DNA of 58,318 nucleotides. It comes from an uncultured virus (IMG/VR IMGVR_UViG_3300009155_005562). Taxonomy: Duplodnaviria; Heunggongvirae; Uroviricota; Caudoviricetes. Positions 1-58,318 of this stretch are shown here, in pieces (the first letter of the stretch is position 1; every line of letters starts with the position of its first letter). Location: IMG/VR virus record IMGVR_UViG_3300009155_005562; one strand, 5' to 3'. Both the position numbers and the translations under genes were made by a program. Under the pieces are notes generated by a model that searched no databases, had not been told where the DNA came from, and saw only the letters and a program-made list of their open reading frames with translations.

Positions 1-246
1 CGGGCTATCTACTTCTTCGTAGAAACCTTCAAAGAGATGTCTTACTAAATTTTTTCTTCTATTAATAGGCACCTCTGACTTCATGCCAGGTGAATCCTGG
101 CTGTGCTCTATTACTCCTTTAACTAAATTAGCTAACGAATCAGTAATAGATGAATGGAATCTAGGATTCTGTTTTAAGATAGATGTTAGTAGAGTTGACC
201 CTGCGCGAGGAAGGCCGGTAATAAAATGATATGTTTTTTCAGTCAT
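1..246 (-). CDS. Sulfotransferase-family protein (partial, runs off the window start)
   Basis: Not in the ORF track. Translated by hand from ATG at 246: MTEKTYHFITGLPRAGSTLLTSILKQNPRFHS... GLPRxGSTLL is the PAPS-binding loop of sulfotransferases. The start overlaps the stop of the upstream gene. Confidence 0.8.
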   Translation of the reverse strand, partial: MTEKTYHFITGLPRAGSTLLTSILKQNPRFHSSITDSLANLVKGVIEHSQDSPGMKSEVPINRRKNLVRHLFEGFYEEVDSP

Positions 247-1597
247 GTTTACTCATCAATTTAAAAAGTTCTTGCTGTATATTATACAGCGGTTCATTCC
301 AACATGCAACTTTTGTTTGCTTATGCACTTGAAAATTATCACCATACCACGGCGATTTAGTAGTTTTACTTGAAGTAGTCCAGATATAATACTCAGCAAT
401 TGGAACTGCCACAAAAGTAGTCTTGCCGATAGCACCAGCTGCATGTACTAGACTAGTACACGAGCTTACAATACAATCCATTTGGCTAATAAAATCTAGG
501 GTATCTTCCCAAGAATTAATTTTGCCGGATAGGTCTATAACATTATCGTAATTAACTGGTTCTTTATCAATATAATAAATTTCAGCATTGCTTGGTAAGT
601 ACTCAAGCATTTTTTTAATAGGTATTTTTCTATATTCGTCTTGGCTAAAATATGGATTACCGCTGCATTTAATGCCTATTTTAAATTTACTACTCTTAAG
701 CTTATTTTTAGGCTTATTTAAAGGTTTTAAGTAGGGACCTTCCCATAAACTATTCTCATCAAGATTTAGATAAGCAGGCAGACTCATCATTGGAGCCCAG
801 AGTTGCTTTCTATCAATAGAGTATGATTCGGTTATTACTTCAAATCCATTTCTTCTAAAAAAATTAACCGTATCTTCACGATACTTTGACCAGGAAGAAA
901 ATAGTATAGGTCTCATTCCTAATTTTTTAATATTATTAAAAAATCTAATATTAATTATTTCGTCACCGATGCCACCTTCTCCTTCTACGTATATTGTTTT
1001 ACCTGGATAAGCAGATCCAGTCCAGCGACGCATTTTTAAGTTAGTTTCAAATTTGCCACTTGTAGGCTTAAACGTACCTAGAAAAGAAAGAATACCTTCA
1101 GCAGTCTTCCCCTCGCGAAGAAGTTTTCCAGATAAAGCACTGCGCATATCTTCAGCTCGGTCCGGATACTTATTAATAAGCTCTAGAAGTATTTTTTCTG
1201 AAGTAATTTTGTCGCCTTTGAGGGCAACATTAAATGCCATCTGGGTTTGTGTTTCAAAGTCGTCAGGTGTTGCTTTAAGATTTAAATCAACATAAAACAA
1301 TGCCTTGTCTGGCATGTTCATAGCATTGTATGCCTTATACAGATTGGCTCTTGCAATATAAAGCTGCTCTGGTGATTCTGCTCTTATATAAGCCGCTTCA
1401 GCGCATTTAAGATAAAGATCTCGATATTCTGCCTTTAATGAAAGGTACCCTAGAGTATCAAAGTCTTGAAGCGATTCTGCTCGCTTAAAATACATATCAA
1501 GCATTTCAAATACAATTTTTCTCTTCTCCTGATAAAGAAGATCCATAACAACAGGTTTTAAGTCTTGTATTGTAAACTCAATTACTTCTTCAGCCAT
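239..1597 (-). CDS. TPR-repeat protein with C-terminal GT9 (heptosyltransferase)-like glycosyltransferase domain
   Basis: Helical TPR-like N-half. Motifs EGGIGDEI, PMMSLP, KIGI, SWEDTLDFISQMDCIVSSCTSLVHAAGAIGK and SPWY are typical of TPR-GT9 proteins. Confidence 0.75.
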   Translation of the reverse strand: MAEEVIEFTIQDLKPVVMDLLYQEKRKIVFEMLDMYFKRAESLQDFDTLGYLSLKAEYRDLYLKCAEAAYIRAESPEQLYIARANLYKAYNAMNMPDKALFYVDLNLKATPDDFETQTQMAFNVALKGDKITSEKILLELINKYPDRAEDMRSALSGKLLREGKTAEGILSFLGTFKPTSGKFETNLKMRRWTGSAYPGKTIYVEGEGGIGDEIINIRFFNNIKKLGMRPILFSSWSKYREDTVNFFRRNGFEVITESYSIDRKQLWAPMMSLPAYLNLDENSLWEGPYLKPLNKPKNKLKSSKFKIGIKCSGNPYFSQDEYRKIPIKKMLEYLPSNAEIYYIDKEPVNYDNVIDLSGKINSWEDTLDFISQMDCIVSSCTSLVHAAGAIGKTTFVAVPIAEYYIWTTSSKTTKSPWYGDNFQVHKQTKVACWNEPLYNIQQELFKLMSKHD

Positions 1598-2138
1598 CCT
1601 TCACCACCACTAACTTTACCCATAGTTCTTCTATAATATTATTGTGCTCTCTGAGATATTTTTCCACCTTATCTCTTGGCTCACCTTCGAACTCCTTGCG
1701 GTAAAGTTGCGATGGCATGTAATCCCAATCAACTATCTCAAAGTCAACATTAAAGTAATCCCCTAGACGGCTAGAAGCTGCTTGTTGTTCTTTGCACAGT
1801 TTATTGTGCTTTTTACTGAATAGCAGAAGCCCACCCACAGTAATAGGTCTTCTATGAGTAGGATCATCGTAGAAATAATCGTGCCTGTGATGTGGCACTC
1901 TTATATCAATTAATGCTCCGTGTTTGCAAATTCTATAGAGCTCTTTCAAGCAGTGAAAGTACCCTTCACCTAAATGCTCGAACACATGATGTGCTACTAC
2001 TACTTCAACAGAATTATCCTCAAAAGGAAACTTATCTGTTTCTAAATTAAAAAGATAATCTGGCTCTGCTAATGCATCGTAATCACAAGTAACAAAACCT
2101 TCAATTTTAGTACCACCTGAACCAATATTAATTTTCAT
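1590..2138 (-). CDS. SAM-dependent methyltransferase (type 11-like)
   Basis: KINIGSGG, FPFEDNSV, HVFEHL, ELYRICKHGA and DPTH motifs. Confidence 0.8.
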   Translation of the reverse strand: MKINIGSGGTKIEGFVTCDYDALAEPDYLFNLETDKFPFEDNSVEVVVAHHVFEHLGEGYFHCLKELYRICKHGALIDIRVPHHRHDYFYDDPTHRRPITVGGLLLFSKKHNKLCKEQQAASSRLGDYFNVDFEIVDWDYMPSQLYRKEFEGEPRDKVEKYLREHNNIIEELWVKLVVVKDG

Positions 2139-2158
2139 AACAATCTTTTACAGTTATA

Positions 2159-3487
2159 TTACGTTAAAGTACGTATCCCTAGCCCATGAAAATCGCCAGC
2201 ACTAATACTGCGCCACGATGTAGTCCCGCTTATAATAGATACTGGCGAGCACTTATTTACGGTTGTACCATCACCTAGTTGACCAGAATTATTACACCCC
2301 CAAGACCAAGCTGTTCCGTTTGTCCTGAGACCTAAACCCCAGTGCTCCAGACCTGTACTAACTTGACACCAATCAGTAAAACCACCAACGACTGATACTG
2401 GCGAGCACTTATTTACGGTTGTACCATCACCTAGTTGACCAGAATTATTACACCCCCATGCCCATGCAGTGCCATTTATACGGAGTCCCAAACTAACTCT
2501 GCTTGCACTGACCTGGCACCAGTCGGTGAAGCCACCTATGACAGATACTGGAGATGATTTGTTTAATGTTGTACCGTCACCTAATCCTCCGCTGTTATAT
2601 CCCCACGCCCAGGCTGTGCCGTTGGTTCTAACACCTAAGCTGCGAGCTCGGCCTGCGCTAACCTGACACCAATCTGTAAATCCACCTATGACTGATACTG
2701 GTGATGATTTAGATACGGCTGTACCATCACCTAACTGGCCGGAGGAATTTAAACCCCACGCCCATGCTGTCCCATTGGTTCTAACACCTAGGCTGTGAGA
2801 ATACCCAGCACTGACCTGGCACCAATTAGTGAAACCTCCAACAACTGACACTGGTGATGATTTATCTACTCTTGTTCCGTCACCTAGATAGCCCCAAAAG
2901 TTACATCCCCAAGCCCATGCAGTACCATTAGTTCTAACTCCAAGGCTATGACCGCAACCCGAGTCAACCTGGCACCAATCAGTAAACCCACCTATGACTG
3001 ATACTGGTGATGATTTATCTACGGTTGTTCCGTCACCTAGTTGGCCACAATTATTTAATCCCCACGCCCAGGCTGTACCGTTGGATCTAATACCTGAGCT
3101 TTGACAACCTCCAGCACTAACCTGACACCAGTCTAAAAAACCATTGACGACAGATACAGGTGATGATTTAGTTACTGATGTACCGTCGCCCAATTGACCG
3201 AACGCGTTTTGTCCCCAAGCATATGTATAATCATAGTCCCTTCTTAATACTCTGTTATCTAGACCGGTCCAACACCCTAATTGCGCAATAACTGGTACAC
3301 CTATACTGTTAACGAAGAATACTGTTCCTGGTATTATAGTATTACTAGATAAATCAGGCAAGCTATTTACGTTTGCAACAGTTACTGATCTGTTTGTTGT
3401 GTTTGTGTATACAGATGCAGCTAGTGTTAATAAACAAGCTGTAGAGCATGCATTAGTAAAATTATTTACGTCGTCTTGTAGAGCCAT
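2159..3487 (-). CDS. RCC1-repeat 7-bladed beta-propeller protein (paralog 6)
   Basis: Seven repeats of HSLGVRTNGTAWAWG-xxxx-GQLGDGT-xx-KSSPVSV. Confidence 0.9.
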   Translation of the reverse strand: MALQDDVNNFTNACSTACLLTLAASVYTNTTNRSVTVANVNSLPDLSSNTIIPGTVFFVNSIGVPVIAQLGCWTGLDNRVLRRDYDYTYAWGQNAFGQLGDGTSVTKSSPVSVVNGFLDWCQVSAGGCQSSGIRSNGTAWAWGLNNCGQLGDGTTVDKSSPVSVIGGFTDWCQVDSGCGHSLGVRTNGTAWAWGCNFWGYLGDGTRVDKSSPVSVVGGFTNWCQVSAGYSHSLGVRTNGTAWAWGLNSSGQLGDGTAVSKSSPVSVIGGFTDWCQVSAGRARSLGVRTNGTAWAWGYNSGGLGDGTTLNKSSPVSVIGGFTDWCQVSASRVSLGLRINGTAWAWGCNNSGQLGDGTTVNKCSPVSVVGGFTDWCQVSTGLEHWGLGLRTNGTAWSWGCNNSGQLGDGTTVNKCSPVSIISGTTSWRSISAGDFHGLGIRTLT

Positions 3488-4831
3488 TTAGCAACCTTTA
3501 ATAGATCCTGTAATACCTATAGTATCACAGCCTGAAGCGCAAACGAGAATCCAACTGGTAAAGCCCCCTATTATTGATACTGGTGATGGTTTTTTATCTG
3601 TTGTACCATCTCCTAATCGTCCGCAAGTATTTAATCCCCACGCCCATGCTGTACCATTGGTTCTAACACCTGCACTGTGAAAGTACCCGGCACTGACCTG
3701 ACACCAATCTGTAAAACCGCCTACAACTGATACTGGTGACGACCTGCTAGTATAACCACCTTCACCTAATTGTCCCTGATTGTTACGCCCCCAAGCCCAT
3801 GCAGTGCCATTGGTTCTAATACCTAAGCTATGGCCCTGGCCTGCACTAACTTGACACCAATCTGTAAAACCACCAATAACTGAAACAGGAGATGATTTAG
3901 CAACGGCTGTTCCGTCACCTAATTGACTAAAATAATTACATCCCCAGGCCCATGCTGTACCGTTAGTTCTGACACCTAGGCTGTGACCGCCGCTAGCGCT
4001 GCCGCTAACCTGACACCAATTAGTGAAACCTCCTACTACTGATACTGGTGATGATTTGTTTACAGTAGTACCGTCACCTAAACGGCCGTAACTGTTATAT
4101 CCCCAGGCCCAAGCAGTACCATTGGCTCTAACACCTAAGCTATGATTCGTACCTGCACTAACTTGACACCAATCAGTAAAACCACCAACGACTGATACGG
4201 GGGATGATTTGCTTACAGTTGTACCGTCACCTAAACGGCCGTAAATGTTTTGTCCCCAGGCCCACAATGTACCATTATTTCTAATAGCGATAGTATGAAA
4301 AGTCGTACTAACCTTGCACCACAGCAAACCTCCAACAACTGGTACTGGTGATGATTTAGTGACAGTAGTGCCGTCACCTAGTCGCCCGCTGTATCCTGTT
4401 CCCCACGCCCATGCTGTACCGTTAAATCTAAGACCCGTAGATGTTGTTGAGCCTGCACTTACTAAACACCAATCAGTAATCCCGCCAATAGCCGATACTG
4501 GCGATGATGTTGGTGTTGTAGTATTATCCCCTAGAATGCCTTGTGAGTCTTGCCCGGCGCCCCAGATACCTCCTCTTACCTCGCATCTTGATGAAAAATT
4601 ACAATTCCAGGCACCGTCTACAGCATGATAATATCTATTATCATTAGTCACAAAAATCATTCTACCATTATAGCAAGTGGCAGAAGGTAAAGATGCAAAG
4701 TTTGCCACGCTGCAAACTGGATTACTTAGTATAGTGAGCGCATTGGTGGTCTGACATGTCTGAAGTGCTGTTAGACCGCCTGCGTTGATAGCGCAACAAA
4801 TTTTGTCTATAAGATTTTGAGAGGTAATCAT
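3488..4831 (-). CDS. RCC1-repeat 7-bladed beta-propeller protein (paralog 5)
   Basis: Seven RCC1/BLIP-II repeats and an N-terminal ASLPSA...GRMIFV...W module. Confidence 0.9.
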   Translation of the reverse strand: MITSQNLIDKICCAINAGGLTALQTCQTTNALTILSNPVCSVANFASLPSATCYNGRMIFVTNDNRYYHAVDGAWNCNFSSRCEVRGGIWGAGQDSQGILGDNTTTPTSSPVSAIGGITDWCLVSAGSTTSTGLRFNGTAWAWGTGYSGRLGDGTTVTKSSPVPVVGGLLWCKVSTTFHTIAIRNNGTLWAWGQNIYGRLGDGTTVSKSSPVSVVGGFTDWCQVSAGTNHSLGVRANGTAWAWGYNSYGRLGDGTTVNKSSPVSVVGGFTNWCQVSGSASGGHSLGVRTNGTAWAWGCNYFSQLGDGTAVAKSSPVSVIGGFTDWCQVSAGQGHSLGIRTNGTAWAWGRNNQGQLGEGGYTSRSSPVSVVGGFTDWCQVSAGYFHSAGVRTNGTAWAWGLNTCGRLGDGTTDKKPSPVSIIGGFTSWILVCASGCDTIGITGSIKGC

Positions 4832-6192
4832 TAATATTTTAATCCTAGGCTGTGATATTGACCTGTACTAACCCGGTACCAATCAGTAAAACCGCCTGGT
4901 ACTGATACTGGTGATGATTTGTTTACGGTTGTTCCGTCGCCTAAACGGCCGAAGGCGCCACAGCCCCACGCCCATGCTGTACCATTAGTTCTAACACCTA
5001 GGCTGTGTTCAAAACCCGCGCTAACTTGACACCAATCTGTAAACCCACCTACAACTGACACTGGTGATGATTTATTTACGGCTGTACCATCCCCTAATTG
5101 ACCAGCAGCATTACATCCCCACGCCCATGCTGTACCGTTAGTTCTAACACCTAAGCTGTGATAGCTACCAGCACTAACCTGACACCAATCTGTAAACCCG
5201 CCTATGACCGATACTGGTGATGATTTATCCACGGTTGTTCCGTCGCCTAATTTACCATTACTGCCTGATCCCCACACCCATGCTGTACCATTGGTTCTAA
5301 CACCTAGGCTGAATCTAAGACCTGCACTAACCTGACACCAATCAGTAAACCCACCTACAACTGACACTGGTGATGATTTAGATACGGTTGTACCGTCACC
5401 TAAACGGCCTTCACTGCTACTTCCCCATGCCCATGCTGTACCGTTAGTTCTGACACCTAGGCTATGGCTCAGCGGTGATGCACTAACCTGACACCAATCT
5501 GTAAATCCGCCAACAACTGATACTGGTGATGATTTAGATACGGTTGTTCCATCTCCTAGTTGACCGGAAAGGCTCGTCCCCCACGCCCATGCTGTACCGT
5601 TAGTTCTGACACCTAGGCTGTGACAGCAGCCAGCACTAACTTGAAACCAATCTGTAAACCCACCTACAACTGACACTGGTGATGATTTATTTACTGTTGT
5701 TCCGTCGCCTAAACGGCCGATGTCGCCACAGCCCCATGCCCATGCAGTACCGTTAGTTCTAACACCTAAGCTATGATCACTTCCTGCACTAACCTGACAC
5801 CAATCTGAAAAACCACCAACAACTGAAACAGGAGATGATTTAGCAACGGTTGTTCCGTCACCTAGTTTCCCACCACTGCTTGATCCCCAGCTATATGTAT
5901 TACCATAGTTATAGTCATCTCTTATTAGACGTCCATCTAATGATATCCATTTTGTATTAGAACTAATAGCAAAAATACCAGTATCATTAATAAAAGTAAG
6001 GACTGAATCTGGAGAATTATAGAGTCCTAGATCAGGCAAGGACGCACTAGTTGAAACTACTGATATACTTTGAGTGTCAACAGCCTTTGCAGATAAAATT
6101 AGACCAAGTACTTCACTAGGCACAGTAGTGTTAGTAGTATTGCCTAGTGCTGCTGTAAGCTTGCTTTGAAGTGTTGTTTTATCTACTGGCAT
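4831..6192 (-). CDS. RCC1-repeat 7-bladed beta-propeller protein (paralog 4)
   Basis: Seven RCC1 repeats. Confidence 0.9.
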   Translation of the reverse strand: MPVDKTTLQSKLTAALGNTTNTTVPSEVLGLILSAKAVDTQSISVVSTSASLPDLGLYNSPDSVLTFINDTGIFAISSNTKWISLDGRLIRDDYNYGNTYSWGSSSGGKLGDGTTVAKSSPVSVVGGFSDWCQVSAGSDHSLGVRTNGTAWAWGCGDIGRLGDGTTVNKSSPVSVVGGFTDWFQVSAGCCHSLGVRTNGTAWAWGTSLSGQLGDGTTVSKSSPVSVVGGFTDWCQVSASPLSHSLGVRTNGTAWAWGSSSEGRLGDGTTVSKSSPVSVVGGFTDWCQVSAGLRFSLGVRTNGTAWVWGSGSNGKLGDGTTVDKSSPVSVIGGFTDWCQVSAGSYHSLGVRTNGTAWAWGCNAAGQLGDGTAVNKSSPVSVVGGFTDWCQVSAGFEHSLGVRTNGTAWAWGCGAFGRLGDGTTVNKSSPVSVPGGFTDWYRVSTGQYHSLGLKY

Positions 6193-6210
6193 TTTATTAT
6201 TCTACTATTC

Positions 6211-6840
6211 CTATGATTGCTCAATTATTTCTAAAGCCTGAAGTTCTTGCTTAGTATTAGCGGCATCAATTTGATCATTGATGTTTTTTTCCCAGTCAAA
6301 AGTAGATTGCACATGTGCTGATACTGCTGCTACTACTGATGACATGTCGCTTTTTGTAAGACTTAACCAGCCTTCAGTAAACTTCCAATTCACTGTATCA
6401 CCATTGCTCATTACTGATAGTTGATGTGAATAAATAGCGCGACCGCCGCGTGTTGTATCTAATGTAACTTCCTTGCTACCTATATTTAGTTTAACGCCAG
6501 CTACTTCTTTTTTCCAGCGCTCAGCAGCGGCTAAGTTAATGTAATTAATTTTAGCCGCATCTACTGGTGAATCCATCACTTCATAGTTAGCGATCGTTAC
6601 ATCCCCAGATACGTTCCAGAGAGGTCCGTAATAGTACTCGACCATAGGGTCGATTTCTGGTCTAACTTCCTCTACTAAGGTAATCTTTGCATCATTATTA
6701 ATTATAAGAGGGAGTTGTTCTGGGGGAAGTTTTGAAAGCTGAATATCTACCCCTTCCTTTTCTAGTGAGCCTTTAAAAATCCCACTATTCCAGTCCATAG
6801 GCCCTACTATTACTCTATTTTTATAAACTACTGCATACAT
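6211..6840 (-). CDS. DUF4376-like protein (tail-fibre-associated/assembly)
   Basis: C-terminal 'AERWKKEVAGV...VNWK...SAHVQSTFDWE...IDAA' pattern resembles DUF4376. It lies in the middle of the RCC1 array. Confidence 0.6.
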   Translation of the reverse strand: MYAVVYKNRVIVGPMDWNSGIFKGSLEKEGVDIQLSKLPPEQLPLIINNDAKITLVEEVRPEIDPMVEYYYGPLWNVSGDVTIANYEVMDSPVDAAKINYINLAAAERWKKEVAGVKLNIGSKEVTLDTTRGGRAIYSHQLSVMSNGDTVNWKFTEGWLSLTKSDMSSVVAAVSAHVQSTFDWEKNINDQIDAANTKQELQALEIIEQS

Positions 6841-6852
6841 TTTTATTTCTCC

Positions 6853-6860
6853 TATTTATT
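6853..6860 (-). promoter_or_regulatory. Late-promoter-like AATAAATA
   Basis: Immediately before the GGAG ribosome-binding site of the DUF4376-like gene. Confidence 0.4.
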
Positions 6861-8205
6861 AGAAGCTTGATCCTCTAATAGCTGAAACACCGCAGCCAGA
6901 ACCGGTGCTGACTTGACACCAATCTGTAACCCCGCCTATGACCGATACTGGTGATGATTTGCATACAGTTGTTCCATCTCCTAGTTGACCAGCATTATTA
7001 AATCCCCAGGACCACAATGTACCATTGGTTCTAACACCTAGGCTGTGATTACCCCCAGCACTAACTTGGCACCAATTAGTAAACCCACCTACTATTGATA
7101 CGGGGGATGATTTATCTACGGTTGTACCGTCTCCTAGTTGACCATTTTTATTAGTCCCCCATGACCATGCTGTCCCATTAATTCTAACACCTAAGCTATG
7201 ATCATTTCCTGCACTAACCTGGCACCAATCAGTAAAACCACCAACAACTGAAACTGGAGATGATTTATTTACGGTTGTACCATCACCTAATTTGCCGCTA
7301 GAGTTACTCCCCCACACCCATAATGTACCATTGGTTCTAACACCTAGGCTGTGATAACCTCCTGCACTAGCACTAATCTGGCACCAATCTGTAAACCCGC
7401 CTATGACCGATACTGGTGATGATTTAGCTACTGTAGTACCGTCACCTAAACGACCACAACAATTACTTCCCCAGGCCCATGCTGTACCGTTGGTTCTAAC
7501 ACCTAAGCTATGGGTAGATCCTGCAGCACTAACTTGACACCAATCTGTAAACCCACCTATGACTGATACTGGTGAAGCGCAGGCAGGTGTACCAACAGTT
7601 CCGGTACCTAATTGACCTTGGGCGTTTGACCCCCATGCCCATGCTGTACCATTGGTTCTAACACCTAGGCTGTGATTACCCCCAGCACTAACCTGGCACC
7701 AATCTGTAAATCCGCCTATGACAGAAACGGGAGATGATTTACATGTTACAATTGTGCTTCCATCACCTAATACATTACACCCGAAACCCCATGCCCATAC
7801 AGTCCCATTAGTACGTAACCCCAAGCTATGGAAACATCCTGCACTAATCTGGCGCCAATCTGTAAACCCGCCTATGACAGAAACGGGAGATGATTTAGAT
7901 ACTGTTGTCCCGTCACCTAAAAGACCACAACAAGCACTTCCCCAGCTGTATGTTATTCCTTTAGTTAACGAAACTATGCTTTGCCAATCAGTACCAGTGC
8001 TCGAATATAATCTCTGGTCTGCTGTAACAAATACCAATAAACCTTTATTAGTCGATGCAGAAGGTAAGCTTGAATAAGTGCTAACTTTACGTATCTGTCC
8101 CATTCCAAGCGCTTGAACGGCTTTAGCTAAGAACAAATAGTCCAAAGTAGTAGTAGCATTATCAATCGATTCTTGTAGAAGTATTTGAAATTGAGCTATG
8201 TTCAT
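6859..8205 (-). CDS. RCC1-repeat 7-bladed beta-propeller protein (paralog 3)
   Basis: Seven RCC1 repeats. Confidence 0.9.
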   Translation of the reverse strand: MNIAQFQILLQESIDNATTTLDYLFLAKAVQALGMGQIRKVSTYSSLPSASTNKGLLVFVTADQRLYSSTGTDWQSIVSLTKGITYSWGSACCGLLGDGTTVSKSSPVSVIGGFTDWRQISAGCFHSLGLRTNGTVWAWGFGCNVLGDGSTIVTCKSSPVSVIGGFTDWCQVSAGGNHSLGVRTNGTAWAWGSNAQGQLGTGTVGTPACASPVSVIGGFTDWCQVSAAGSTHSLGVRTNGTAWAWGSNCCGRLGDGTTVAKSSPVSVIGGFTDWCQISASAGGYHSLGVRTNGTLWVWGSNSSGKLGDGTTVNKSSPVSVVGGFTDWCQVSAGNDHSLGVRINGTAWSWGTNKNGQLGDGTTVDKSSPVSIVGGFTNWCQVSAGGNHSLGVRTNGTLWSWGFNNAGQLGDGTTVCKSSPVSVIGGVTDWCQVSTGSGCGVSAIRGSSF

Positions 8206-9554
8206 GTTGATGGTCTTCTTATAGCTAGAAAATTACATTGACCTGCGCTAACTTGCCACCAATCTGTAAAGCCGCCTAGGACTGATACTGGTGATGATCT
8301 ACAAACGGATGTACCGTCACCTAAAGTTCCAATGAATCCTGTAAAACCACTACCATTACATCCCCATGTCCAGACTGTCCCATTAGTTCTAATGCCGGCA
8401 CTTTCGACTTGGCCCGCATCTGCCAGACACCAATCTGTAAAGCCGCCTACGACCGATACTGGTGATGATTTGTTTACAATAGTACCGTCACCTAGTCGCC
8501 CGCTGGATCCAATACCCCAAGCCCATGCAGTGCCATTGGTTCTAACACCTAGGCTGTGAATGTACCCAGCACTGACCTGGCACCAATTAGTGAAACCTCC
8601 AACAACTGATACTGGTGATGATTTGTTTACAGTTGTTCCGTCGCCTAGTGCACCTGTAGCACCTACTATTAATCTACAATTACTTCCCCATGCCCAGGCT
8701 GTTCCATTGGTTCTAACACCTAAGCTATGGCCATGGCCTGCACTAACCTGGCACCAATCTGTAAACCCGCCAATGACTGATACCGGTGATGATTTAGATA
8801 CGGTTGTACCGTCACCTAGTTGGCCGTAACTGTTACATCCCCAGGACCACAATGTACCATTGGTTCTAATACCTAAGCTATGGCCCTGGCCTGCACTAAC
8901 TTGACACCAATTAGTGAAACCTCCTACTACTGATACTGGTGATGATTTATCAACCGTTGTACCGTCACCTAAAAGACCACTACTAGCACGTCCCCATGCC
9001 CAGGCTGTTCCATTGGTTCTAACACCTAAGCTGTGTCTGTTACCTGCACTAACCTGACACCAATCAGTAAAACCACCAACGACTGATACTGGCGAGCACT
9101 TATTTACGATTGTACCGTCACCTAAACGGCCATAACTGTTACATCCCCAGGCCCAAGCAGTACCATTGGTTCTAACACCTAAGGTTTGATAGCACCCAGC
9201 ACTAACTTGACACCAATCTATAAACCCGCCAACTACTAATACTGGTGATGATTTGTTGTTGACTGTACCATCACCTAGTTGACCACAATTATTAAACCCC
9301 CATGCCCATGATTGATCTAACGTAGATCTTGCGATCCTTGCCCAGCTAGAACCATTAGACCAATATAGACCGTCGTAATATACGTAGTAAAGCTGACCTT
9401 GATTAGCTGATGCAGATGGTAGACTAGCATAGGTAGAAACGGATTCAACTCTGCCTAATTGCAGTAATATGATAGCCTTAGAAATCATTTGCTGATCTAT
9501 AGTGCAACTTGATAGCTTAGATTTGAGCTGGAGGATAAGGTTAGATACGTTCAT
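8202..9554 (-). CDS. RCC1-repeat 7-bladed beta-propeller protein (paralog 2)
   Basis: Seven RCC1 repeats. ATGA overlaps with neighbours. Confidence 0.9.
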   Translation of the reverse strand: MNVSNLILQLKSKLSSCTIDQQMISKAIILLQLGRVESVSTYASLPSASANQGQLYYVYYDGLYWSNGSSWARIARSTLDQSWAWGFNNCGQLGDGTVNNKSSPVLVVGGFIDWCQVSAGCYQTLGVRTNGTAWAWGCNSYGRLGDGTIVNKCSPVSVVGGFTDWCQVSAGNRHSLGVRTNGTAWAWGRASSGLLGDGTTVDKSSPVSVVGGFTNWCQVSAGQGHSLGIRTNGTLWSWGCNSYGQLGDGTTVSKSSPVSVIGGFTDWCQVSAGHGHSLGVRTNGTAWAWGSNCRLIVGATGALGDGTTVNKSSPVSVVGGFTNWCQVSAGYIHSLGVRTNGTAWAWGIGSSGRLGDGTIVNKSSPVSVVGGFTDWCLADAGQVESAGIRTNGTVWTWGCNGSGFTGFIGTLGDGTSVCRSSPVSVLGGFTDWWQVSAGQCNFLAIRRPST

Positions 9555-10930
9555 ATGGCTGCAAATCCTTTACCTAAGACTATTCCAAAGCTTGTACCGT
9601 TTGTACCTGTACCGGCGCTAACCTGACACCAGTTTATTATTCCTCCGAGAACAGAAACTGGAGATGATTTGTCAACTGTTGTTCCATCACCTAAACGACC
9701 GTTACAAGCACAACCCCATCCCCAAGCTGTTCCATTGGTTCTTACTCCTGCGGAATGAAATTGACCTGCGCTAATCTGACACCAATCTGTAAATCCCCCA
9801 ATCACCGATATTGGTGATGACTTTGTTACTGTTGTTCCATCACCTAAACGACCACAACAATTATGTCCCCATGCCCATGCTGTCCCATTGGTTCTAACTC
9901 CTAAGCTGTGATACGTACCTGCACTAACTTGACACCAATCTGTAAACCCCCCTACTACTGATACTGGGGATGATTTATTTACGGTTGTTCCGTCGCCTAG
10001 TGCACCTGTAGCACCTACTACTGCTCTACAATTTTGTCCCCACGCCCATGCTGTACCATTGGTTCTGACACCTAGACCATGTGCAAGACCTGCGCTAATC
10101 TGACACCAGTCGGTAAACCCTCCCACGACTGATACTGGTGATGATTTAGATACTGTTGTTCCGTCTCCTAGACGGCCATATAAATTGAATCCCCAGGCCC
10201 ATGCTGTGCCGTTGGTTCTAATACCTAAGCCATGGACAGCGCCAGTGCTAATTCGACACCAATCTGTAAATCCGCCTACGACTGATACTGGTGATGATCT
10301 ATTAACAGTAGTACCGTCACCTAATTGACCTTGGGCGTTTGACCCCCATGACCATAGTGAGCCAGTAGTTCTTATTCCTATACTAGAACAACTGCTAGCA
10401 CTAATCTGGCACCAATCTGTAAAACCACCAACAACTGATACTGGTGATGATTTAGATACTGTTGTCCCGTCACCTAACTCACCCACTGAGCCTGTCCCCC
10501 ATGCCCATATAGTTCCGTTAGTTCTAAGCCCTGTAGTATGGGATTGACCGGTGCAGACCTGACACCAATCTGTAAACCCACCAACAACTGAAACCGGAGA
10601 TGATTTAGATACGGTTGTACCGTCACCTAGTGCGCCGCAAAGACTGGTGCCCCAGGCATATAAAGCGTTTGTCACGGTATTACTAGTAAAATCGTTTATC
10701 CATCTTGTACCATCACTAATACGATAAGCGCACCTGTCCGTAATAAAAATCATTCTCCCTTTATTACAGGCAGCTGACGGCAGTGAAGCTACGTTAGCAA
10801 CCGCGTATACGGTATTAGAATCAAAGTCCTTGACAATGCTTGAAAGTTGAAGTATGCCTAACTCATCGGTATTTGCTACCGATTGAATTGCTGTATTAAC
10901 ACAGCCCACTAGAGTCTCTACACCGATCAT
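9551..10930 (-). CDS. RCC1-repeat 7-bladed beta-propeller protein (paralog 1)
   Basis: Seven RCC1 repeats. Confidence 0.9.
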   Translation of the reverse strand: MIGVETLVGCVNTAIQSVANTDELGILQLSSIVKDFDSNTVYAVANVASLPSAACNKGRMIFITDRCAYRISDGTRWINDFTSNTVTNALYAWGTSLCGALGDGTTVSKSSPVSVVGGFTDWCQVCTGQSHTTGLRTNGTIWAWGTGSVGELGDGTTVSKSSPVSVVGGFTDWCQISASSCSSIGIRTTGSLWSWGSNAQGQLGDGTTVNRSSPVSVVGGFTDWCRISTGAVHGLGIRTNGTAWAWGFNLYGRLGDGTTVSKSSPVSVVGGFTDWCQISAGLAHGLGVRTNGTAWAWGQNCRAVVGATGALGDGTTVNKSSPVSVVGGFTDWCQVSAGTYHSLGVRTNGTAWAWGHNCCGRLGDGTTVTKSSPISVIGGFTDWCQISAGQFHSAGVRTNGTAWGWGCACNGRLGDGTTVDKSSPVSVLGGIINWCQVSAGTGTNGTSFGIVLGKGFAAI

Positions 10931-10931
10931 A

Positions 10932-11297
10932 TTATGGTAATGCTAAAGTAGCTAATGTTCTAGCAGTATCATCTGTTCCACCGGCAGATGTCGACCAATA
11001 GATACCGCTACCGTTTGAGGTAAGTAGCTGACCTGATGTACCTATAGAGCCATTAGCAAGTACTGACGTCACAGCAATTGTAGTTGCATTTACATAGGTA
11101 TTAACTGTGGTGTTACCAAGTCTTACTTGTGCACCTGTGCCGTTAATAGCTAAAATTGTAGCATTAGCGGTTGTATTAACTGTAGAATTACCAACAGATA
11201 CAGTACCAGATGTACTTGTTGATATAGTTAAATTACCAGTAAGAGTACCGTTTTGACTATCATCAACAATAGTGGTACCATTAATTTTGATTGCCAT
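10932..11297 (-). CDS. Small fibre-like structural protein
   Basis: MAIKINGTTIVDD start. Shares 'LAINGTGAQxRLGN' and 'ANGSxGTSGQxLxSNG..YW' modules with the long fibres. Confidence 0.65.
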   Translation of the reverse strand: MAIKINGTTIVDDSQNGTLTGNLTISTSTSGTVSVGNSTVNTTANATILAINGTGAQVRLGNTTVNTYVNATTIAVTSVLANGSIGTSGQLLTSNGSGIYWSTSAGGTDDTARTLATLALP

Positions 11298-11323
11298 CTT
11301 CGCTCCTCGAGAACTCGGCTATG

Positions 11324-15514
<4,191 letters not shown>

Positions 15515-15528
15515 GTGGCCTCGCAAAT

Positions 15529-15544
15529 GACAGTATATACTGTC
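15529..15544. promoter_or_regulatory. Perfect 16-bp palindrome GACAGTATATACTGTC upstream of the long-fibre start
   Basis: Self-complementary. Fills the gap between the PLOD-like gene stop and the fibre ribosome-binding region. Confidence 0.5.
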
Positions 15545-17494
15545 TTAGTAGTTTATATCTCCAGGTCTTCTACTCGTCCAAATTACTAGATTGTATTTTG
15601 CACCAGAGGTTACCTCTCTCCCTTCATGACCATGTGTAACCTGTCCCGGCCACATAGTCATTTTACCGACAGATGTATTTATGTTTGAATAATTCTGCCT
15701 GTAGAAATAAGTATCTCCGCCTGTATATTCGCTATTAAGTTTAACATTACCGGATACAAGAGAAGCATCATGGTGACATTTTAGCTTAGCTTGTGTCTCT
15801 GGAGTATATTTAATAATAAAGGCATCTCTTAAACCGTACATGCTTAAAGGAAACCAGTATTGCTCTATTAAAGGGTAAACTTTATCTTTAAGATGTTGTT
15901 CTAGTTTATTAAACAGATTAATATCAATTTCTCGTATTCTTATTTCCTGCGCAGGAAACTTATCACCACTCATAGGCTCCCATTTACCATGGCTATCGGC
16001 AAGATTAACGAGCTGCTTGCACATATCTGGTGTAAGTAAATCAATTTCTAAAATTTCTGGACCTACAATTTCATAGCCAGATGGCGTCATAAATTCAATA
16101 CCTATGTCACTCTCATTGAAGATTGTGTTAAATAATCTATCAAAATCTTTCTTTACTGAATCGCCACCGTTACCATGGAGTATACAGGGGCAACATCTAG
16201 TTTCAGAATTCAATAACTGCCCGTTTGATTTAACAGTTACTGCATCAACCGCTCCTGCCAAGCACTGAAATATATAATTCTCGACATCTATCTTGTACAG
16301 TTTTTTTGAATCAAATAAATCCACAATGTATTTCTTTTGAAGATAAAGTTGATCATCATCAGAGTTTTGTATATAATTCTCTATGAGAGAGCAAACATAA
16401 CCTGCGTATCCAATATACACTCCACTGTTTAAGTATTTGTAGTCAGTGTCACCGTCGAACAGAGGAGCAATAGACTTATCTGGCCAGCAATTCTTCTCTC
16501 CTGCAAAAAGAACTTTACAGTCAAATCCATTAAATCGATCGACTATTGTCTGTAGATCGTCATTAAAAAAAACATCATATCCGTCTACGAATAGAACAAT
16601 GTCCTGCTCTGGTATTTGACTAACATAGTTCTTAACTAGTTTTAACTTCTGGCCACCACCGGGCCCGATCATGTTTCCCCCGTCCCATACGACATCTTTA
16701 CCTAGATTAATAAATTTTATTCCAAACTTTTGAGCTGAAGTATCCAGATACTTTAGTTTTGTTTCATCTGTTGCCACTGTTAACACATGAACTGTATTCA
16801 TAATCGATCTTCCACTTTCAATATCAGATCCCATAATTTTTCTGGGTAGTTGTTTAAAAATACTCTCTTTGTACGCTACCGGGTTAGTTGGTAGCGTCAT
16901 AAGTAATTCCTGGAGTGAAGTAAAAATTTCTTTATTACCTAGACAATGATCGTTAAAAGCAATTCCGCTTAAAATAGGAAACAGCTCATCCACCGGTATT
17001 ATATTGTATCTATAGGGTGAATTTATAATATAACGAGCAAGCCTGGGTGTAATAACATATGCATTGTTCCAGTAGGGATAAAAGGGCCTGACGAATTTTT
17101 CTCCGACTACGGATAGGTCAGGAAACATCTCTCTGTGATCAAGATAAACTATATCATATTCATTACTTAATAATTCTAGTTCTTTTAAATCTAAATCACC
17201 AACAAGCTGTGAGTCGTCTTCTAAAATAAGAATTGGCTCATTAAGCTCAACACACTTTTCCCATAACTGATAATGAGAGATAGCAGCTGCTATTTCCGTA
17301 TTGGTTAATTTTCTATCTAGAAGAGGATCAATCCATTTGCTGTATGGTGCGAAATCTAATTGAACGATTGCATCCATAGTTAAACTATGGCCATTCAGCG
17401 CTGAATGTCTTTGCCATTCAACATCTTTAAGCTGCTCAGACATAAAAGCCAGGCGATCAGGCCTGGCTTCTAAATTTATCACAAATATTTTCAT
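15545..17494 (-). CDS. Three-domain collagen-modifying enzyme: GT25 + PLOD-type glycosyltransferase + 2OG-Fe(II) lysyl-hydroxylase-like domain
   Basis: GT25: FVINL..RPDR, SHYQLW, ILEDD. PLOD GT: LTVAT, W.GG...GGGQK, FVDGYD, F.GEK.CWP, YLNSG..IGYA, DDDQLY, HGNG. Hydroxylase: FIIKY.P..Q..L..HHDAS, Y.GG...F, PG..TH.HEG..V..G.KY. Confidence 0.85.
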   Translation of the reverse strand: MKIFVINLEARPDRLAFMSEQLKDVEWQRHSALNGHSLTMDAIVQLDFAPYSKWIDPLLDRKLTNTEIAAAISHYQLWEKCVELNEPILILEDDSQLVGDLDLKELELLSNEYDIVYLDHREMFPDLSVVGEKFVRPFYPYWNNAYVITPRLARYIINSPYRYNIIPVDELFPILSGIAFNDHCLGNKEIFTSLQELLMTLPTNPVAYKESIFKQLPRKIMGSDIESGRSIMNTVHVLTVATDETKLKYLDTSAQKFGIKFINLGKDVVWDGGNMIGPGGGQKLKLVKNYVSQIPEQDIVLFVDGYDVFFNDDLQTIVDRFNGFDCKVLFAGEKNCWPDKSIAPLFDGDTDYKYLNSGVYIGYAGYVCSLIENYIQNSDDDQLYLQKKYIVDLFDSKKLYKIDVENYIFQCLAGAVDAVTVKSNGQLLNSETRCCPCILHGNGGDSVKKDFDRLFNTIFNESDIGIEFMTPSGYEIVGPEILEIDLLTPDMCKQLVNLADSHGKWEPMSGDKFPAQEIRIREIDINLFNKLEQHLKDKVYPLIEQYWFPLSMYGLRDAFIIKYTPETQAKLKCHHDASLVSGNVKLNSEYTGGDTYFYRQNYSNINTSVGKMTMWPGQVTHGHEGREVTSGAKYNLVIWTSRRPGDINY

Positions 17495-17495
17495 A

Positions 17496-17711
17496 TCAAG
17501 TATTACTTGTAGATCTACTTGATTTCTTAGTTTCTACAGCTTCTAAAGCTTTAGATAATTGCCCTTCTAAAGTACTCACCTTAGAACCAAGCTCACCTGC
17601 GATTTTATCTGCTATAGTGAGCTTGGTTTCTAAAATTAAATTTTTTGCAACTAGTTCTTCAATAAACGTTTTTTGCTTCTGTATATAAACATTAATAAAT
17701 TCAGTATCCAT
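17496..17711 (-). CDS. Small coiled-coil hypothetical protein
   Basis: ORF with GAGG ribosome-binding site, tightly packed in the operon. Confidence 0.6.
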   Translation of the reverse strand: MDTEFINVYIQKQKTFIEELVAKNLILETKLTIADKIAGELGSKVSTLEGQLSKALEAVETKKSSRSTSNT

Positions 17712-17724
17712 AACCCCTCATAAT

Positions 17725-19617
17725 TTAGAATGTGCCGCCGTCAAGACCTCCGAATGTTGGCACGTTGCTTGAAATCTGTAAAACTTGACCATTGGAACCA
17801 GTAGCTTCTTGAATGCTACCAGTACCATAACCAAATAGCACTGCATTGTTAGTAATAGAAGTCTTACCAGTACCGCCTGAACTAACGCCTAGTGCTGTTG
17901 TTAGCGATAGTGTATTTGCTACTATTGCTACGTTGACTGTACTATTAGCAGTTATTGAAACTGCTGTTGAATTAGTACCTAATGCACCTGATAGTAAATA
18001 CGCTTGTAAAGTAGCAGTGCTATACGAAGCATCACCAGTAGCTACTGTTGTGGTAGGTGCAACTGTTAGACCTTGGAAAAGCTTATATTTACCGTCTGTA
18101 GCATCACGGAACAGACCAGTGTGCTCATTAGCACCACCATCCGGATTATAATTGCCATAGAAACCAATATCAAGGGTATCTGTGGTAATATTATCTTTAG
18201 CTAGCTGAATTAATGAGTCAGTTACAGCTAGTGTTTCTACGTTAATAGATACTACGTTACCAGAAACGTATAAGTTACCTGAAACAGTAACGCTATTATC
18301 AAATGTAGCATAACCAGCGTAAACGTTACCAGCATAAACTGTTAGCCATCTGGTGTCATTTGAACCCAGGTTGTAAGTAGCATTAGCGGCAGGCATGATG
18401 CTAGTATTAACTTTAGCGTTAATAGCTACCGTATCAGCGTTGCTGCTACCGACAATAACGTTGTTGTTAAGAGCTACTGTTGTTGAGTTTGCAGTAAAGT
18501 CAGAACCAATATTAAACGCCGAAGCATTTACTACGCCAAAGCTAACGTTGCTTGTTGTGCCTACATCCTGACCAATATGAACCCCGGTAGCATTTACAGT
18601 TACACCGGTACCAGCCCTAACAAAGGTTCCTGATGAGTTTGCAACAATACCATTGCCTGCATTAACAGCAACATCATTAGCGTTTACTGTAATACCGGCA
18701 CCGGCGCCAACATCAAGAGTCACAGAACCTGAATCTCCACCACCAGTTAAGCCATTTCCTGCTGTAACTTCAGTGATATCACCAGTTAGAGTAGACCAAT
18801 AAACTGTTGAACCGTTTGAAGTAAGGACTTGGCCGGCTGTACCGGTTGATCCATTTGCACTGATAGCTACTGTATTAGCAATTGTAACCTGAGTAGTATT
18901 AGCTTTAAAATTTGAACCAACTTGAACAACGGCAGCATTGACTGTACCAGTTGAATAAACACCGGAAGCATTAGCTACTAGATCAGTACCTACTTTGAAT
19001 GAAGAGGCATTTACTGAACCGTTAACGTACACGTTACCAGAAGCTCCGGTACCGACGTATAGATCTGATTGAACCCCAACTGTACCGCTGTTACCATTGT
19101 AGTCGAGAGTAATATTCAGATTGTTTTGCGGCGAAAGAATACGATCAGTGGCAACTGCATTAGCAACAGTTAAAATATTAGTTGTTTTGTCGAATGCAAA
19201 TCCTGATACTGCGTCAAACGCACCATTGGAGTTGAATTGAACGTATGTGTTCGAACCAGCAGCAGCTGTGGTTAGATTACTTGGGCTCATCCATCTTACG
19301 TTACCGCTAGCGCTTGAAGTTAGAACATAGCCGTTCGAACCAAATGAGCCATTTGCATATACTTGAGTAGCAACTAAGTTGGCTACGATAACCTTATCAA
19401 TACCCGATGTTGAGTTAGCTACTAGAGCTTGATTAGCAGTTAATGTGCCTGGTGTTCTCTTGCCACCAATTGCAACAACGTTAGCAGTATCTGCACCTAC
19501 TGGGCTACCAATGTATAATACTTCGCCATTAGACGAGTATGCTAATTCACCCTGGCTCAGAGCACCAGGTGCCGCAGTAGTAGTACTGCGTTTTATTTGA
19601 ATAATTGTATTTGCCAT
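17725..19617 (-). CDS. Tail fibre-like structural protein
   Basis: N-terminal IQIKRS...GELAYS motif shared with the long fibre. 'DIGFYG...HTGLFRDATDG' fibre motif. C-terminal GLDGGTF. Confidence 0.75.
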   Translation of the reverse strand: MANTIIQIKRSTTTAAPGALSQGELAYSSNGEVLYIGSPVGADTANVVAIGGKRTPGTLTANQALVANSTSGIDKVIVANLVATQVYANGSFGSNGYVLTSSASGNVRWMSPSNLTTAAAGSNTYVQFNSNGAFDAVSGFAFDKTTNILTVANAVATDRILSPQNNLNITLDYNGNSGTVGVQSDLYVGTGASGNVYVNGSVNASSFKVGTDLVANASGVYSTGTVNAAVVQVGSNFKANTTQVTIANTVAISANGSTGTAGQVLTSNGSTVYWSTLTGDITEVTAGNGLTGGGDSGSVTLDVGAGAGITVNANDVAVNAGNGIVANSSGTFVRAGTGVTVNATGVHIGQDVGTTSNVSFGVVNASAFNIGSDFTANSTTVALNNNVIVGSSNADTVAINAKVNTSIMPAANATYNLGSNDTRWLTVYAGNVYAGYATFDNSVTVSGNLYVSGNVVSINVETLAVTDSLIQLAKDNITTDTLDIGFYGNYNPDGGANEHTGLFRDATDGKYKLFQGLTVAPTTTVATGDASYSTATLQAYLLSGALGTNSTAVSITANSTVNVAIVANTLSLTTALGVSSGGTGKTSITNNAVLFGYGTGSIQEATGSNGQVLQISSNVPTFGGLDGGTF

Positions 19618-19860
19618 TTAGAAAGTTCCCCCGTCTAGTCCTGTTATATTATTTGCTGAGATTGATACTGGCTTTACTTCATATTTATTTAAAATGGAAT
19701 TGTATACTAATGTATCGCCATTATTAGGGGAACCTTCAATTACATTAGTAATTTCTCTAAGAGCAATCTCATCCTTTAAGGTATTTTTTAAAGTAAGAGT
19801 AGACTGTTGAGTTAAAATAGAACCGGTCTGTCTTACAACGGCTTTAATATTAGTGGCCAT
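19618..19860 (-). CDS. Small virion/fibre-associated protein
   Basis: NGDTLVYNS motif. Ends in GLDGGTF like the neighbouring gene. Confidence 0.6.
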   Translation of the reverse strand: MATNIKAVVRQTGSILTQQSTLTLKNTLKDEIALREITNVIEGSPNNGDTLVYNSILNKYEVKPVSISANNITGLDGGTF

Positions 19861-19878
19861 ATTATATATGTATATAAG

Positions 19879-20197
19879 TTATCTTGTTACATTAGGAGTT
19901 ACAGTAACTATACCTTCTAATACTCTAGAAATTACACCAGTATTAGAAGTAAGTTCTACATCGTAAACATATCTTCCTGCAACTATATTAGCTGTTGCAT
20001 TTGCTGACATAGAAAGTGTCAAGGTACCATCAGCTCCTCCAAGACTAACTGTAAATGAAGCTGCATTAGATGAGGTGTAATGCTTTCTCATCTGCGCCGC
20101 TCCAGTATAGTTAGTAAGGTTTATTGCAACCCCGTATTCATCTGCAATATCAATAGTCGTACTATACGTTGCGCCTTGATCTATAATTAAGTTAGCC

Positions 20198-20208
<11 letters not shown>
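19879..20208 (-). CDS. Ig-like fibre-attachment/adaptor protein (BppU-like)
   Basis: NLIIDQGAT...NLTNYTGAAQMRK...GRYVYDVEL...RVLEGIVTVTP, a common small structural family in T4-like phages. Confidence 0.65.
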
Positions 20209-22330
<2,122 letters not shown>

Positions 22331-22364
22331 TAGCTTCCCTTCCGCTAACTTGTTATTATTTTAT

Positions 22365-22372
22365 TATTTATA
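22365..22372 (-). promoter_or_regulatory. T4-type late promoter TATAAATA
   Basis: Exact consensus in the intergenic gap, about 35 nt upstream of the fibre start at 22330. Confidence 0.7.
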
Positions 22373-23899
22373 CTACCTGGCCTTCTGGCGCACACCTCTA
22401 AATTGTAAGTTAGCTGACCCACCTTTAGATGTTAAGTAAGCGGTAGTGGGAGCAGCTTGTAGCCAGTAGTAAGTAGAATTAGCACCTACCGATACCTCAA
22501 CAAAAGCAGAGTTAGTATATATTGTACCATATTGAGTTGAGTGTGCGTTACCGTATCCATAAATCATACTGACTTCAGTCATAAACACTTCGTTAGCCAC
22601 TTCATTATCTTGAACCTGGATAGTATACTTAACTGCTTGATATCCAGTACCTTGAGCTTTATCGATGACATCTACTCGTTGCGGTTCTGTATTAGAGAAA
22701 ACTAGGAAGGTATAAGGACCAGGCTCAGCTGAGCTGTAGGTAGTGTTAGGAGGAACAATAGGACAAACAGTAGCAGTAACTGTAGCCTGTGATGTACCGC
22801 CCATGAATACTATATTAGCATAAAGATCACCCGAGCATATCAAATCACCAGAGGTTTGAAACGTGCCATTTGAGTAAACCTTTGTACCTGCACCTATTGT
22901 TACCAATGCATCAGGGGTCGCGTTTGCAATTCCAACATTACCATTTGCTGCTATAATTAACTTACCTGATGTACCACTGGCATTATTAGATGCAAATACA
23001 AGAGAAGTGTTTGTACCAGATTTAGCAATTATACTAGGGGTACTGGTTATTGAATTAGAACTTAGGACAGTAAATAATGTATTATCCTGTGAGTTCTCAA
23101 CACCAACCATTGTAGAGGTATTTGAACCTTTAACATGTAAGGCATAACTCGGTGATGTAGTTAGAATACCTACTCTATCATTAACAGAGTCAATAAAGAG
23201 TGAATTAGAATCAAACGTAACATTGCCAGTAATAGAAGTTACGTTTGCTGATACTGTAAGGTTGCTACTAATAGTTACTAAATTACCAGTTAGTGTAACA
23301 TTAGAAGTTGTACCGCCAAGAACAGTAATGTTTGTAACTGAAGTATTTGCTTTTAATGTAGTGTTACCTGTGATAGTTGAAACTGAATTAATCGAGAATG
23401 AGGTTGTGTTTATACCCGAGGTATTACCATTTACAGTAACAGCTGTAGCAGTCGTATTACCAGTTATTAATACATTGTTTGTAGTTGAATTACCGCTCAA
23501 TGCAATATTAGCAACAGCTCTATAAACTGCTGAATTGGCATAAATGTTAGCAGCATTTAATACTGTGTTTGAAAGTAAGTTTATATTGTTAGCTGTTATA
23601 TTAGCAGTATAGCCTGTTAACACTACGTTAGAAGAAGCGCTGCTGTTACTGATACCAACAGTAAGAGTAGTTAATGTGGCTGCGTTACCAGAATTACCGC
23701 CATATAAAGATGGAGTGGTTAAGATATTGGCAGAAAGAACGCCTATTACACTAACATTACCGTACGTATTAGCGCCAGCTGCGGTATTAGATGCAGTGAC
23801 TATTTCATTAGTATGAGAATTTAGTAACTCATTAGTTTTAGTAACCCATCCATTAAATGTGTCAGTTGCTATTTGTACGTTTGCTATTAGTCTAGACAT
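22373..23899 (-). CDS. Virion structural / fibre protein
   Basis: N-terminal DTFNGWVTKTN motif, RVGI/GNVGI fibre repeats, N/S/T-rich. Confidence 0.7.
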   Translation of the reverse strand: MSRLIANVQIATDTFNGWVTKTNELLNSHTNEIVTASNTAAGANTYGNVSVIGVLSANILTTPSLYGGNSGNAATLTTLTVGISNSSASSNVVLTGYTANITANNINLLSNTVLNAANIYANSAVYRAVANIALSGNSTTNNVLITGNTTATAVTVNGNTSGINTTSFSINSVSTITGNTTLKANTSVTNITVLGGTTSNVTLTGNLVTISSNLTVSANVTSITGNVTFDSNSLFIDSVNDRVGILTTSPSYALHVKGSNTSTMVGVENSQDNTLFTVLSSNSITSTPSIIAKSGTNTSLVFASNNASGTSGKLIIAANGNVGIANATPDALVTIGAGTKVYSNGTFQTSGDLICSGDLYANIVFMGGTSQATVTATVCPIVPPNTTYSSAEPGPYTFLVFSNTEPQRVDVIDKAQGTGYQAVKYTIQVQDNEVANEVFMTEVSMIYGYGNAHSTQYGTIYTNSAFVEVSVGANSTYYWLQAAPTTAYLTSKGGSANLQFRGVRQKAR

Positions 23900-24104
23900 T
23901 TTTATTTCCGTTTAATAAAGCTAATAAAATATTTTTTATTTCGCTTATGTCATCCTTTAAACTTTTAACTTCACTCTCTATATGATGAACTCTTTGACTT
24001 TCATTACGTTGACGTCGATATTCCTCATAGCCTGCTTTATCTACGTTAAGGAGTGCATAGTTTTGTTTATCTCGAGCGAAACCTTCTATCTTTAATTCTT
24101 TCAT
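23892..24104 (-). CDS. Small conserved phage protein
   Basis: GFARD...ALLNVD...Y..YR..R followed by a coiled coil (LKDDISEIKNIL). Typically follows DUF4815 genes in T4-like phages. Confidence 0.6.
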   Translation of the reverse strand: MKELKIEGFARDKQNYALLNVDKAGYEEYRRQRNESQRVHHIESEVKSLKDDISEIKNILLALLNGNKNV

Positions 24105-26194
24105 TATATACTCATTGCGATACCTCTAATATCATCAACAAACGGATATAGATTGTTGACGCTAGAGGTTAAAATAATTTTAAAGGCAAAGCTCTTATAT
24201 GTATCTAGTGCTGCTAGATTAGAATTATAATATCTAACAACGTTATTGCCGATATAATTCTTAAATGCAGTATTTTTATACGTAACTTTTTCTACAATCA
24301 TTCCAGACTTGACGAAGCTAGAAGTCTTCGTATTAGAAGTGCTTACATTTGACTGAAGATCTATAGTAAAGTTAGTAGTTGTTGAAGCCGAGACTGGAAC
24401 GACTAGGGAGTTGTTTGGGAATAGAGGGTCATAAATTCTAACAACATCACCCTGTGATATACCAGTATTAACAGTACCTGATGTGCCAGTTACTGTAAGA
24501 GAATTATTAGGTATGGTAAATTTACCGGCCTGCAAAGTACCAGCAGCTTTAGTACCGGTTGTATAATTTTCCACCGGGTAAGCAGGTAATCTATATTCTA
24601 ATTCTATAAAGTCAGTAAAATCAGCAGCAGAGCTAAACAAGGTAGCAGGGCTCTTAGGTTCGAGTCTTGTCCATTCTTTATCGGTAAAGACATCCGAATC
24701 ACTTTCGTTATAGAATCTTACATATACATGAACATCGGTACCTGATGGTCTAAAGGCAGTTAGATAAACTCGAATATCTTCAGAATCTTGCCCATCAGCT
24801 AATGTAATTCTTTTTGATATATGTCTTGCTACAGCGTTGCCGTTTGGTTTATTCTCATCTGTTATGTCGTTATTAATTAGGAATTCCTCGCCGAAGAAGA
24901 ACATATCTTCCTCATCTAAGAAGGGCGAGGTAAACTCATTATCACTACTAAATGTTATATTAAAATTGAATGATTTATTATTTGTAAGCGTGGCGCCGTT
25001 CGCAACTTCATCTGATCTAGAAAATAACTGAGTAGTAGTATTCAACTTCCATTTTTCTCTATTTTGAAGTATTTCACCATCGGACACCGCCGAATAAGTG
25101 GCACTAGCCATTGAACCGGTTACGGTTGAATATGTATTAGGAGGAACTACTATGTTAAATGCCGACTCATATTTAGTCAGTAAAAAGTTATTTAATTCGC
25201 TTACTATAGCCGTAGCATTCGAAGCTTCACCTACTACTGTATTTGAGGTAGTATTAGGGTAGAAGTTAAAGGTACTATTTGCTGTTGAGGCCACTAAAAT
25301 AATAGAATTAGCACCAGGGTTATATTTAAATAGTTTACCTACAGGTGCTACTAGATATTGCGCTGAAGAATTTGTAAATGGCGGATTTTTTTCCAATATC
25401 ATTGTAGTATTATTCACCACACTATCAACAGCTCTTATAGAGTAGCTTGTACCACTTTTAAGAACTATATAACTAGAGGCATTAAAATCTGTAGCAAATC
25501 TGGTACCAGTACCGGTAATTGTAGTAGATGTAGCGGACATACTTACAGTCTGCGCAGCAACGGCACCTGTATTTGCAAATACCAGCTCGCCACCTATAAA
25601 GTCCCCAATTATATCCGTAGGATCTACATTAAGAAATTCCATATTTCTATTAACTGCGCTATATGTATTGCTGTTGGTTATAAATTTCTGAAAATTAACA
25701 GTAAACTTAAGATCTGTATCAGATTGCGGTGTAAGTGTGGTGCCATTAGTTATTACAAAGAATCTACCATCTAGGGCACCTTTAGTCACAGCAGGGCTGG
25801 CTACGTTATTGTATGTTTCTCCAGTTTTATTAGCCCAGAATGTATAGTCATTATCATTAAAGTCCATTCTGATTACCATCGCATACGTTGCATCAGTTTT
25901 AACTGGTACTGGTACAGGGAATGTAAAGGTAGTAGCTGCGCTTCCGTCTGTTGATGTTAGAATGCTGGAATATTCTAATCTTTTTCTGCCATAAGTTACA
26001 AAATTTGTTAGATCAGGAACAGCAAATCCATTCTCAAAATAAGTGGGGCATAAAAAAACAGTTACACCGCCTTGAGCTATTGAGGGTTTGTTTCTAAAAT
26101 AAAGTTGAACATTAGAAACAAAAACAACCTCAGCATCCTTTACGGAGGTTCTATCTAAAAAGAAAGTTTGAGCTAGATCTGCTGCAATTGCCAT
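24104..26194 (-). CDS. Virion structural protein (C-terminal part of the DUF4815/VrlC-like family)
   Basis: DLAQTF...V.LYF..KP, DLKF, ISKRITL...DIRVYL.A.RP.GT.V.VY and F..KIIL.S.....P...D.R.IA motifs. Confidence 0.7.
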   Translation of the reverse strand: MAIAADLAQTFFLDRTSVKDAEVVFVSNVQLYFRNKPSIAQGGVTVFLCPTYFENGFAVPDLTNFVTYGRKRLEYSSILTSTDGSAATTFTFPVPVPVKTDATYAMVIRMDFNDNDYTFWANKTGETYNNVASPAVTKGALDGRFFVITNGTTLTPQSDTDLKFTVNFQKFITNSNTYSAVNRNMEFLNVDPTDIIGDFIGGELVFANTGAVAAQTVSMSATSTTITGTGTRFATDFNASSYIVLKSGTSYSIRAVDSVVNNTTMILEKNPPFTNSSAQYLVAPVGKLFKYNPGANSIILVASTANSTFNFYPNTTSNTVVGEASNATAIVSELNNFLLTKYESAFNIVVPPNTYSTVTGSMASATYSAVSDGEILQNREKWKLNTTTQLFSRSDEVANGATLTNNKSFNFNITFSSDNEFTSPFLDEEDMFFFGEEFLINNDITDENKPNGNAVARHISKRITLADGQDSEDIRVYLTAFRPSGTDVHVYVRFYNESDSDVFTDKEWTRLEPKSPATLFSSAADFTDFIELEYRLPAYPVENYTTGTKAAGTLQAGKFTIPNNSLTVTGTSGTVNTGISQGDVVRIYDPLFPNNSLVVPVSASTTTNFTIDLQSNVSTSNTKTSSFVKSGMIVEKVTYKNTAFKNYIGNNVVRYYNSNLAALDTYKSFAFKIILTSSVNNLYPFVDDIRGIAMSI

Positions 26195-26205
26195 TTTTTA
26201 TTCCA

Positions 26206-26754
26206 TTAAGTAAGTAGAGTTTGTGAGCCAAGAGTAGTGGTACTTTTTGAATTTGTTCTAGTATCTATAACATCTCTAACAACATTAAATGTGGTCTCAT
26301 ATGTTCTATTAATACTTTGCTCGGCATAACACCGTGCAATCGTTCTAAAATTATCTGGAAGACTTGAGCCGTTTATACTTGCCCGGTCAACTACTACTAC
26401 ATTTAATAATTTTGTATTTCTTTTTAAAGCATTAATAAAGTCGGCTTCAGGTACATTTTTAATATTAGGGACAGGATCACTAAAATAAACGTAGAAGCTC
26501 ACATTACCATTACCGTCAGTCTGTAAATTACCGCCCTTCTGCCCGGTATAAGGCTGGATATTACTGGTGCTAACAAGAACACCATCAATATAAACATTAA
26601 GATCTGTTCGTATATTTAGTCCGTAGATATATACTTCAAAGCTTTGACCTGCGATTTGTTGAGATGAAAGAATACTCGATGATATTCCTTGATCATTTGA
26701 TCCTGCAGGTATAGCAACCTTAAACGCGGATGTATTGTTTAAAAAATTAGTCAT
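26206..26754 (-). CDS. Hypothetical structural protein (middle segment of the DUF4815-like module)
   Basis: 'GL...TDLNVYIDG...LQTDGNG' resembles the segment that normally joins the DUF4815 halves. Confidence 0.5.
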   Translation of the reverse strand: MTNFLNNTSAFKVAIPAGSNDQGISSSILSSQQIAGQSFEVYIYGLNIRTDLNVYIDGVLVSTSNIQPYTGQKGGNLQTDGNGNVSFYVYFSDPVPNIKNVPEADFINALKRNTKLLNVVVVDRASINGSSLPDNFRTIARCYAEQSINRTYETTFNVVRDVIDTRTNSKSTTTLGSQTLLT

Positions 26755-29700
26755 TACTTCTTACCTCTGAATTTTCTAAAAATATTAATGCAGTAATCTA
26801 TAGGTTTACAAATCGTAGCTATAGGAGCAAAAGACCAACCCACAACCAGCGCTATGTAAGCTCTTAAAGTGTTTAAAGGGGCTTTAGGATTAAAAATAAG
26901 ACCTAAAATATACCCTAACAGTACACCCCAGGCTGTTACAGCTGCCCCTGTTAGTGTAAAGTTATATCCCTTTCCGCCTGTCATTACCCACCCCATAAAT
27001 TGAGCCCAGTCATCTATACCGGCATACTTTATAGCAAGCTGTGTAATTTTATTTTTAATCTGTTTTTGTTTTTCTTTATTTTTTATAAATTCAAACCCAG
27101 GGGTGTCTTCATTTCTCAACACCGCAACTATAAAGGAGGCGAAATATAGATATCCCATGTAGCTTGTAGGGTATCTTTTTAGATATATTAATCCAAACTT
27201 TTGATCTAGCTCATTTAGAGTCTTATCAAGTTTACCTTGAGATGCTAGCTCTCCGCAAATAATTTTAAATCTCCTTGGAGGTTCAGGTGATGCATATCGT
27301 TGAGTAATGCGAAGTTCGGCCTTAAGCTCTACTTTAAGGTTTCTTGGCTTAATACTCATATCACCTACGAACACATAATTACCCCCAGTCCCTGTCACGG
27401 CAGAAGTAAATTTTCCTTGATTAATAATTGCAGATACTCCGTTTGGTGGTAACATTAAAACTGATTCACCAAAATTATTAAGACCTGGTTCAGCTAAAGG
27501 GTCCTCAGATCTAAGACTACCTAATGTATTAGTATTACTGTAATTAAATCTGCACATTAAGTTTAGTTTATCTGACGGAGGTACAAGTAGACTTATTGCC
27601 TGGTTAATCTCGCATGTTAACTCAGGGTTGCTAATATCTGTAGCAGCATAGTCATTAAACGGATCTACAAAAAATCCATTTTTAAATCTATTTTTAGCAG
27701 GGTCCAGCTCACTAGGAATGTTTATATCTTTTACTGATTTTTCTAGCTCGTTAAGGCTAGTATAGTATTCTAAATCTTCAATTCTACGTTCAAGTTTACC
27801 AATATCAGCCATAGTAAATCTTTTTGGCTGAATGCTCTGTAAGGTCATCCCTACTTCTTTTACTGTATAATTTTTTTGCTTATCATATATTGGACCGCTA
27901 TCTCCTCCTACCTTCGTAGCACCTAAAGCTACTACATTATCATTAGGTACTACTGGTACGGTAGGATACGGCGGTATATCTAGAATAGCTAAGCTTACTG
28001 TACCTACTGGTGTATTAGGAGGCTGTTTGTTAACTTTATCTGCTCTACCCTCAATAACTGTAATATTACTATTTTTGTCTATTACAACTCTGTCCTGTCT
28101 GCCAATAAATGCAGAAAAGTCGTATGTAAATGAAGAGTCAGGCTGGGGGAAGAGCTTATCATGTGTGCCAAGATTTACCGTATTGGGTGGGTTGACATTA
28201 GCACTTGCTAATGTACTAGTTAAAACCGTCGTGTTGGTAGTTCTAGGTCTAAAATCCACTACATCAATAATATTATAAACCTTACCTTTGCTGTCCCTAA
28301 AATCTGGTATTTCCCCTGGATTAACAGCTGAATTACCCAATGCACTTCTAGTAGCGTTGCTGAAATCTACGGTGTATGAATCTGTCACGAAGTATCCAGC
28401 ATCTGCAGGTGAGGTTAGGCCGTAAGCGTCAACCTCTACTAATAGCCAATCATTATTATTATCTAATGTAATTTTTTTCTTGTCTTTTAATACTAAATGT
28501 GAGTGCCCGTAATAGTCGTTTTGTTGACCATTATTAACATAAAAGTATTGAGTAATACTAGTAGAATTAGTATTAACACTACTATTTCCGATGTATACTT
28601 TGTTTAGTCTAAAAACATCTGGGATACCTAAACACCATGGTCCTCTATTAGTTGCAACATTATTAGCTAAGCGAAGCTTTACTAATAATCCTCTTTTAAT
28701 TGACTTAGATACCTCTTGGGCACCAGTGACCTTAGCGTTATATGAGACGTATACATTAGCAGATGAGCTGAAAGTAAGCTGCCCGGCAGTATTACTTAAA
28801 TTAATTGTTAGGGTAGTGCCCGTATTGTTTAAGTTAGCCGAAACTCTTGAATCTTCGATTGGGATAGGTACATTGGCTGGAAAATGTCTTGCAGCGTATA
28901 GTTGAGTATTTGTACCGTACCCCCAATTATTAGCTACAGTTAGAGTGAAAGCATCATCGACTGATGTAACCTGAGTAAACATAGTCTGTGCGGTATTACT
29001 GTTATTATATACTTTAATAAAGTCACCGGCTTCGAACGGATCACCTATACCGGTAGCTATAATAGTTTTGCTAGAGCTTGTTGCAGTAACATTAGTAGTT
29101 ACATTACTTGACGTAGCATTAACTATAGGAGTAATTATTAGATCTCTTCTCTGGACAGAGGATAGAGTTACATTATTTCCATATGGAAATCTAGTAGTGC
29201 CACCTGTTAATACTAACGAAATTCTAGCCACAGTGCTTATATTTGACTGAGCGGATGTTCTGTAGCTATAGGATACATTATTTGTACTATAAACAGTTTT
29301 TGAACCTGCTAGATCATCTACAGGGAAAACTAATGAATTAAAAGTACTATCGCGTAACAATGCTACATTAGCGCCTGATGCAGGATCATCGCTTAGTATG
29401 ATGTCAGCAATGCCATCATCTGTCCCGTTATAAAAAATACTCTTAACATTATTTTTAAACGACTTTCCTTGGTCTACTCTTATATCAAAAAGATACATTC
29501 TATAAACAGCAGTGTTAGTGCCTGGTGTGCCGCTATCAAAAACCAGAGACCTAACTTTAGCAGTACCTATTTTATTACCTGCAGGCGTAATAGTAGAATT
29601 AGCAAAAGTACCTGTAGTTATATAAGTTTTAGCTGTGTCGTATAGGTCTACCGAATCACCAGTTTTAAAATTAAACTGCCCTGCTAGCTCTCTTACATTA

Positions 29701-31337
29701 ACAAAATTTCCATAGTTTAAACTTAAAGTTTGATTAGTATAAGAGATACTATCATTACCTCTTCTTGTGTTGAGTCTAGTAGCTCTTTCTGTACCAACTC
29801 GTACCCCATCAATATATGCTAGACCAGGCTCCACTATAACGTCAAAATAAGTATTGCTCCAAGTTTCTTTATCGGTTGAAGATACTAAAAAAGGATCTAT
29901 AACAAAGTTACCATTAGTCTCATCCGTTCTTCTTTCGAATTCTTTTGCAATTTCTGAGTAAGATGTTGTTTTAAACTGACGGTAAGGTTGACCATCTCTA
30001 AAATCAACTAGCGGAAAGAATGAATTATTAGATGCAGCATTGGAAGTGTTTATTACTTCTAAGGTAGGTGTGAGCTTTAAACGATGCGCACCTGGTGCGG
30101 CAAAATTAGATGTTCCTGTTGCAGTGTCAAGAAGAGACGCATCAGCTGAACTATTGACTATACTTTCGTTTGATATAAATCCTACCGTCACATTATCTAC
30201 ATTAGAGCTATAAGAATTAACTATTATAGTCTGAGGCTCAACTCTTAAGAACATTCCTTTCTGGTAAATAATACCTTCGGTCACTCCGAATGCATACGCT
30301 GTACCGACGGGGGTAGTACTGTTAGCGTTGTAAGCATCTGAAGCTACAGTTACTTGACCGGCGTAATTTAATGCAGTAATATTTACTGAACTAATTGCTC
30401 CTACTGAACTACGAATTCCAACGTGAGGTACGACTACGTAGCCACTGCCCACCGCAGTAAGGGACACATCCGATATTATACCTGAGCCGTCTGTTGTAAT
30501 GGTAGCTTTAGCTCCTGTACCTATCAACGCTACTACGTTAGCTGTATTGCTACCCTGTAAAACACTATAGTTAGGTAAAATAGACCACTTAGCAGAATTT
30601 GCAGATGAGTTAGCTAGATCATTGGTTATAGGTCTAATTCTAAGTATTCTATAGCCGTCATTATTACTATAAGTAATACCGTTTACTGTAATAGTACCGA
30701 AAATAGAATTTGCTTCAGTAACTGTAGCGTTAGCCGTATTTGTGCCTACGACTTGGGTGATATCACCTGTAGTAACATTACTTGATTTTACTAGAAGCGC
30801 GCTAGTAATTTGTACTGAGTCATTATTTGATATAGATGTACCACCATTAGTTATGGTAAAGTCATATAATCTCCAATCTTGATTATAGACTGTAAGTACA
30901 TCATTATTAGAATAAAAAGGTGTATTACCTGTGATACTTGAATTTAAATAATTTAAATAGAGATAGTTAGTTTCTGGATCGCGTGACTGATAACCGGTTT
31001 TGTAATTAACTACCTTAGCAATTAAATTGGAACTATTTTTAACAAAAAGGCCTTGATACCCGGCTGGATTAACAGGCATCCCGTCTACCTGCTCATCTAA
31101 AATCTTAACATAGTTTAATCTATCATAAAACTGAAAGTTAGTACCGCTTATAACTGTACCAGACTTGAAGATATGATCACCAAATCGTTCTATTTGCTTC
31201 TGTAGTATATCTTGAAGTTGAGTTAATTCTCTAGCTTGAAGAGCTACACCAGGCCTAAAAAGAACCTTTGCAAAGTCTTTCTGTTCGCTATAATCATCAA
31301 AATACGGGGTTGTGTTAAGATTTGTCTCGATTGACAT
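26754..31337 (-). CDS. Large virion structural protein DUF4815 (VrlC-like)
   Basis: TNLNTTPYFDDY...VLFRPG.ALQARELTQLQ.ILQ.QIERFG, APGAHRLK, FTMADIGKLERRIEDLEYYTSL, RFKNGFFVDPF. Confidence 0.85.
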   Translation of the reverse strand: MSIETNLNTTPYFDDYSEQKDFAKVLFRPGVALQARELTQLQDILQKQIERFGDHIFKSGTVISGTNFQFYDRLNYVKILDEQVDGMPVNPAGYQGLFVKNSSNLIAKVVNYKTGYQSRDPETNYLYLNYLNSSITGNTPFYSNNDVLTVYNQDWRLYDFTITNGGTSISNNDSVQITSALLVKSSNVTTGDITQVVGTNTANATVTEANSIFGTITVNGITYSNNDGYRILRIRPITNDLANSSANSAKWSILPNYSVLQGSNTANVVALIGTGAKATITTDGSGIISDVSLTAVGSGYVVVPHVGIRSSVGAISSVNITALNYAGQVTVASDAYNANSTTPVGTAYAFGVTEGIIYQKGMFLRVEPQTIIVNSYSSNVDNVTVGFISNESIVNSSADASLLDTATGTSNFAAPGAHRLKLTPTLEVINTSNAASNNSFFPLVDFRDGQPYRQFKTTSYSEIAKEFERRTDETNGNFVIDPFLVSSTDKETWSNTYFDVIVEPGLAYIDGVRVGTERATRLNTRRGNDSISYTNQTLSLNYGNFVNVRELAGQFNFKTGDSVDLYDTAKTYITTGTFANSTITPAGNKIGTAKVRSLVFDSGTPGTNTAVYRMYLFDIRVDQGKSFKNNVKSIFYNGTDDGIADIILSDDPASGANVALLRDSTFNSLVFPVDDLAGSKTVYSTNNVSYSYRTSAQSNISTVARISLVLTGGTTRFPYGNNVTLSSVQRRDLIITPIVNATSSNVTTNVTATSSSKTIIATGIGDPFEAGDFIKVYNNSNTAQTMFTQVTSVDDAFTLTVANNWGYGTNTQLYAARHFPANVPIPIEDSRVSANLNNTGTTLTINLSNTAGQLTFSSSANVYVSYNAKVTGAQEVSKSIKRGLLVKLRLANNVATNRGPWCLGIPDVFRLNKVYIGNSSVNTNSTSITQYFYVNNGQQNDYYGHSHLVLKDKKKITLDNNNDWLLVEVDAYGLTSPADAGYFVTDSYTVDFSNATRSALGNSAVNPGEIPDFRDSKGKVYNIIDVVDFRPRTTNTTVLTSTLASANVNPPNTVNLGTHDKLFPQPDSSFTYDFSAFIGRQDRVVIDKNSNITVIEGRADKVNKQPPNTPVGTVSLAILDIPPYPTVPVVPNDNVVALGATKVGGDSGPIYDKQKNYTVKEVGMTLQSIQPKRFTMADIGKLERRIEDLEYYTSLNELEKSVKDINIPSELDPAKNRFKNGFFVDPFNDYAATDISNPELTCEINQAISLLVPPSDKLNLMCRFNYSNTNTLGSLRSEDPLAEPGLNNFGESVLMLPPNGVSAIINQGKFTSAVTGTGGNYVFVGDMSIKPRNLKVELKAELRITQRYASPEPPRRFKIICGELASQGKLDKTLNELDQKFGLIYLKRYPTSYMGYLYFASFIVAVLRNEDTPGFEFIKNKEKQKQIKNKITQLAIKYAGIDDWAQFMGWVMTGGKGYNFTLTGAAVTAWGVLLGYILGLIFNPKAPLNTLRAYIALVVGWSFAPIATICKPIDYCINIFRKFRGKK

Positions 31338-31346
31338 TTTTACCTC

Positions 31347-33362
31347 TTAGAAATCAAGCACTACTCTGAAAACTTCAGATTGAGTATTACTTCTAGTAAC
31401 TGGAAGAATATTTTCTACGTATAAAACTTTACCCGAACTTTCAACTATATCCGGCTCGTATCGTGTCGATCCTAATGTATAACTTGCTGCACTGTTACCG
31501 GAATAAAGAAGTTGATTAGGATTTGCAGTTATAGTGCCTTTTTCATTAGTAAGAAATATAAAGCTTGAATTACTACTATGGAAATATGCATTACTATCAG
31601 CTATACTAGTCTGATAAACAAGTGAGTCTTCAGGTATTACACCAGCCGAAGAAGAGTAATTAATCTTTATTCTATTATCAAAAAAATTCCAACTATTATA
31701 ACTCTTATCATTAATATTTATTGCAGAAATATTAGCCCATGCGCCTGATTCACTACCAATAATCTTACTACCGGTATAGAATTTAGGCTCGACGTTAGAT
31801 AAGTTCATGTACGGTAAAGTATTTCCTGCCCTGATTCCGCTAGCAGTTATAGCTGCATGAGCTATAAGAGCACTAGCAACGCTAAAGCCAACATTACTAT
31901 TTACTGATAATGATGTTGAATTAGCTATTGCGGTTACAGTTCTTAAGCACTGCACATTACCCACTGTGTCAAATATGATAACCTCATCGCCCGTCTTTAA
32001 TGATGAAGTAAAATCTGTAGTGGTACCGGTGATCGTATTAGATGTAGCTCCTGTAGCTACTACTCCAGTTAATATCTTATAGTCTACTTGGTATATTTTT
32101 TCCGTGCCGGTAAACGTACCTTGAGTTTGATTAAGTGTAAAAATAACATTATCATATAGAATGTCTCTTACAATACCGTAGGTTCTGAAATCATTTTCAG
32201 TAGTAACATAGTCATTTTCGGTATTGCTTAATTTTACACTGACCCCAAGGAGTGAGGCGCCTAACTCTTCCGGAGCGTTATATCCATGACCGCCAGCCGG
32301 TGGCATAACTACCCTCAATGAAGCAGTATTTGACACGCCGCCAGTATTACCAGTAACAGTGGCAGATGCATATGTGTAGTTATAACCGCGATTAGTAATT
32401 TTTACTGACGAGATAAAATTATTAACAGTAGCATTAGACGAAACAATAGCATACGCAGTAGCCCCTGAGCCGTCCCCTGTAATAGTTACACTTGGATATA
32501 TAAAATAACTTGTAGTAGAATCAGGGCTAGCGGAGAAGGGCGAGGATATTGTTATAACTCTATTACTAGAATTGTATGCTAGAATATTCCTTTGTTCACC
32601 TGCTCCGGTACCAGAAGAAAGATAAATTGCGCTACCAACGTAAAAACTACTGTTAGAGGCTGCATTAGAAACAAGTCTATAAGTAGTATTATTACCTGCA
32701 AATAAAGGTATAGTATCTCTAACATCGTCGGATTGAAATTGACCGGTTAAAGTGCTTACATACCCGCTCCCGCTATCAGTAACAAGTATATTATCTATAG
32801 AGCCGGCAACAGCAGAACTAGATACATTAGTACTAAAAGCTACAGGCATGTAATCAGTAGTAGCAAACTTTTCAAAGTTAGCTTCATCTAACTTATACAT
32901 GAGTTTCCACATGTACCCATCGGCTGTGGTAATAAAATTACAAGCGGTCTCTGAAGTGCTAGAAATAGGGCTTACAGTTGATGTACTACCATAGTTATTA
33001 TCCAGGACTTTATAAACGTAATAATATGAACCGTTGTCTACTACTACATAAAACTTTTTAGAAAATAGAGAGGTATCTGTATCTGAATACTGGCTGTATA
33101 CTGTGTTTGATGTCCAGTTATATCTGGGTATCATTGTAGCTACGTCTGAAGTGGTGATCTTTTTACCAAAGATTAATTCTTTATAAAAATTAGATTTTAA
33201 CACCTCTGTATTATCATACAGCTCCGGAGGTACATTATCATCATTAAATTCAGTATGTTTTGATACAAACAAATAATAAACATTATTTGAGCTTTCCGTA
33301 AAAGACTCTATAAATTGATCTATTAAGTGTAGTTTTGAATAATTTGTTAAAAGTTTAGTCAT
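31347..33362 (-). CDS. Baseplate wedge subunit gp8-like
   Basis: IPRYNWT, FYVV, VYKVLDNN, DGYMWKLMY, GGHG...ELGA, NDFR, SGKVLYVENI..R...Q.E. Confidence 0.85.
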   Translation of the reverse strand: MTKLLTNYSKLHLIDQFIESFTESSNNVYYLFVSKHTEFNDDNVPPELYDNTEVLKSNFYKELIFGKKITTSDVATMIPRYNWTSNTVYSQYSDTDTSLFSKKFYVVVDNGSYYYVYKVLDNNYGSTSTVSPISSTSETACNFITTADGYMWKLMYKLDEANFEKFATTDYMPVAFSTNVSSSAVAGSIDNILVTDSGSGYVSTLTGQFQSDDVRDTIPLFAGNNTTYRLVSNAASNSSFYVGSAIYLSSGTGAGEQRNILAYNSSNRVITISSPFSASPDSTTSYFIYPSVTITGDGSGATAYAIVSSNATVNNFISSVKITNRGYNYTYASATVTGNTGGVSNTASLRVVMPPAGGHGYNAPEELGASLLGVSVKLSNTENDYVTTENDFRTYGIVRDILYDNVIFTLNQTQGTFTGTEKIYQVDYKILTGVVATGATSNTITGTTTDFTSSLKTGDEVIIFDTVGNVQCLRTVTAIANSTSLSVNSNVGFSVASALIAHAAITASGIRAGNTLPYMNLSNVEPKFYTGSKIIGSESGAWANISAININDKSYNSWNFFDNRIKINYSSSAGVIPEDSLVYQTSIADSNAYFHSSNSSFIFLTNEKGTITANPNQLLYSGNSAASYTLGSTRYEPDIVESSGKVLYVENILPVTRSNTQSEVFRVVLDF

Positions 33363-33363
33363 A

Positions 33364-36300
33364 TTAAACTATAGTTATACTTGAATTGGTAACAGAGACA
33401 GGAGTATTAATATAAGAGCTAGTTAGTACCTTACCAAATAAATTAGTACCGGCTACGTGAAGTATTTGTTTTAGAATATCTGAATATTTATCTAATGGAA
33501 TTTCACTCTGTACCTCATAAGAATATTCTTGATAGTATACTCCATCATGAATAAATTTATTATCGCTTAAGAAACCATCACTGGTTTCAAAATATCCTTC
33601 GCCTGTACCCTGATTAATAACATTTGCCTTACCGGTAGCTTCAATGCCGGTAGCAGAAGAGACCATATCTACGGTTTCTTGATTTAGATATCCCAGCCCG
33701 CTATCAAATATAGTAAGTTCTGAAATACTACCGTTAGCCGTTATTACATTAGCAGAAACTATAGCATTATCCCCTGCATCATTTGAAGTCGCATCACCCG
33801 TAACAGAAATCACCGAGGCATTTGCATACGATGTTATCCCATAAAGAGTATTACTAGATGAAACTTCAAATTCTGTGAATAGGCTTTTTCTCCTGACAGT
33901 AATAAAGTTGCCATTAATAGATCTAACTATACCTTTAGCGGTCTTAATAGAGGTATAGACAGTAGTGTTAAGTATATTGGATGTGCAGTTGGAGGTACTA
34001 CCTGTAAGCTGATAAATGCTAAATGAATTATTTGCGGCCGATATAGTTGTACTACCAGTACTACTACTTGTCACGGCCGTTGCGTTAGCAGCAAAAGTGC
34101 CGCTTACACTTTTTACTATTAGCGTAGTATTATTAGAAGTTACTAATATACCGTTTGCCTGAGATCCTCCGGTGCCTTGTCTTATTAAATCACCGGGACT
34201 AAACAACGAGTTGGAGCTTACTGTGAGCTTGCTAGCTGTAACTGTATTGCTAAATTGACCAATAACGTTCAATACATTTATAACAGAATTAGGAGTGGAG
34301 GATGTTATAGTATCAATAGTGCCTTCTGCTATACGCCTGATACCATTAGTGCTATAAACTAATTCACCGTTTGCATAACTTGAGTTGCCTACTAGATTGT
34401 TAGATGTTATAGTATTGCCGGACAATACTACACTCTGTCTAATATTTTCACCGACTATAAATGATTTATTAACATTAGTAACATTTAATACAACATCTTC
34501 TTTGCCGAGACTCGCTACTGCAGGTTCCGTTATTCTTATAAAGGGAGCCAAATTATAATTCTCACCAGGGTTGATACCGGCTAAAGTTGCAATACTACCA
34601 ATAGTATAATCTTGAAATCTAAAAATATTTAATAAAGTATCATTTATAAGATCTCCAGCCGGAGTTTTAACAAACCCTAGCGGGAATAATGGATAAAGTA
34701 TGGCTCCGGAGCCTGTAGAAGTAGCCACGTTAGCTGAAGGTGAAGAGCTATACCCACTACCAACATTAGAAGCTAATACTACAGAAGTAATACCGCCGCT
34801 GCTATTAGTTACTATACTAGCATTACCTGCTCTAAATCCTGAATAGGTTCCTCCAGTAAAAGTAACTACATCCGCATTTGAATATGAGCTGCCTGAGTAT
34901 AAAATAAGCACACCGCTTAAATATCCATATCCTGAGTTTGCTCCATTAATAATCATATTATAAAAAGGCACGTTAAGTACATTATTAGAAGATATTAAAT
35001 CCTGTGCTAGTCTTACCGACTCAGTATCAGTAATAGAGCCTACTCTAACATTAGCCCCAGATCCGCTTGAAACAAGAGTAATAGTTGCTACTGAATTACT
35101 TTGACGACCTACTATAATGTTACCATTAACAGAATAAAACGCATTGTTAACTGAAGTAATTCCTAAGTATCCTGAGTTAGATCCAATTACATTACCAGTC
35201 GCAGTTACAGATGTATTTGTCGAAATTATACCACCAACATCCGATGATACTATAATTGTACTATTTCCTATAGTTGCATTAGAAATAAGATTATTTGCAA
35301 ACCATTGTATATTACCTGATGGGAGTACTGAGCTATCATTAAGTAGTATTTGATAGCCAAGTTGAGCGGTATTTGGAGTAGCAGTAGATACTAAAGTAAG
35401 ATTAGCTGCGCTCGGATAAACGTTTAATGTCCCGGTATTATTAAATGTACCGCCTACCCCTCTTAATACGACATGAGTAACATTTGTAAACCCGTAATAG
35501 CTTGTATATGGTACAGCAACGACGATGCCGTTGGCTCCCGTCCCGTTCTGGGTAATAAATTGACCTATATGAAAACCTACTCCTGATATAACAGGAGTGG
35601 CATTTATAGTAAGTACGGCTACATTAGATACTGCATTTACTACTGCTTTTGTAAGTAGCGAGGTGCCATTAGATTGATTTACGACTGAACCAACCGGGTA
35701 AAAAATACTAGTATTAACAACTAAAAGTTGCTTTTTAGGTATTTTAAGATTACCATTTGCTAAAATATTATTTGCTAGAGTATTAACAATTATAGTTGCG
35801 CTATTGGAGTTAAGCACATGATCTGACTGTACTACAACAGAATTTGCCCCGCTAGGATTATTAATAAAATCTTTAACCTCCAATAGGCCTACTACCTCAG
35901 TTATTCCTAAGCTATGCAGGTTCTGCTCTACAGTTTCATGGTCGGTAAATGCAGTTACAGAGGTATTACTATTATAGTAATTAGAATATTCTAGAACTTT
36001 CGTTGACACGATAGAGGTGGCATTAACACTATATCCCCACCCTCCATCTACTAAAGTAAACCTCACTATTCCTGTCTCAGAAGAAATAGAATTAACTATT
36101 GCTTTACCAGATATACCGCTAGCGCTTACTATATTGACTATCTCACCAACTACGAATAAGCTACCGCCTTGAGTAATAGTAATAGAATTTAAAGACCCTA
36201 GGTGAACTGGCGCATTTTCTATTATTCCATTCTCAGTAATAATATCACCTGCTACAAAGGGTCCTTTAGCATTGCTAAGGTATAGAATGTCAATTAATTT

Positions 36301-37044
36301 ACCTTTGACATTTCTAGTAATTATTGATTCTACAAACCCTTCAGCTCCAGACTTAGATCCTGAGATAAGTTTACCTGTATAGCTTGTTGTGCGTGAACTG
36401 CGGGATACTTCAAGATATACAGGTAGCTTCCACTTGCCGCCAGAGGGCCGCAGGATATCATCTCCCGGATAATATACTTCCGCTTTGGTTCCAAATACTA
36501 ATTTAAATAATAGGTCTATAGAGCGCTCAGTGCCTTTTGCTCTGAATAGGTCGAAGGCTGCTTTTATAAGATTTCTTTTACTAGTATTAGTATTAAACTG
36601 TATACCTTTAAGATATTTTTCCTTAAAGTAAACTAAAAAATAATCAGCGGTTTTATCAATATCTCTATAGTCAAAAAGATTTCTTGAGTGATAGTAAACG
36701 CTAGGTGAGGAGAGAGATTCAATATATGTTTGGCTACCTGAAGAACTTAAAATATAAATTAATTCTTGACACTTTAACTTACACTTAAATCCTTCCGAGC
36801 TTGTATTTCTTATTAAAATAAATTTACCACTCTTAGCTTCGATTGAGCCTGTAGCCCCGCCTTGAGATACTGTATCTCCTATATTAAATCCTGTGTCAAC
36901 TTCTAACTCGGCATATGTATAACAGGTTTCAAGAAACGTAAAGTATTCTTTAGCAAATAATACGAAAAGCGGACCTTCCTCTCTGTAAAATTCAGGAAAC
37001 TGCAGCTCTACAAAGTTGCTAATAGAGTTTTCAATATCTCTCAT
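33364..37044 (-). CDS. Baseplate wedge subunit gp7-like
   Basis: QFPEFYREEGP, RAKGTERSI..LF..VFG, D..YYQEYSY and LHVAGT motifs; synteny gp6-gp7-gp8. Confidence 0.85.
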   Translation of the reverse strand: MRDIENSISNFVELQFPEFYREEGPLFVLFAKEYFTFLETCYTYAELEVDTGFNIGDTVSQGGATGSIEAKSGKFILIRNTSSEGFKCKLKCQELIYILSSSGSQTYIESLSSPSVYYHSRNLFDYRDIDKTADYFLVYFKEKYLKGIQFNTNTSKRNLIKAAFDLFRAKGTERSIDLLFKLVFGTKAEVYYPGDDILRPSGGKWKLPVYLEVSRSSRTTSYTGKLISGSKSGAEGFVESIITRNVKGKLIDILYLSNAKGPFVAGDIITENGIIENAPVHLGSLNSITITQGGSLFVVGEIVNIVSASGISGKAIVNSISSETGIVRFTLVDGGWGYSVNATSIVSTKVLEYSNYYNSNTSVTAFTDHETVEQNLHSLGITEVVGLLEVKDFINNPSGANSVVVQSDHVLNSNSATIIVNTLANNILANGNLKIPKKQLLVVNTSIFYPVGSVVNQSNGTSLLTKAVVNAVSNVAVLTINATPVISGVGFHIGQFITQNGTGANGIVVAVPYTSYYGFTNVTHVVLRGVGGTFNNTGTLNVYPSAANLTLVSTATPNTAQLGYQILLNDSSVLPSGNIQWFANNLISNATIGNSTIIVSSDVGGIISTNTSVTATGNVIGSNSGYLGITSVNNAFYSVNGNIIVGRQSNSVATITLVSSGSGANVRVGSITDTESVRLAQDLISSNNVLNVPFYNMIINGANSGYGYLSGVLILYSGSSYSNADVVTFTGGTYSGFRAGNASIVTNSSGGITSVVLASNVGSGYSSSPSANVATSTGSGAILYPLFPLGFVKTPAGDLINDTLLNIFRFQDYTIGSIATLAGINPGENYNLAPFIRITEPAVASLGKEDVVLNVTNVNKSFIVGENIRQSVVLSGNTITSNNLVGNSSYANGELVYSTNGIRRIAEGTIDTITSSTPNSVINVLNVIGQFSNTVTASKLTVSSNSLFSPGDLIRQGTGGSQANGILVTSNNTTLIVKSVSGTFAANATAVTSSSTGSTTISAANNSFSIYQLTGSTSNCTSNILNTTVYTSIKTAKGIVRSINGNFITVRRKSLFTEFEVSSSNTLYGITSYANASVISVTGDATSNDAGDNAIVSANVITANGSISELTIFDSGLGYLNQETVDMVSSATGIEATGKANVINQGTGEGYFETSDGFLSDNKFIHDGVYYQEYSYEVQSEIPLDKYSDILKQILHVAGTNLFGKVLTSSYINTPVSVTNSSITIV

Positions 37045-38831
37045 TATTCTTTAACCTGTTCTACTACGACTTGTATATCAGCATCATCTATTAAGATAAT
37101 TGTATTTTTATTAGATGTGATGTCTCTGGTAGTGGTATCTGCATAAACTCGAATACTACTACCTAGGTATGATGCATTAAAATTAACTATATTGACGATG
37201 CCATTTTTATAATCTACAGTACCTACATTCTTTACTACTTCATGGGCCCCATTAACATTTACTACAATACGCAAAGTACCCTCAGCATCATCTTCTAGGA
37301 AGCATTCTTTATTTTTATAGGTGAATGGAGATGAAGTAATTGAATAATATTCCGCACTTAAGTGTTCTGATGTCATATTATTAAATGTACTGAGCGGAAT
37401 ATCAAATTCCAAAGTAAAATTCTCTTCAATTACCGGGTCAGGTGAAAAATCTAGAAAGGTTCTTAAATAGGTATCATTACTAATAATACTTGAGTGAGAG
37501 TTATCAATATCACTAACTAATCTACTAAATCTAAGTGTCTTCTTGAACCCGGATAGATAATTTTTATTATAACTGCTAATAGCTGAAGTAACAATACTCC
37601 TAATATCACTTGACTTAAGGGAAGTTTTGTTTATGTTATATCTTACTCTTGTATAGCACTCAATTTTTAAAAATTTAGGTTGTATAATTATAGGATCTAT
37701 GCTGAGGGGCGAACGCTGCTTTAAAAAGTCATAGTATCTTTTTTTCATTGAATCAGGGATACCGTTATATCCTTCTAGGTCTACGGCCACGTACACTTTA
37801 CCGTATTGAGGTACTATTGCTTCCTCACCTCCAAACGCAGACACAGCTGTTACTTCAGGAAAATTAGTCTTTAAAAGACTTTCATAATCTGAAGCTGTAA
37901 CAGCTCTTTCTTGATTTTGGTAGTATCTAGGAGCATTAAGCTTAATCGATTCAATGCTCTCATTAACATCTCCTCCTACAGCTTCAGCTACAGTCTTTAT
38001 ATCACTTGTATTTGACTGTCCTTGTATAGGTCCGTCGATAGTAAATGATGAGGCACCATTAGGTAGCTGACCATTACTGACCCTATATTCAACTATAACT
38101 ATAGCCCCGGTAGAAGGCCTTTTACTAATAATATTATCACCGAACAGAATCTCATATTGAGAGTTTTCCGCTGCTTGTAAAAAATAAACTTCAGAATTTG
38201 AACTTAGCCCTAGAAAAGAGGCCGCTCTAGTGCAAGAATAAATATTAGCTCCATTATTCTCCGCTACTGACACTGTGATACTTCTAGTATCAATGGTAGG
38301 ATTTGATAAAACAAATCTTTGAGCCGTATTAGAATTATCCACTACAAATGAGTCTGATGTGTAAATACCTTCGTAAATGCTAATATTTGAATAAAACTTC
38401 CCATCAGTATTGGCAGGTACAACTATATTTTCTTCTGTAGCAAAAGAAAAAGTATTACTACCTACTTTTGATGTAAAAGTAGTACCCTTTGGTATAAGGA
38501 GAGCACCTAAAGTGATAGTTGGTGTTACAACAAAAGATATTTCGGCTACAGCAGATCTAAAAGATCTGGGCACATAAGCTAGCTCTTTAGCATGCGAGAC
38601 AACGCTATCCCTTAGTTGAGCCGAGTCAAGGAACATTTCAGAAGCAACCATATTGGTATAAAAGGATTGTAGATATGCATTATACGCAAGTAGATCTACA
38701 AGCTGTGAAATGTTTGAACCTTCGTACAGATAGTCCTTGAACGGAGAATCACTTCTCTGAAGGTATTGTTTTAAGTTGTCTTTGATTTTTTCAAAATCTA
38801 AAGACACTAGGTTAATACTAGTGTTTGCCAT
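37044..38831 (-). CDS. Baseplate wedge subunit gp6
   Basis: LDFEKIK.NL, EGSN..L.DLLAYN, EMFLDSAQLR.SVVSHAK.L.YVP.S, Q.RAVTA.DY. Confidence 0.92.
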   Translation of the reverse strand: MANTSINLVSLDFEKIKDNLKQYLQRSDSPFKDYLYEGSNISQLVDLLAYNAYLQSFYTNMVASEMFLDSAQLRDSVVSHAKELAYVPRSFRSAVAEISFVVTPTITLGALLIPKGTTFTSKVGSNTFSFATEENIVVPANTDGKFYSNISIYEGIYTSDSFVVDNSNTAQRFVLSNPTIDTRSITVSVAENNGANIYSCTRAASFLGLSSNSEVYFLQAAENSQYEILFGDNIISKRPSTGAIVIVEYRVSNGQLPNGASSFTIDGPIQGQSNTSDIKTVAEAVGGDVNESIESIKLNAPRYYQNQERAVTASDYESLLKTNFPEVTAVSAFGGEEAIVPQYGKVYVAVDLEGYNGIPDSMKKRYYDFLKQRSPLSIDPIIIQPKFLKIECYTRVRYNINKTSLKSSDIRSIVTSAISSYNKNYLSGFKKTLRFSRLVSDIDNSHSSIISNDTYLRTFLDFSPDPVIEENFTLEFDIPLSTFNNMTSEHLSAEYYSITSSPFTYKNKECFLEDDAEGTLRIVVNVNGAHEVVKNVGTVDYKNGIVNIVNFNASYLGSSIRVYADTTTRDITSNKNTIILIDDADIQVVVEQVKE

Positions 38832-39259
38832 TACCTTATCCTGTTAAGTAATAGTTCAATAACTGTAGGTTCAGTTTTATTTATGGTAGAAAAATACACA
38901 GTAACTGAGTAGGAGTTTTCATCTGGTGAAGCATCTACTATTACATCTATTAATTTTGCTCTAGGTTCAAAATTATCTATAGTTTCAATAATGTAACTTT
39001 TAAGCGCGCTTGTTGTGATAGGTGTAATGTTTTCAAATAAAAGGGCTTTAATATTGCTTCCTATTTCGGGAGCAAAGAATCTTTCTCCTCTATTAAGAAG
39101 AAGTAAGTTTCTAATAGAGTTTGAAACTGCATCTTCATTTTTAATTAGAGCTACGTCATTAGAACCATAAAATGACTGAATATTATTAGTAAAATCTGAA
39201 TACTTTACTTCTTGTACTACTGTGCTTTTTGTTCTATTAGTCTGTTTAACTAACGCCAT
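38831..39259 (-). CDS. Baseplate wedge subunit gp25
   Basis: AV.NSIRNLL...GERFF.P.IGS, I.NFEPR. Confidence 0.92.
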   Translation of the reverse strand: MALVKQTNRTKSTVVQEVKYSDFTNNIQSFYGSNDVALIKNEDAVSNSIRNLLLLNRGERFFAPEIGSNIKALLFENITPITTSALKSYIIETIDNFEPRAKLIDVIVDASPDENSYSVTVYFSTINKTEPTVIELLLNRIR

Positions 39260-39260
39260 T

Positions 39261-39554
39261 TTAATCTCCTACAAATACGTTTAATGACCCTTGTGAAGCT
39301 ACAGGATCACAATGCGGGGGCCCTACTGGGACGCAAAGAGAGTCGGCAGATGCATGATCACCGGTATTAACAACTGCAACTCCTCCAATATAGACACTAT
39401 TAGTAGCAGCTATTAAAGACCCTCCTCCGTGTGAATTAGGGTCCCCGTCTATAGCCCATAGGAGATTATTGACATATACCTGCTTACCTTGCTGACTCGT
39501 AGTAGTAGCTCCACACACTCTTGAGTCTGTATCTCGATGAACCGGATTAGTCAT
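39261..39554 (-). CDS. PAAR-like spike tip protein (gp5.4-like)
   Basis: HR..D.R.CG, VYVN, H..GS, GS.NVFVG; follows gp5. Confidence 0.8.
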   Translation of the reverse strand: MTNPVHRDTDSRVCGATTTSQQGKQVYVNNLLWAIDGDPNSHGGGSLIAATNSVYIGGVAVVNTGDHASADSLCVPVGPPHCDPVASQGSLNVFVGD

Positions 39555-39555
39555 A

Positions 39556-40260
39556 TTAGTTAGGATTTAAGTCTATTCTAGGGGCTATAAACTTCATATT
39601 ACCTTTAGATTCTACTGTATAAGTGCCTTCTACTAGTATATTAACATTCCCCTTTACCAGCACCGTATTATCTTTTAGTACTACTTCTATATGATCTCCA
39701 ACGACTTTATCTGTCTTTCTACCTTCATTGTTAATTTCTGAATAGGTGCCGGATTTATGATATATGTGGATTCTTTCGTTGTCTGGAGTATCATCAACTT
39801 CTATTACATGGCCGCTCTCTGTTCTAATTACTTTATTATATGGATATTTGGTACCGTAAGGAGATTCAGGCTCAGGTCCTATTGGCGACTTAATAATTTT
39901 ATTTATTTCTCTTGCCTCATAAGGTACATCATGATTGTTAATATCATTGCCAGGTATACCTGCAATAGTCCCTAGAATAACTGGATAATTGCATTCATTA
40001 ACATCCATGAAAAACCCTACAACTGTTGAACCTACTAATATACCAGTAGGTGAAATACCTATTTTGTTATAAGCAGCGCTGTTTACAGGTTGCATTACTG
40101 TAGCCCAAGGCAGGGATTCAGTAGGAGCAGATGCTTTACTGTCAGAATATGTATTTAAAGCTCTTACCTTTACTCTTCCTAATTTTTTAGGGTCCTCTCT
40201 ATCCTCTACTACCCCTATAAACCATCTAAATCCTTCTTGCCCTAATAGTCGCGATGTCAT
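39556..40260 (-). CDS. Baseplate spike gp5 (OB-fold plus beta-helix, no lysozyme domain)
   Basis: WFIGVVEDR.DP..LGRVKVR, LPWA, VVGFF.D, YPYN, ESGH..E.DDTP..ERIH..H.SGT. Confidence 0.9.
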   Translation of the reverse strand: MTSRLLGQEGFRWFIGVVEDREDPKKLGRVKVRALNTYSDSKASAPTESLPWATVMQPVNSAAYNKIGISPTGILVGSTVVGFFMDVNECNYPVILGTIAGIPGNDINNHDVPYEAREINKIIKSPIGPEPESPYGTKYPYNKVIRTESGHVIEVDDTPDNERIHIYHKSGTYSEINNEGRKTDKVVGDHIEVVLKDNTVLVKGNVNILVEGTYTVESKGNMKFIAPRIDLNPN

Positions 40261-41507
40261 CCTGTAATTCCTATTTTGTTAGCATCAAATGCAATGTAAT
40301 ATTTAAATCTATTATCTTCCGGTATTATTAAATGCCTTAATTTCTGAATAATGTAGTTACCTGAAAATCTAGAGTCATATTTTTCTTTTTCATTAAAGCT
40401 TGAAGTGTCAGGTAAATTAAGCTTAATCATATCTCCTACACATATAATATTATCGCCGTAAATCATACCTCTAACTATGTTTAAATTAAGTATTTGCAAA
40501 AGCGAATGCTTATGTCCTAGTAAGTCTTTAATATAGTCATTACCTCTCTCTGTATCTGAGGGTACAAACAAATTAAGCTGATTTGCATTACTTTTATTGT
40601 TCATAAATTTTGCATCATATGGTAGTTCAGTTTTTCCTTGCTGGCCAGTTGTTATATTTCTTTTCTGCTCACTTAAATTAAACTTAGTTTCTGAAAAGCT
40701 TTTAGTGAAAATATCAAAAGAAGAGACTTTATTACTAAACATCCCGGATATCTGATCTAAAGCTGTATCTGCTTTTTTTAAATGCTCAAACCTAATTAAG
40801 TTTCTAAATTGATAAGCTGATCTAATTTTATCTGTGCTGACTGTAGGCTCATAATAGAACTCTTTAGATTGAATAGTCTTTTTACCTTCTTCAATCATCT
40901 TATCTACCGACTTAAAATGAAACCCATATTGATTTTCAAAAAAGTAAAACACACCACCAAATGGAGTAAAGTTAATAGCTCTTTTTCTAAGAAGATCAAT
41001 ACATGCAAAGGGAGTGTCGCGTGCAAATGATATAGAATTAAGACCTCTCGTTTTTTCTATAAAGAGCGGCTTATCTGTTTTTAGTTGATTCTTTATCATA
41101 TCATATACCATATTGTCGATAGTATCTTTATATGATGATGTAATATTAAAATCTGTATTTTTAAAATGCTCTTCTGATACTGCCTTCAGCACGTAGGCGG
41201 TGGCTTGCCCGGAGTTTCTTGTACCTTGACCTTCAACCGTATATACTTTAAGTTTATAAGTTGCAAAATCATCTCTAGTAGGAGTTTTAAAACTTATTTC
41301 AATAGTTTCGTTGCCTATTATTGGAAAGTCTTTTACTAGATTTACTGCATCATTTACTAAAATTTCTGCATATACTGTAGGTTGTTGAAGATCTTCATAG
41401 ATTGAAATTGACCCTATCTGCTGCCTTATATCAACAGTAGTAGTACCGTCGAAGTGAATTATTTTTACTGACAGTATCTTTACGTCGCCTAGATCAAACT
41501 TCTCCAT
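40257..41507 (-). CDS. Baseplate hub protein (gp27-like)
   Basis: SIYED, PIIGNE, FYFFEN..GFHFKS, G.....VGD.I.L, SGNYII..LRH; lies between gp53 and gp5. Confidence 0.7.
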   Translation of the reverse strand: MEKFDLGDVKILSVKIIHFDGTTTVDIRQQIGSISIYEDLQQPTVYAEILVNDAVNLVKDFPIIGNETIEISFKTPTRDDFATYKLKVYTVEGQGTRNSGQATAYVLKAVSEEHFKNTDFNITSSYKDTIDNMVYDMIKNQLKTDKPLFIEKTRGLNSISFARDTPFACIDLLRKRAINFTPFGGVFYFFENQYGFHFKSVDKMIEEGKKTIQSKEFYYEPTVSTDKIRSAYQFRNLIRFEHLKKADTALDQISGMFSNKVSSFDIFTKSFSETKFNLSEQKRNITTGQQGKTELPYDAKFMNNKSNANQLNLFVPSDTERGNDYIKDLLGHKHSLLQILNLNIVRGMIYGDNIICVGDMIKLNLPDTSSFNEKEKYDSRFSGNYIIQKLRHLIIPEDNRFKYYIAFDANKIGITG

Positions 41508-42382
41508 TACAGCAGCTCTTTAAGTTCTTTTTCTACTTGATCAAGGTATACTTTATCAAGCAGTTTAATAGTTTTTTTTGAGTTATTAAATTCTATTTCA
41601 CTATCATATGCACTAACTTGTTTCCAGTAAACAAGCTCGTTATCTGGTATATTTAAATTAATATAATTACCAGAGCTATCTTCAATGTAATTAATCACCT
41701 CACTAACAGATGTATTAGAGTTTATGTCTGTGAAAAGAGATACATTTGACGTTGAATTAAATAAACCTTCTATATGTTGAACCGATATTGTATTACCTGA
41801 GATACTCTTGACGAAGCCGGTGCTTATTAAAGTACTGTTTGATTGAAGTATTTTATCTTCTAATTTAAAAATACTAGAATTACCAACATTAATATAAATC
41901 GTTTTGTTAGTTTCTTTAATTAATGAAAGCGGTTTTCTTTCATAGGAAACTATATTGTTGTTGATACCTGCAATTGGTTGCCAGTATTTTTTTAGACTTG
42001 CAGGTAGTGCTTGATATGCTGACGTAGATAGCATGCTATCATCATCTTCCCAATTTGTTGTATAGTATACTATTTTTTCTATAGCTGCTTGTGCAGAACT
42101 ATACTTCTTAATAATAAACGTTTTAAAATCATTCTCACTTAACGGCCAATCATAAAAGGGATCTATAATATCATTGGCGGCATATATTACCCAAGAATAT
42201 TTTGCATCATCGTAATAATTTGCAGATATTATATCTGCTCTCTCCCCTTCTTGAACTACGTAGGGATAGAAGACAAAATTATTTCTCTTTGCAATATCAT
42301 TAAATTTTATTGAAGTAAGTATATTAATTGCAATATTATTGCCATAAGATACTTTAGGAAATTTATCGAATAAATTAATCAT
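41507..42382 (-). CDS. Baseplate wedge subunit gp53
   Basis: F..FP.V.Y, Y.V.EGERAD.IS..YY.D..Y.WVI...N.I.DP..DWP, AYD.E...N..K..IKLL. Confidence 0.9.
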   Translation of the reverse strand: MINLFDKFPKVSYGNNIAINILTSIKFNDIAKRNNFVFYPYVVQEGERADIISANYYDDAKYSWVIYAANDIIDPFYDWPLSENDFKTFIIKKYSSAQAAIEKIVYYTTNWEDDDSMLSTSAYQALPASLKKYWQPIAGINNNIVSYERKPLSLIKETNKTIYINVGNSSIFKLEDKILQSNSTLISTGFVKSISGNTISVQHIEGLFNSTSNVSLFTDINSNTSVSEVINYIEDSSGNYINLNIPDNELVYWKQVSAYDSEIEFNNSKKTIKLLDKVYLDQVEKELKELL

Positions 42383-43593
42383 TTGCTTGTATTGTTATTT
42401 GTAGGGCTCGTTGTGGATGCAGTTCTTATATCACTTATTTCTTTGGAAGAGAGAGCGGGACCGGACGCACCGGTAAAGTCATTTTGAACTACAGGCTCAA
42501 TCTCACCAAAATTAAGTTCTACTTCTATTTCTGTTGGGTGCCTACCGCCTGAGAAGAATGATGGTACACCTGCAGGTGCATAGTTAATTGACATAGATTC
42601 TAGGTAACATTTTTTTATTATAATGTATGAATCATAACCTCCCATTGAGGGCTTATCCCCTGCAAATTCCCCGGCAGGTGTAGTAATAGTTATGGAGCAT
42701 TGATTAGGAAACCTTAATGCTAAACCTGTCTTTTCAGGTAGCATTCTCTTTTTAAGCTGTAGTAAAATGGCCTTTAATTTTCTCGATTCTTTTTCACTTG
42801 ACGGTGATAATCTAAAACTAAAGCTATGCTTTCTTAAAGTGACACCTTCAAACTGCAGAGCCTGATGTGGGTTAAATACTGCACCTGTAGCCCGGTCTAG
42901 AGCTGCCCCGGCTTCAGTGCCTGATATAAGACCCCTGACAGCTAGAATAGAATTTTGTGTTTTATTTCCACCCTTAGTAAGTACATCGGCGAGTGCGCCA
43001 CCTTTATCTGAAAAACTAGATATTGCTTCTTTAGTATTGCTGCCGCTAAACAATTCACCGGCGGTCTCTGGATTAAGCATACCTGCTTCTTCTAATATAC
43101 CAAATATACCTAACTGCTTCTCCGAGTATGTTGCCTGAAAATTTTCTTTTAAATTAGCTGGTAATGGAAGAGATATATTAACCTCAGGCAATGTAACAAC
43201 CGGCTGTATGGGGCTTTTTTGATAGCGCTCAAAGAACTTGAAGGTAATAAAATAATCAGCTAGATCTTCTGGATAAACTAGTTCCGATGGTGGTTTGACA
43301 GACTTGCTTGTAACTTCATCAGGCGTAGGGCCAGGTATTGCAGGTGGCGAGCCAAATGTATCTTTAAATTTAGAGACTGACAGAAATTTATTCACAGTAT
43401 CAACTGAACCAATAGATGAAATCTTACTAGTAAGCCCGCTAAGAGAAAAACCACCTGATACCGTACTTAACGCTTTGTTAACATCACCGTTGAAAGACTC
43501 AATAGACCCGGGTGTAGACTGGCCACCGTTTGACCTGAACTGATCGTAGAAGTTTCCATTCTGTACATAATTGTTTGTGTCGATATCTGCCAT
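42379..43593 (-). CDS. Baseplate tail-tube cap gp48-like
   Basis: L.YP, I.LPLP, NP....FEGV.LR.HSF.F.L.P.S..E, C.L..M.INY.P, L.F.E. Confidence 0.8.
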   Translation of the reverse strand: MADIDTNNYVQNGNFYDQFRSNGGQSTPGSIESFNGDVNKALSTVSGGFSLSGLTSKISSIGSVDTVNKFLSVSKFKDTFGSPPAIPGPTPDEVTSKSVKPPSELVYPEDLADYFITFKFFERYQKSPIQPVVTLPEVNISLPLPANLKENFQATYSEKQLGIFGILEEAGMLNPETAGELFSGSNTKEAISSFSDKGGALADVLTKGGNKTQNSILAVRGLISGTEAGAALDRATGAVFNPHQALQFEGVTLRKHSFSFRLSPSSEKESRKLKAILLQLKKRMLPEKTGLALRFPNQCSITITTPAGEFAGDKPSMGGYDSYIIIKKCYLESMSINYAPAGVPSFFSGGRHPTEIEVELNFGEIEPVVQNDFTGASGPALSSKEISDIRTASTTSPTNNNTSK

Positions 43594-43598
43594 AAATA
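43591..43598 (+). promoter_or_regulatory. Late-promoter-like CATAAATA ahead of gp4
   Basis: Ends 5 nt before the ATG at 43604 and overlaps the divergent gp48 start codon. Confidence 0.55.
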
Positions 43599-43603
43599 CT
43601 CTT

Positions 43604-44047
43604 ATGAGTTATAAAGGTTATTTTAAGCCCGTGCACCCAGAGAAGTACAGAGGTGATCCTACTAATATTATTTATCGTAGTTCTTACGAGCTAAAGTTTA
43701 TGCTTTATTTAGATAAGCACCCTAACATTATAGAATGGGCTAGCGAAGAGTTCTGCATACCGTATAGATCACCAGTAGATAATAAAATTCATCGCTATTT
43801 TCCTGACTTTTATGTGAAGAAGAAAAATATGGATGGTACTATAGAGGTTTTAGTTATAGAAATAAAACCTGCATCACAGACAAGGCCCCCTGAAGTAAAA
43901 AAGAACAATAAGTCAAGAAGGTATATACGGGAAGTAGTTACTTACGGTATTAATGAAGCTAAATGGAAAGCTGCTACTGCTTTCTGCGAAGATAGAAAGT
44001 GGAAGTTTGTTAAACTAACAGAAAAAGAGCTAGGTATAAAAAATTGA
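43604..44047 (+). CDS. Head completion nuclease gp4 (TnsA-like)
   Basis: Start MSYKG at 43604. P.HPEKY.GD, YRSS.E, W.SEE..IPY, HRYFPDF, EIKP, N.AKW.AA. Confidence 0.92.
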   Translation: MSYKGYFKPVHPEKYRGDPTNIIYRSSYELKFMLYLDKHPNIIEWASEEFCIPYRSPVDNKIHRYFPDFYVKKKNMDGTIEVLVIEIKPASQTRPPEVKKNNKSRRYIREVVTYGINEAKWKAATAFCEDRKWKFVKLTEKELGIKN

Positions 44048-44640
44048 AAGGTACAGTTTTTTCAAACATCTTAAGAGATGCAAGTATAAGCGGAATCGAC
44101 CCTAAAAACATCGTCGATGCAAGCACCTGGCTTAGATCTAGAGCTGCGGAAGAGAAGACAACTGATCCTAGCAGATTAATTAAATTAAATTCTGATCGCG
44201 GACGAACGGCTGTTTTGACAGGTCAAATGTATCTATTTAACTATGATGCAAAACATAAAGATACTTTACCTTATTATGACAGATACCCGCTAATATTTCC
44301 GTTTAAGAAAGTTAAGGATGGATTTTTAGGACTAAACCTTCATTACCTTCCTTATCCTTACAGAGCAATTCTAATGGATAACCTATATCCGTTGTTGAAT
44401 AACGATAAAATGAATGAAACGACAAGGTTAAGGATATCATATTCTATACTCGATAGAACCTCTAAACTTAAATATTTTGCGCCTTGTGTCAAGCACTATC
44501 TAAATAAACATATCAAGTCTAGATTTATTTACATATCCCCTGATGAGTGGAACATTGCATTATTTCTACCACTTCAAAGATTTAATACTAATGTAACTAA
44601 TGTCTATAGAGACTCAAAAAATATAATTAAGAGACGATAA
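44044..44640 (+). CDS. DNA end protector protein gp2
   Basis: G.MY.F.YDAK.K..LPYYD.YPL, GLNLHYLP, PCVKHYL. Confidence 0.92.
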   Translation: MKGTVFSNILRDASISGIDPKNIVDASTWLRSRAAEEKTTDPSRLIKLNSDRGRTAVLTGQMYLFNYDAKHKDTLPYYDRYPLIFPFKKVKDGFLGLNLHYLPYPYRAILMDNLYPLLNNDKMNETTRLRISYSILDRTSKLKYFAPCVKHYLNKHIKSRFIYISPDEWNIALFLPLQRFNTNVTNVYRDSKNIIKRR

Positions 44641-45620
44641 TGACAATTTCAGAACAGGTTAATGGTGTACTATCAAGAGGCAGAGATATTGCTGGTACCG
44701 TTAATGTTGTAAAGGACTTTTTGCCGCCCTCTATAAAAGGACCTTTAGAGAAGTTATTTGGCATTGATAGTAAGACCCCTTCAGGTGATAATCCAAAAAA
44801 TGTTTCAAACTTCATTGCAAATCTTAATAGATTAAGAGGTGTTCAGCGAACGAGTCATTTCTATGTAAACATTCCTATGCCTCGAAAATTGTCGCGTATT
44901 AGAAATGCCTCTACTAATGTAGGTACTGGTAGAAATGAAGTAAGCCTGGACGCTACAGGCGGTGGTACAGAAATGAGGGAAATAGGATTGCTATGTGAAT
45001 CGTGTAGCCTACCTGGTGTATCATTAAATACTACTGAAATAAGAAGATATGGTTACGGTGTGGCAGAGAAAAAACCTTACCTGCCTACCTTCACAGATCA
45101 GTCATTTACGTTTATAGGTGATAATACTGGTAAAATTCACAAATTCTTTTACAGGTGGATGAACAGTATAGTTAGATATGATGGACGCCATCGCGATAAT
45201 ACTGTAAGCTATGAACTTAGCCCATTTCAAGTAGAATATAAAAGAGACGAGCTTGGACCTCTTTATACTGTCGATATCCAGATAGTGATGATAGATGAAA
45301 CTAATAGAAAAATTAACACACTTACACTTATGGATGCATATCCAATCTTCCTCGGTGACGTACAATTAAGCTGGGCAGAAAATGATTCTTTTGTTAGATT
45401 TCCAGTTACTTTCACCTTCTCTAACTGGAAGCTTGATGAGCTTAATGTTGCACCTCTGCTCGATAATACTCCTAAACAAAGCAGTCTTCTACAACAAATA
45501 ATGAAGGTAGGATCTGCTGTACAAGTACTAGCATCAACTAGAAAGCCCACCGGTGTTGCAGATATTATTAACGTAGTAAATAACGCAAGAATTGTTTCTT
45601 CTGGACTTAATAATTTTTAA
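44640..45620 (+). CDS. Tail tube / baseplate tube initiator (gp54/gp19 family)
   Basis: LCESCSLPG, FF..WM..I, L.DAYP....V.LSW, F.VTF.F. Confidence 0.75.
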   Translation: MTISEQVNGVLSRGRDIAGTVNVVKDFLPPSIKGPLEKLFGIDSKTPSGDNPKNVSNFIANLNRLRGVQRTSHFYVNIPMPRKLSRIRNASTNVGTGRNEVSLDATGGGTEMREIGLLCESCSLPGVSLNTTEIRRYGYGVAEKKPYLPTFTDQSFTFIGDNTGKIHKFFYRWMNSIVRYDGRHRDNTVSYELSPFQVEYKRDELGPLYTVDIQIVMIDETNRKINTLTLMDAYPIFLGDVQLSWAENDSFVRFPVTFTFSNWKLDELNVAPLLDNTPKQSSLLQQIMKVGSAVQVLASTRKPTGVADIINVVNNARIVSSGLNNF

Positions 45621-45632
45621 TTGGAGTTTATA

Positions 45633-46343
45633 ATGGCATTACCTAAAATTAATCATCCTATATTTGAATTAACATTACCATCAACAAAAGATAAGCTTAA
45701 ATTTAGACCTTTCCTAGTTAAAGAAGAAAAGGTTCTTTTAATAGCACAATCAAGTGAAGATTCTAACCAGGTGCTTAACGCAGTTAAGCAAGTACTTAAT
45801 AATTGTATTATTAGTGATACAGTCTCAGTTGATGATTTTACTACATTTGATTTAGAGTATATTTTCTTGAAGATAAGATCTAAATCAGTTAATAACATTA
45901 TAGAACTAGCATATAGAGACACTGAAGATAATAAGAGGTATGAGTTTGAAATTAACTTGGACGAAATAGAAGTTAAAGAAGATCCGGAACATACTAAAAC
46001 TATTAAAGCCGATGATAGTCTTACTTTAATTATGAGATATCCTAGATCTGATCTAGCAAAGCTTTTATTAGAAGTTGAAGAAGAATACGATGTATTCTTT
46101 AAAATTCTTACTTATTGTCTGGATAAGGTAATATTAGATGGTCAAGAGTTTAGTGCTGTTGATTCAACAGAGCAAGAACTAGAAGAATTTATTCAATCAC
46201 TAGATGTTAATACATTTAAAAAAATTCAAGAGTTTTTTAATACTATGCCAAGACTTTATCATGAACTAAAGTATGTTAATAGTCTTGGTAATGAAAGAAC
46301 AATTAAGCTAACGAGTTTGAGTGATTTTTTTACGCTGGGCTGA
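45633..46343 (+). CDS. Baseplate hub assembly protein gp26
   Basis: Start MALPKI at 45633 after GGAG. RPFLVKEEK.LL.A, FDLEYIFL.IR.KSV, FF.TMP.L, L.DFF. Confidence 0.9.
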   Translation: MALPKINHPIFELTLPSTKDKLKFRPFLVKEEKVLLIAQSSEDSNQVLNAVKQVLNNCIISDTVSVDDFTTFDLEYIFLKIRSKSVNNIIELAYRDTEDNKRYEFEINLDEIEVKEDPEHTKTIKADDSLTLIMRYPRSDLAKLLLEVEEEYDVFFKILTYCLDKVILDGQEFSAVDSTEQELEEFIQSLDVNTFKKIQEFFNTMPRLYHELKYVNSLGNERTIKLTSLSDFFTLG

Positions 46344-46522
46344 GTCATAATACCTTAGCTAACTATTATCAGTTAATTTTTAGCTTGGCTCAGTATCATA
46401 AATGGTCAATAACTGAAATAGAAGACTTAATACCATTTGAGCGGGATCTTTATGTTGATATGCTAAGAGAATACTTAGAAAGAGAACAGGAAAGGTTAAG
46501 ACAGCAATCAAATGGCAGATAG
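46325..46522 (+). CDS. Baseplate hub assembly chaperone gp51-like (no standard start; probably reached by -1 frameshift from gp26)
   Basis: Not in the ORF track. The -1 frame reads FFYAGLSHNTLANYYQLIFSLAQYHKWSITEIEDLIPFERDLYVDMLREYLEREQERLRQQSNGR*, matching the gp51-type pattern (YY...F.L.Q.H..S..E.E...P.ER..Y). Confidence 0.8.
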   Translation, partial: FFYAGLSHNTLANYYQLIFSLAQYHKWSITEIEDLIPFERDLYVDMLREYLEREQERLRQQSNGR

Positions 46523-47849
46523 TAAAGCAGCATCAGTTAAAAACATTGCTTCTATGAAGAAGAGTATTACCATGGGTGCTGCTAAGGAAAAGCAGCACGC
46601 TAACTCTACAGCTCAAGTAATAGAAAAAAGTTCTGCAGTGATAAAAATAGAACTTAAGAAGCTTAAAGAGAACATAATTTCACTTTTATTTCCTGCCCCG
46701 TCCCCAGAACAAACTCCGGAGCAAAAGCCAGGTATTGGCGATACTATTAAAGCTGCAGGCGAATCAACTGCTCAAGCGGGACTAAGTATTGCTAAACTTG
46801 CACTATTAATTCCTTTATTAATGAATGATAAAGTTAAGGCGCTAGTAGGGGGATTCTTTGAAAAGTTCTTAAGTAATTTAGGTGTGGCCAAACCTATAGT
46901 CGATGCAGTGTTACTTGCTGTGCAGAACCTAGATAAAATCTTAATTACATATTTCGGGTTTAAAGTCTTTCAATCAGTTAAGGGTGCATTTGATTCCATA
47001 ATGGAGCTTGCAAGAGTAACAGGTTTAGTAGCCGAGTCAACCAATGAACAAGCCTCTTCTATTGACACAGAAAAGAAGGAATTAAGAGATAAACAAGGTA
47101 GACTTAGAGATGAAAAAGGTAAATTTGTAAAGGAAAAAAAAGACCTAGAAGAGGGTTTAGGTAAAGCTAGTGATAAAGCTAAGTCCGGTATAAAAGATGC
47201 TAAGAAGGATATGAAAGAAGCTAAAAAACTTGGCAAATTTAGTTTCTTAAAAAAATTTAAAGTATTAAAAGATAAAATTATTCCAAAATTAATTAGTCTA
47301 GGTAAAAATTTTCTTAAAGCTATACCGGGCGTAGGTACTTTATTAAGTCTAGGTCTTATTTTATATGATTTATGGTCAATAGGATCTGACATCTATGATG
47401 TGTTTACTGGCGATGATGACGAAGGTAAAAAAGAGGTCAAGCCGGAGCCTAAAAAAAGTGCAGCTCCTTCAAATGCTGCTACGCAGCAACGTGTAAGTGC
47501 AGCCCCGGCTGCTGCTACTGCGGTAGGGAAAAAATCATCAGCGCCTGCAGCAGCTTCTGGTAAGCCGGCCGCGGCTGGCAATTCTACTGCACCTGCTACT
47601 CCTACTAAAGCTGCATCAGCAGGGTCGTCTTCTTCCCCTTCAGCTACTCTTGAAACATCTACCCCTAGTTCTGCAGCAGAGCCTATCGCGCAGTCTTCCG
47701 AGGATGTTGCTTTTAAAGATGAGATGACTAATGTACAACAAGTTTCAATTACTAATATTAATAATAGTAAGAATATAACTATGGCTTCGCCCGGTAAGCA
47801 AGGCTTACCGTCAACTACTTCAGCACCTACTTTCTGCATTCTGAACTAA
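46512..47849 (+). CDS. Tape-measure-like / gp29-like protein
   Basis: Helical, Lys/Ala-rich, KAIPGVG motif, low-complexity C-terminus; follows gp26/gp51. Confidence 0.55.
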   Translation: MADSKAASVKNIASMKKSITMGAAKEKQHANSTAQVIEKSSAVIKIELKKLKENIISLLFPAPSPEQTPEQKPGIGDTIKAAGESTAQAGLSIAKLALLIPLLMNDKVKALVGGFFEKFLSNLGVAKPIVDAVLLAVQNLDKILITYFGFKVFQSVKGAFDSIMELARVTGLVAESTNEQASSIDTEKKELRDKQGRLRDEKGKFVKEKKDLEEGLGKASDKAKSGIKDAKKDMKEAKKLGKFSFLKKFKVLKDKIIPKLISLGKNFLKAIPGVGTLLSLGLILYDLWSIGSDIYDVFTGDDDEGKKEVKPEPKKSAAPSNAATQQRVSAAPAAATAVGKKSSAPAAASGKPAAAGNSTAPATPTKAASAGSSSSPSATLETSTPSSAAEPIAQSSEDVAFKDEMTNVQQVSITNINNSKNITMASPGKQGLPSTTSAPTFCILN

Positions 47850-49547
47850 ATGGATAATAAAACTAAAACTAAAGCAGGTAAAGAGACCGTCCAGAATTTA
47901 GGGATGGTAAATGATCTTATGCATTCAGGGGGCGTCTATAGAGGTAAGGGTGGAAGATTCGTATCAAAAAGCGACGCAGGGGATAATGCCCCGGAATTTT
48001 ATCAAACTATTACCAAGACTCCTTTATCATTCTCTGGTCTAGATAAAGTGGCAGAGAGTATGAAGCTTATCGCTTCATCTTTAAAAGATATTAATAATAC
48101 TATTAAAAGTCGATCTCAAAAAGGTGCTTATGAGCAAGAAGAAAAAACGTTAGAAGCCCGTAAGCCTGAAACTCCACAAGCAGAGCAGCCAACAAGTATT
48201 AAAGAAGAGGCATCTTCACTGTTCTCTAATCCAGCTTTCATGGCTGCTCTTGCTGGTATAGTTTATGCAGTATTACCAGAGGATGTACAGAAGAAAATAA
48301 ATGCCCTGTTTGGTGGGTTTACTGATAAGCTTAGCACAAATGTAGATGAAATGGGTAACCTAGGTACAGCAATAAAAGTTGCTGCCGGGGGACTTGCACT
48401 TTTTATAGGCGGTAAGTTCGTTAAGAATATAACTGATATGATTACCAGTATGGTCAAAATTGGTAAACGTATTGGTAAGATGGGCAAGCTAGGAAAAGCT
48501 GCAGCTGCTCTTACCGTTGGTGCAGTAGCAGTAGATTATGCTACAGATAAGATGAAAGAAGATAAAGAGGGCGGCAAGGAAGGTGAAGGCGGCAAAAAAG
48601 ATGAAGGTGGTAAGGAGCCAACAGCTAAACCAGAAGCAGGAAAAGAAGCAACCTCCGGGTCTGCTGCTACCCCGGAAGAAAAACCAGCTGCCGCAGCTAC
48701 TACTTCGGCAGGAGTAGAGCTGCCCGGTAAAACCGCCGAAGGTAAAGAAAAGAAGGCAGCTAAGCCAGGCTCACCTAAAAAGGGACCAGGGTTTAATGCA
48801 GGCGTATCAGCTATGAATTCTGCTATTTCTAAAGAAGGAATAACAAATCCTGTAGCCCGTGCGCAAATTTTAGCTCAAACAGCTCACGAGTCGGGCGGAT
48901 TTAAATATTCTGAAGAGCTTGCAAGCGGGCAGGCCTATGAAGGCAGAAAAGATTTAGGCAACGTTGAACCTGGTGATGGTATCAAGTATAAGGGTCGTGG
49001 ATTCTTACAGATAACTGGTAGAAGTAATTATGCCGCTATATCAAAAGATTTAGGCTATAATTTTGTTGAAGATCCTGATAAGTTATCTGATCCAAAATAT
49101 GCAGCAGAATCAGCTCTCTGGTTTTTAAAAAGACCATTTAATGCCCGAAGAATAAAAGACTGGGGGGATACTAAAGCAGTGACTAAAGTAGTCAATGGCG
49201 GATATAATGGTCTTGAAGAAAGAGAAAAATACTTTGCAGAGTTTAGTAGTGATAGTAAACTAGCGGATGCTGGTAGCGCTGCAGCGCCTTCCCCGGAAAG
49301 TGCTAGTGCACCGCAGTTGGAAGTAGCGCGCCCTGGTAAAGGTCAGCAAATATCCGAAATGACTCAAGACGTCAAGCAAAAAACTGTAGAGGCTAAGCAG
49401 ACTGCCCCGGTAATTAATAATGTTGATATGTCAAAAACCAAAGGAGTAGGGGGCAGCAAAGTTCCAGATATGCAAGCCCCCATTCCATCACCTATCGCTT
49501 CTCGTGGTTCACTTAATATTGGAACCACTCATAGTGCATCTGCTTAA
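47850..49547 (+). CDS. Tape-measure-like protein with GH19 (chitinase/lysozyme) domain
   Basis: AQILAQTAHESGGF, YEGRKDLGN..PGDG..YKGRG.LQITGR.NY, VTK.VNGG.NGL.ER. Confidence 0.85.
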   Translation: MDNKTKTKAGKETVQNLGMVNDLMHSGGVYRGKGGRFVSKSDAGDNAPEFYQTITKTPLSFSGLDKVAESMKLIASSLKDINNTIKSRSQKGAYEQEEKTLEARKPETPQAEQPTSIKEEASSLFSNPAFMAALAGIVYAVLPEDVQKKINALFGGFTDKLSTNVDEMGNLGTAIKVAAGGLALFIGGKFVKNITDMITSMVKIGKRIGKMGKLGKAAAALTVGAVAVDYATDKMKEDKEGGKEGEGGKKDEGGKEPTAKPEAGKEATSGSAATPEEKPAAAATTSAGVELPGKTAEGKEKKAAKPGSPKKGPGFNAGVSAMNSAISKEGITNPVARAQILAQTAHESGGFKYSEELASGQAYEGRKDLGNVEPGDGIKYKGRGFLQITGRSNYAAISKDLGYNFVEDPDKLSDPKYAAESALWFLKRPFNARRIKDWGDTKAVTKVVNGGYNGLEEREKYFAEFSSDSKLADAGSAAAPSPESASAPQLEVARPGKGQQISEMTQDVKQKTVEAKQTAPVINNVDMSKTKGVGGSKVPDMQAPIPSPIASRGSLNIGTTHSASA

Positions 49548-50440
49548 TCTTCTTCTGCCAGCTTCTTAAAGAAGTCCATTGACTCATCGTCATCTTCTTC
49601 CATGACTGGAGCAGGCTTGGACTTAATAACCGGCGCTGCTTCTTCTTCCCAAGGTGGGCTATCCTCAGCACGTGTTTGAGGTTTGACTGTACCAGTCAAA
49701 CCAAGTACTCGGTTAAGCTTATCCTTGAGCTCATCATACGATTTAAAATTAGAAGGATCAAGGAAAGGCTGCAGCTTATGTTCTGAATGCCAGATCTTTT
49801 CAAGTTTTTCATCATCATCTAAAAGAGGTGATGGAGATTCAAACTCTGACTTATCATAGTTACGATAGCCTTCAACATTTCGAATCTTAAGCTTAAAATT
49901 AGCACCTTCCCATAGATCAAACGGGTTTACTGGCTTCTCGTCCTCAAATTGAGGATTCATAGTCTCATTAAGCTTATCGAAAATCTTTTTACCATACTTG
50001 TATAGGAAAACCTTACCCTCATTCTCAGGGTGCGCAGGATCCTTAACAACGTAGATATTTGAGACAAAACTCAAACGTCGCTTCTGCTTACGAACAATTT
50101 CCTTATTTGCTTCAACCCCTGAATTCCAAAGCTGAGTATTATACTCTGATACCGGGTCTTTTTGACCTAGAGTGGTAAGAGATTTCTCAATGTACCAGCC
50201 GCCAGGTCCTTGGAATCCGTGATCCCAAACGCGCACGAAAGGTACATCTTCACCGGTAGGTGCAGGTAGAAAACGGATTACCGCATAGCCATTACCTGCT
50301 TTATCTACTTCAGCCTTCCAGAAACGATTATCGTCTGAACTGTTAGCGGTTTGTTGAGTGTTAAGCTTGGTCAGTTCGCTAGTAAGCTGATCGAACTGAT
50401 TTTGACGGGACTTCTTAAGTTGAGAAAAATCGACTGCCAT
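49544..50440 (-). CDS. Single-stranded DNA-binding protein gp32
   Basis: Start MAVDFS at 50440 after AAGGAG. D.RFWK..VDKAGNGYAVIRFLP, WYIE.SLTTLG..DPV, acidic tail. Confidence 0.95.
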   Translation of the reverse strand: MAVDFSQLKKSRQNQFDQLTSELTKLNTQQTANSSDDNRFWKAEVDKAGNGYAVIRFLPAPTGEDVPFVRVWDHGFQGPGGWYIEKSLTTLGQKDPVSEYNTQLWNSGVEANKEIVRKQKRRLSFVSNIYVVKDPAHPENEGKVFLYKYGKKIFDKLNETMNPQFEDEKPVNPFDLWEGANFKLKIRNVEGYRNYDKSEFESPSPLLDDDEKLEKIWHSEHKLQPFLDPSNFKSYDELKDKLNRVLGLTGTVKPQTRAEDSPPWEEEAAPVIKSKPAPVMEEDDDESMDFFKKLAEED

Positions 50441-50517
50441 GTATTTGCTCCTTATTAGCGTTGTATTAAAGTATAACGTCGTATCCACTTACTCATGACG
50501 ATATAGTATATATTATA

Positions 50518-51102
50518 TTACTTTTGTGAAAATTTATCCAGCACAATTTTTTTCATCTTATCTCTATCAAACTCTAAAAACTGCCTGTATTTCTTGCACT
50601 TTAAATTTACTTGTGGCCAAACTACTGTTTCCTCTATACGTCTACTCCACTTCCTAGAAAAACTTACCAGCTCATCTAGTATAACAAACGTCTCTATTGT
50701 TATTTCGTTCCGAAGAAGAAGCTTTAATAGTAATGGATGCTGACCGTCTACTACTAAAAAATTAGAATCGAATTCTGACTCTAATTTATCCAAGTCATTA
50801 CTAAAGGTATATGAAAGAGATTCTTTTACCTTTAAGAACTGCTTGTATAGCCTTTCAGATTCTGTGTTGTGTACCAAATCCCCGATCCAGTTGTCGCCGC
50901 TGTATACAAAATTGGATACGAGAAACTCAACGGGATCTTTTCGCTTTGAAAGCTTGTGGAAAAAGTACTTGTCAGATCTTTTTTCAAATGTTGTACGGGA
51001 GGCTTTAGTTCGCCCGCCATATTTAAAGTAGTCATATGTTTTACTCGTAAAATGGTTCTTTAAAGCAAGATATAATTTATAAGCTTCAAACGCATCCATC
51101 AA
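50518..51102 (-). CDS. Helicase loader gp59
   Basis: Y..YLALK.HF....YDYFKY.G, F.KR.D..FF.KL. Confidence 0.9.
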   Translation of the reverse strand: MMDAFEAYKLYLALKNHFTSKTYDYFKYGGRTKASRTTFEKRSDKYFFHKLSKRKDPVEFLVSNFVYSGDNWIGDLVHNTESERLYKQFLKVKESLSYTFSNDLDKLESEFDSNFLVVDGQHPLLLKLLLRNEITIETFVILDELVSFSRKWSRRIEETVVWPQVNLKCKKYRQFLEFDRDKMKKIVLDKFSQK

Positions 51103-51655
51103 AATTTAGGTTCTTAAAGAAAAGGCTTTGCTGTCTAATGTAGCGTTCCCGCATAGTAGACGCTTCTCGCACTTGTTGTAAAGTAAAGGGCATAGGCTTA
51201 AACCCATTTTTTTCCATCACATTTAACCAGTAGCCTGCATGCTGACAATTAACGTGATGGTGACCAGGTTGACCTGGTAGTGCATGAGTCATGATAACGT
51301 ATTTGCAAGATTTAAAAGTCTCAATGAAGTTAGGCATGTATTCTTCATCAACATGTTCGACAAACTCTACTGTCCAGGCTAAATCATACTTCTTCTCTGG
51401 AATAAAAGGACCCTTAGAATAATCATGGATAACTACATTGTCCTTAATGCTCTCTGGTCGTTCTACTGTAAAGTCACCGTCCACTCCTAGTACATCTAGA
51501 CCTTTATTCTTGCAGAGTTCAACTACACCGCCAGGTCCGCATCCAATATCTAAAACTGACTTAACTTCCAGATTCTCAATTAAATAATTAATTGCGCCTT
51601 CATCAACGTGCGTTTCATTTTCATGGCCGCCTAGGTGCCCGGGTAAAGTAGTCAT
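51086..51655 (-). CDS. SAM-dependent methyltransferase
   Basis: SVLDIGCGPG, GVDG, DLAW.VEFVEHV, PGQ.G.HHVNCQ...YW. Confidence 0.85.
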   Translation of the reverse strand: MTTLPGHLGGHENETHVDEGAINYLIENLEVKSVLDIGCGPGGVVELCKNKGLDVLGVDGDFTVERPESIKDNVVIHDYSKGPFIPEKKYDLAWTVEFVEHVDEEYMPNFIETFKSCKYVIMTHALPGQPGHHHVNCQHAGYWLNVMEKNGFKPMPFTLQQVREASTMRERYIRQQSLFFKNLNFDGCV

Positions 51656-51891
51656 ATAGGTAGTTTCCTTGTTTTAGGTAAATAATTTAAATCTTCCGCA
51701 TCATCTTGAATTCGCGCTTTCATTTTAGTGCTGCCTTTAATTAAAGAAGCCGCAGTCTCTATTTCTATATTATTTTGCTCGCAGTAAAGCACCACCGCAT
51801 CCAGATACGAAATTCTTTTTTCTAGAGATAGCTTATCTATTTCTCCCATGAACTCTGTAGGAGTTTTTATTCCAAAAATATCTTCTGTCAT
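51652..51891 (-). CDS. Late transcription coactivator gp33
   Basis: F..EI.......YLDAVV.YCE.N.IEIE.AA.LI....K..I..DA..LN.LP; next to gp59. Confidence 0.88.
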   Translation of the reverse strand: MTEDIFGIKTPTEFMGEIDKLSLEKRISYLDAVVLYCEQNNIEIETAASLIKGSTKMKARIQDDAEDLNYLPKTRKLPI

Positions 51892-52439
51892 TTATAAAAA
51901 ATATGTCTCCCTATTTTTGCTACTCTCTGTTTATTCCAGTTAGGGTGAACATAGTCAGCGTGATAATATAAAGCACCCTTCACCTTTTCTAACATAAACC
52001 CTTCCATAAGTATCTTTCTAGCCGCTTTTTCTGATTCTAGGTAATTATCATAGTAAATAGGCATATTGGTTTGCTTACAATACCACGAAAATTGACAGAC
52101 TGGTTTTTTATTATTCTTGTAAGTTTTTTGATACACAACCTGACAAATATCGTTAGGGAATGTATCGCTCCTAGCACGATTTACAGTTACCTGTGCTACT
52201 GCAAGTTTACCTTCAAAAGGTTCAGTTGCTGCTTCATAATAAATGTTTCTGGTAAGACATTCAAGCTGTCTTGGTGTAGCTAGTGTATCCTTTGTAACAG
52301 CTACTTCTGGTACCGGCTTAGTAATTTTACTTGTGTATAAAGTTGTAAGATAGTGGCCAAAAACAAAGAACGAATTGACAAACATAACACCTAGAGTAAA
52401 ATACAGAAGACCTTTGGTAATAGATTGGATATTATCCAT
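51888..52439 (-). CDS. Cell wall hydrolase (SleB / Hydrolase_2) with N-terminal membrane anchor
   Basis: CL..NIYYEA, AVAQVT.NR, IC.VVYQ, CQFSWYC, YYHADYV.P.W, IGRHIFY. Confidence 0.9.
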   Translation of the reverse strand: MDNIQSITKGLLYFTLGVMFVNSFFVFGHYLTTLYTSKITKPVPEVAVTKDTLATPRQLECLTRNIYYEAATEPFEGKLAVAQVTVNRARSDTFPNDICQVVYQKTYKNNKKPVCQFSWYCKQTNMPIYYDNYLESEKAARKILMEGFMLEKVKGALYYHADYVHPNWNKQRVAKIGRHIFYK

Positions 52440-52490
52440 GCTATCTCCTAAATTTTTCTGATTATAGATGTAAAGGAATATTAAAGCCAG

Positions 52491-53123
52491 TTATACTGAC
52501 TTGATGGTACTCTCAGCCTGACCATAGCCAAAAAACTTAGCTTTCCAGTCATTACGAGCCATTCCTTCGAGAGGTAGCCAACGGTGCTTCTCTTTAAGTA
52601 GTACCTTAGCTGCGTGGTTCCAGTCAGTGGATATAACAAATTCTTCAAACTGACCTTTAAGGTTGATAAAGTGTTCATATGAGTTTGAATCTTGTTCTAT
52701 ATGAACTATTTCATACACTCTATCATCATCATGATTTAAATAATCTAAACTAAAATCTAACCCCCATTTCTTCTTACAATTAATAAGATAGTTAAGTTGT
52801 GGGAGTCTTTTTTGATACTTGTGTAGTTGTATTGCAGCTTCATCAGTAAAATCACATCTATGTAGTATCATAGTGTGATCTATAAAAAATGGATCTTCCT
52901 TGCTTATATCAAACCAGGGTTCTTGCCAGCAGGTATGGTATAAGCACCCGTTACCAATCTTATTCTGATATCCTGCAGCGCAGTAGTAAGCTTGCTCTAA
53001 AGGGGTAAGCTCAAAGCCGTCTTTATCAAAGTATTTAACACTCTCTTTGCTTAAAAGACCGGCATTTACTGTTTCGCTGCAGGTAGGGTTACTATCTACA
53101 TGAACTTTAATTACAGTAAACAA
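52491..53123 (-). CDS. Hypothetical protein
   Basis: 210-aa ORF packed in the operon; no family recognised. Confidence 0.65.
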   Translation of the reverse strand: MFTVIKVHVDSNPTCSETVNAGLLSKESVKYFDKDGFELTPLEQAYYCAAGYQNKIGNGCLYHTCWQEPWFDISKEDPFFIDHTMILHRCDFTDEAAIQLHKYQKRLPQLNYLINCKKKWGLDFSLDYLNHDDDRVYEIVHIEQDSNSYEHFINLKGQFEEFVISTDWNHAAKVLLKEKHRWLPLEGMARNDWKAKFFGYGQAESTIKSV

Positions 53124-53591
53124 TTATGCTAAAAATCCTGGCTTGTAAACGGTCTTGCCGCCTTCTTTAAGTGCTGTAAGGCATTGCTTACGTTGTGGGC
53201 CGTCTTTCTTGAGTGAAACATGCACCCACCCTGAGTCTGGAATACCTGGTGTATAAAATTCGAGAATAAGCTGGTCAAAGGGTAAGTTATCTCTAATGTA
53301 AGCAGCTAAATCAGCATTTGGAATGCCGGGGACTTCAATATCACACGCTTCACCGTTGCAATGCTGGCTTGTTGCAGCGCCACCTACAGCTTCATTAAGC
53401 TTAGCACCTCTATACCCTGAGTTTACCTTTACGGGCTTCCCGTAATGCTCTCGAACAGGTTGCACAACCTTTTCTACTAAGTTCTTTAAGTTTTCCATAT
53501 GGACACCCTGAGGGGTATTATCAATACCCTTCTTTGTTGCTGTGTCGCTCTTGGTAAATTCTTCTAAGGTAAAGTTTTTAGATAATTGCAT
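53124..53591 (-). CDS. Peptidase M15A (Zn D-Ala-D-Ala carboxypeptidase-type endolysin)
   Basis: LS.NFTL.E...S, NSGYR...LN..VGG...SQH..GEA.D, FDQLILE, WVHVS. Confidence 0.9.
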   Translation of the reverse strand: MQLSKNFTLEEFTKSDTATKKGIDNTPQGVHMENLKNLVEKVVQPVREHYGKPVKVNSGYRGAKLNEAVGGAATSQHCNGEACDIEVPGIPNADLAAYIRDNLPFDQLILEFYTPGIPDSGWVHVSLKKDGPQRKQCLTALKEGGKTVYKPGFLA

Positions 53592-54210
53592 GTCGTCTAT
53601 CCTGTAAGTAAAATTCTTTTAAAGAAAAAACTATAAAGTCAATGTATAGTATAAGAAGCTTGAGCATGTGTATTATATTTAGTAATCTTGAAAACTTAAA
53701 ATATCTGTATAGTTTACGTGCAATATAGCCGTGTTCTATTTCTTCTTGAGTATGCCAAAGCCAGAAGTTTTTGATTTCAGGGTCAGTATTTGTAAATTTT
53801 TCCTTTAGTAAAAGCTTACATACTCTAACTATCATAGCTTCAAAGCAAACTGCATACGATAGCTTATCACTATTTTTTAAGATAAGAACGCGCCCGGCTA
53901 GCCTTTTTGCTTTATTTTGAATAGAGCTTATATCGTAGTTTAATGATAATTGTTCATTAAATGCTTTATGATTATAACTATGCCAGCTTTCTTGTCCGAA
54001 TAAAATATCTATTTCAGCTAATAATGTTTTGTCTTTAACTTTCTTTTTGTAAAAACTTAGAAGTCTGCAGAAGATGTATTCATTTTGCTCAAATAATAAT
54101 GAATTAGCATTCCAAAAAAAAGTTTTAAATTTATTATTATCAAACCAGTATTTTGTTAATTTAAAGCTAAACTTTCTAGGTCTTATTTCCATTTTGTTAA
54201 TCCAAGACAT
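53578..54210 (-). CDS. Ferritin-like diiron 'predicted metal-dependent hydrolase' family protein
   Basis: I.PR...F, W...N...T.F.NA.S.LF...E..F, GQE..H...H..FN, E, WH..EE.EH carboxylate/His pattern. Confidence 0.75.
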   Translation of the reverse strand: MSWINKMEIRPRKFSFKLTKYWFDNNKFKTFFWNANSLLFEQNEYIFCRLLSFYKKKVKDKTLLAEIDILFGQESWHSYNHKAFNEQLSLNYDISSIQNKAKRLAGRVLILKNSDKLSYAVCFEAMIVRVCKLLLKEKFTNTDPEIKNFWLWHTQEEIEHGYIARKLYRYFKFSRLLNIIHMLKLLILYIDFIVFSLKEFYLQDRRHAII

Positions 54211-55361
54211 ACATTAGTACCACCGAATGCAAAGGAATTATTTAGTACAGTATTAATAGGGTTAAACACAGGTATGGTAGGTAAGAATATATTACTACTT
54301 ATATCTGCATCTAACCCATTAATAAAGTTATTTTGTATAATTCTATTATTTTTTATAACAAAAATACAAGCTAGAGTTTCAAAGGTACCAGCTGCACCCA
54401 ATAGATGGCCAGTGAGGGATTTAGTTGAAGAGATAGGTATATTTACTACTTCTTTGCCGAATACTTCTTCTATAGCTTGAAGTTCTATTAAGTCACCTAC
54501 CGGGGTCCCTGTACCATGACTATTAATATAAGATATATCTTTAGTATTTAAATCTTTTAAGCATTCTTTTATTACTCGTGCTTGGGAAGACCTGCAGGGC
54601 TTGGTAAATGTTTCTGTCCCTGTAGATAAGCCATACCCCGTAATCTCACAGTATATTTTGGCTTTACGGGATAAAGCGTATTCTAAATCTTCTAAGATTA
54701 ATGATACTGATCCTTCTGATATGGCTGTCCCTTTTCTATCTGCTGAATATGGTCTAACCGCATTAAAACTATATTCCTTATCTTCATTAATTGCGCCTAT
54801 ACCGCGCCACCAGCTGGCGTTAAGTTTGGTATTTAAGCATTCCGAGCCAACTGCTACGGCGTTTTTTAAAGCACCACTCTTTATTCTTAAATATGCCTCT
54901 CCTAATGCTACGGCGGACGATGAGCACGCTGTGGTATATGAGATGCACGGCCCGGTGATTTTTTCTCTCAAAGAAATATAGCTTGCACCCTGATTGGGCA
55001 TCGCTTTAATAATGGAGATAGGGTTAATTTTCTTACCGTTAGAAATATTACTATAGCATTCTTCCACTGTAAGGGCTCCGCCAAACCCTACTCCATAAAA
55101 TATACCTTCAGGTACTATACCTGAATCATCACGGGCCCTCTCATAGGAAATCCAGGAGAGTTTAGTTACTTTATCCGTAAGATTTGTATCTGATGATGAG
55201 AACATAGAGTCAATATTTTCATCTACCGAGCCGCTCACGGTATTATGGCTATCGTTCCATTTTAGACCTGAAATACTATTGTATAGCCTGTGTTCTATTG
55301 TATCTAAATCACCACCTATAGGTGTTATCGCGCCGGCGCCTGTTATAACTACTCTTCTCAT
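54183..55361 (-). CDS. fabF: Beta-ketoacyl-ACP synthase (FabF/KAS II type)
   Basis: RRVVITG.G...PIG. Intact Cys-His-His triad (TACSSS, INSHGTGT, STKSLTGHLLGAAG). NSFAFGGTN. Confidence 0.92.
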   Translation of the reverse strand: MRRVVITGAGAITPIGGDLDTIEHRLYNSISGLKWNDSHNTVSGSVDENIDSMFSSSDTNLTDKVTKLSWISYERARDDSGIVPEGIFYGVGFGGALTVEECYSNISNGKKINPISIIKAMPNQGASYISLREKITGPCISYTTACSSSAVALGEAYLRIKSGALKNAVAVGSECLNTKLNASWWRGIGAINEDKEYSFNAVRPYSADRKGTAISEGSVSLILEDLEYALSRKAKIYCEITGYGLSTGTETFTKPCRSSQARVIKECLKDLNTKDISYINSHGTGTPVGDLIELQAIEEVFGKEVVNIPISSTKSLTGHLLGAAGTFETLACIFVIKNNRIIQNNFINGLDADISSNIFLPTIPVFNPINTVLNNSFAFGGTNVCLGLTKWK

Positions 55362-56089
55362 ATCTTTTCTAATACTTTACCAAAATAGAATATCGGATCG
55401 AATTCCCACCAGCGTTTTCTTTGATTAGGCTCGTTAGGGAAGGCATGGTGATTATTATGCCAGTCACCACCAAATATACCTAAAAATAAATTATTGTGAG
55501 AGTTATTTAAGGTGTCGTAGTTTCTATAGTTAAACGGTGTTTTTTTATGTGAAAAATAATTAAATACATCAATACAGATATAATTAAACATTACACTAAG
55601 AATTAAGTATTTAAAGAAAACGGTGTTAATTAACAAGGATAAAAATATAGTGCCATATGTAAGCTCATAGTAGTATGTGTTAATGAATGTTTCTATTCTT
55701 GATTCATTCTTGTCAATCTTACCTATAAGCTTAGAGTCAACGATATGCATATCTATAAGAGTAAAGAACCCCTGGTGTGGTCCGTGCAGATCTAGTTCGG
55801 TATCTGTATATCTGTGATGTAATCTATGCATTGCAATGTAGGTTCTTGAAGAACTAAACATACTTAAAAGTGTAAAGCAACAGAAAATATCTCTAAGATA
55901 CCAGGATATTTTAAAAGCGCGGTGGCTAAAAATTCTATGAAGTACTAATTGATTAAAGACGATCTGTATGTAAACTAGAAATGTTAACAAATAGTAATTA
56001 ATGGGGCTGTCATTTATAACAGAGTCAATTAAAAAATAAAGCCCGGTAAGAAAAATTCCTAGAAATAAAATATATCTTTTAATCTTCAT
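55358..56089 (-). CDS. Membrane fatty-acid desaturase (delta-9-like)
   Basis: His boxes HRIFSH, HRLHH, HNNHH; WWEFD; hydrophobic segments. Confidence 0.9.
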   Translation of the reverse strand: MKIKRYILFLGIFLTGLYFLIDSVINDSPINYYLLTFLVYIQIVFNQLVLHRIFSHRAFKISWYLRDIFCCFTLLSMFSSSRTYIAMHRLHHRYTDTELDLHGPHQGFFTLIDMHIVDSKLIGKIDKNESRIETFINTYYYELTYGTIFLSLLINTVFFKYLILSVMFNYICIDVFNYFSHKKTPFNYRNYDTLNNSHNNLFLGIFGGDWHNNHHAFPNEPNQRKRWWEFDPIFYFGKVLEKI

Positions 56090-56852
56090 TCTTTATAGAC
56101 TTTATAATAAATGTAGGTATATCTAGTTCCCACCATTTTACTTTTTGAGTATAAGACGTCGGATTAGCGTGGTGATTGTTATGCCATTCGCCTAGTAAAT
56201 ACCCTGCTACTAAATCGTTGTTTGATTTATCTTTAGTTTGAAAATTTCTATACGAAAGAAAATTACTAGTATGATTCACAACATTAACCCACCCTGTTCC
56301 AAGTAAAATTCCACAAATTCCTACGTTATAGGAAAGCGCAACTATTGGATCTATAGCCAATAACGCAATATAAAAAGTGACAAGTATTAGTAAGTAGTAG
56401 CTATGAGTAAAGCTTATCCAGTAGTCTCTAAGACCTCTCGCGTAAAGCGGTGATATTTTTTCATCACTTGAATTAAACATGAAGAAAAAAGTCTTTACGG
56501 GTTTTTTAGGTTGATGTGGATCATCAGGGGTATCTGAGTAGCGATGATGGGTTTTGTGAATTATAGCGTATCCAAGCGGTGAGCCGAACGCCACTAGTGT
56601 AGAAATGAACGTAATAAAGATATGCCAGGGCTTCGATAGTTTGTATGAGCTGTGCGAGAAGTATCTATGAAGCCCTGCGTTGTGTCCTACATGTAGCATT
56701 ACAAGGTACCATAGAAAACTTAAACTTATAAACCATGCATTTGCCCCATACGTGCTAAATGCGACAACTGCGAGCACGAATTGCATTGTAATAATATATT
56801 TTTGTAAGTGATCGCGAGACTTAAAAATAAAATCTAAAGGCCATTTATACAC
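56079..56852 (-). CDS. Membrane fatty-acid desaturase (delta-9-like)
   Basis: His boxes HRYFSH, HKTHH, HNNHH; SDT..DPH; WWELD. Confidence 0.9.
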   Translation of the reverse strand: MYKWPLDFIFKSRDHLQKYIITMQFVLAVVAFSTYGANAWFISLSFLWYLVMLHVGHNAGLHRYFSHSSYKLSKPWHIFITFISTLVAFGSPLGYAIIHKTHHRYSDTPDDPHQPKKPVKTFFFMFNSSDEKISPLYARGLRDYWISFTHSYYLLILVTFYIALLAIDPIVALSYNVGICGILLGTGWVNVVNHTSNFLSYRNFQTKDKSNNDLVAGYLLGEWHNNHHANPTSYTQKVKWWELDIPTFIIKSIKNED

Positions 56853-57582
56853 TTTTAATTTTCCTAATAAAAAAATCGATTATATCAAATTCCCACCATT
56901 TTACTTTTTGATTCTGAATATGTGGGTTGGTATGGTGGTTATTGTGCCAATCACCTAAAATGTAGCCGTATATAAAATCGTTATAAGCCGGGCCGTCGAA
57001 GTTCTTATATGAAAATATTGTCTTTTTGTGAGAAAAGACTGCGGTCCAGATAAATGCAAAATAACACATAATGACCGAGTAGTGGTACGAGATCCATAGA
57101 ACAGGACTTATTAAAAACAGTACTATACTATTAACTATCAAAAATGGATGATAGTATTTATGTGTAAAAACTACAAAACGATCACCTAAGAGCTTACTTC
57201 TAAAATACCTTATATGATCATAATTAGTAATGTTTAAAAAAGCTTTCAAGGGGCTATCAAAGTGATACGGATCTTTTCCCGTATCACTAGTTAGATGATG
57301 ATTGCGATGAAAGGTAGCCCAGCCAAATGCCGAGCCATACCCAACTGCATTTGCTAGATAAACTATGACATAATGCACTGGTCTGCTAAGAGAAAAGTAT
57401 TCGTGTGATAGATACCTATGCTGCCCTATATTATGACCAAACCAGAATAAAATAAAAAATAAAAATAATGATAAAATAAGTATTTTAATACTGGGAACTA
57501 TGAAAAATGTTCCCACTAAAGCAATAATAATATTTGCTAAGCTAACAAACCGATTAGTAAATGGATGTGATTTTAAAATCAC
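56845..57582 (-). CDS. Membrane fatty-acid desaturase (delta-9-like)
   Basis: His boxes HRYLSH, HRNHH, HNNHH; WWEFD. Confidence 0.9.
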   Translation of the reverse strand: MILKSHPFTNRFVSLANIIIALVGTFFIVPSIKILILSLFLFFILFWFGHNIGQHRYLSHEYFSLSRPVHYVIVYLANAVGYGSAFGWATFHRNHHLTSDTGKDPYHFDSPLKAFLNITNYDHIRYFRSKLLGDRFVVFTHKYYHPFLIVNSIVLFLISPVLWISYHYSVIMCYFAFIWTAVFSHKKTIFSYKNFDGPAYNDFIYGYILGDWHNNHHTNPHIQNQKVKWWEFDIIDFFIRKIKSV

Positions 57583-57585
57583 TTC

Positions 57586-57873
57586 TTAATCCATCTTATA
57601 ATTAACTGATATATTAAGTCTATTTCCCAAAGCTGTGACAAAAGCATCTAAAATATCTCCTATTGTCTCTGGCACCGGGCTGCCTTCAGGTAATTCAATG
57701 CCCGTCTTGTCTTCCATACCAAAAATAAACTGAAGATATTCCAACGAGTCTAGCTTTGGAGCCATCTCCTTAATAGTAGATATAGGTGTATTGGCAGGCA
57801 TGCCGCTAATATCGATATCATAATCCTTCTTCATTGTTACTATAATTAGATTATAAATCTCGTCTTTTGTCAT
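57586..57873 (-). CDS. Acyl carrier protein
   Basis: Probable start MTKDEIY at 57873 after GAGG. LDSL phosphopantetheine site followed by ...MEDKTGIELP...TIGDI. Acidic. Confidence 0.8.
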   Translation of the reverse strand: MTKDEIYNLIIVTMKKDYDIDISGMPANTPISTIKEMAPKLDSLEYLQFIFGMEDKTGIELPEGSPVPETIGDILDAFVTALGNRLNISVNYKMD

Positions 57874-57897
57874 ATTTTTAGCCTCATAGAAATAAAT

Positions 57898-58185
57898 GAT
57901 AGTTGATTCTGTTGCCAAGTTCAACTATCAAGACTCCGGTCTTAGCTGTTAGGCAGCAAGAGCCATGTTGTAATCGCTATCGTTTGCGTTTACTAGTTCT
58001 GCTTCATTTACGTCGATCGCCTGACGTGCTGTCCATATCTGTACTCATTGCCCTGTCGAAACCTTGACATCCCCATCATAAGCGTATTACTTATTGGACT
58101 CTGATTAAGCCTATAGGCACTCATACCAGGCAATACGCTTATGGTGGAGATGGCGAGAATCGAACTCGCGTCCAGAACACCTTTC
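57898..58185 (-). ncRNA. ssrA: Circularly permuted (two-piece) tmRNA, tag ANDSDYNMALAA*
   Basis: The acceptor piece GGACGCGAGTTCGATTCTCGCCATCTCCACCA (CCA ends at 58142) precedes the coding piece starting GGGGATGTCAAGGTTTCGAC (58074). Tag ORF 57987-57949. Terminal hairpin with GGCAACAGAA at 57898-57929. 5' boundary approximate. Confidence 0.9.
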
Positions 58186-58188
58186 CTT

Positions 58189-58317
58189 CTACTTCATACA
58201 GCAATTCTTTTGATAAGCTTCTGGTTGTACAGATAAAAGCTCATCGTTCATAATATATTTAGTCTGACAAATACCACATTTAAAATCATTCTGCATGATA
58301 CGATTTTTAAGTTCCTC
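58189..58317 (-). CDS. 3' end of a hypothetical Cys-containing protein (partial)
   Basis: Open frame EELKNRIMQNDFKCGICQTKYIMNDELLSVQPEAYQKNCCMK* runs off the window end; contains CxxC. Confidence 0.5.
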   Translation of the reverse strand, partial: EELKNRIMQNDFKCGICQTKYIMNDELLSVQPEAYQKNCCMK

Positions 58318-58318
58318 G

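What the first reader, a model, noticed from the sequence alone, without database searches (positions are those of the whole stretch)
53578..57873. Phage-encoded mini biosynthetic cluster: ACP, three desaturases, ketosynthase and a diiron protein
Seen: six abutting or overlapping co-oriented genes with intact catalytic motifs (ACP DSL serine, three His boxes in each desaturase, KS Cys-His-His, EE.EH diiron motif). Known: single desaturases occur in cyanophages, whereas ACP plus multiple desaturases is the logic of bacterial polyyne and terminal-alkyne pathways (caryoynencin cay, jamABC). Inference: the phage makes a dedicated polyunsaturated or acetylenic acyl product, or remodels host lipids, with the ferritin-like protein as tailoring or release enzyme. 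No acyl-AMP ligase, reductase or PPTase is in the window, so host FAS or other phage genes would be needed.
Basis: partly seen in the sequence, partly recalled or inferred. Interest (0 to 1): 0.85.

Follow-up and report, generated by a model that had tools for sequence, protein, structure and literature searches.

The report
Phage carrier-protein-linked fatty-acid desaturase operon
A T4-like freshwater phage carries a tight operon of an acyl carrier protein, three membrane fatty-acid desaturases, a chain-extending ketosynthase and a two-metal oxidase, and its carrier–desaturase–ketosynthase core recurs in many uncultured phages, which suggests these viruses make their own unsaturated lipids.

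Summary
Six co-oriented minus-strand genes at 53578-57873 abut or overlap, and all catalytic motifs are intact. They encode an ACP, three SCD1/delta-9-family membrane desaturases, a Cys-His-His ketosynthase and a PF10118 protein with a diiron-carboxylate site.

The host record is a 145.7-kb T4-like myovirus. A separate contig (L001) and contigs from other freshwater runs carry the same junctions, so the cluster is not a chimera.

The exact six-gene unit is seen only in this phage type. The ACP-desaturase-KS core is found in 9 of 16 dereplicated phage locus groups. Four groups also have an AcpS-like PPTase beside the ACP. Other phages carry tandem arrays of 3-6 desaturases.

The phage desaturases form their own clade. 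It is separate from cellular polyyne/alkyne-type cassettes retrieved here, and the best cellular match is 27% identical. Des1-, Des2- and Des3-type paralogues each have orthologues in other metagenomes.

The record holds no acyl-AMP ligase, PF00975 thioesterase, rubredoxin, ferredoxin or PPTase, so it is not a member of the polyyne cassette.

Best reading: an ACP-templated desaturation and elongation module whose product is still unknown. I found no description of it in the literature searched. It is a new variant of a known kind, interest about 0.7.

The parts
57586..57873 (-). Acyl carrier protein (95 aa) with the phosphopantetheine-site Asp-Ser-Leu motif (S43)
   Evidence: ORF. Weak NCBIfam ACP hits, 4.9e-4. 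D42-S43 invariant in 14 of 14 aligned ACPs. Profile hits solved ACPs at 2.7e-18. Homologue L007:7723-8001 passes Pfam PP-binding. The N-terminus MT(K/R)DE matches the homologues.
56845..57582 (-). Desaturase 1 (245 aa, GTG start), a Des1-type paralogue
   Evidence: No Pfam hit; NCBIfam DesA-family 8.4e-7. All His-box residues conserved. Orthologues P0317-P0321 are 45-49% identical. They form a clade with 100/100 support that is sister to the Des2 type.
56079..56852 (-). Desaturase 2 (257 aa, GTG start), closest of the three to the ACP/KS-linked desaturase of other phages
   Evidence: PF00487 7.9e-12. 51% identical to the L002 desaturase. Orthologues are 63-78% identical. The desaturase profile hits stearoyl-CoA desaturase structures 4zyo/4ymk at 1e-21.
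55358..56089 (-). Desaturase 3 (243 aa), the most divergent paralogue
   Evidence: PF00487 1.5e-13. 26% identical to Des1. One orthologue, P0197, at 40%. It pairs with P0197 at 100/99, sister to the core clade.
54183..55361 (-). Beta-ketoacyl-ACP synthase of the elongating (FabF/FabB-like) type, 392 aa
   Evidence: Both Pfam KS domains. TIGR03150 FabF scores 277 bits, below the 494-bit cut-off. Best solved relatives are FabB 7pps (2.3e-55) and FabF 3o04, with Cys-His-His and Lys aligned. These residues are invariant in 8 of 8 phage KS.
53578..54210 (-). PF10118 protein ('predicted metal-dependent hydrolase' by name), a diiron-carboxylate-type helical bundle; likely true start at 54192
   Evidence: PF10118 1.9e-34. 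E44/E74xxH77/H81/E124/H153/E157xxH160 invariant in 53 of 53 homologues. AlphaFold2 pLDDT 95.6. Best structural matches are CmlI Z 14.2, RNR R2 14.1 and AurF 14.0. Start inferred from the alignment.
57897..58251 (-). Permuted (two-piece type) tmRNA gene 23 nt upstream of the ACP start; a neighbour, not shown to belong to the module
   Evidence: Rfam beta_tmRNA 108 bits (cut-off 84) and tmRNA_permuted 141 bits. ARAGORN calls a permuted tmRNA with tag ANDSDYNMALAA.
53124..53591 (-). M15 peptidase (endolysin-like), overlapping the PF10118 gene by 14 nt; same transcription direction, probably the same operon
   Evidence: PF08291 5.2e-25; overlap.

Best explanation
The phage encodes a carrier-protein-templated fatty-acyl desaturation and elongation module.

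Shown:
- It has a dedicated ACP, a condensing enzyme with a complete Cys-His-His/Lys active site, and three old, diverged paralogues of the SCD1/delta-9 family of membrane di-iron desaturases.
- It also has a soluble protein with an invariant diiron-carboxylate-type ligand set.
- All six genes sit in one translationally coupled operon.
- The ACP-desaturase-KS core is inherited at the same genomic position (upstream of gp59) in related T4-like phages. Some of those add their own AcpS-type PPTase.

Inferred:
- The acyl chain rides on the phage ACP.
- Because there is no acyl-AMP ligase, the KS takes a host acyl chain and condenses it with malonyl-ACP. This loads or extends the chain on the phage ACP.
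- The three desaturases add unsaturations at different positions or chain lengths while the chain is ACP-bound.
- The PF10118 protein carries out a further O2-dependent step on the aliphatic chain.
- The host supplies pantetheinylation, malonyl transfer, the reductive steps and the electron donor.
- The unsaturated acyl chains then enter host envelope lipids during infection.

The last step, the fate of the product, is the least certain.
For: Operon structure: a 3-nt gap and overlaps of 4-28 nt.

Synteny:
- Of 16 dereplicated phage locus groups with core-type desaturases, ACP is adjacent in 11, KS in 10 and both in 8.
- A ninth group (L006) has PPTase-ACP-Des-KS elsewhere in its 100%-complete 171.7-kb record.
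- ACP-desaturase pairs also occur without a KS (L050, L016/L068, L014, L052). This ties the ACP to the desaturase rather than to the KS.
- An AcpS-like PPTase lies beside the ACP in 4 groups: L002, L050, L016/L068 and L227.

Comparison with cellular loci: among the cellular-type desaturase loci fetched, an adjacent ACP was found only in two polyyne-like cassettes. These are L122 (AMP-ligase + 4 desaturases + ACP) and L059. Published work shows such cassettes desaturate ACP-bound chains (PMC9828172, passages read).

Conservation: catalytic residues are invariant. Des1-, Des2- and Des3-type lineages are each conserved in other metagenomes, which argues for distinct roles rather than redundant copies.

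PF10118 context: bacterial PF10118 genes lie next to FMO-like monooxygenases in 5 of 16 loci examined. This is compatible with aliphatic substrates.
Against: - There is no biochemical evidence at all.
- The closest characterised relatives by sequence are acyl-CoA desaturases (SCD1). Homologues are auto-annotated as stearoyl-CoA or acyl-lipid delta-9 desaturases. The one phage desaturase family tested experimentally is reported as DesC-like, homologous to acyl-lipid desaturases (PMC5776448).
- Some phage desaturases stand without ACP or KS within 7-8 kb (the L004 group, L020; Pelagibacter phage Mosig).
- The arrays in L049 and L051 have a KS but no detectable ACP.
- The record has no PPTase, FabD, reductase or electron carrier, so much must come from the host.
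- A KS product is a beta-ketoacyl chain, which needs host reductases that accept the phage ACP.
- The PF10118 gene accompanies the module only in this phage type.
Confidence: 0.45

Rival explanations
1. Uncoupled lipid genes. The three desaturases are acyl-lipid or acyl-CoA desaturases that act directly on host membrane lipids, as the cyanophage DesC-like enzymes do, to tune fluidity. The ACP and KS only boost or redirect host type II fatty-acid synthesis. The genes would then sit together because of a shared theme, not a shared substrate.
For: The desaturase profile matches stearoyl-CoA desaturase structures at 1e-21. Homologues are labelled delta-9 or acyl-lipid desaturases by their sources. 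Cyanophage vFADs are DesC-like delta-9 enzymes, tested in yeast (PMC5776448). Solo desaturases exist in phages (L004 group, L020, Mosig).
Against: ACP lies immediately beside the desaturase in 11 of 16 phage groups, including four with no adjacent KS. In cellular-type loci, ACP adjacency was seen only in thiotemplated polyyne-like cassettes. Three to six diverged paralogues in tandem are hard to explain by fluidity tuning alone.
Confidence: 0.25
2. Specialised metabolite. This uses the same ACP-templated chemistry, but the desaturase trio works as in bacterial polyyne pathways and makes a highly unsaturated or acetylenic fatty acid. The diiron protein tailors or releases it. The product would be a toxin, signal or protectant, not a membrane lipid.
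For: A dedicated ACP plus exactly three desaturases mirrors the cay/pgn triad, and an iron protein (ferritin CayK) boosts polyyne yield (PMC9828172). Other phages carry 5-6 tandem desaturases (L049, L051). The record also encodes a ferritin. Structural neighbours of the PF10118 fold include UndA bound to lauric acid (Z 10.7) and aldehyde-deformylating oxygenases (Z 9.8-10.8).
Against: The record has no acyl-AMP ligase, PF00975 thioesterase or rubredoxin, and published work found ligase/ACP and thioesterase essential. The phage desaturases are split from the clade holding the polyyne-like L122 and PKS-linked L120/L123/L062 desaturases with 99/96 support. They are also shorter (243-257 aa, against 299-334 aa for the full-length ones). 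No export or self-resistance gene was seen. The structural Z-scores fall in the range common for helical bundles.
Confidence: 0.2
3. Envelope glycolipid or other acylation. The ACP-bound unsaturated chain is handed to an acyltransferase that modifies lipid A/LPS, ornithine-type lipids or a protein, changing the cell surface (for example to block superinfection).
For: In other phages these desaturases sit beside Asp/Arg-hydroxylase (LpxO-family) proteins (L014, L019, Mosig) and hexapeptide acyltransferase-like proteins (L049, L019). The record carries heptose/sugar-nucleotide, glycosyltransferase and sulfotransferase genes.
Against: None of these partners lies in or next to the window's operon. 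The associations are few and were not tested statistically.
Confidence: 0.07

Closest known systems
Bacterial polyyne cassette (cay/pgn: acyl-AMP ligase, ACP, desaturase triad, thioesterase, rubredoxin)
   Same: A dedicated ACP and three membrane desaturases in one operon, with an accessory iron protein. The published chemistry is desaturation of an ACP-bound chain (PMC9828172, PMC8406139).
   Different: Ligase, PF00975 thioesterase and rubredoxin are absent from the whole record. A KS is present instead. The desaturases lie in a separate, phage-only clade and are about 60-90 aa shorter. The carrier is a lytic-type T4-like phage.
jamABC-type terminal-alkyne cassette
   Same: A membrane desaturase paired with its own ACP.
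   Different: There is no JamA-type ligase. The phage enzymes do not group with the PKS-linked cyanobacterial desaturases fetched here (L120, L123, L062). Authentic JamB was not available for comparison.
Cyanophage vFAD (DesC-like delta-9 desaturases; PMC5776448)
   Same: A phage-borne delta-9-family membrane desaturase with three His boxes.
   Different: The passages read describe only the desaturase gene and mention neither ACP nor KS (0 occurrences of 'acyl carrier' and 'ketoacyl'). It is described as homologous to acyl-lipid desaturases and comes from cyanomyophages. Here there are three paralogues welded to an ACP and a KS. The sequence relationship was not tested because no vFAD sequence was on hand.
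Type II fatty-acid synthase FabF/FabB with AcpP
   Same: A KS with Cys-His-His/Lys and a GFGG-type C-terminus, and a small acidic ACP with the DSL motif.
   Different: The KS scores 277 bits against the 494-bit FabF equivalog cut-off, and the ACP about 20 bits against 66-70. Both are divergent phage lineages, not host-like copies.
Diiron oxidases/oxygenases of the ferritin-like and haem-oxygenase-like folds (CmlI/AurF, RNR R2, R2lox, UndA, ADO)
   Same: The same helical-bundle fold class (Z 10.7-14.2) and an E / ExxH / E / HxxxExxH ligand pattern. From memory, this pattern matches the three-His AurF-type site.
   Different: No significant sequence match to any solved structure. PF10118 has no characterised member that I could find (listing only).

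Membership tests
Bacterial polyyne biosynthetic cassette (cay/pgn) | Fatty acyl-AMP ligase (JamA/CayA/PgnD type) | tested here: not met
   PF00501 searched in six frames over the whole 145.7-kb record: 0 matches at E <= 0.1. The record is estimated 85% complete.
Bacterial polyyne biosynthetic cassette (cay/pgn) | Dedicated ACP | tested here: met
   ACP at 57586-57873 with an invariant DS motif.
Bacterial polyyne biosynthetic cassette (cay/pgn) | Three co-clustered membrane desaturases | tested here: met
   Des1-3, all His boxes intact.
Bacterial polyyne biosynthetic cassette (cay/pgn) | Desaturases belong to the JamB/CayB-related clade | tested here: inconclusive
   In a 70-row ML tree the phage enzymes are split with 99/96 support from the clade holding a polyyne-like cassette (L122) and PKS-linked desaturases (L120, L123, L062).
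Bacterial polyyne biosynthetic cassette (cay/pgn) | Thioesterase | tested here: not met
   PF00975: 0 matches in the record. No thioesterase family appeared in the Pfam scans of 126 ORFs outside the window or of the 11 ORFs at 50.5-57.9 kb. Other hydrolase families and window ORFs at 1-50.5 kb were not scanned by Pfam.
Bacterial polyyne biosynthetic cassette (cay/pgn) | Rubredoxin or another dedicated electron carrier | tested here: not met
   PF00301 and PF00111: 0 matches each.
Membrane fatty-acid desaturase, SCD1/delta-9 type (PF00487) | Three histidine boxes (HxxxxH, HxxHH, HxxHH) plus the extra conserved His | tested here: met
   H55/H60, H92/H95/H96, H185 and H213/H216/H217 are invariant in 8 of 8 sequences. 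They align to SCD1 motifs.
Membrane fatty-acid desaturase, SCD1/delta-9 type (PF00487) | Pfam gathering score reached | tested here: met
   Des2 scores 45.9 bits and Des3 51.6 bits against the 29.7-bit cut-off. Des1 alone has no Pfam hit, but its orthologues P0318-P0321 carry PF00487.
Membrane fatty-acid desaturase, SCD1/delta-9 type (PF00487) | Regiospecificity (delta-9) and substrate head group | not testable with these tools
   This needs enzymology. The family names on homologues are automatic annotations.
Cyanophage vFAD (DesC-like) | Groups with vFAD-I/II or picocyanobacterial DesC in a phylogeny | not tested
   No vFAD or DesC reference sequence was retrieved. tblastn of Des2 against 50,697 phage records matched only 3 records, at about 26% identity.
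Acyl carrier protein (PF00550) | Asp-Ser-Leu phosphopantetheine site; ACP profile match | tested here: met
   DS invariant in 14 of 14. Profile against solved ACPs gives 2.7e-18. The window protein alone misses the Pfam threshold, but its homologue L007 passes at 26.4 bits against 20.8.
FabF/FabB beta-ketoacyl-ACP synthase | Cys-His-His triad and both KS domains | tested here: met
FabF/FabB beta-ketoacyl-ACP synthase | NCBIfam equivalog cut-off (FabF 493.75 bits; FabB 630 bits) | tested here: not met
   277.2 and 216.4 bits. It is an elongating-type KS but not a FabF or FabB equivalog.
PF10118 (Metal_hydrol) | Pfam gathering score | tested here: met
   119.9 bits against the 33.2-bit cut-off.
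Diiron-carboxylate oxidase/oxygenase superfamily | Four-helix-bundle core with E...ExxH...E...ExxH metal ligands | tested here: met
   The ligand pattern is invariant in 53 of 53 homologues. The model has pLDDT 95.6. Top structural matches are CmlI, RNR R2 and AurF at Z 14, which is at the upper edge of what helical bundles reach by chance. Metal binding itself was not tested.

The most novel reading that the evidence does not exclude
This may be the first viral thiotemplated lipid natural-product pathway. A phage would use its own ACP, primed by a ketosynthase instead of an acyl-AMP ligase, together with a co-evolved trio of minimal membrane desaturases and a diiron oxidase. In relatives the desaturase set reaches six. 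The product would be a polyunsaturated or acetylenic lipid made in the infected cell, acting as a toxin, signal or envelope component rather than as a simple fluidity adjustment.
Probability: 0.2. Interest if true: 0.9.

Novelty: new variant of a known kind. Interest (0 to 1): 0.7.

Why it matters
Known phage lipid genes are single desaturases thought to adjust host membranes. This is a multi-enzyme, carrier-protein-based lipid module. It is inherited within T4-like freshwater phages and has diversified into arrays of up to six desaturases.

If the chemistry is ACP-templated, phages run their own branch of fatty-acid metabolism in infected cells. That bears on virocell physiology and on lipid biomarkers in lakes.

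The module also offers very small (about 245 aa) membrane desaturases with possibly new regiospecificities. It gives the uncharacterised PF10118 family a first genomic context that points to a testable substrate.

Tried and rejected
- DNA similarity of the cluster to 50,697 phage records matched only the M15 peptidase edge.
- PHROGs gave only phrog_35201, of unknown function, for the desaturases.
- The PF10118 protein against solved-structure sequences gave nothing. Its profile gave only BesC at E 0.47, which I did not use as evidence. Foldseek against the PDB gave no match at E <= 0.001. VIA-align was used instead.
- Single-protein pattern scans of IMG/VR with Des3 and Des1 found only the near-identical L001 contig or nothing.
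- The promoter and terminator scan showed no excess over shuffles: 19 against 23.9 +/- 4.8, and 4 against 3.1 +/- 1.8.
- No RNA holder was listed among the sequencing runs.
- In the read layout, run X5 gave no cover over the PF10118/M15 region. One divergent X4 contig showed a 53038->57949 joint with only 38 letters on its shorter side. Neither was used as evidence.
It was redone through handles.
- Complex prediction was not run. An enzyme with its carrier is a poor case for that test, and a pass would not tell acyl-ACP from acyl-lipid chemistry.
- Chimeric assembly was rejected. L001, an independent 8.1-kb contig, carries Des3-KS-PF10118-M15-orf210-SleB-methyltransferase-gp59 at 99-100% protein identity. 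Contigs from other runs bridge Des3-Des2-Des1, and one reaches the ACP 3' end.
- Recent capture from a bacterium was rejected. The best cellular desaturase match was 27% identical in a pattern-limited scan of one genome per species. The cluster GC of 0.338 is close to the window's 0.379.

Full report
**What is there**

The window is the minus strand of positions 76024-134341 of a 145.7-kb IMG/VR virus record, estimated 85% complete. The record is a T4-like myovirus. It encodes gp23, UvsW, UvsX, UvsY, gp41, gp43, gp44, gp45, RegA, RNase H and terminase, and gp59 lies at window 50518-51102.

At 53578-57873 six ORFs lie head to tail on the minus strand. The order is ACP (57586-57873), Des1 (56845-57582), Des2 (56079-56852), Des3 (55358-56089), KS (54183-55361) and a PF10118 protein (53578-54210). 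The junctions are a 3-nt gap followed by overlaps of 8, 11, 4 and 28 nt.

The PF10118 protein probably starts at its seventh codon (54192). All four of its closest homologues start there, which makes the last overlap 10 nt. An M15 peptidase gene overlaps the PF10118 gene by 14 nt, so the operon probably runs on into cell-wall hydrolase genes.

Twenty-three nucleotides upstream of the ACP start lies a permuted tmRNA gene. This rules out the longer TTG start for the ACP. The ATG at 57873 gives the N-terminus shared with homologues.

- Des2 and Des3 pass Pfam FA_desaturase.
- Des1 does not, but it aligns with them at 37% and 26% identity. All eight His-box histidines plus a ninth conserved His are invariant across eight phage desaturases. 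Des1 orthologues carry PF00487.
- A profile of these desaturases matches the two stearoyl-CoA desaturase structures at about 1e-21, with the three His motifs aligned. Hydropathy shows the expected hydrophobic blocks.
- The KS has both KS domains. Its best solved relatives are FabB and FabF (E about 1e-55), with Cys, His, His and Lys aligned. These four residues are invariant in eight phage KS. It scores well below NCBI's FabF and FabB equivalog cut-offs, so it is a divergent elongating-type KS.
- The ACP alone has only weak NCBIfam hits. Its homologue in L007 passes Pfam PP-binding. Asp-Ser is invariant in 14 aligned ACPs. That profile hits solved ACPs at 2.7e-18; note that it also contains more canonical ACPs from other loci.
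- The PF10118 protein is called a 'predicted metal-dependent hydrolase', but 53 of 53 homologues keep E44, E74xxH77, H81, E124, H153 and E157xxH160. The AlphaFold2 model is confident, with pLDDT 95.6.
- The model's best structural neighbours are di-metal oxidases: CmlI Z 14.2, RNR R2 14.1, AurF 14.0, R2lox 12.7 and methane monooxygenase 11.9. Further down are aldehyde-deformylating oxygenases and UndA at about 10.7, and stearoyl-ACP desaturase at 8.9.
- These Z values are at the top of what helical bundles reach by chance. The diiron call therefore rests on fold and ligand pattern together. No sequence-level match to a solved structure exists.

**Is the assembly real?**

An independent 8.1-kb viral contig (L001) carries Des3, KS, PF10118, M15, orf210, the SleB-like hydrolase, the methyltransferase and gp59 at 99-100% protein identity.

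The cluster's words occur in runs from 5 studies, most labelled freshwater metagenome; one run may be the source sample. Four of these runs were laid on 50500-58318:
- X2 and X3 cover 30 of 30 bins.
- A 2,028-bp X3 contig bridges KS start-Des3-Des2-Des1.
- A 2,832-bp X5 contig covers Des3-Des2-Des1-ACP end at about 96% identity.
- One X3 contig has an in-frame 27-nt deletion in the ACP's C-terminal tail.

The cluster is not a chimera.

**Is it conserved as a unit?**

Not as six genes. Desaturase-based scans of IMG/VR (21 loci) and of JGI metagenome contigs (best 80 of 511 relatives) were screened with HMMs for all parts and dereplicated at 95% desaturase identity.

Sixteen phage locus groups carry a core-type short desaturase:
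- ACP is adjacent in 11 groups.
- KS is adjacent in 10 groups.
- Both are adjacent in 8 groups, always in the order ACP-Des-KS.
- A ninth group (L006) looked like a lone desaturase, but its complete 171.7-kb record has PPTase-ACP-Des-KS about 36 kb away.

An AcpS-like PPTase sits directly beside the ACP in four groups: L002, L050, L016/L068 and L227. Its Pfam ACPS scores are below the cut-off (21.8 and 17.1 against 25 bits).

In L002 and L227 the module lies upstream of gp59, among the same flanking genes as in the window's genome. This points to inheritance within a T4-like lineage.

Three desaturases plus PF10118 occur only in the window's own contig and L001. PF10118 homologues in 14 other viral contigs stand without any lipid gene.

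Other phages enlarged the desaturase set on their own. L049 has a KS plus six desaturases and L051 a KS plus five. L016 has three desaturases with PPTase and ACP, and L014 has three with an ACP but no PPTase detected.

**Phylogeny**

A 70-row maximum-likelihood tree (LG+G4; ultrafast bootstrap/SH-aLRT) was built after dropping the most distant cellular rows present in the first 71-row tree.
- It splits 60 phage-type desaturases from 10 cellular ones with 99/96 support.
- The cellular rows include a Dolichospermum cassette of AMP-ligase, four desaturases and ACP (L122), and desaturases next to PKS genes (L120, L123, L062).
- A core clade (31 rows, 100/98) holds the ACP/KS-linked desaturases of other phages, together with a Des2-type group (5 rows, 100/100) and a Des1-type group (6 rows, 100/100). 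The last two are sisters (94/89).
- Des3 pairs with one metagenomic protein (100/99), just outside the core (95/98).

Orthologue identities are 63-78% for Des2, 45-49% for Des1 and 40% for Des3. A Des2-type and a Des1-type protein both list a longest contig of 10,641 bp. They probably share a contig, but I could not fetch it.

The three genes are therefore old, separately conserved paralogues, not recent redundant copies.

In one genome per species of 185,579 species, the best cellular match was 27% identical.

**What is missing**

Six-frame searches of the whole record found none of the following:
- PPTase
- AMP-binding ligase
- PF00975 thioesterase
- rubredoxin
- 2Fe-2S ferredoxin

A Pfam scan of 126 ORFs outside the window showed no FabD, reductase or dehydratase. 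Window ORFs at 1-50.5 kb were not Pfam-scanned. The record does encode a ferritin.

**Interpretation**

The strongest clue is gene order. These desaturases sit immediately next to a dedicated ACP, with or without a KS, and some phages add a PPTase. Among cellular-type loci fetched here, ACP adjacency appears only in polyyne-like cassettes (L122, L059). [quoted passage not shown]

I therefore favour an ACP-templated module (0.45). In it the KS replaces the ligase as the way to put a chain on the phage ACP, the three paralogues add different unsaturations, and the diiron protein performs a further oxidative step. The host would provide everything else. The fate of the product is open; host envelope lipids seem most economical.

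The main rival (0.25) is that the desaturases act on membrane lipids, as described for the cyanophage enzymes (PMC5776448, passages read), and only share a theme with the ACP and KS.

A true polyyne-like specialised product (0.2) is not excluded. It lacks three cassette genes and phylogenetic support.

A surface-lipid acylation role (0.07) is suggested only by neighbours in other phages.

Bacterial PF10118 genes occur in 8 of 81 sampled genomes of one class (drawn around a Pseudomonadota genome; the class name was not reported), often in several copies. They lie next to FMO-like monooxygenases in 5 of 16 loci. This fits an aliphatic substrate but proves nothing.

**Novelty**

Full-text searches found the cyanophage single-desaturase work and a preprint noting ACP modules in freshwater jumbophages (passages read). 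The term sets were phage + desaturase + ACP + auxiliary metabolic, bacteriophage + desaturase + ketoacyl + ACP + metagenome, and phage-encoded + ACP. None described an ACP-desaturase-KS module. PF10118 appears in two papers on lanthipeptide proteases (search listing only).

The parts are known kinds. The combination, its viral lineage and its expansion to arrays of up to six desaturases are new as far as these searches reach.

Noticed in passing
window 57897-58251 (-): A phage-encoded permuted (two-piece type) tmRNA with tag ANDSDYNMALAA. It matches Rfam's betaproteobacterial family above its cut-off, which may hint at a betaproteobacterial host. Weakly similar unannotated stretches occur in an Alcaligenes phage and a Synechococcus phage.
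   Followed up: partly
L049:4969-11378 and L051:920-5804: Phage-like metagenome contigs carrying a short (354 aa) Cys-His-His KS followed by six or five tandem diverged desaturases. Several are orthologous between the two contigs. No ACP was detected in either locus.
   Followed up: partly
L002:1391-1732, L016:8711-9010, L050:1-219, L227:3601-3930: Small AcpS-like phosphopantetheinyl transferases encoded directly beside the phage ACPs. The window's phage has none.
   Followed up: partly
L014:8980-9723, L019:8155-8802; Pelagibacter phage Mosig (L205:4357-5633): Asp/Arg-hydroxylase (LpxO-family) proteins recur next to phage desaturases, including in a cultured pelagiphage. Hexapeptide acyltransferase-like proteins sit near them in L049 and L019.
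   Followed up: no
L122 (Dolichospermum sp. contig), 392-6374: A cyanobacterial cassette of AMP-ligase, four tandem desaturases and an ACP. It looks like an uncharacterised polyyne-type cluster.
   Followed up: no
L025-L038; L206-L225: PF10118 proteins are recurrent on their own in 14 viral contigs. In bacteria they are multi-copy and lie next to FMO-like (Baeyer-Villiger-type) monooxygenases in 5 of 16 loci examined.
   Followed up: partly
G000 outside the window (L200, L202, L203, L204): The phage also carries a 7-deazaguanine/queuosine gene set (FolE, QueD, QueE-like, QueC, QueF-like). It has a ferritin, peptide deformylase, Hsp20, heptose/sugar-nucleotide and glycosyltransferase genes, and a sulfotransferase with an APS-kinase-like gene.
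   Followed up: no
window 57606-57632: One freshwater run (X3) carries an in-frame 27-nt deletion in the ACP's C-terminal tail. This tail is an extension that the other phage ACPs lack.
   Followed up: no
window 51888-53591: Two different cell-wall hydrolases, an M15 peptidase and a SleB-like Hydrolase_2, flank an unknown 210-aa ORF directly downstream of the lipid operon. A SleB-like gene also lies near the module in L002, L007 and L012.
   Followed up: no
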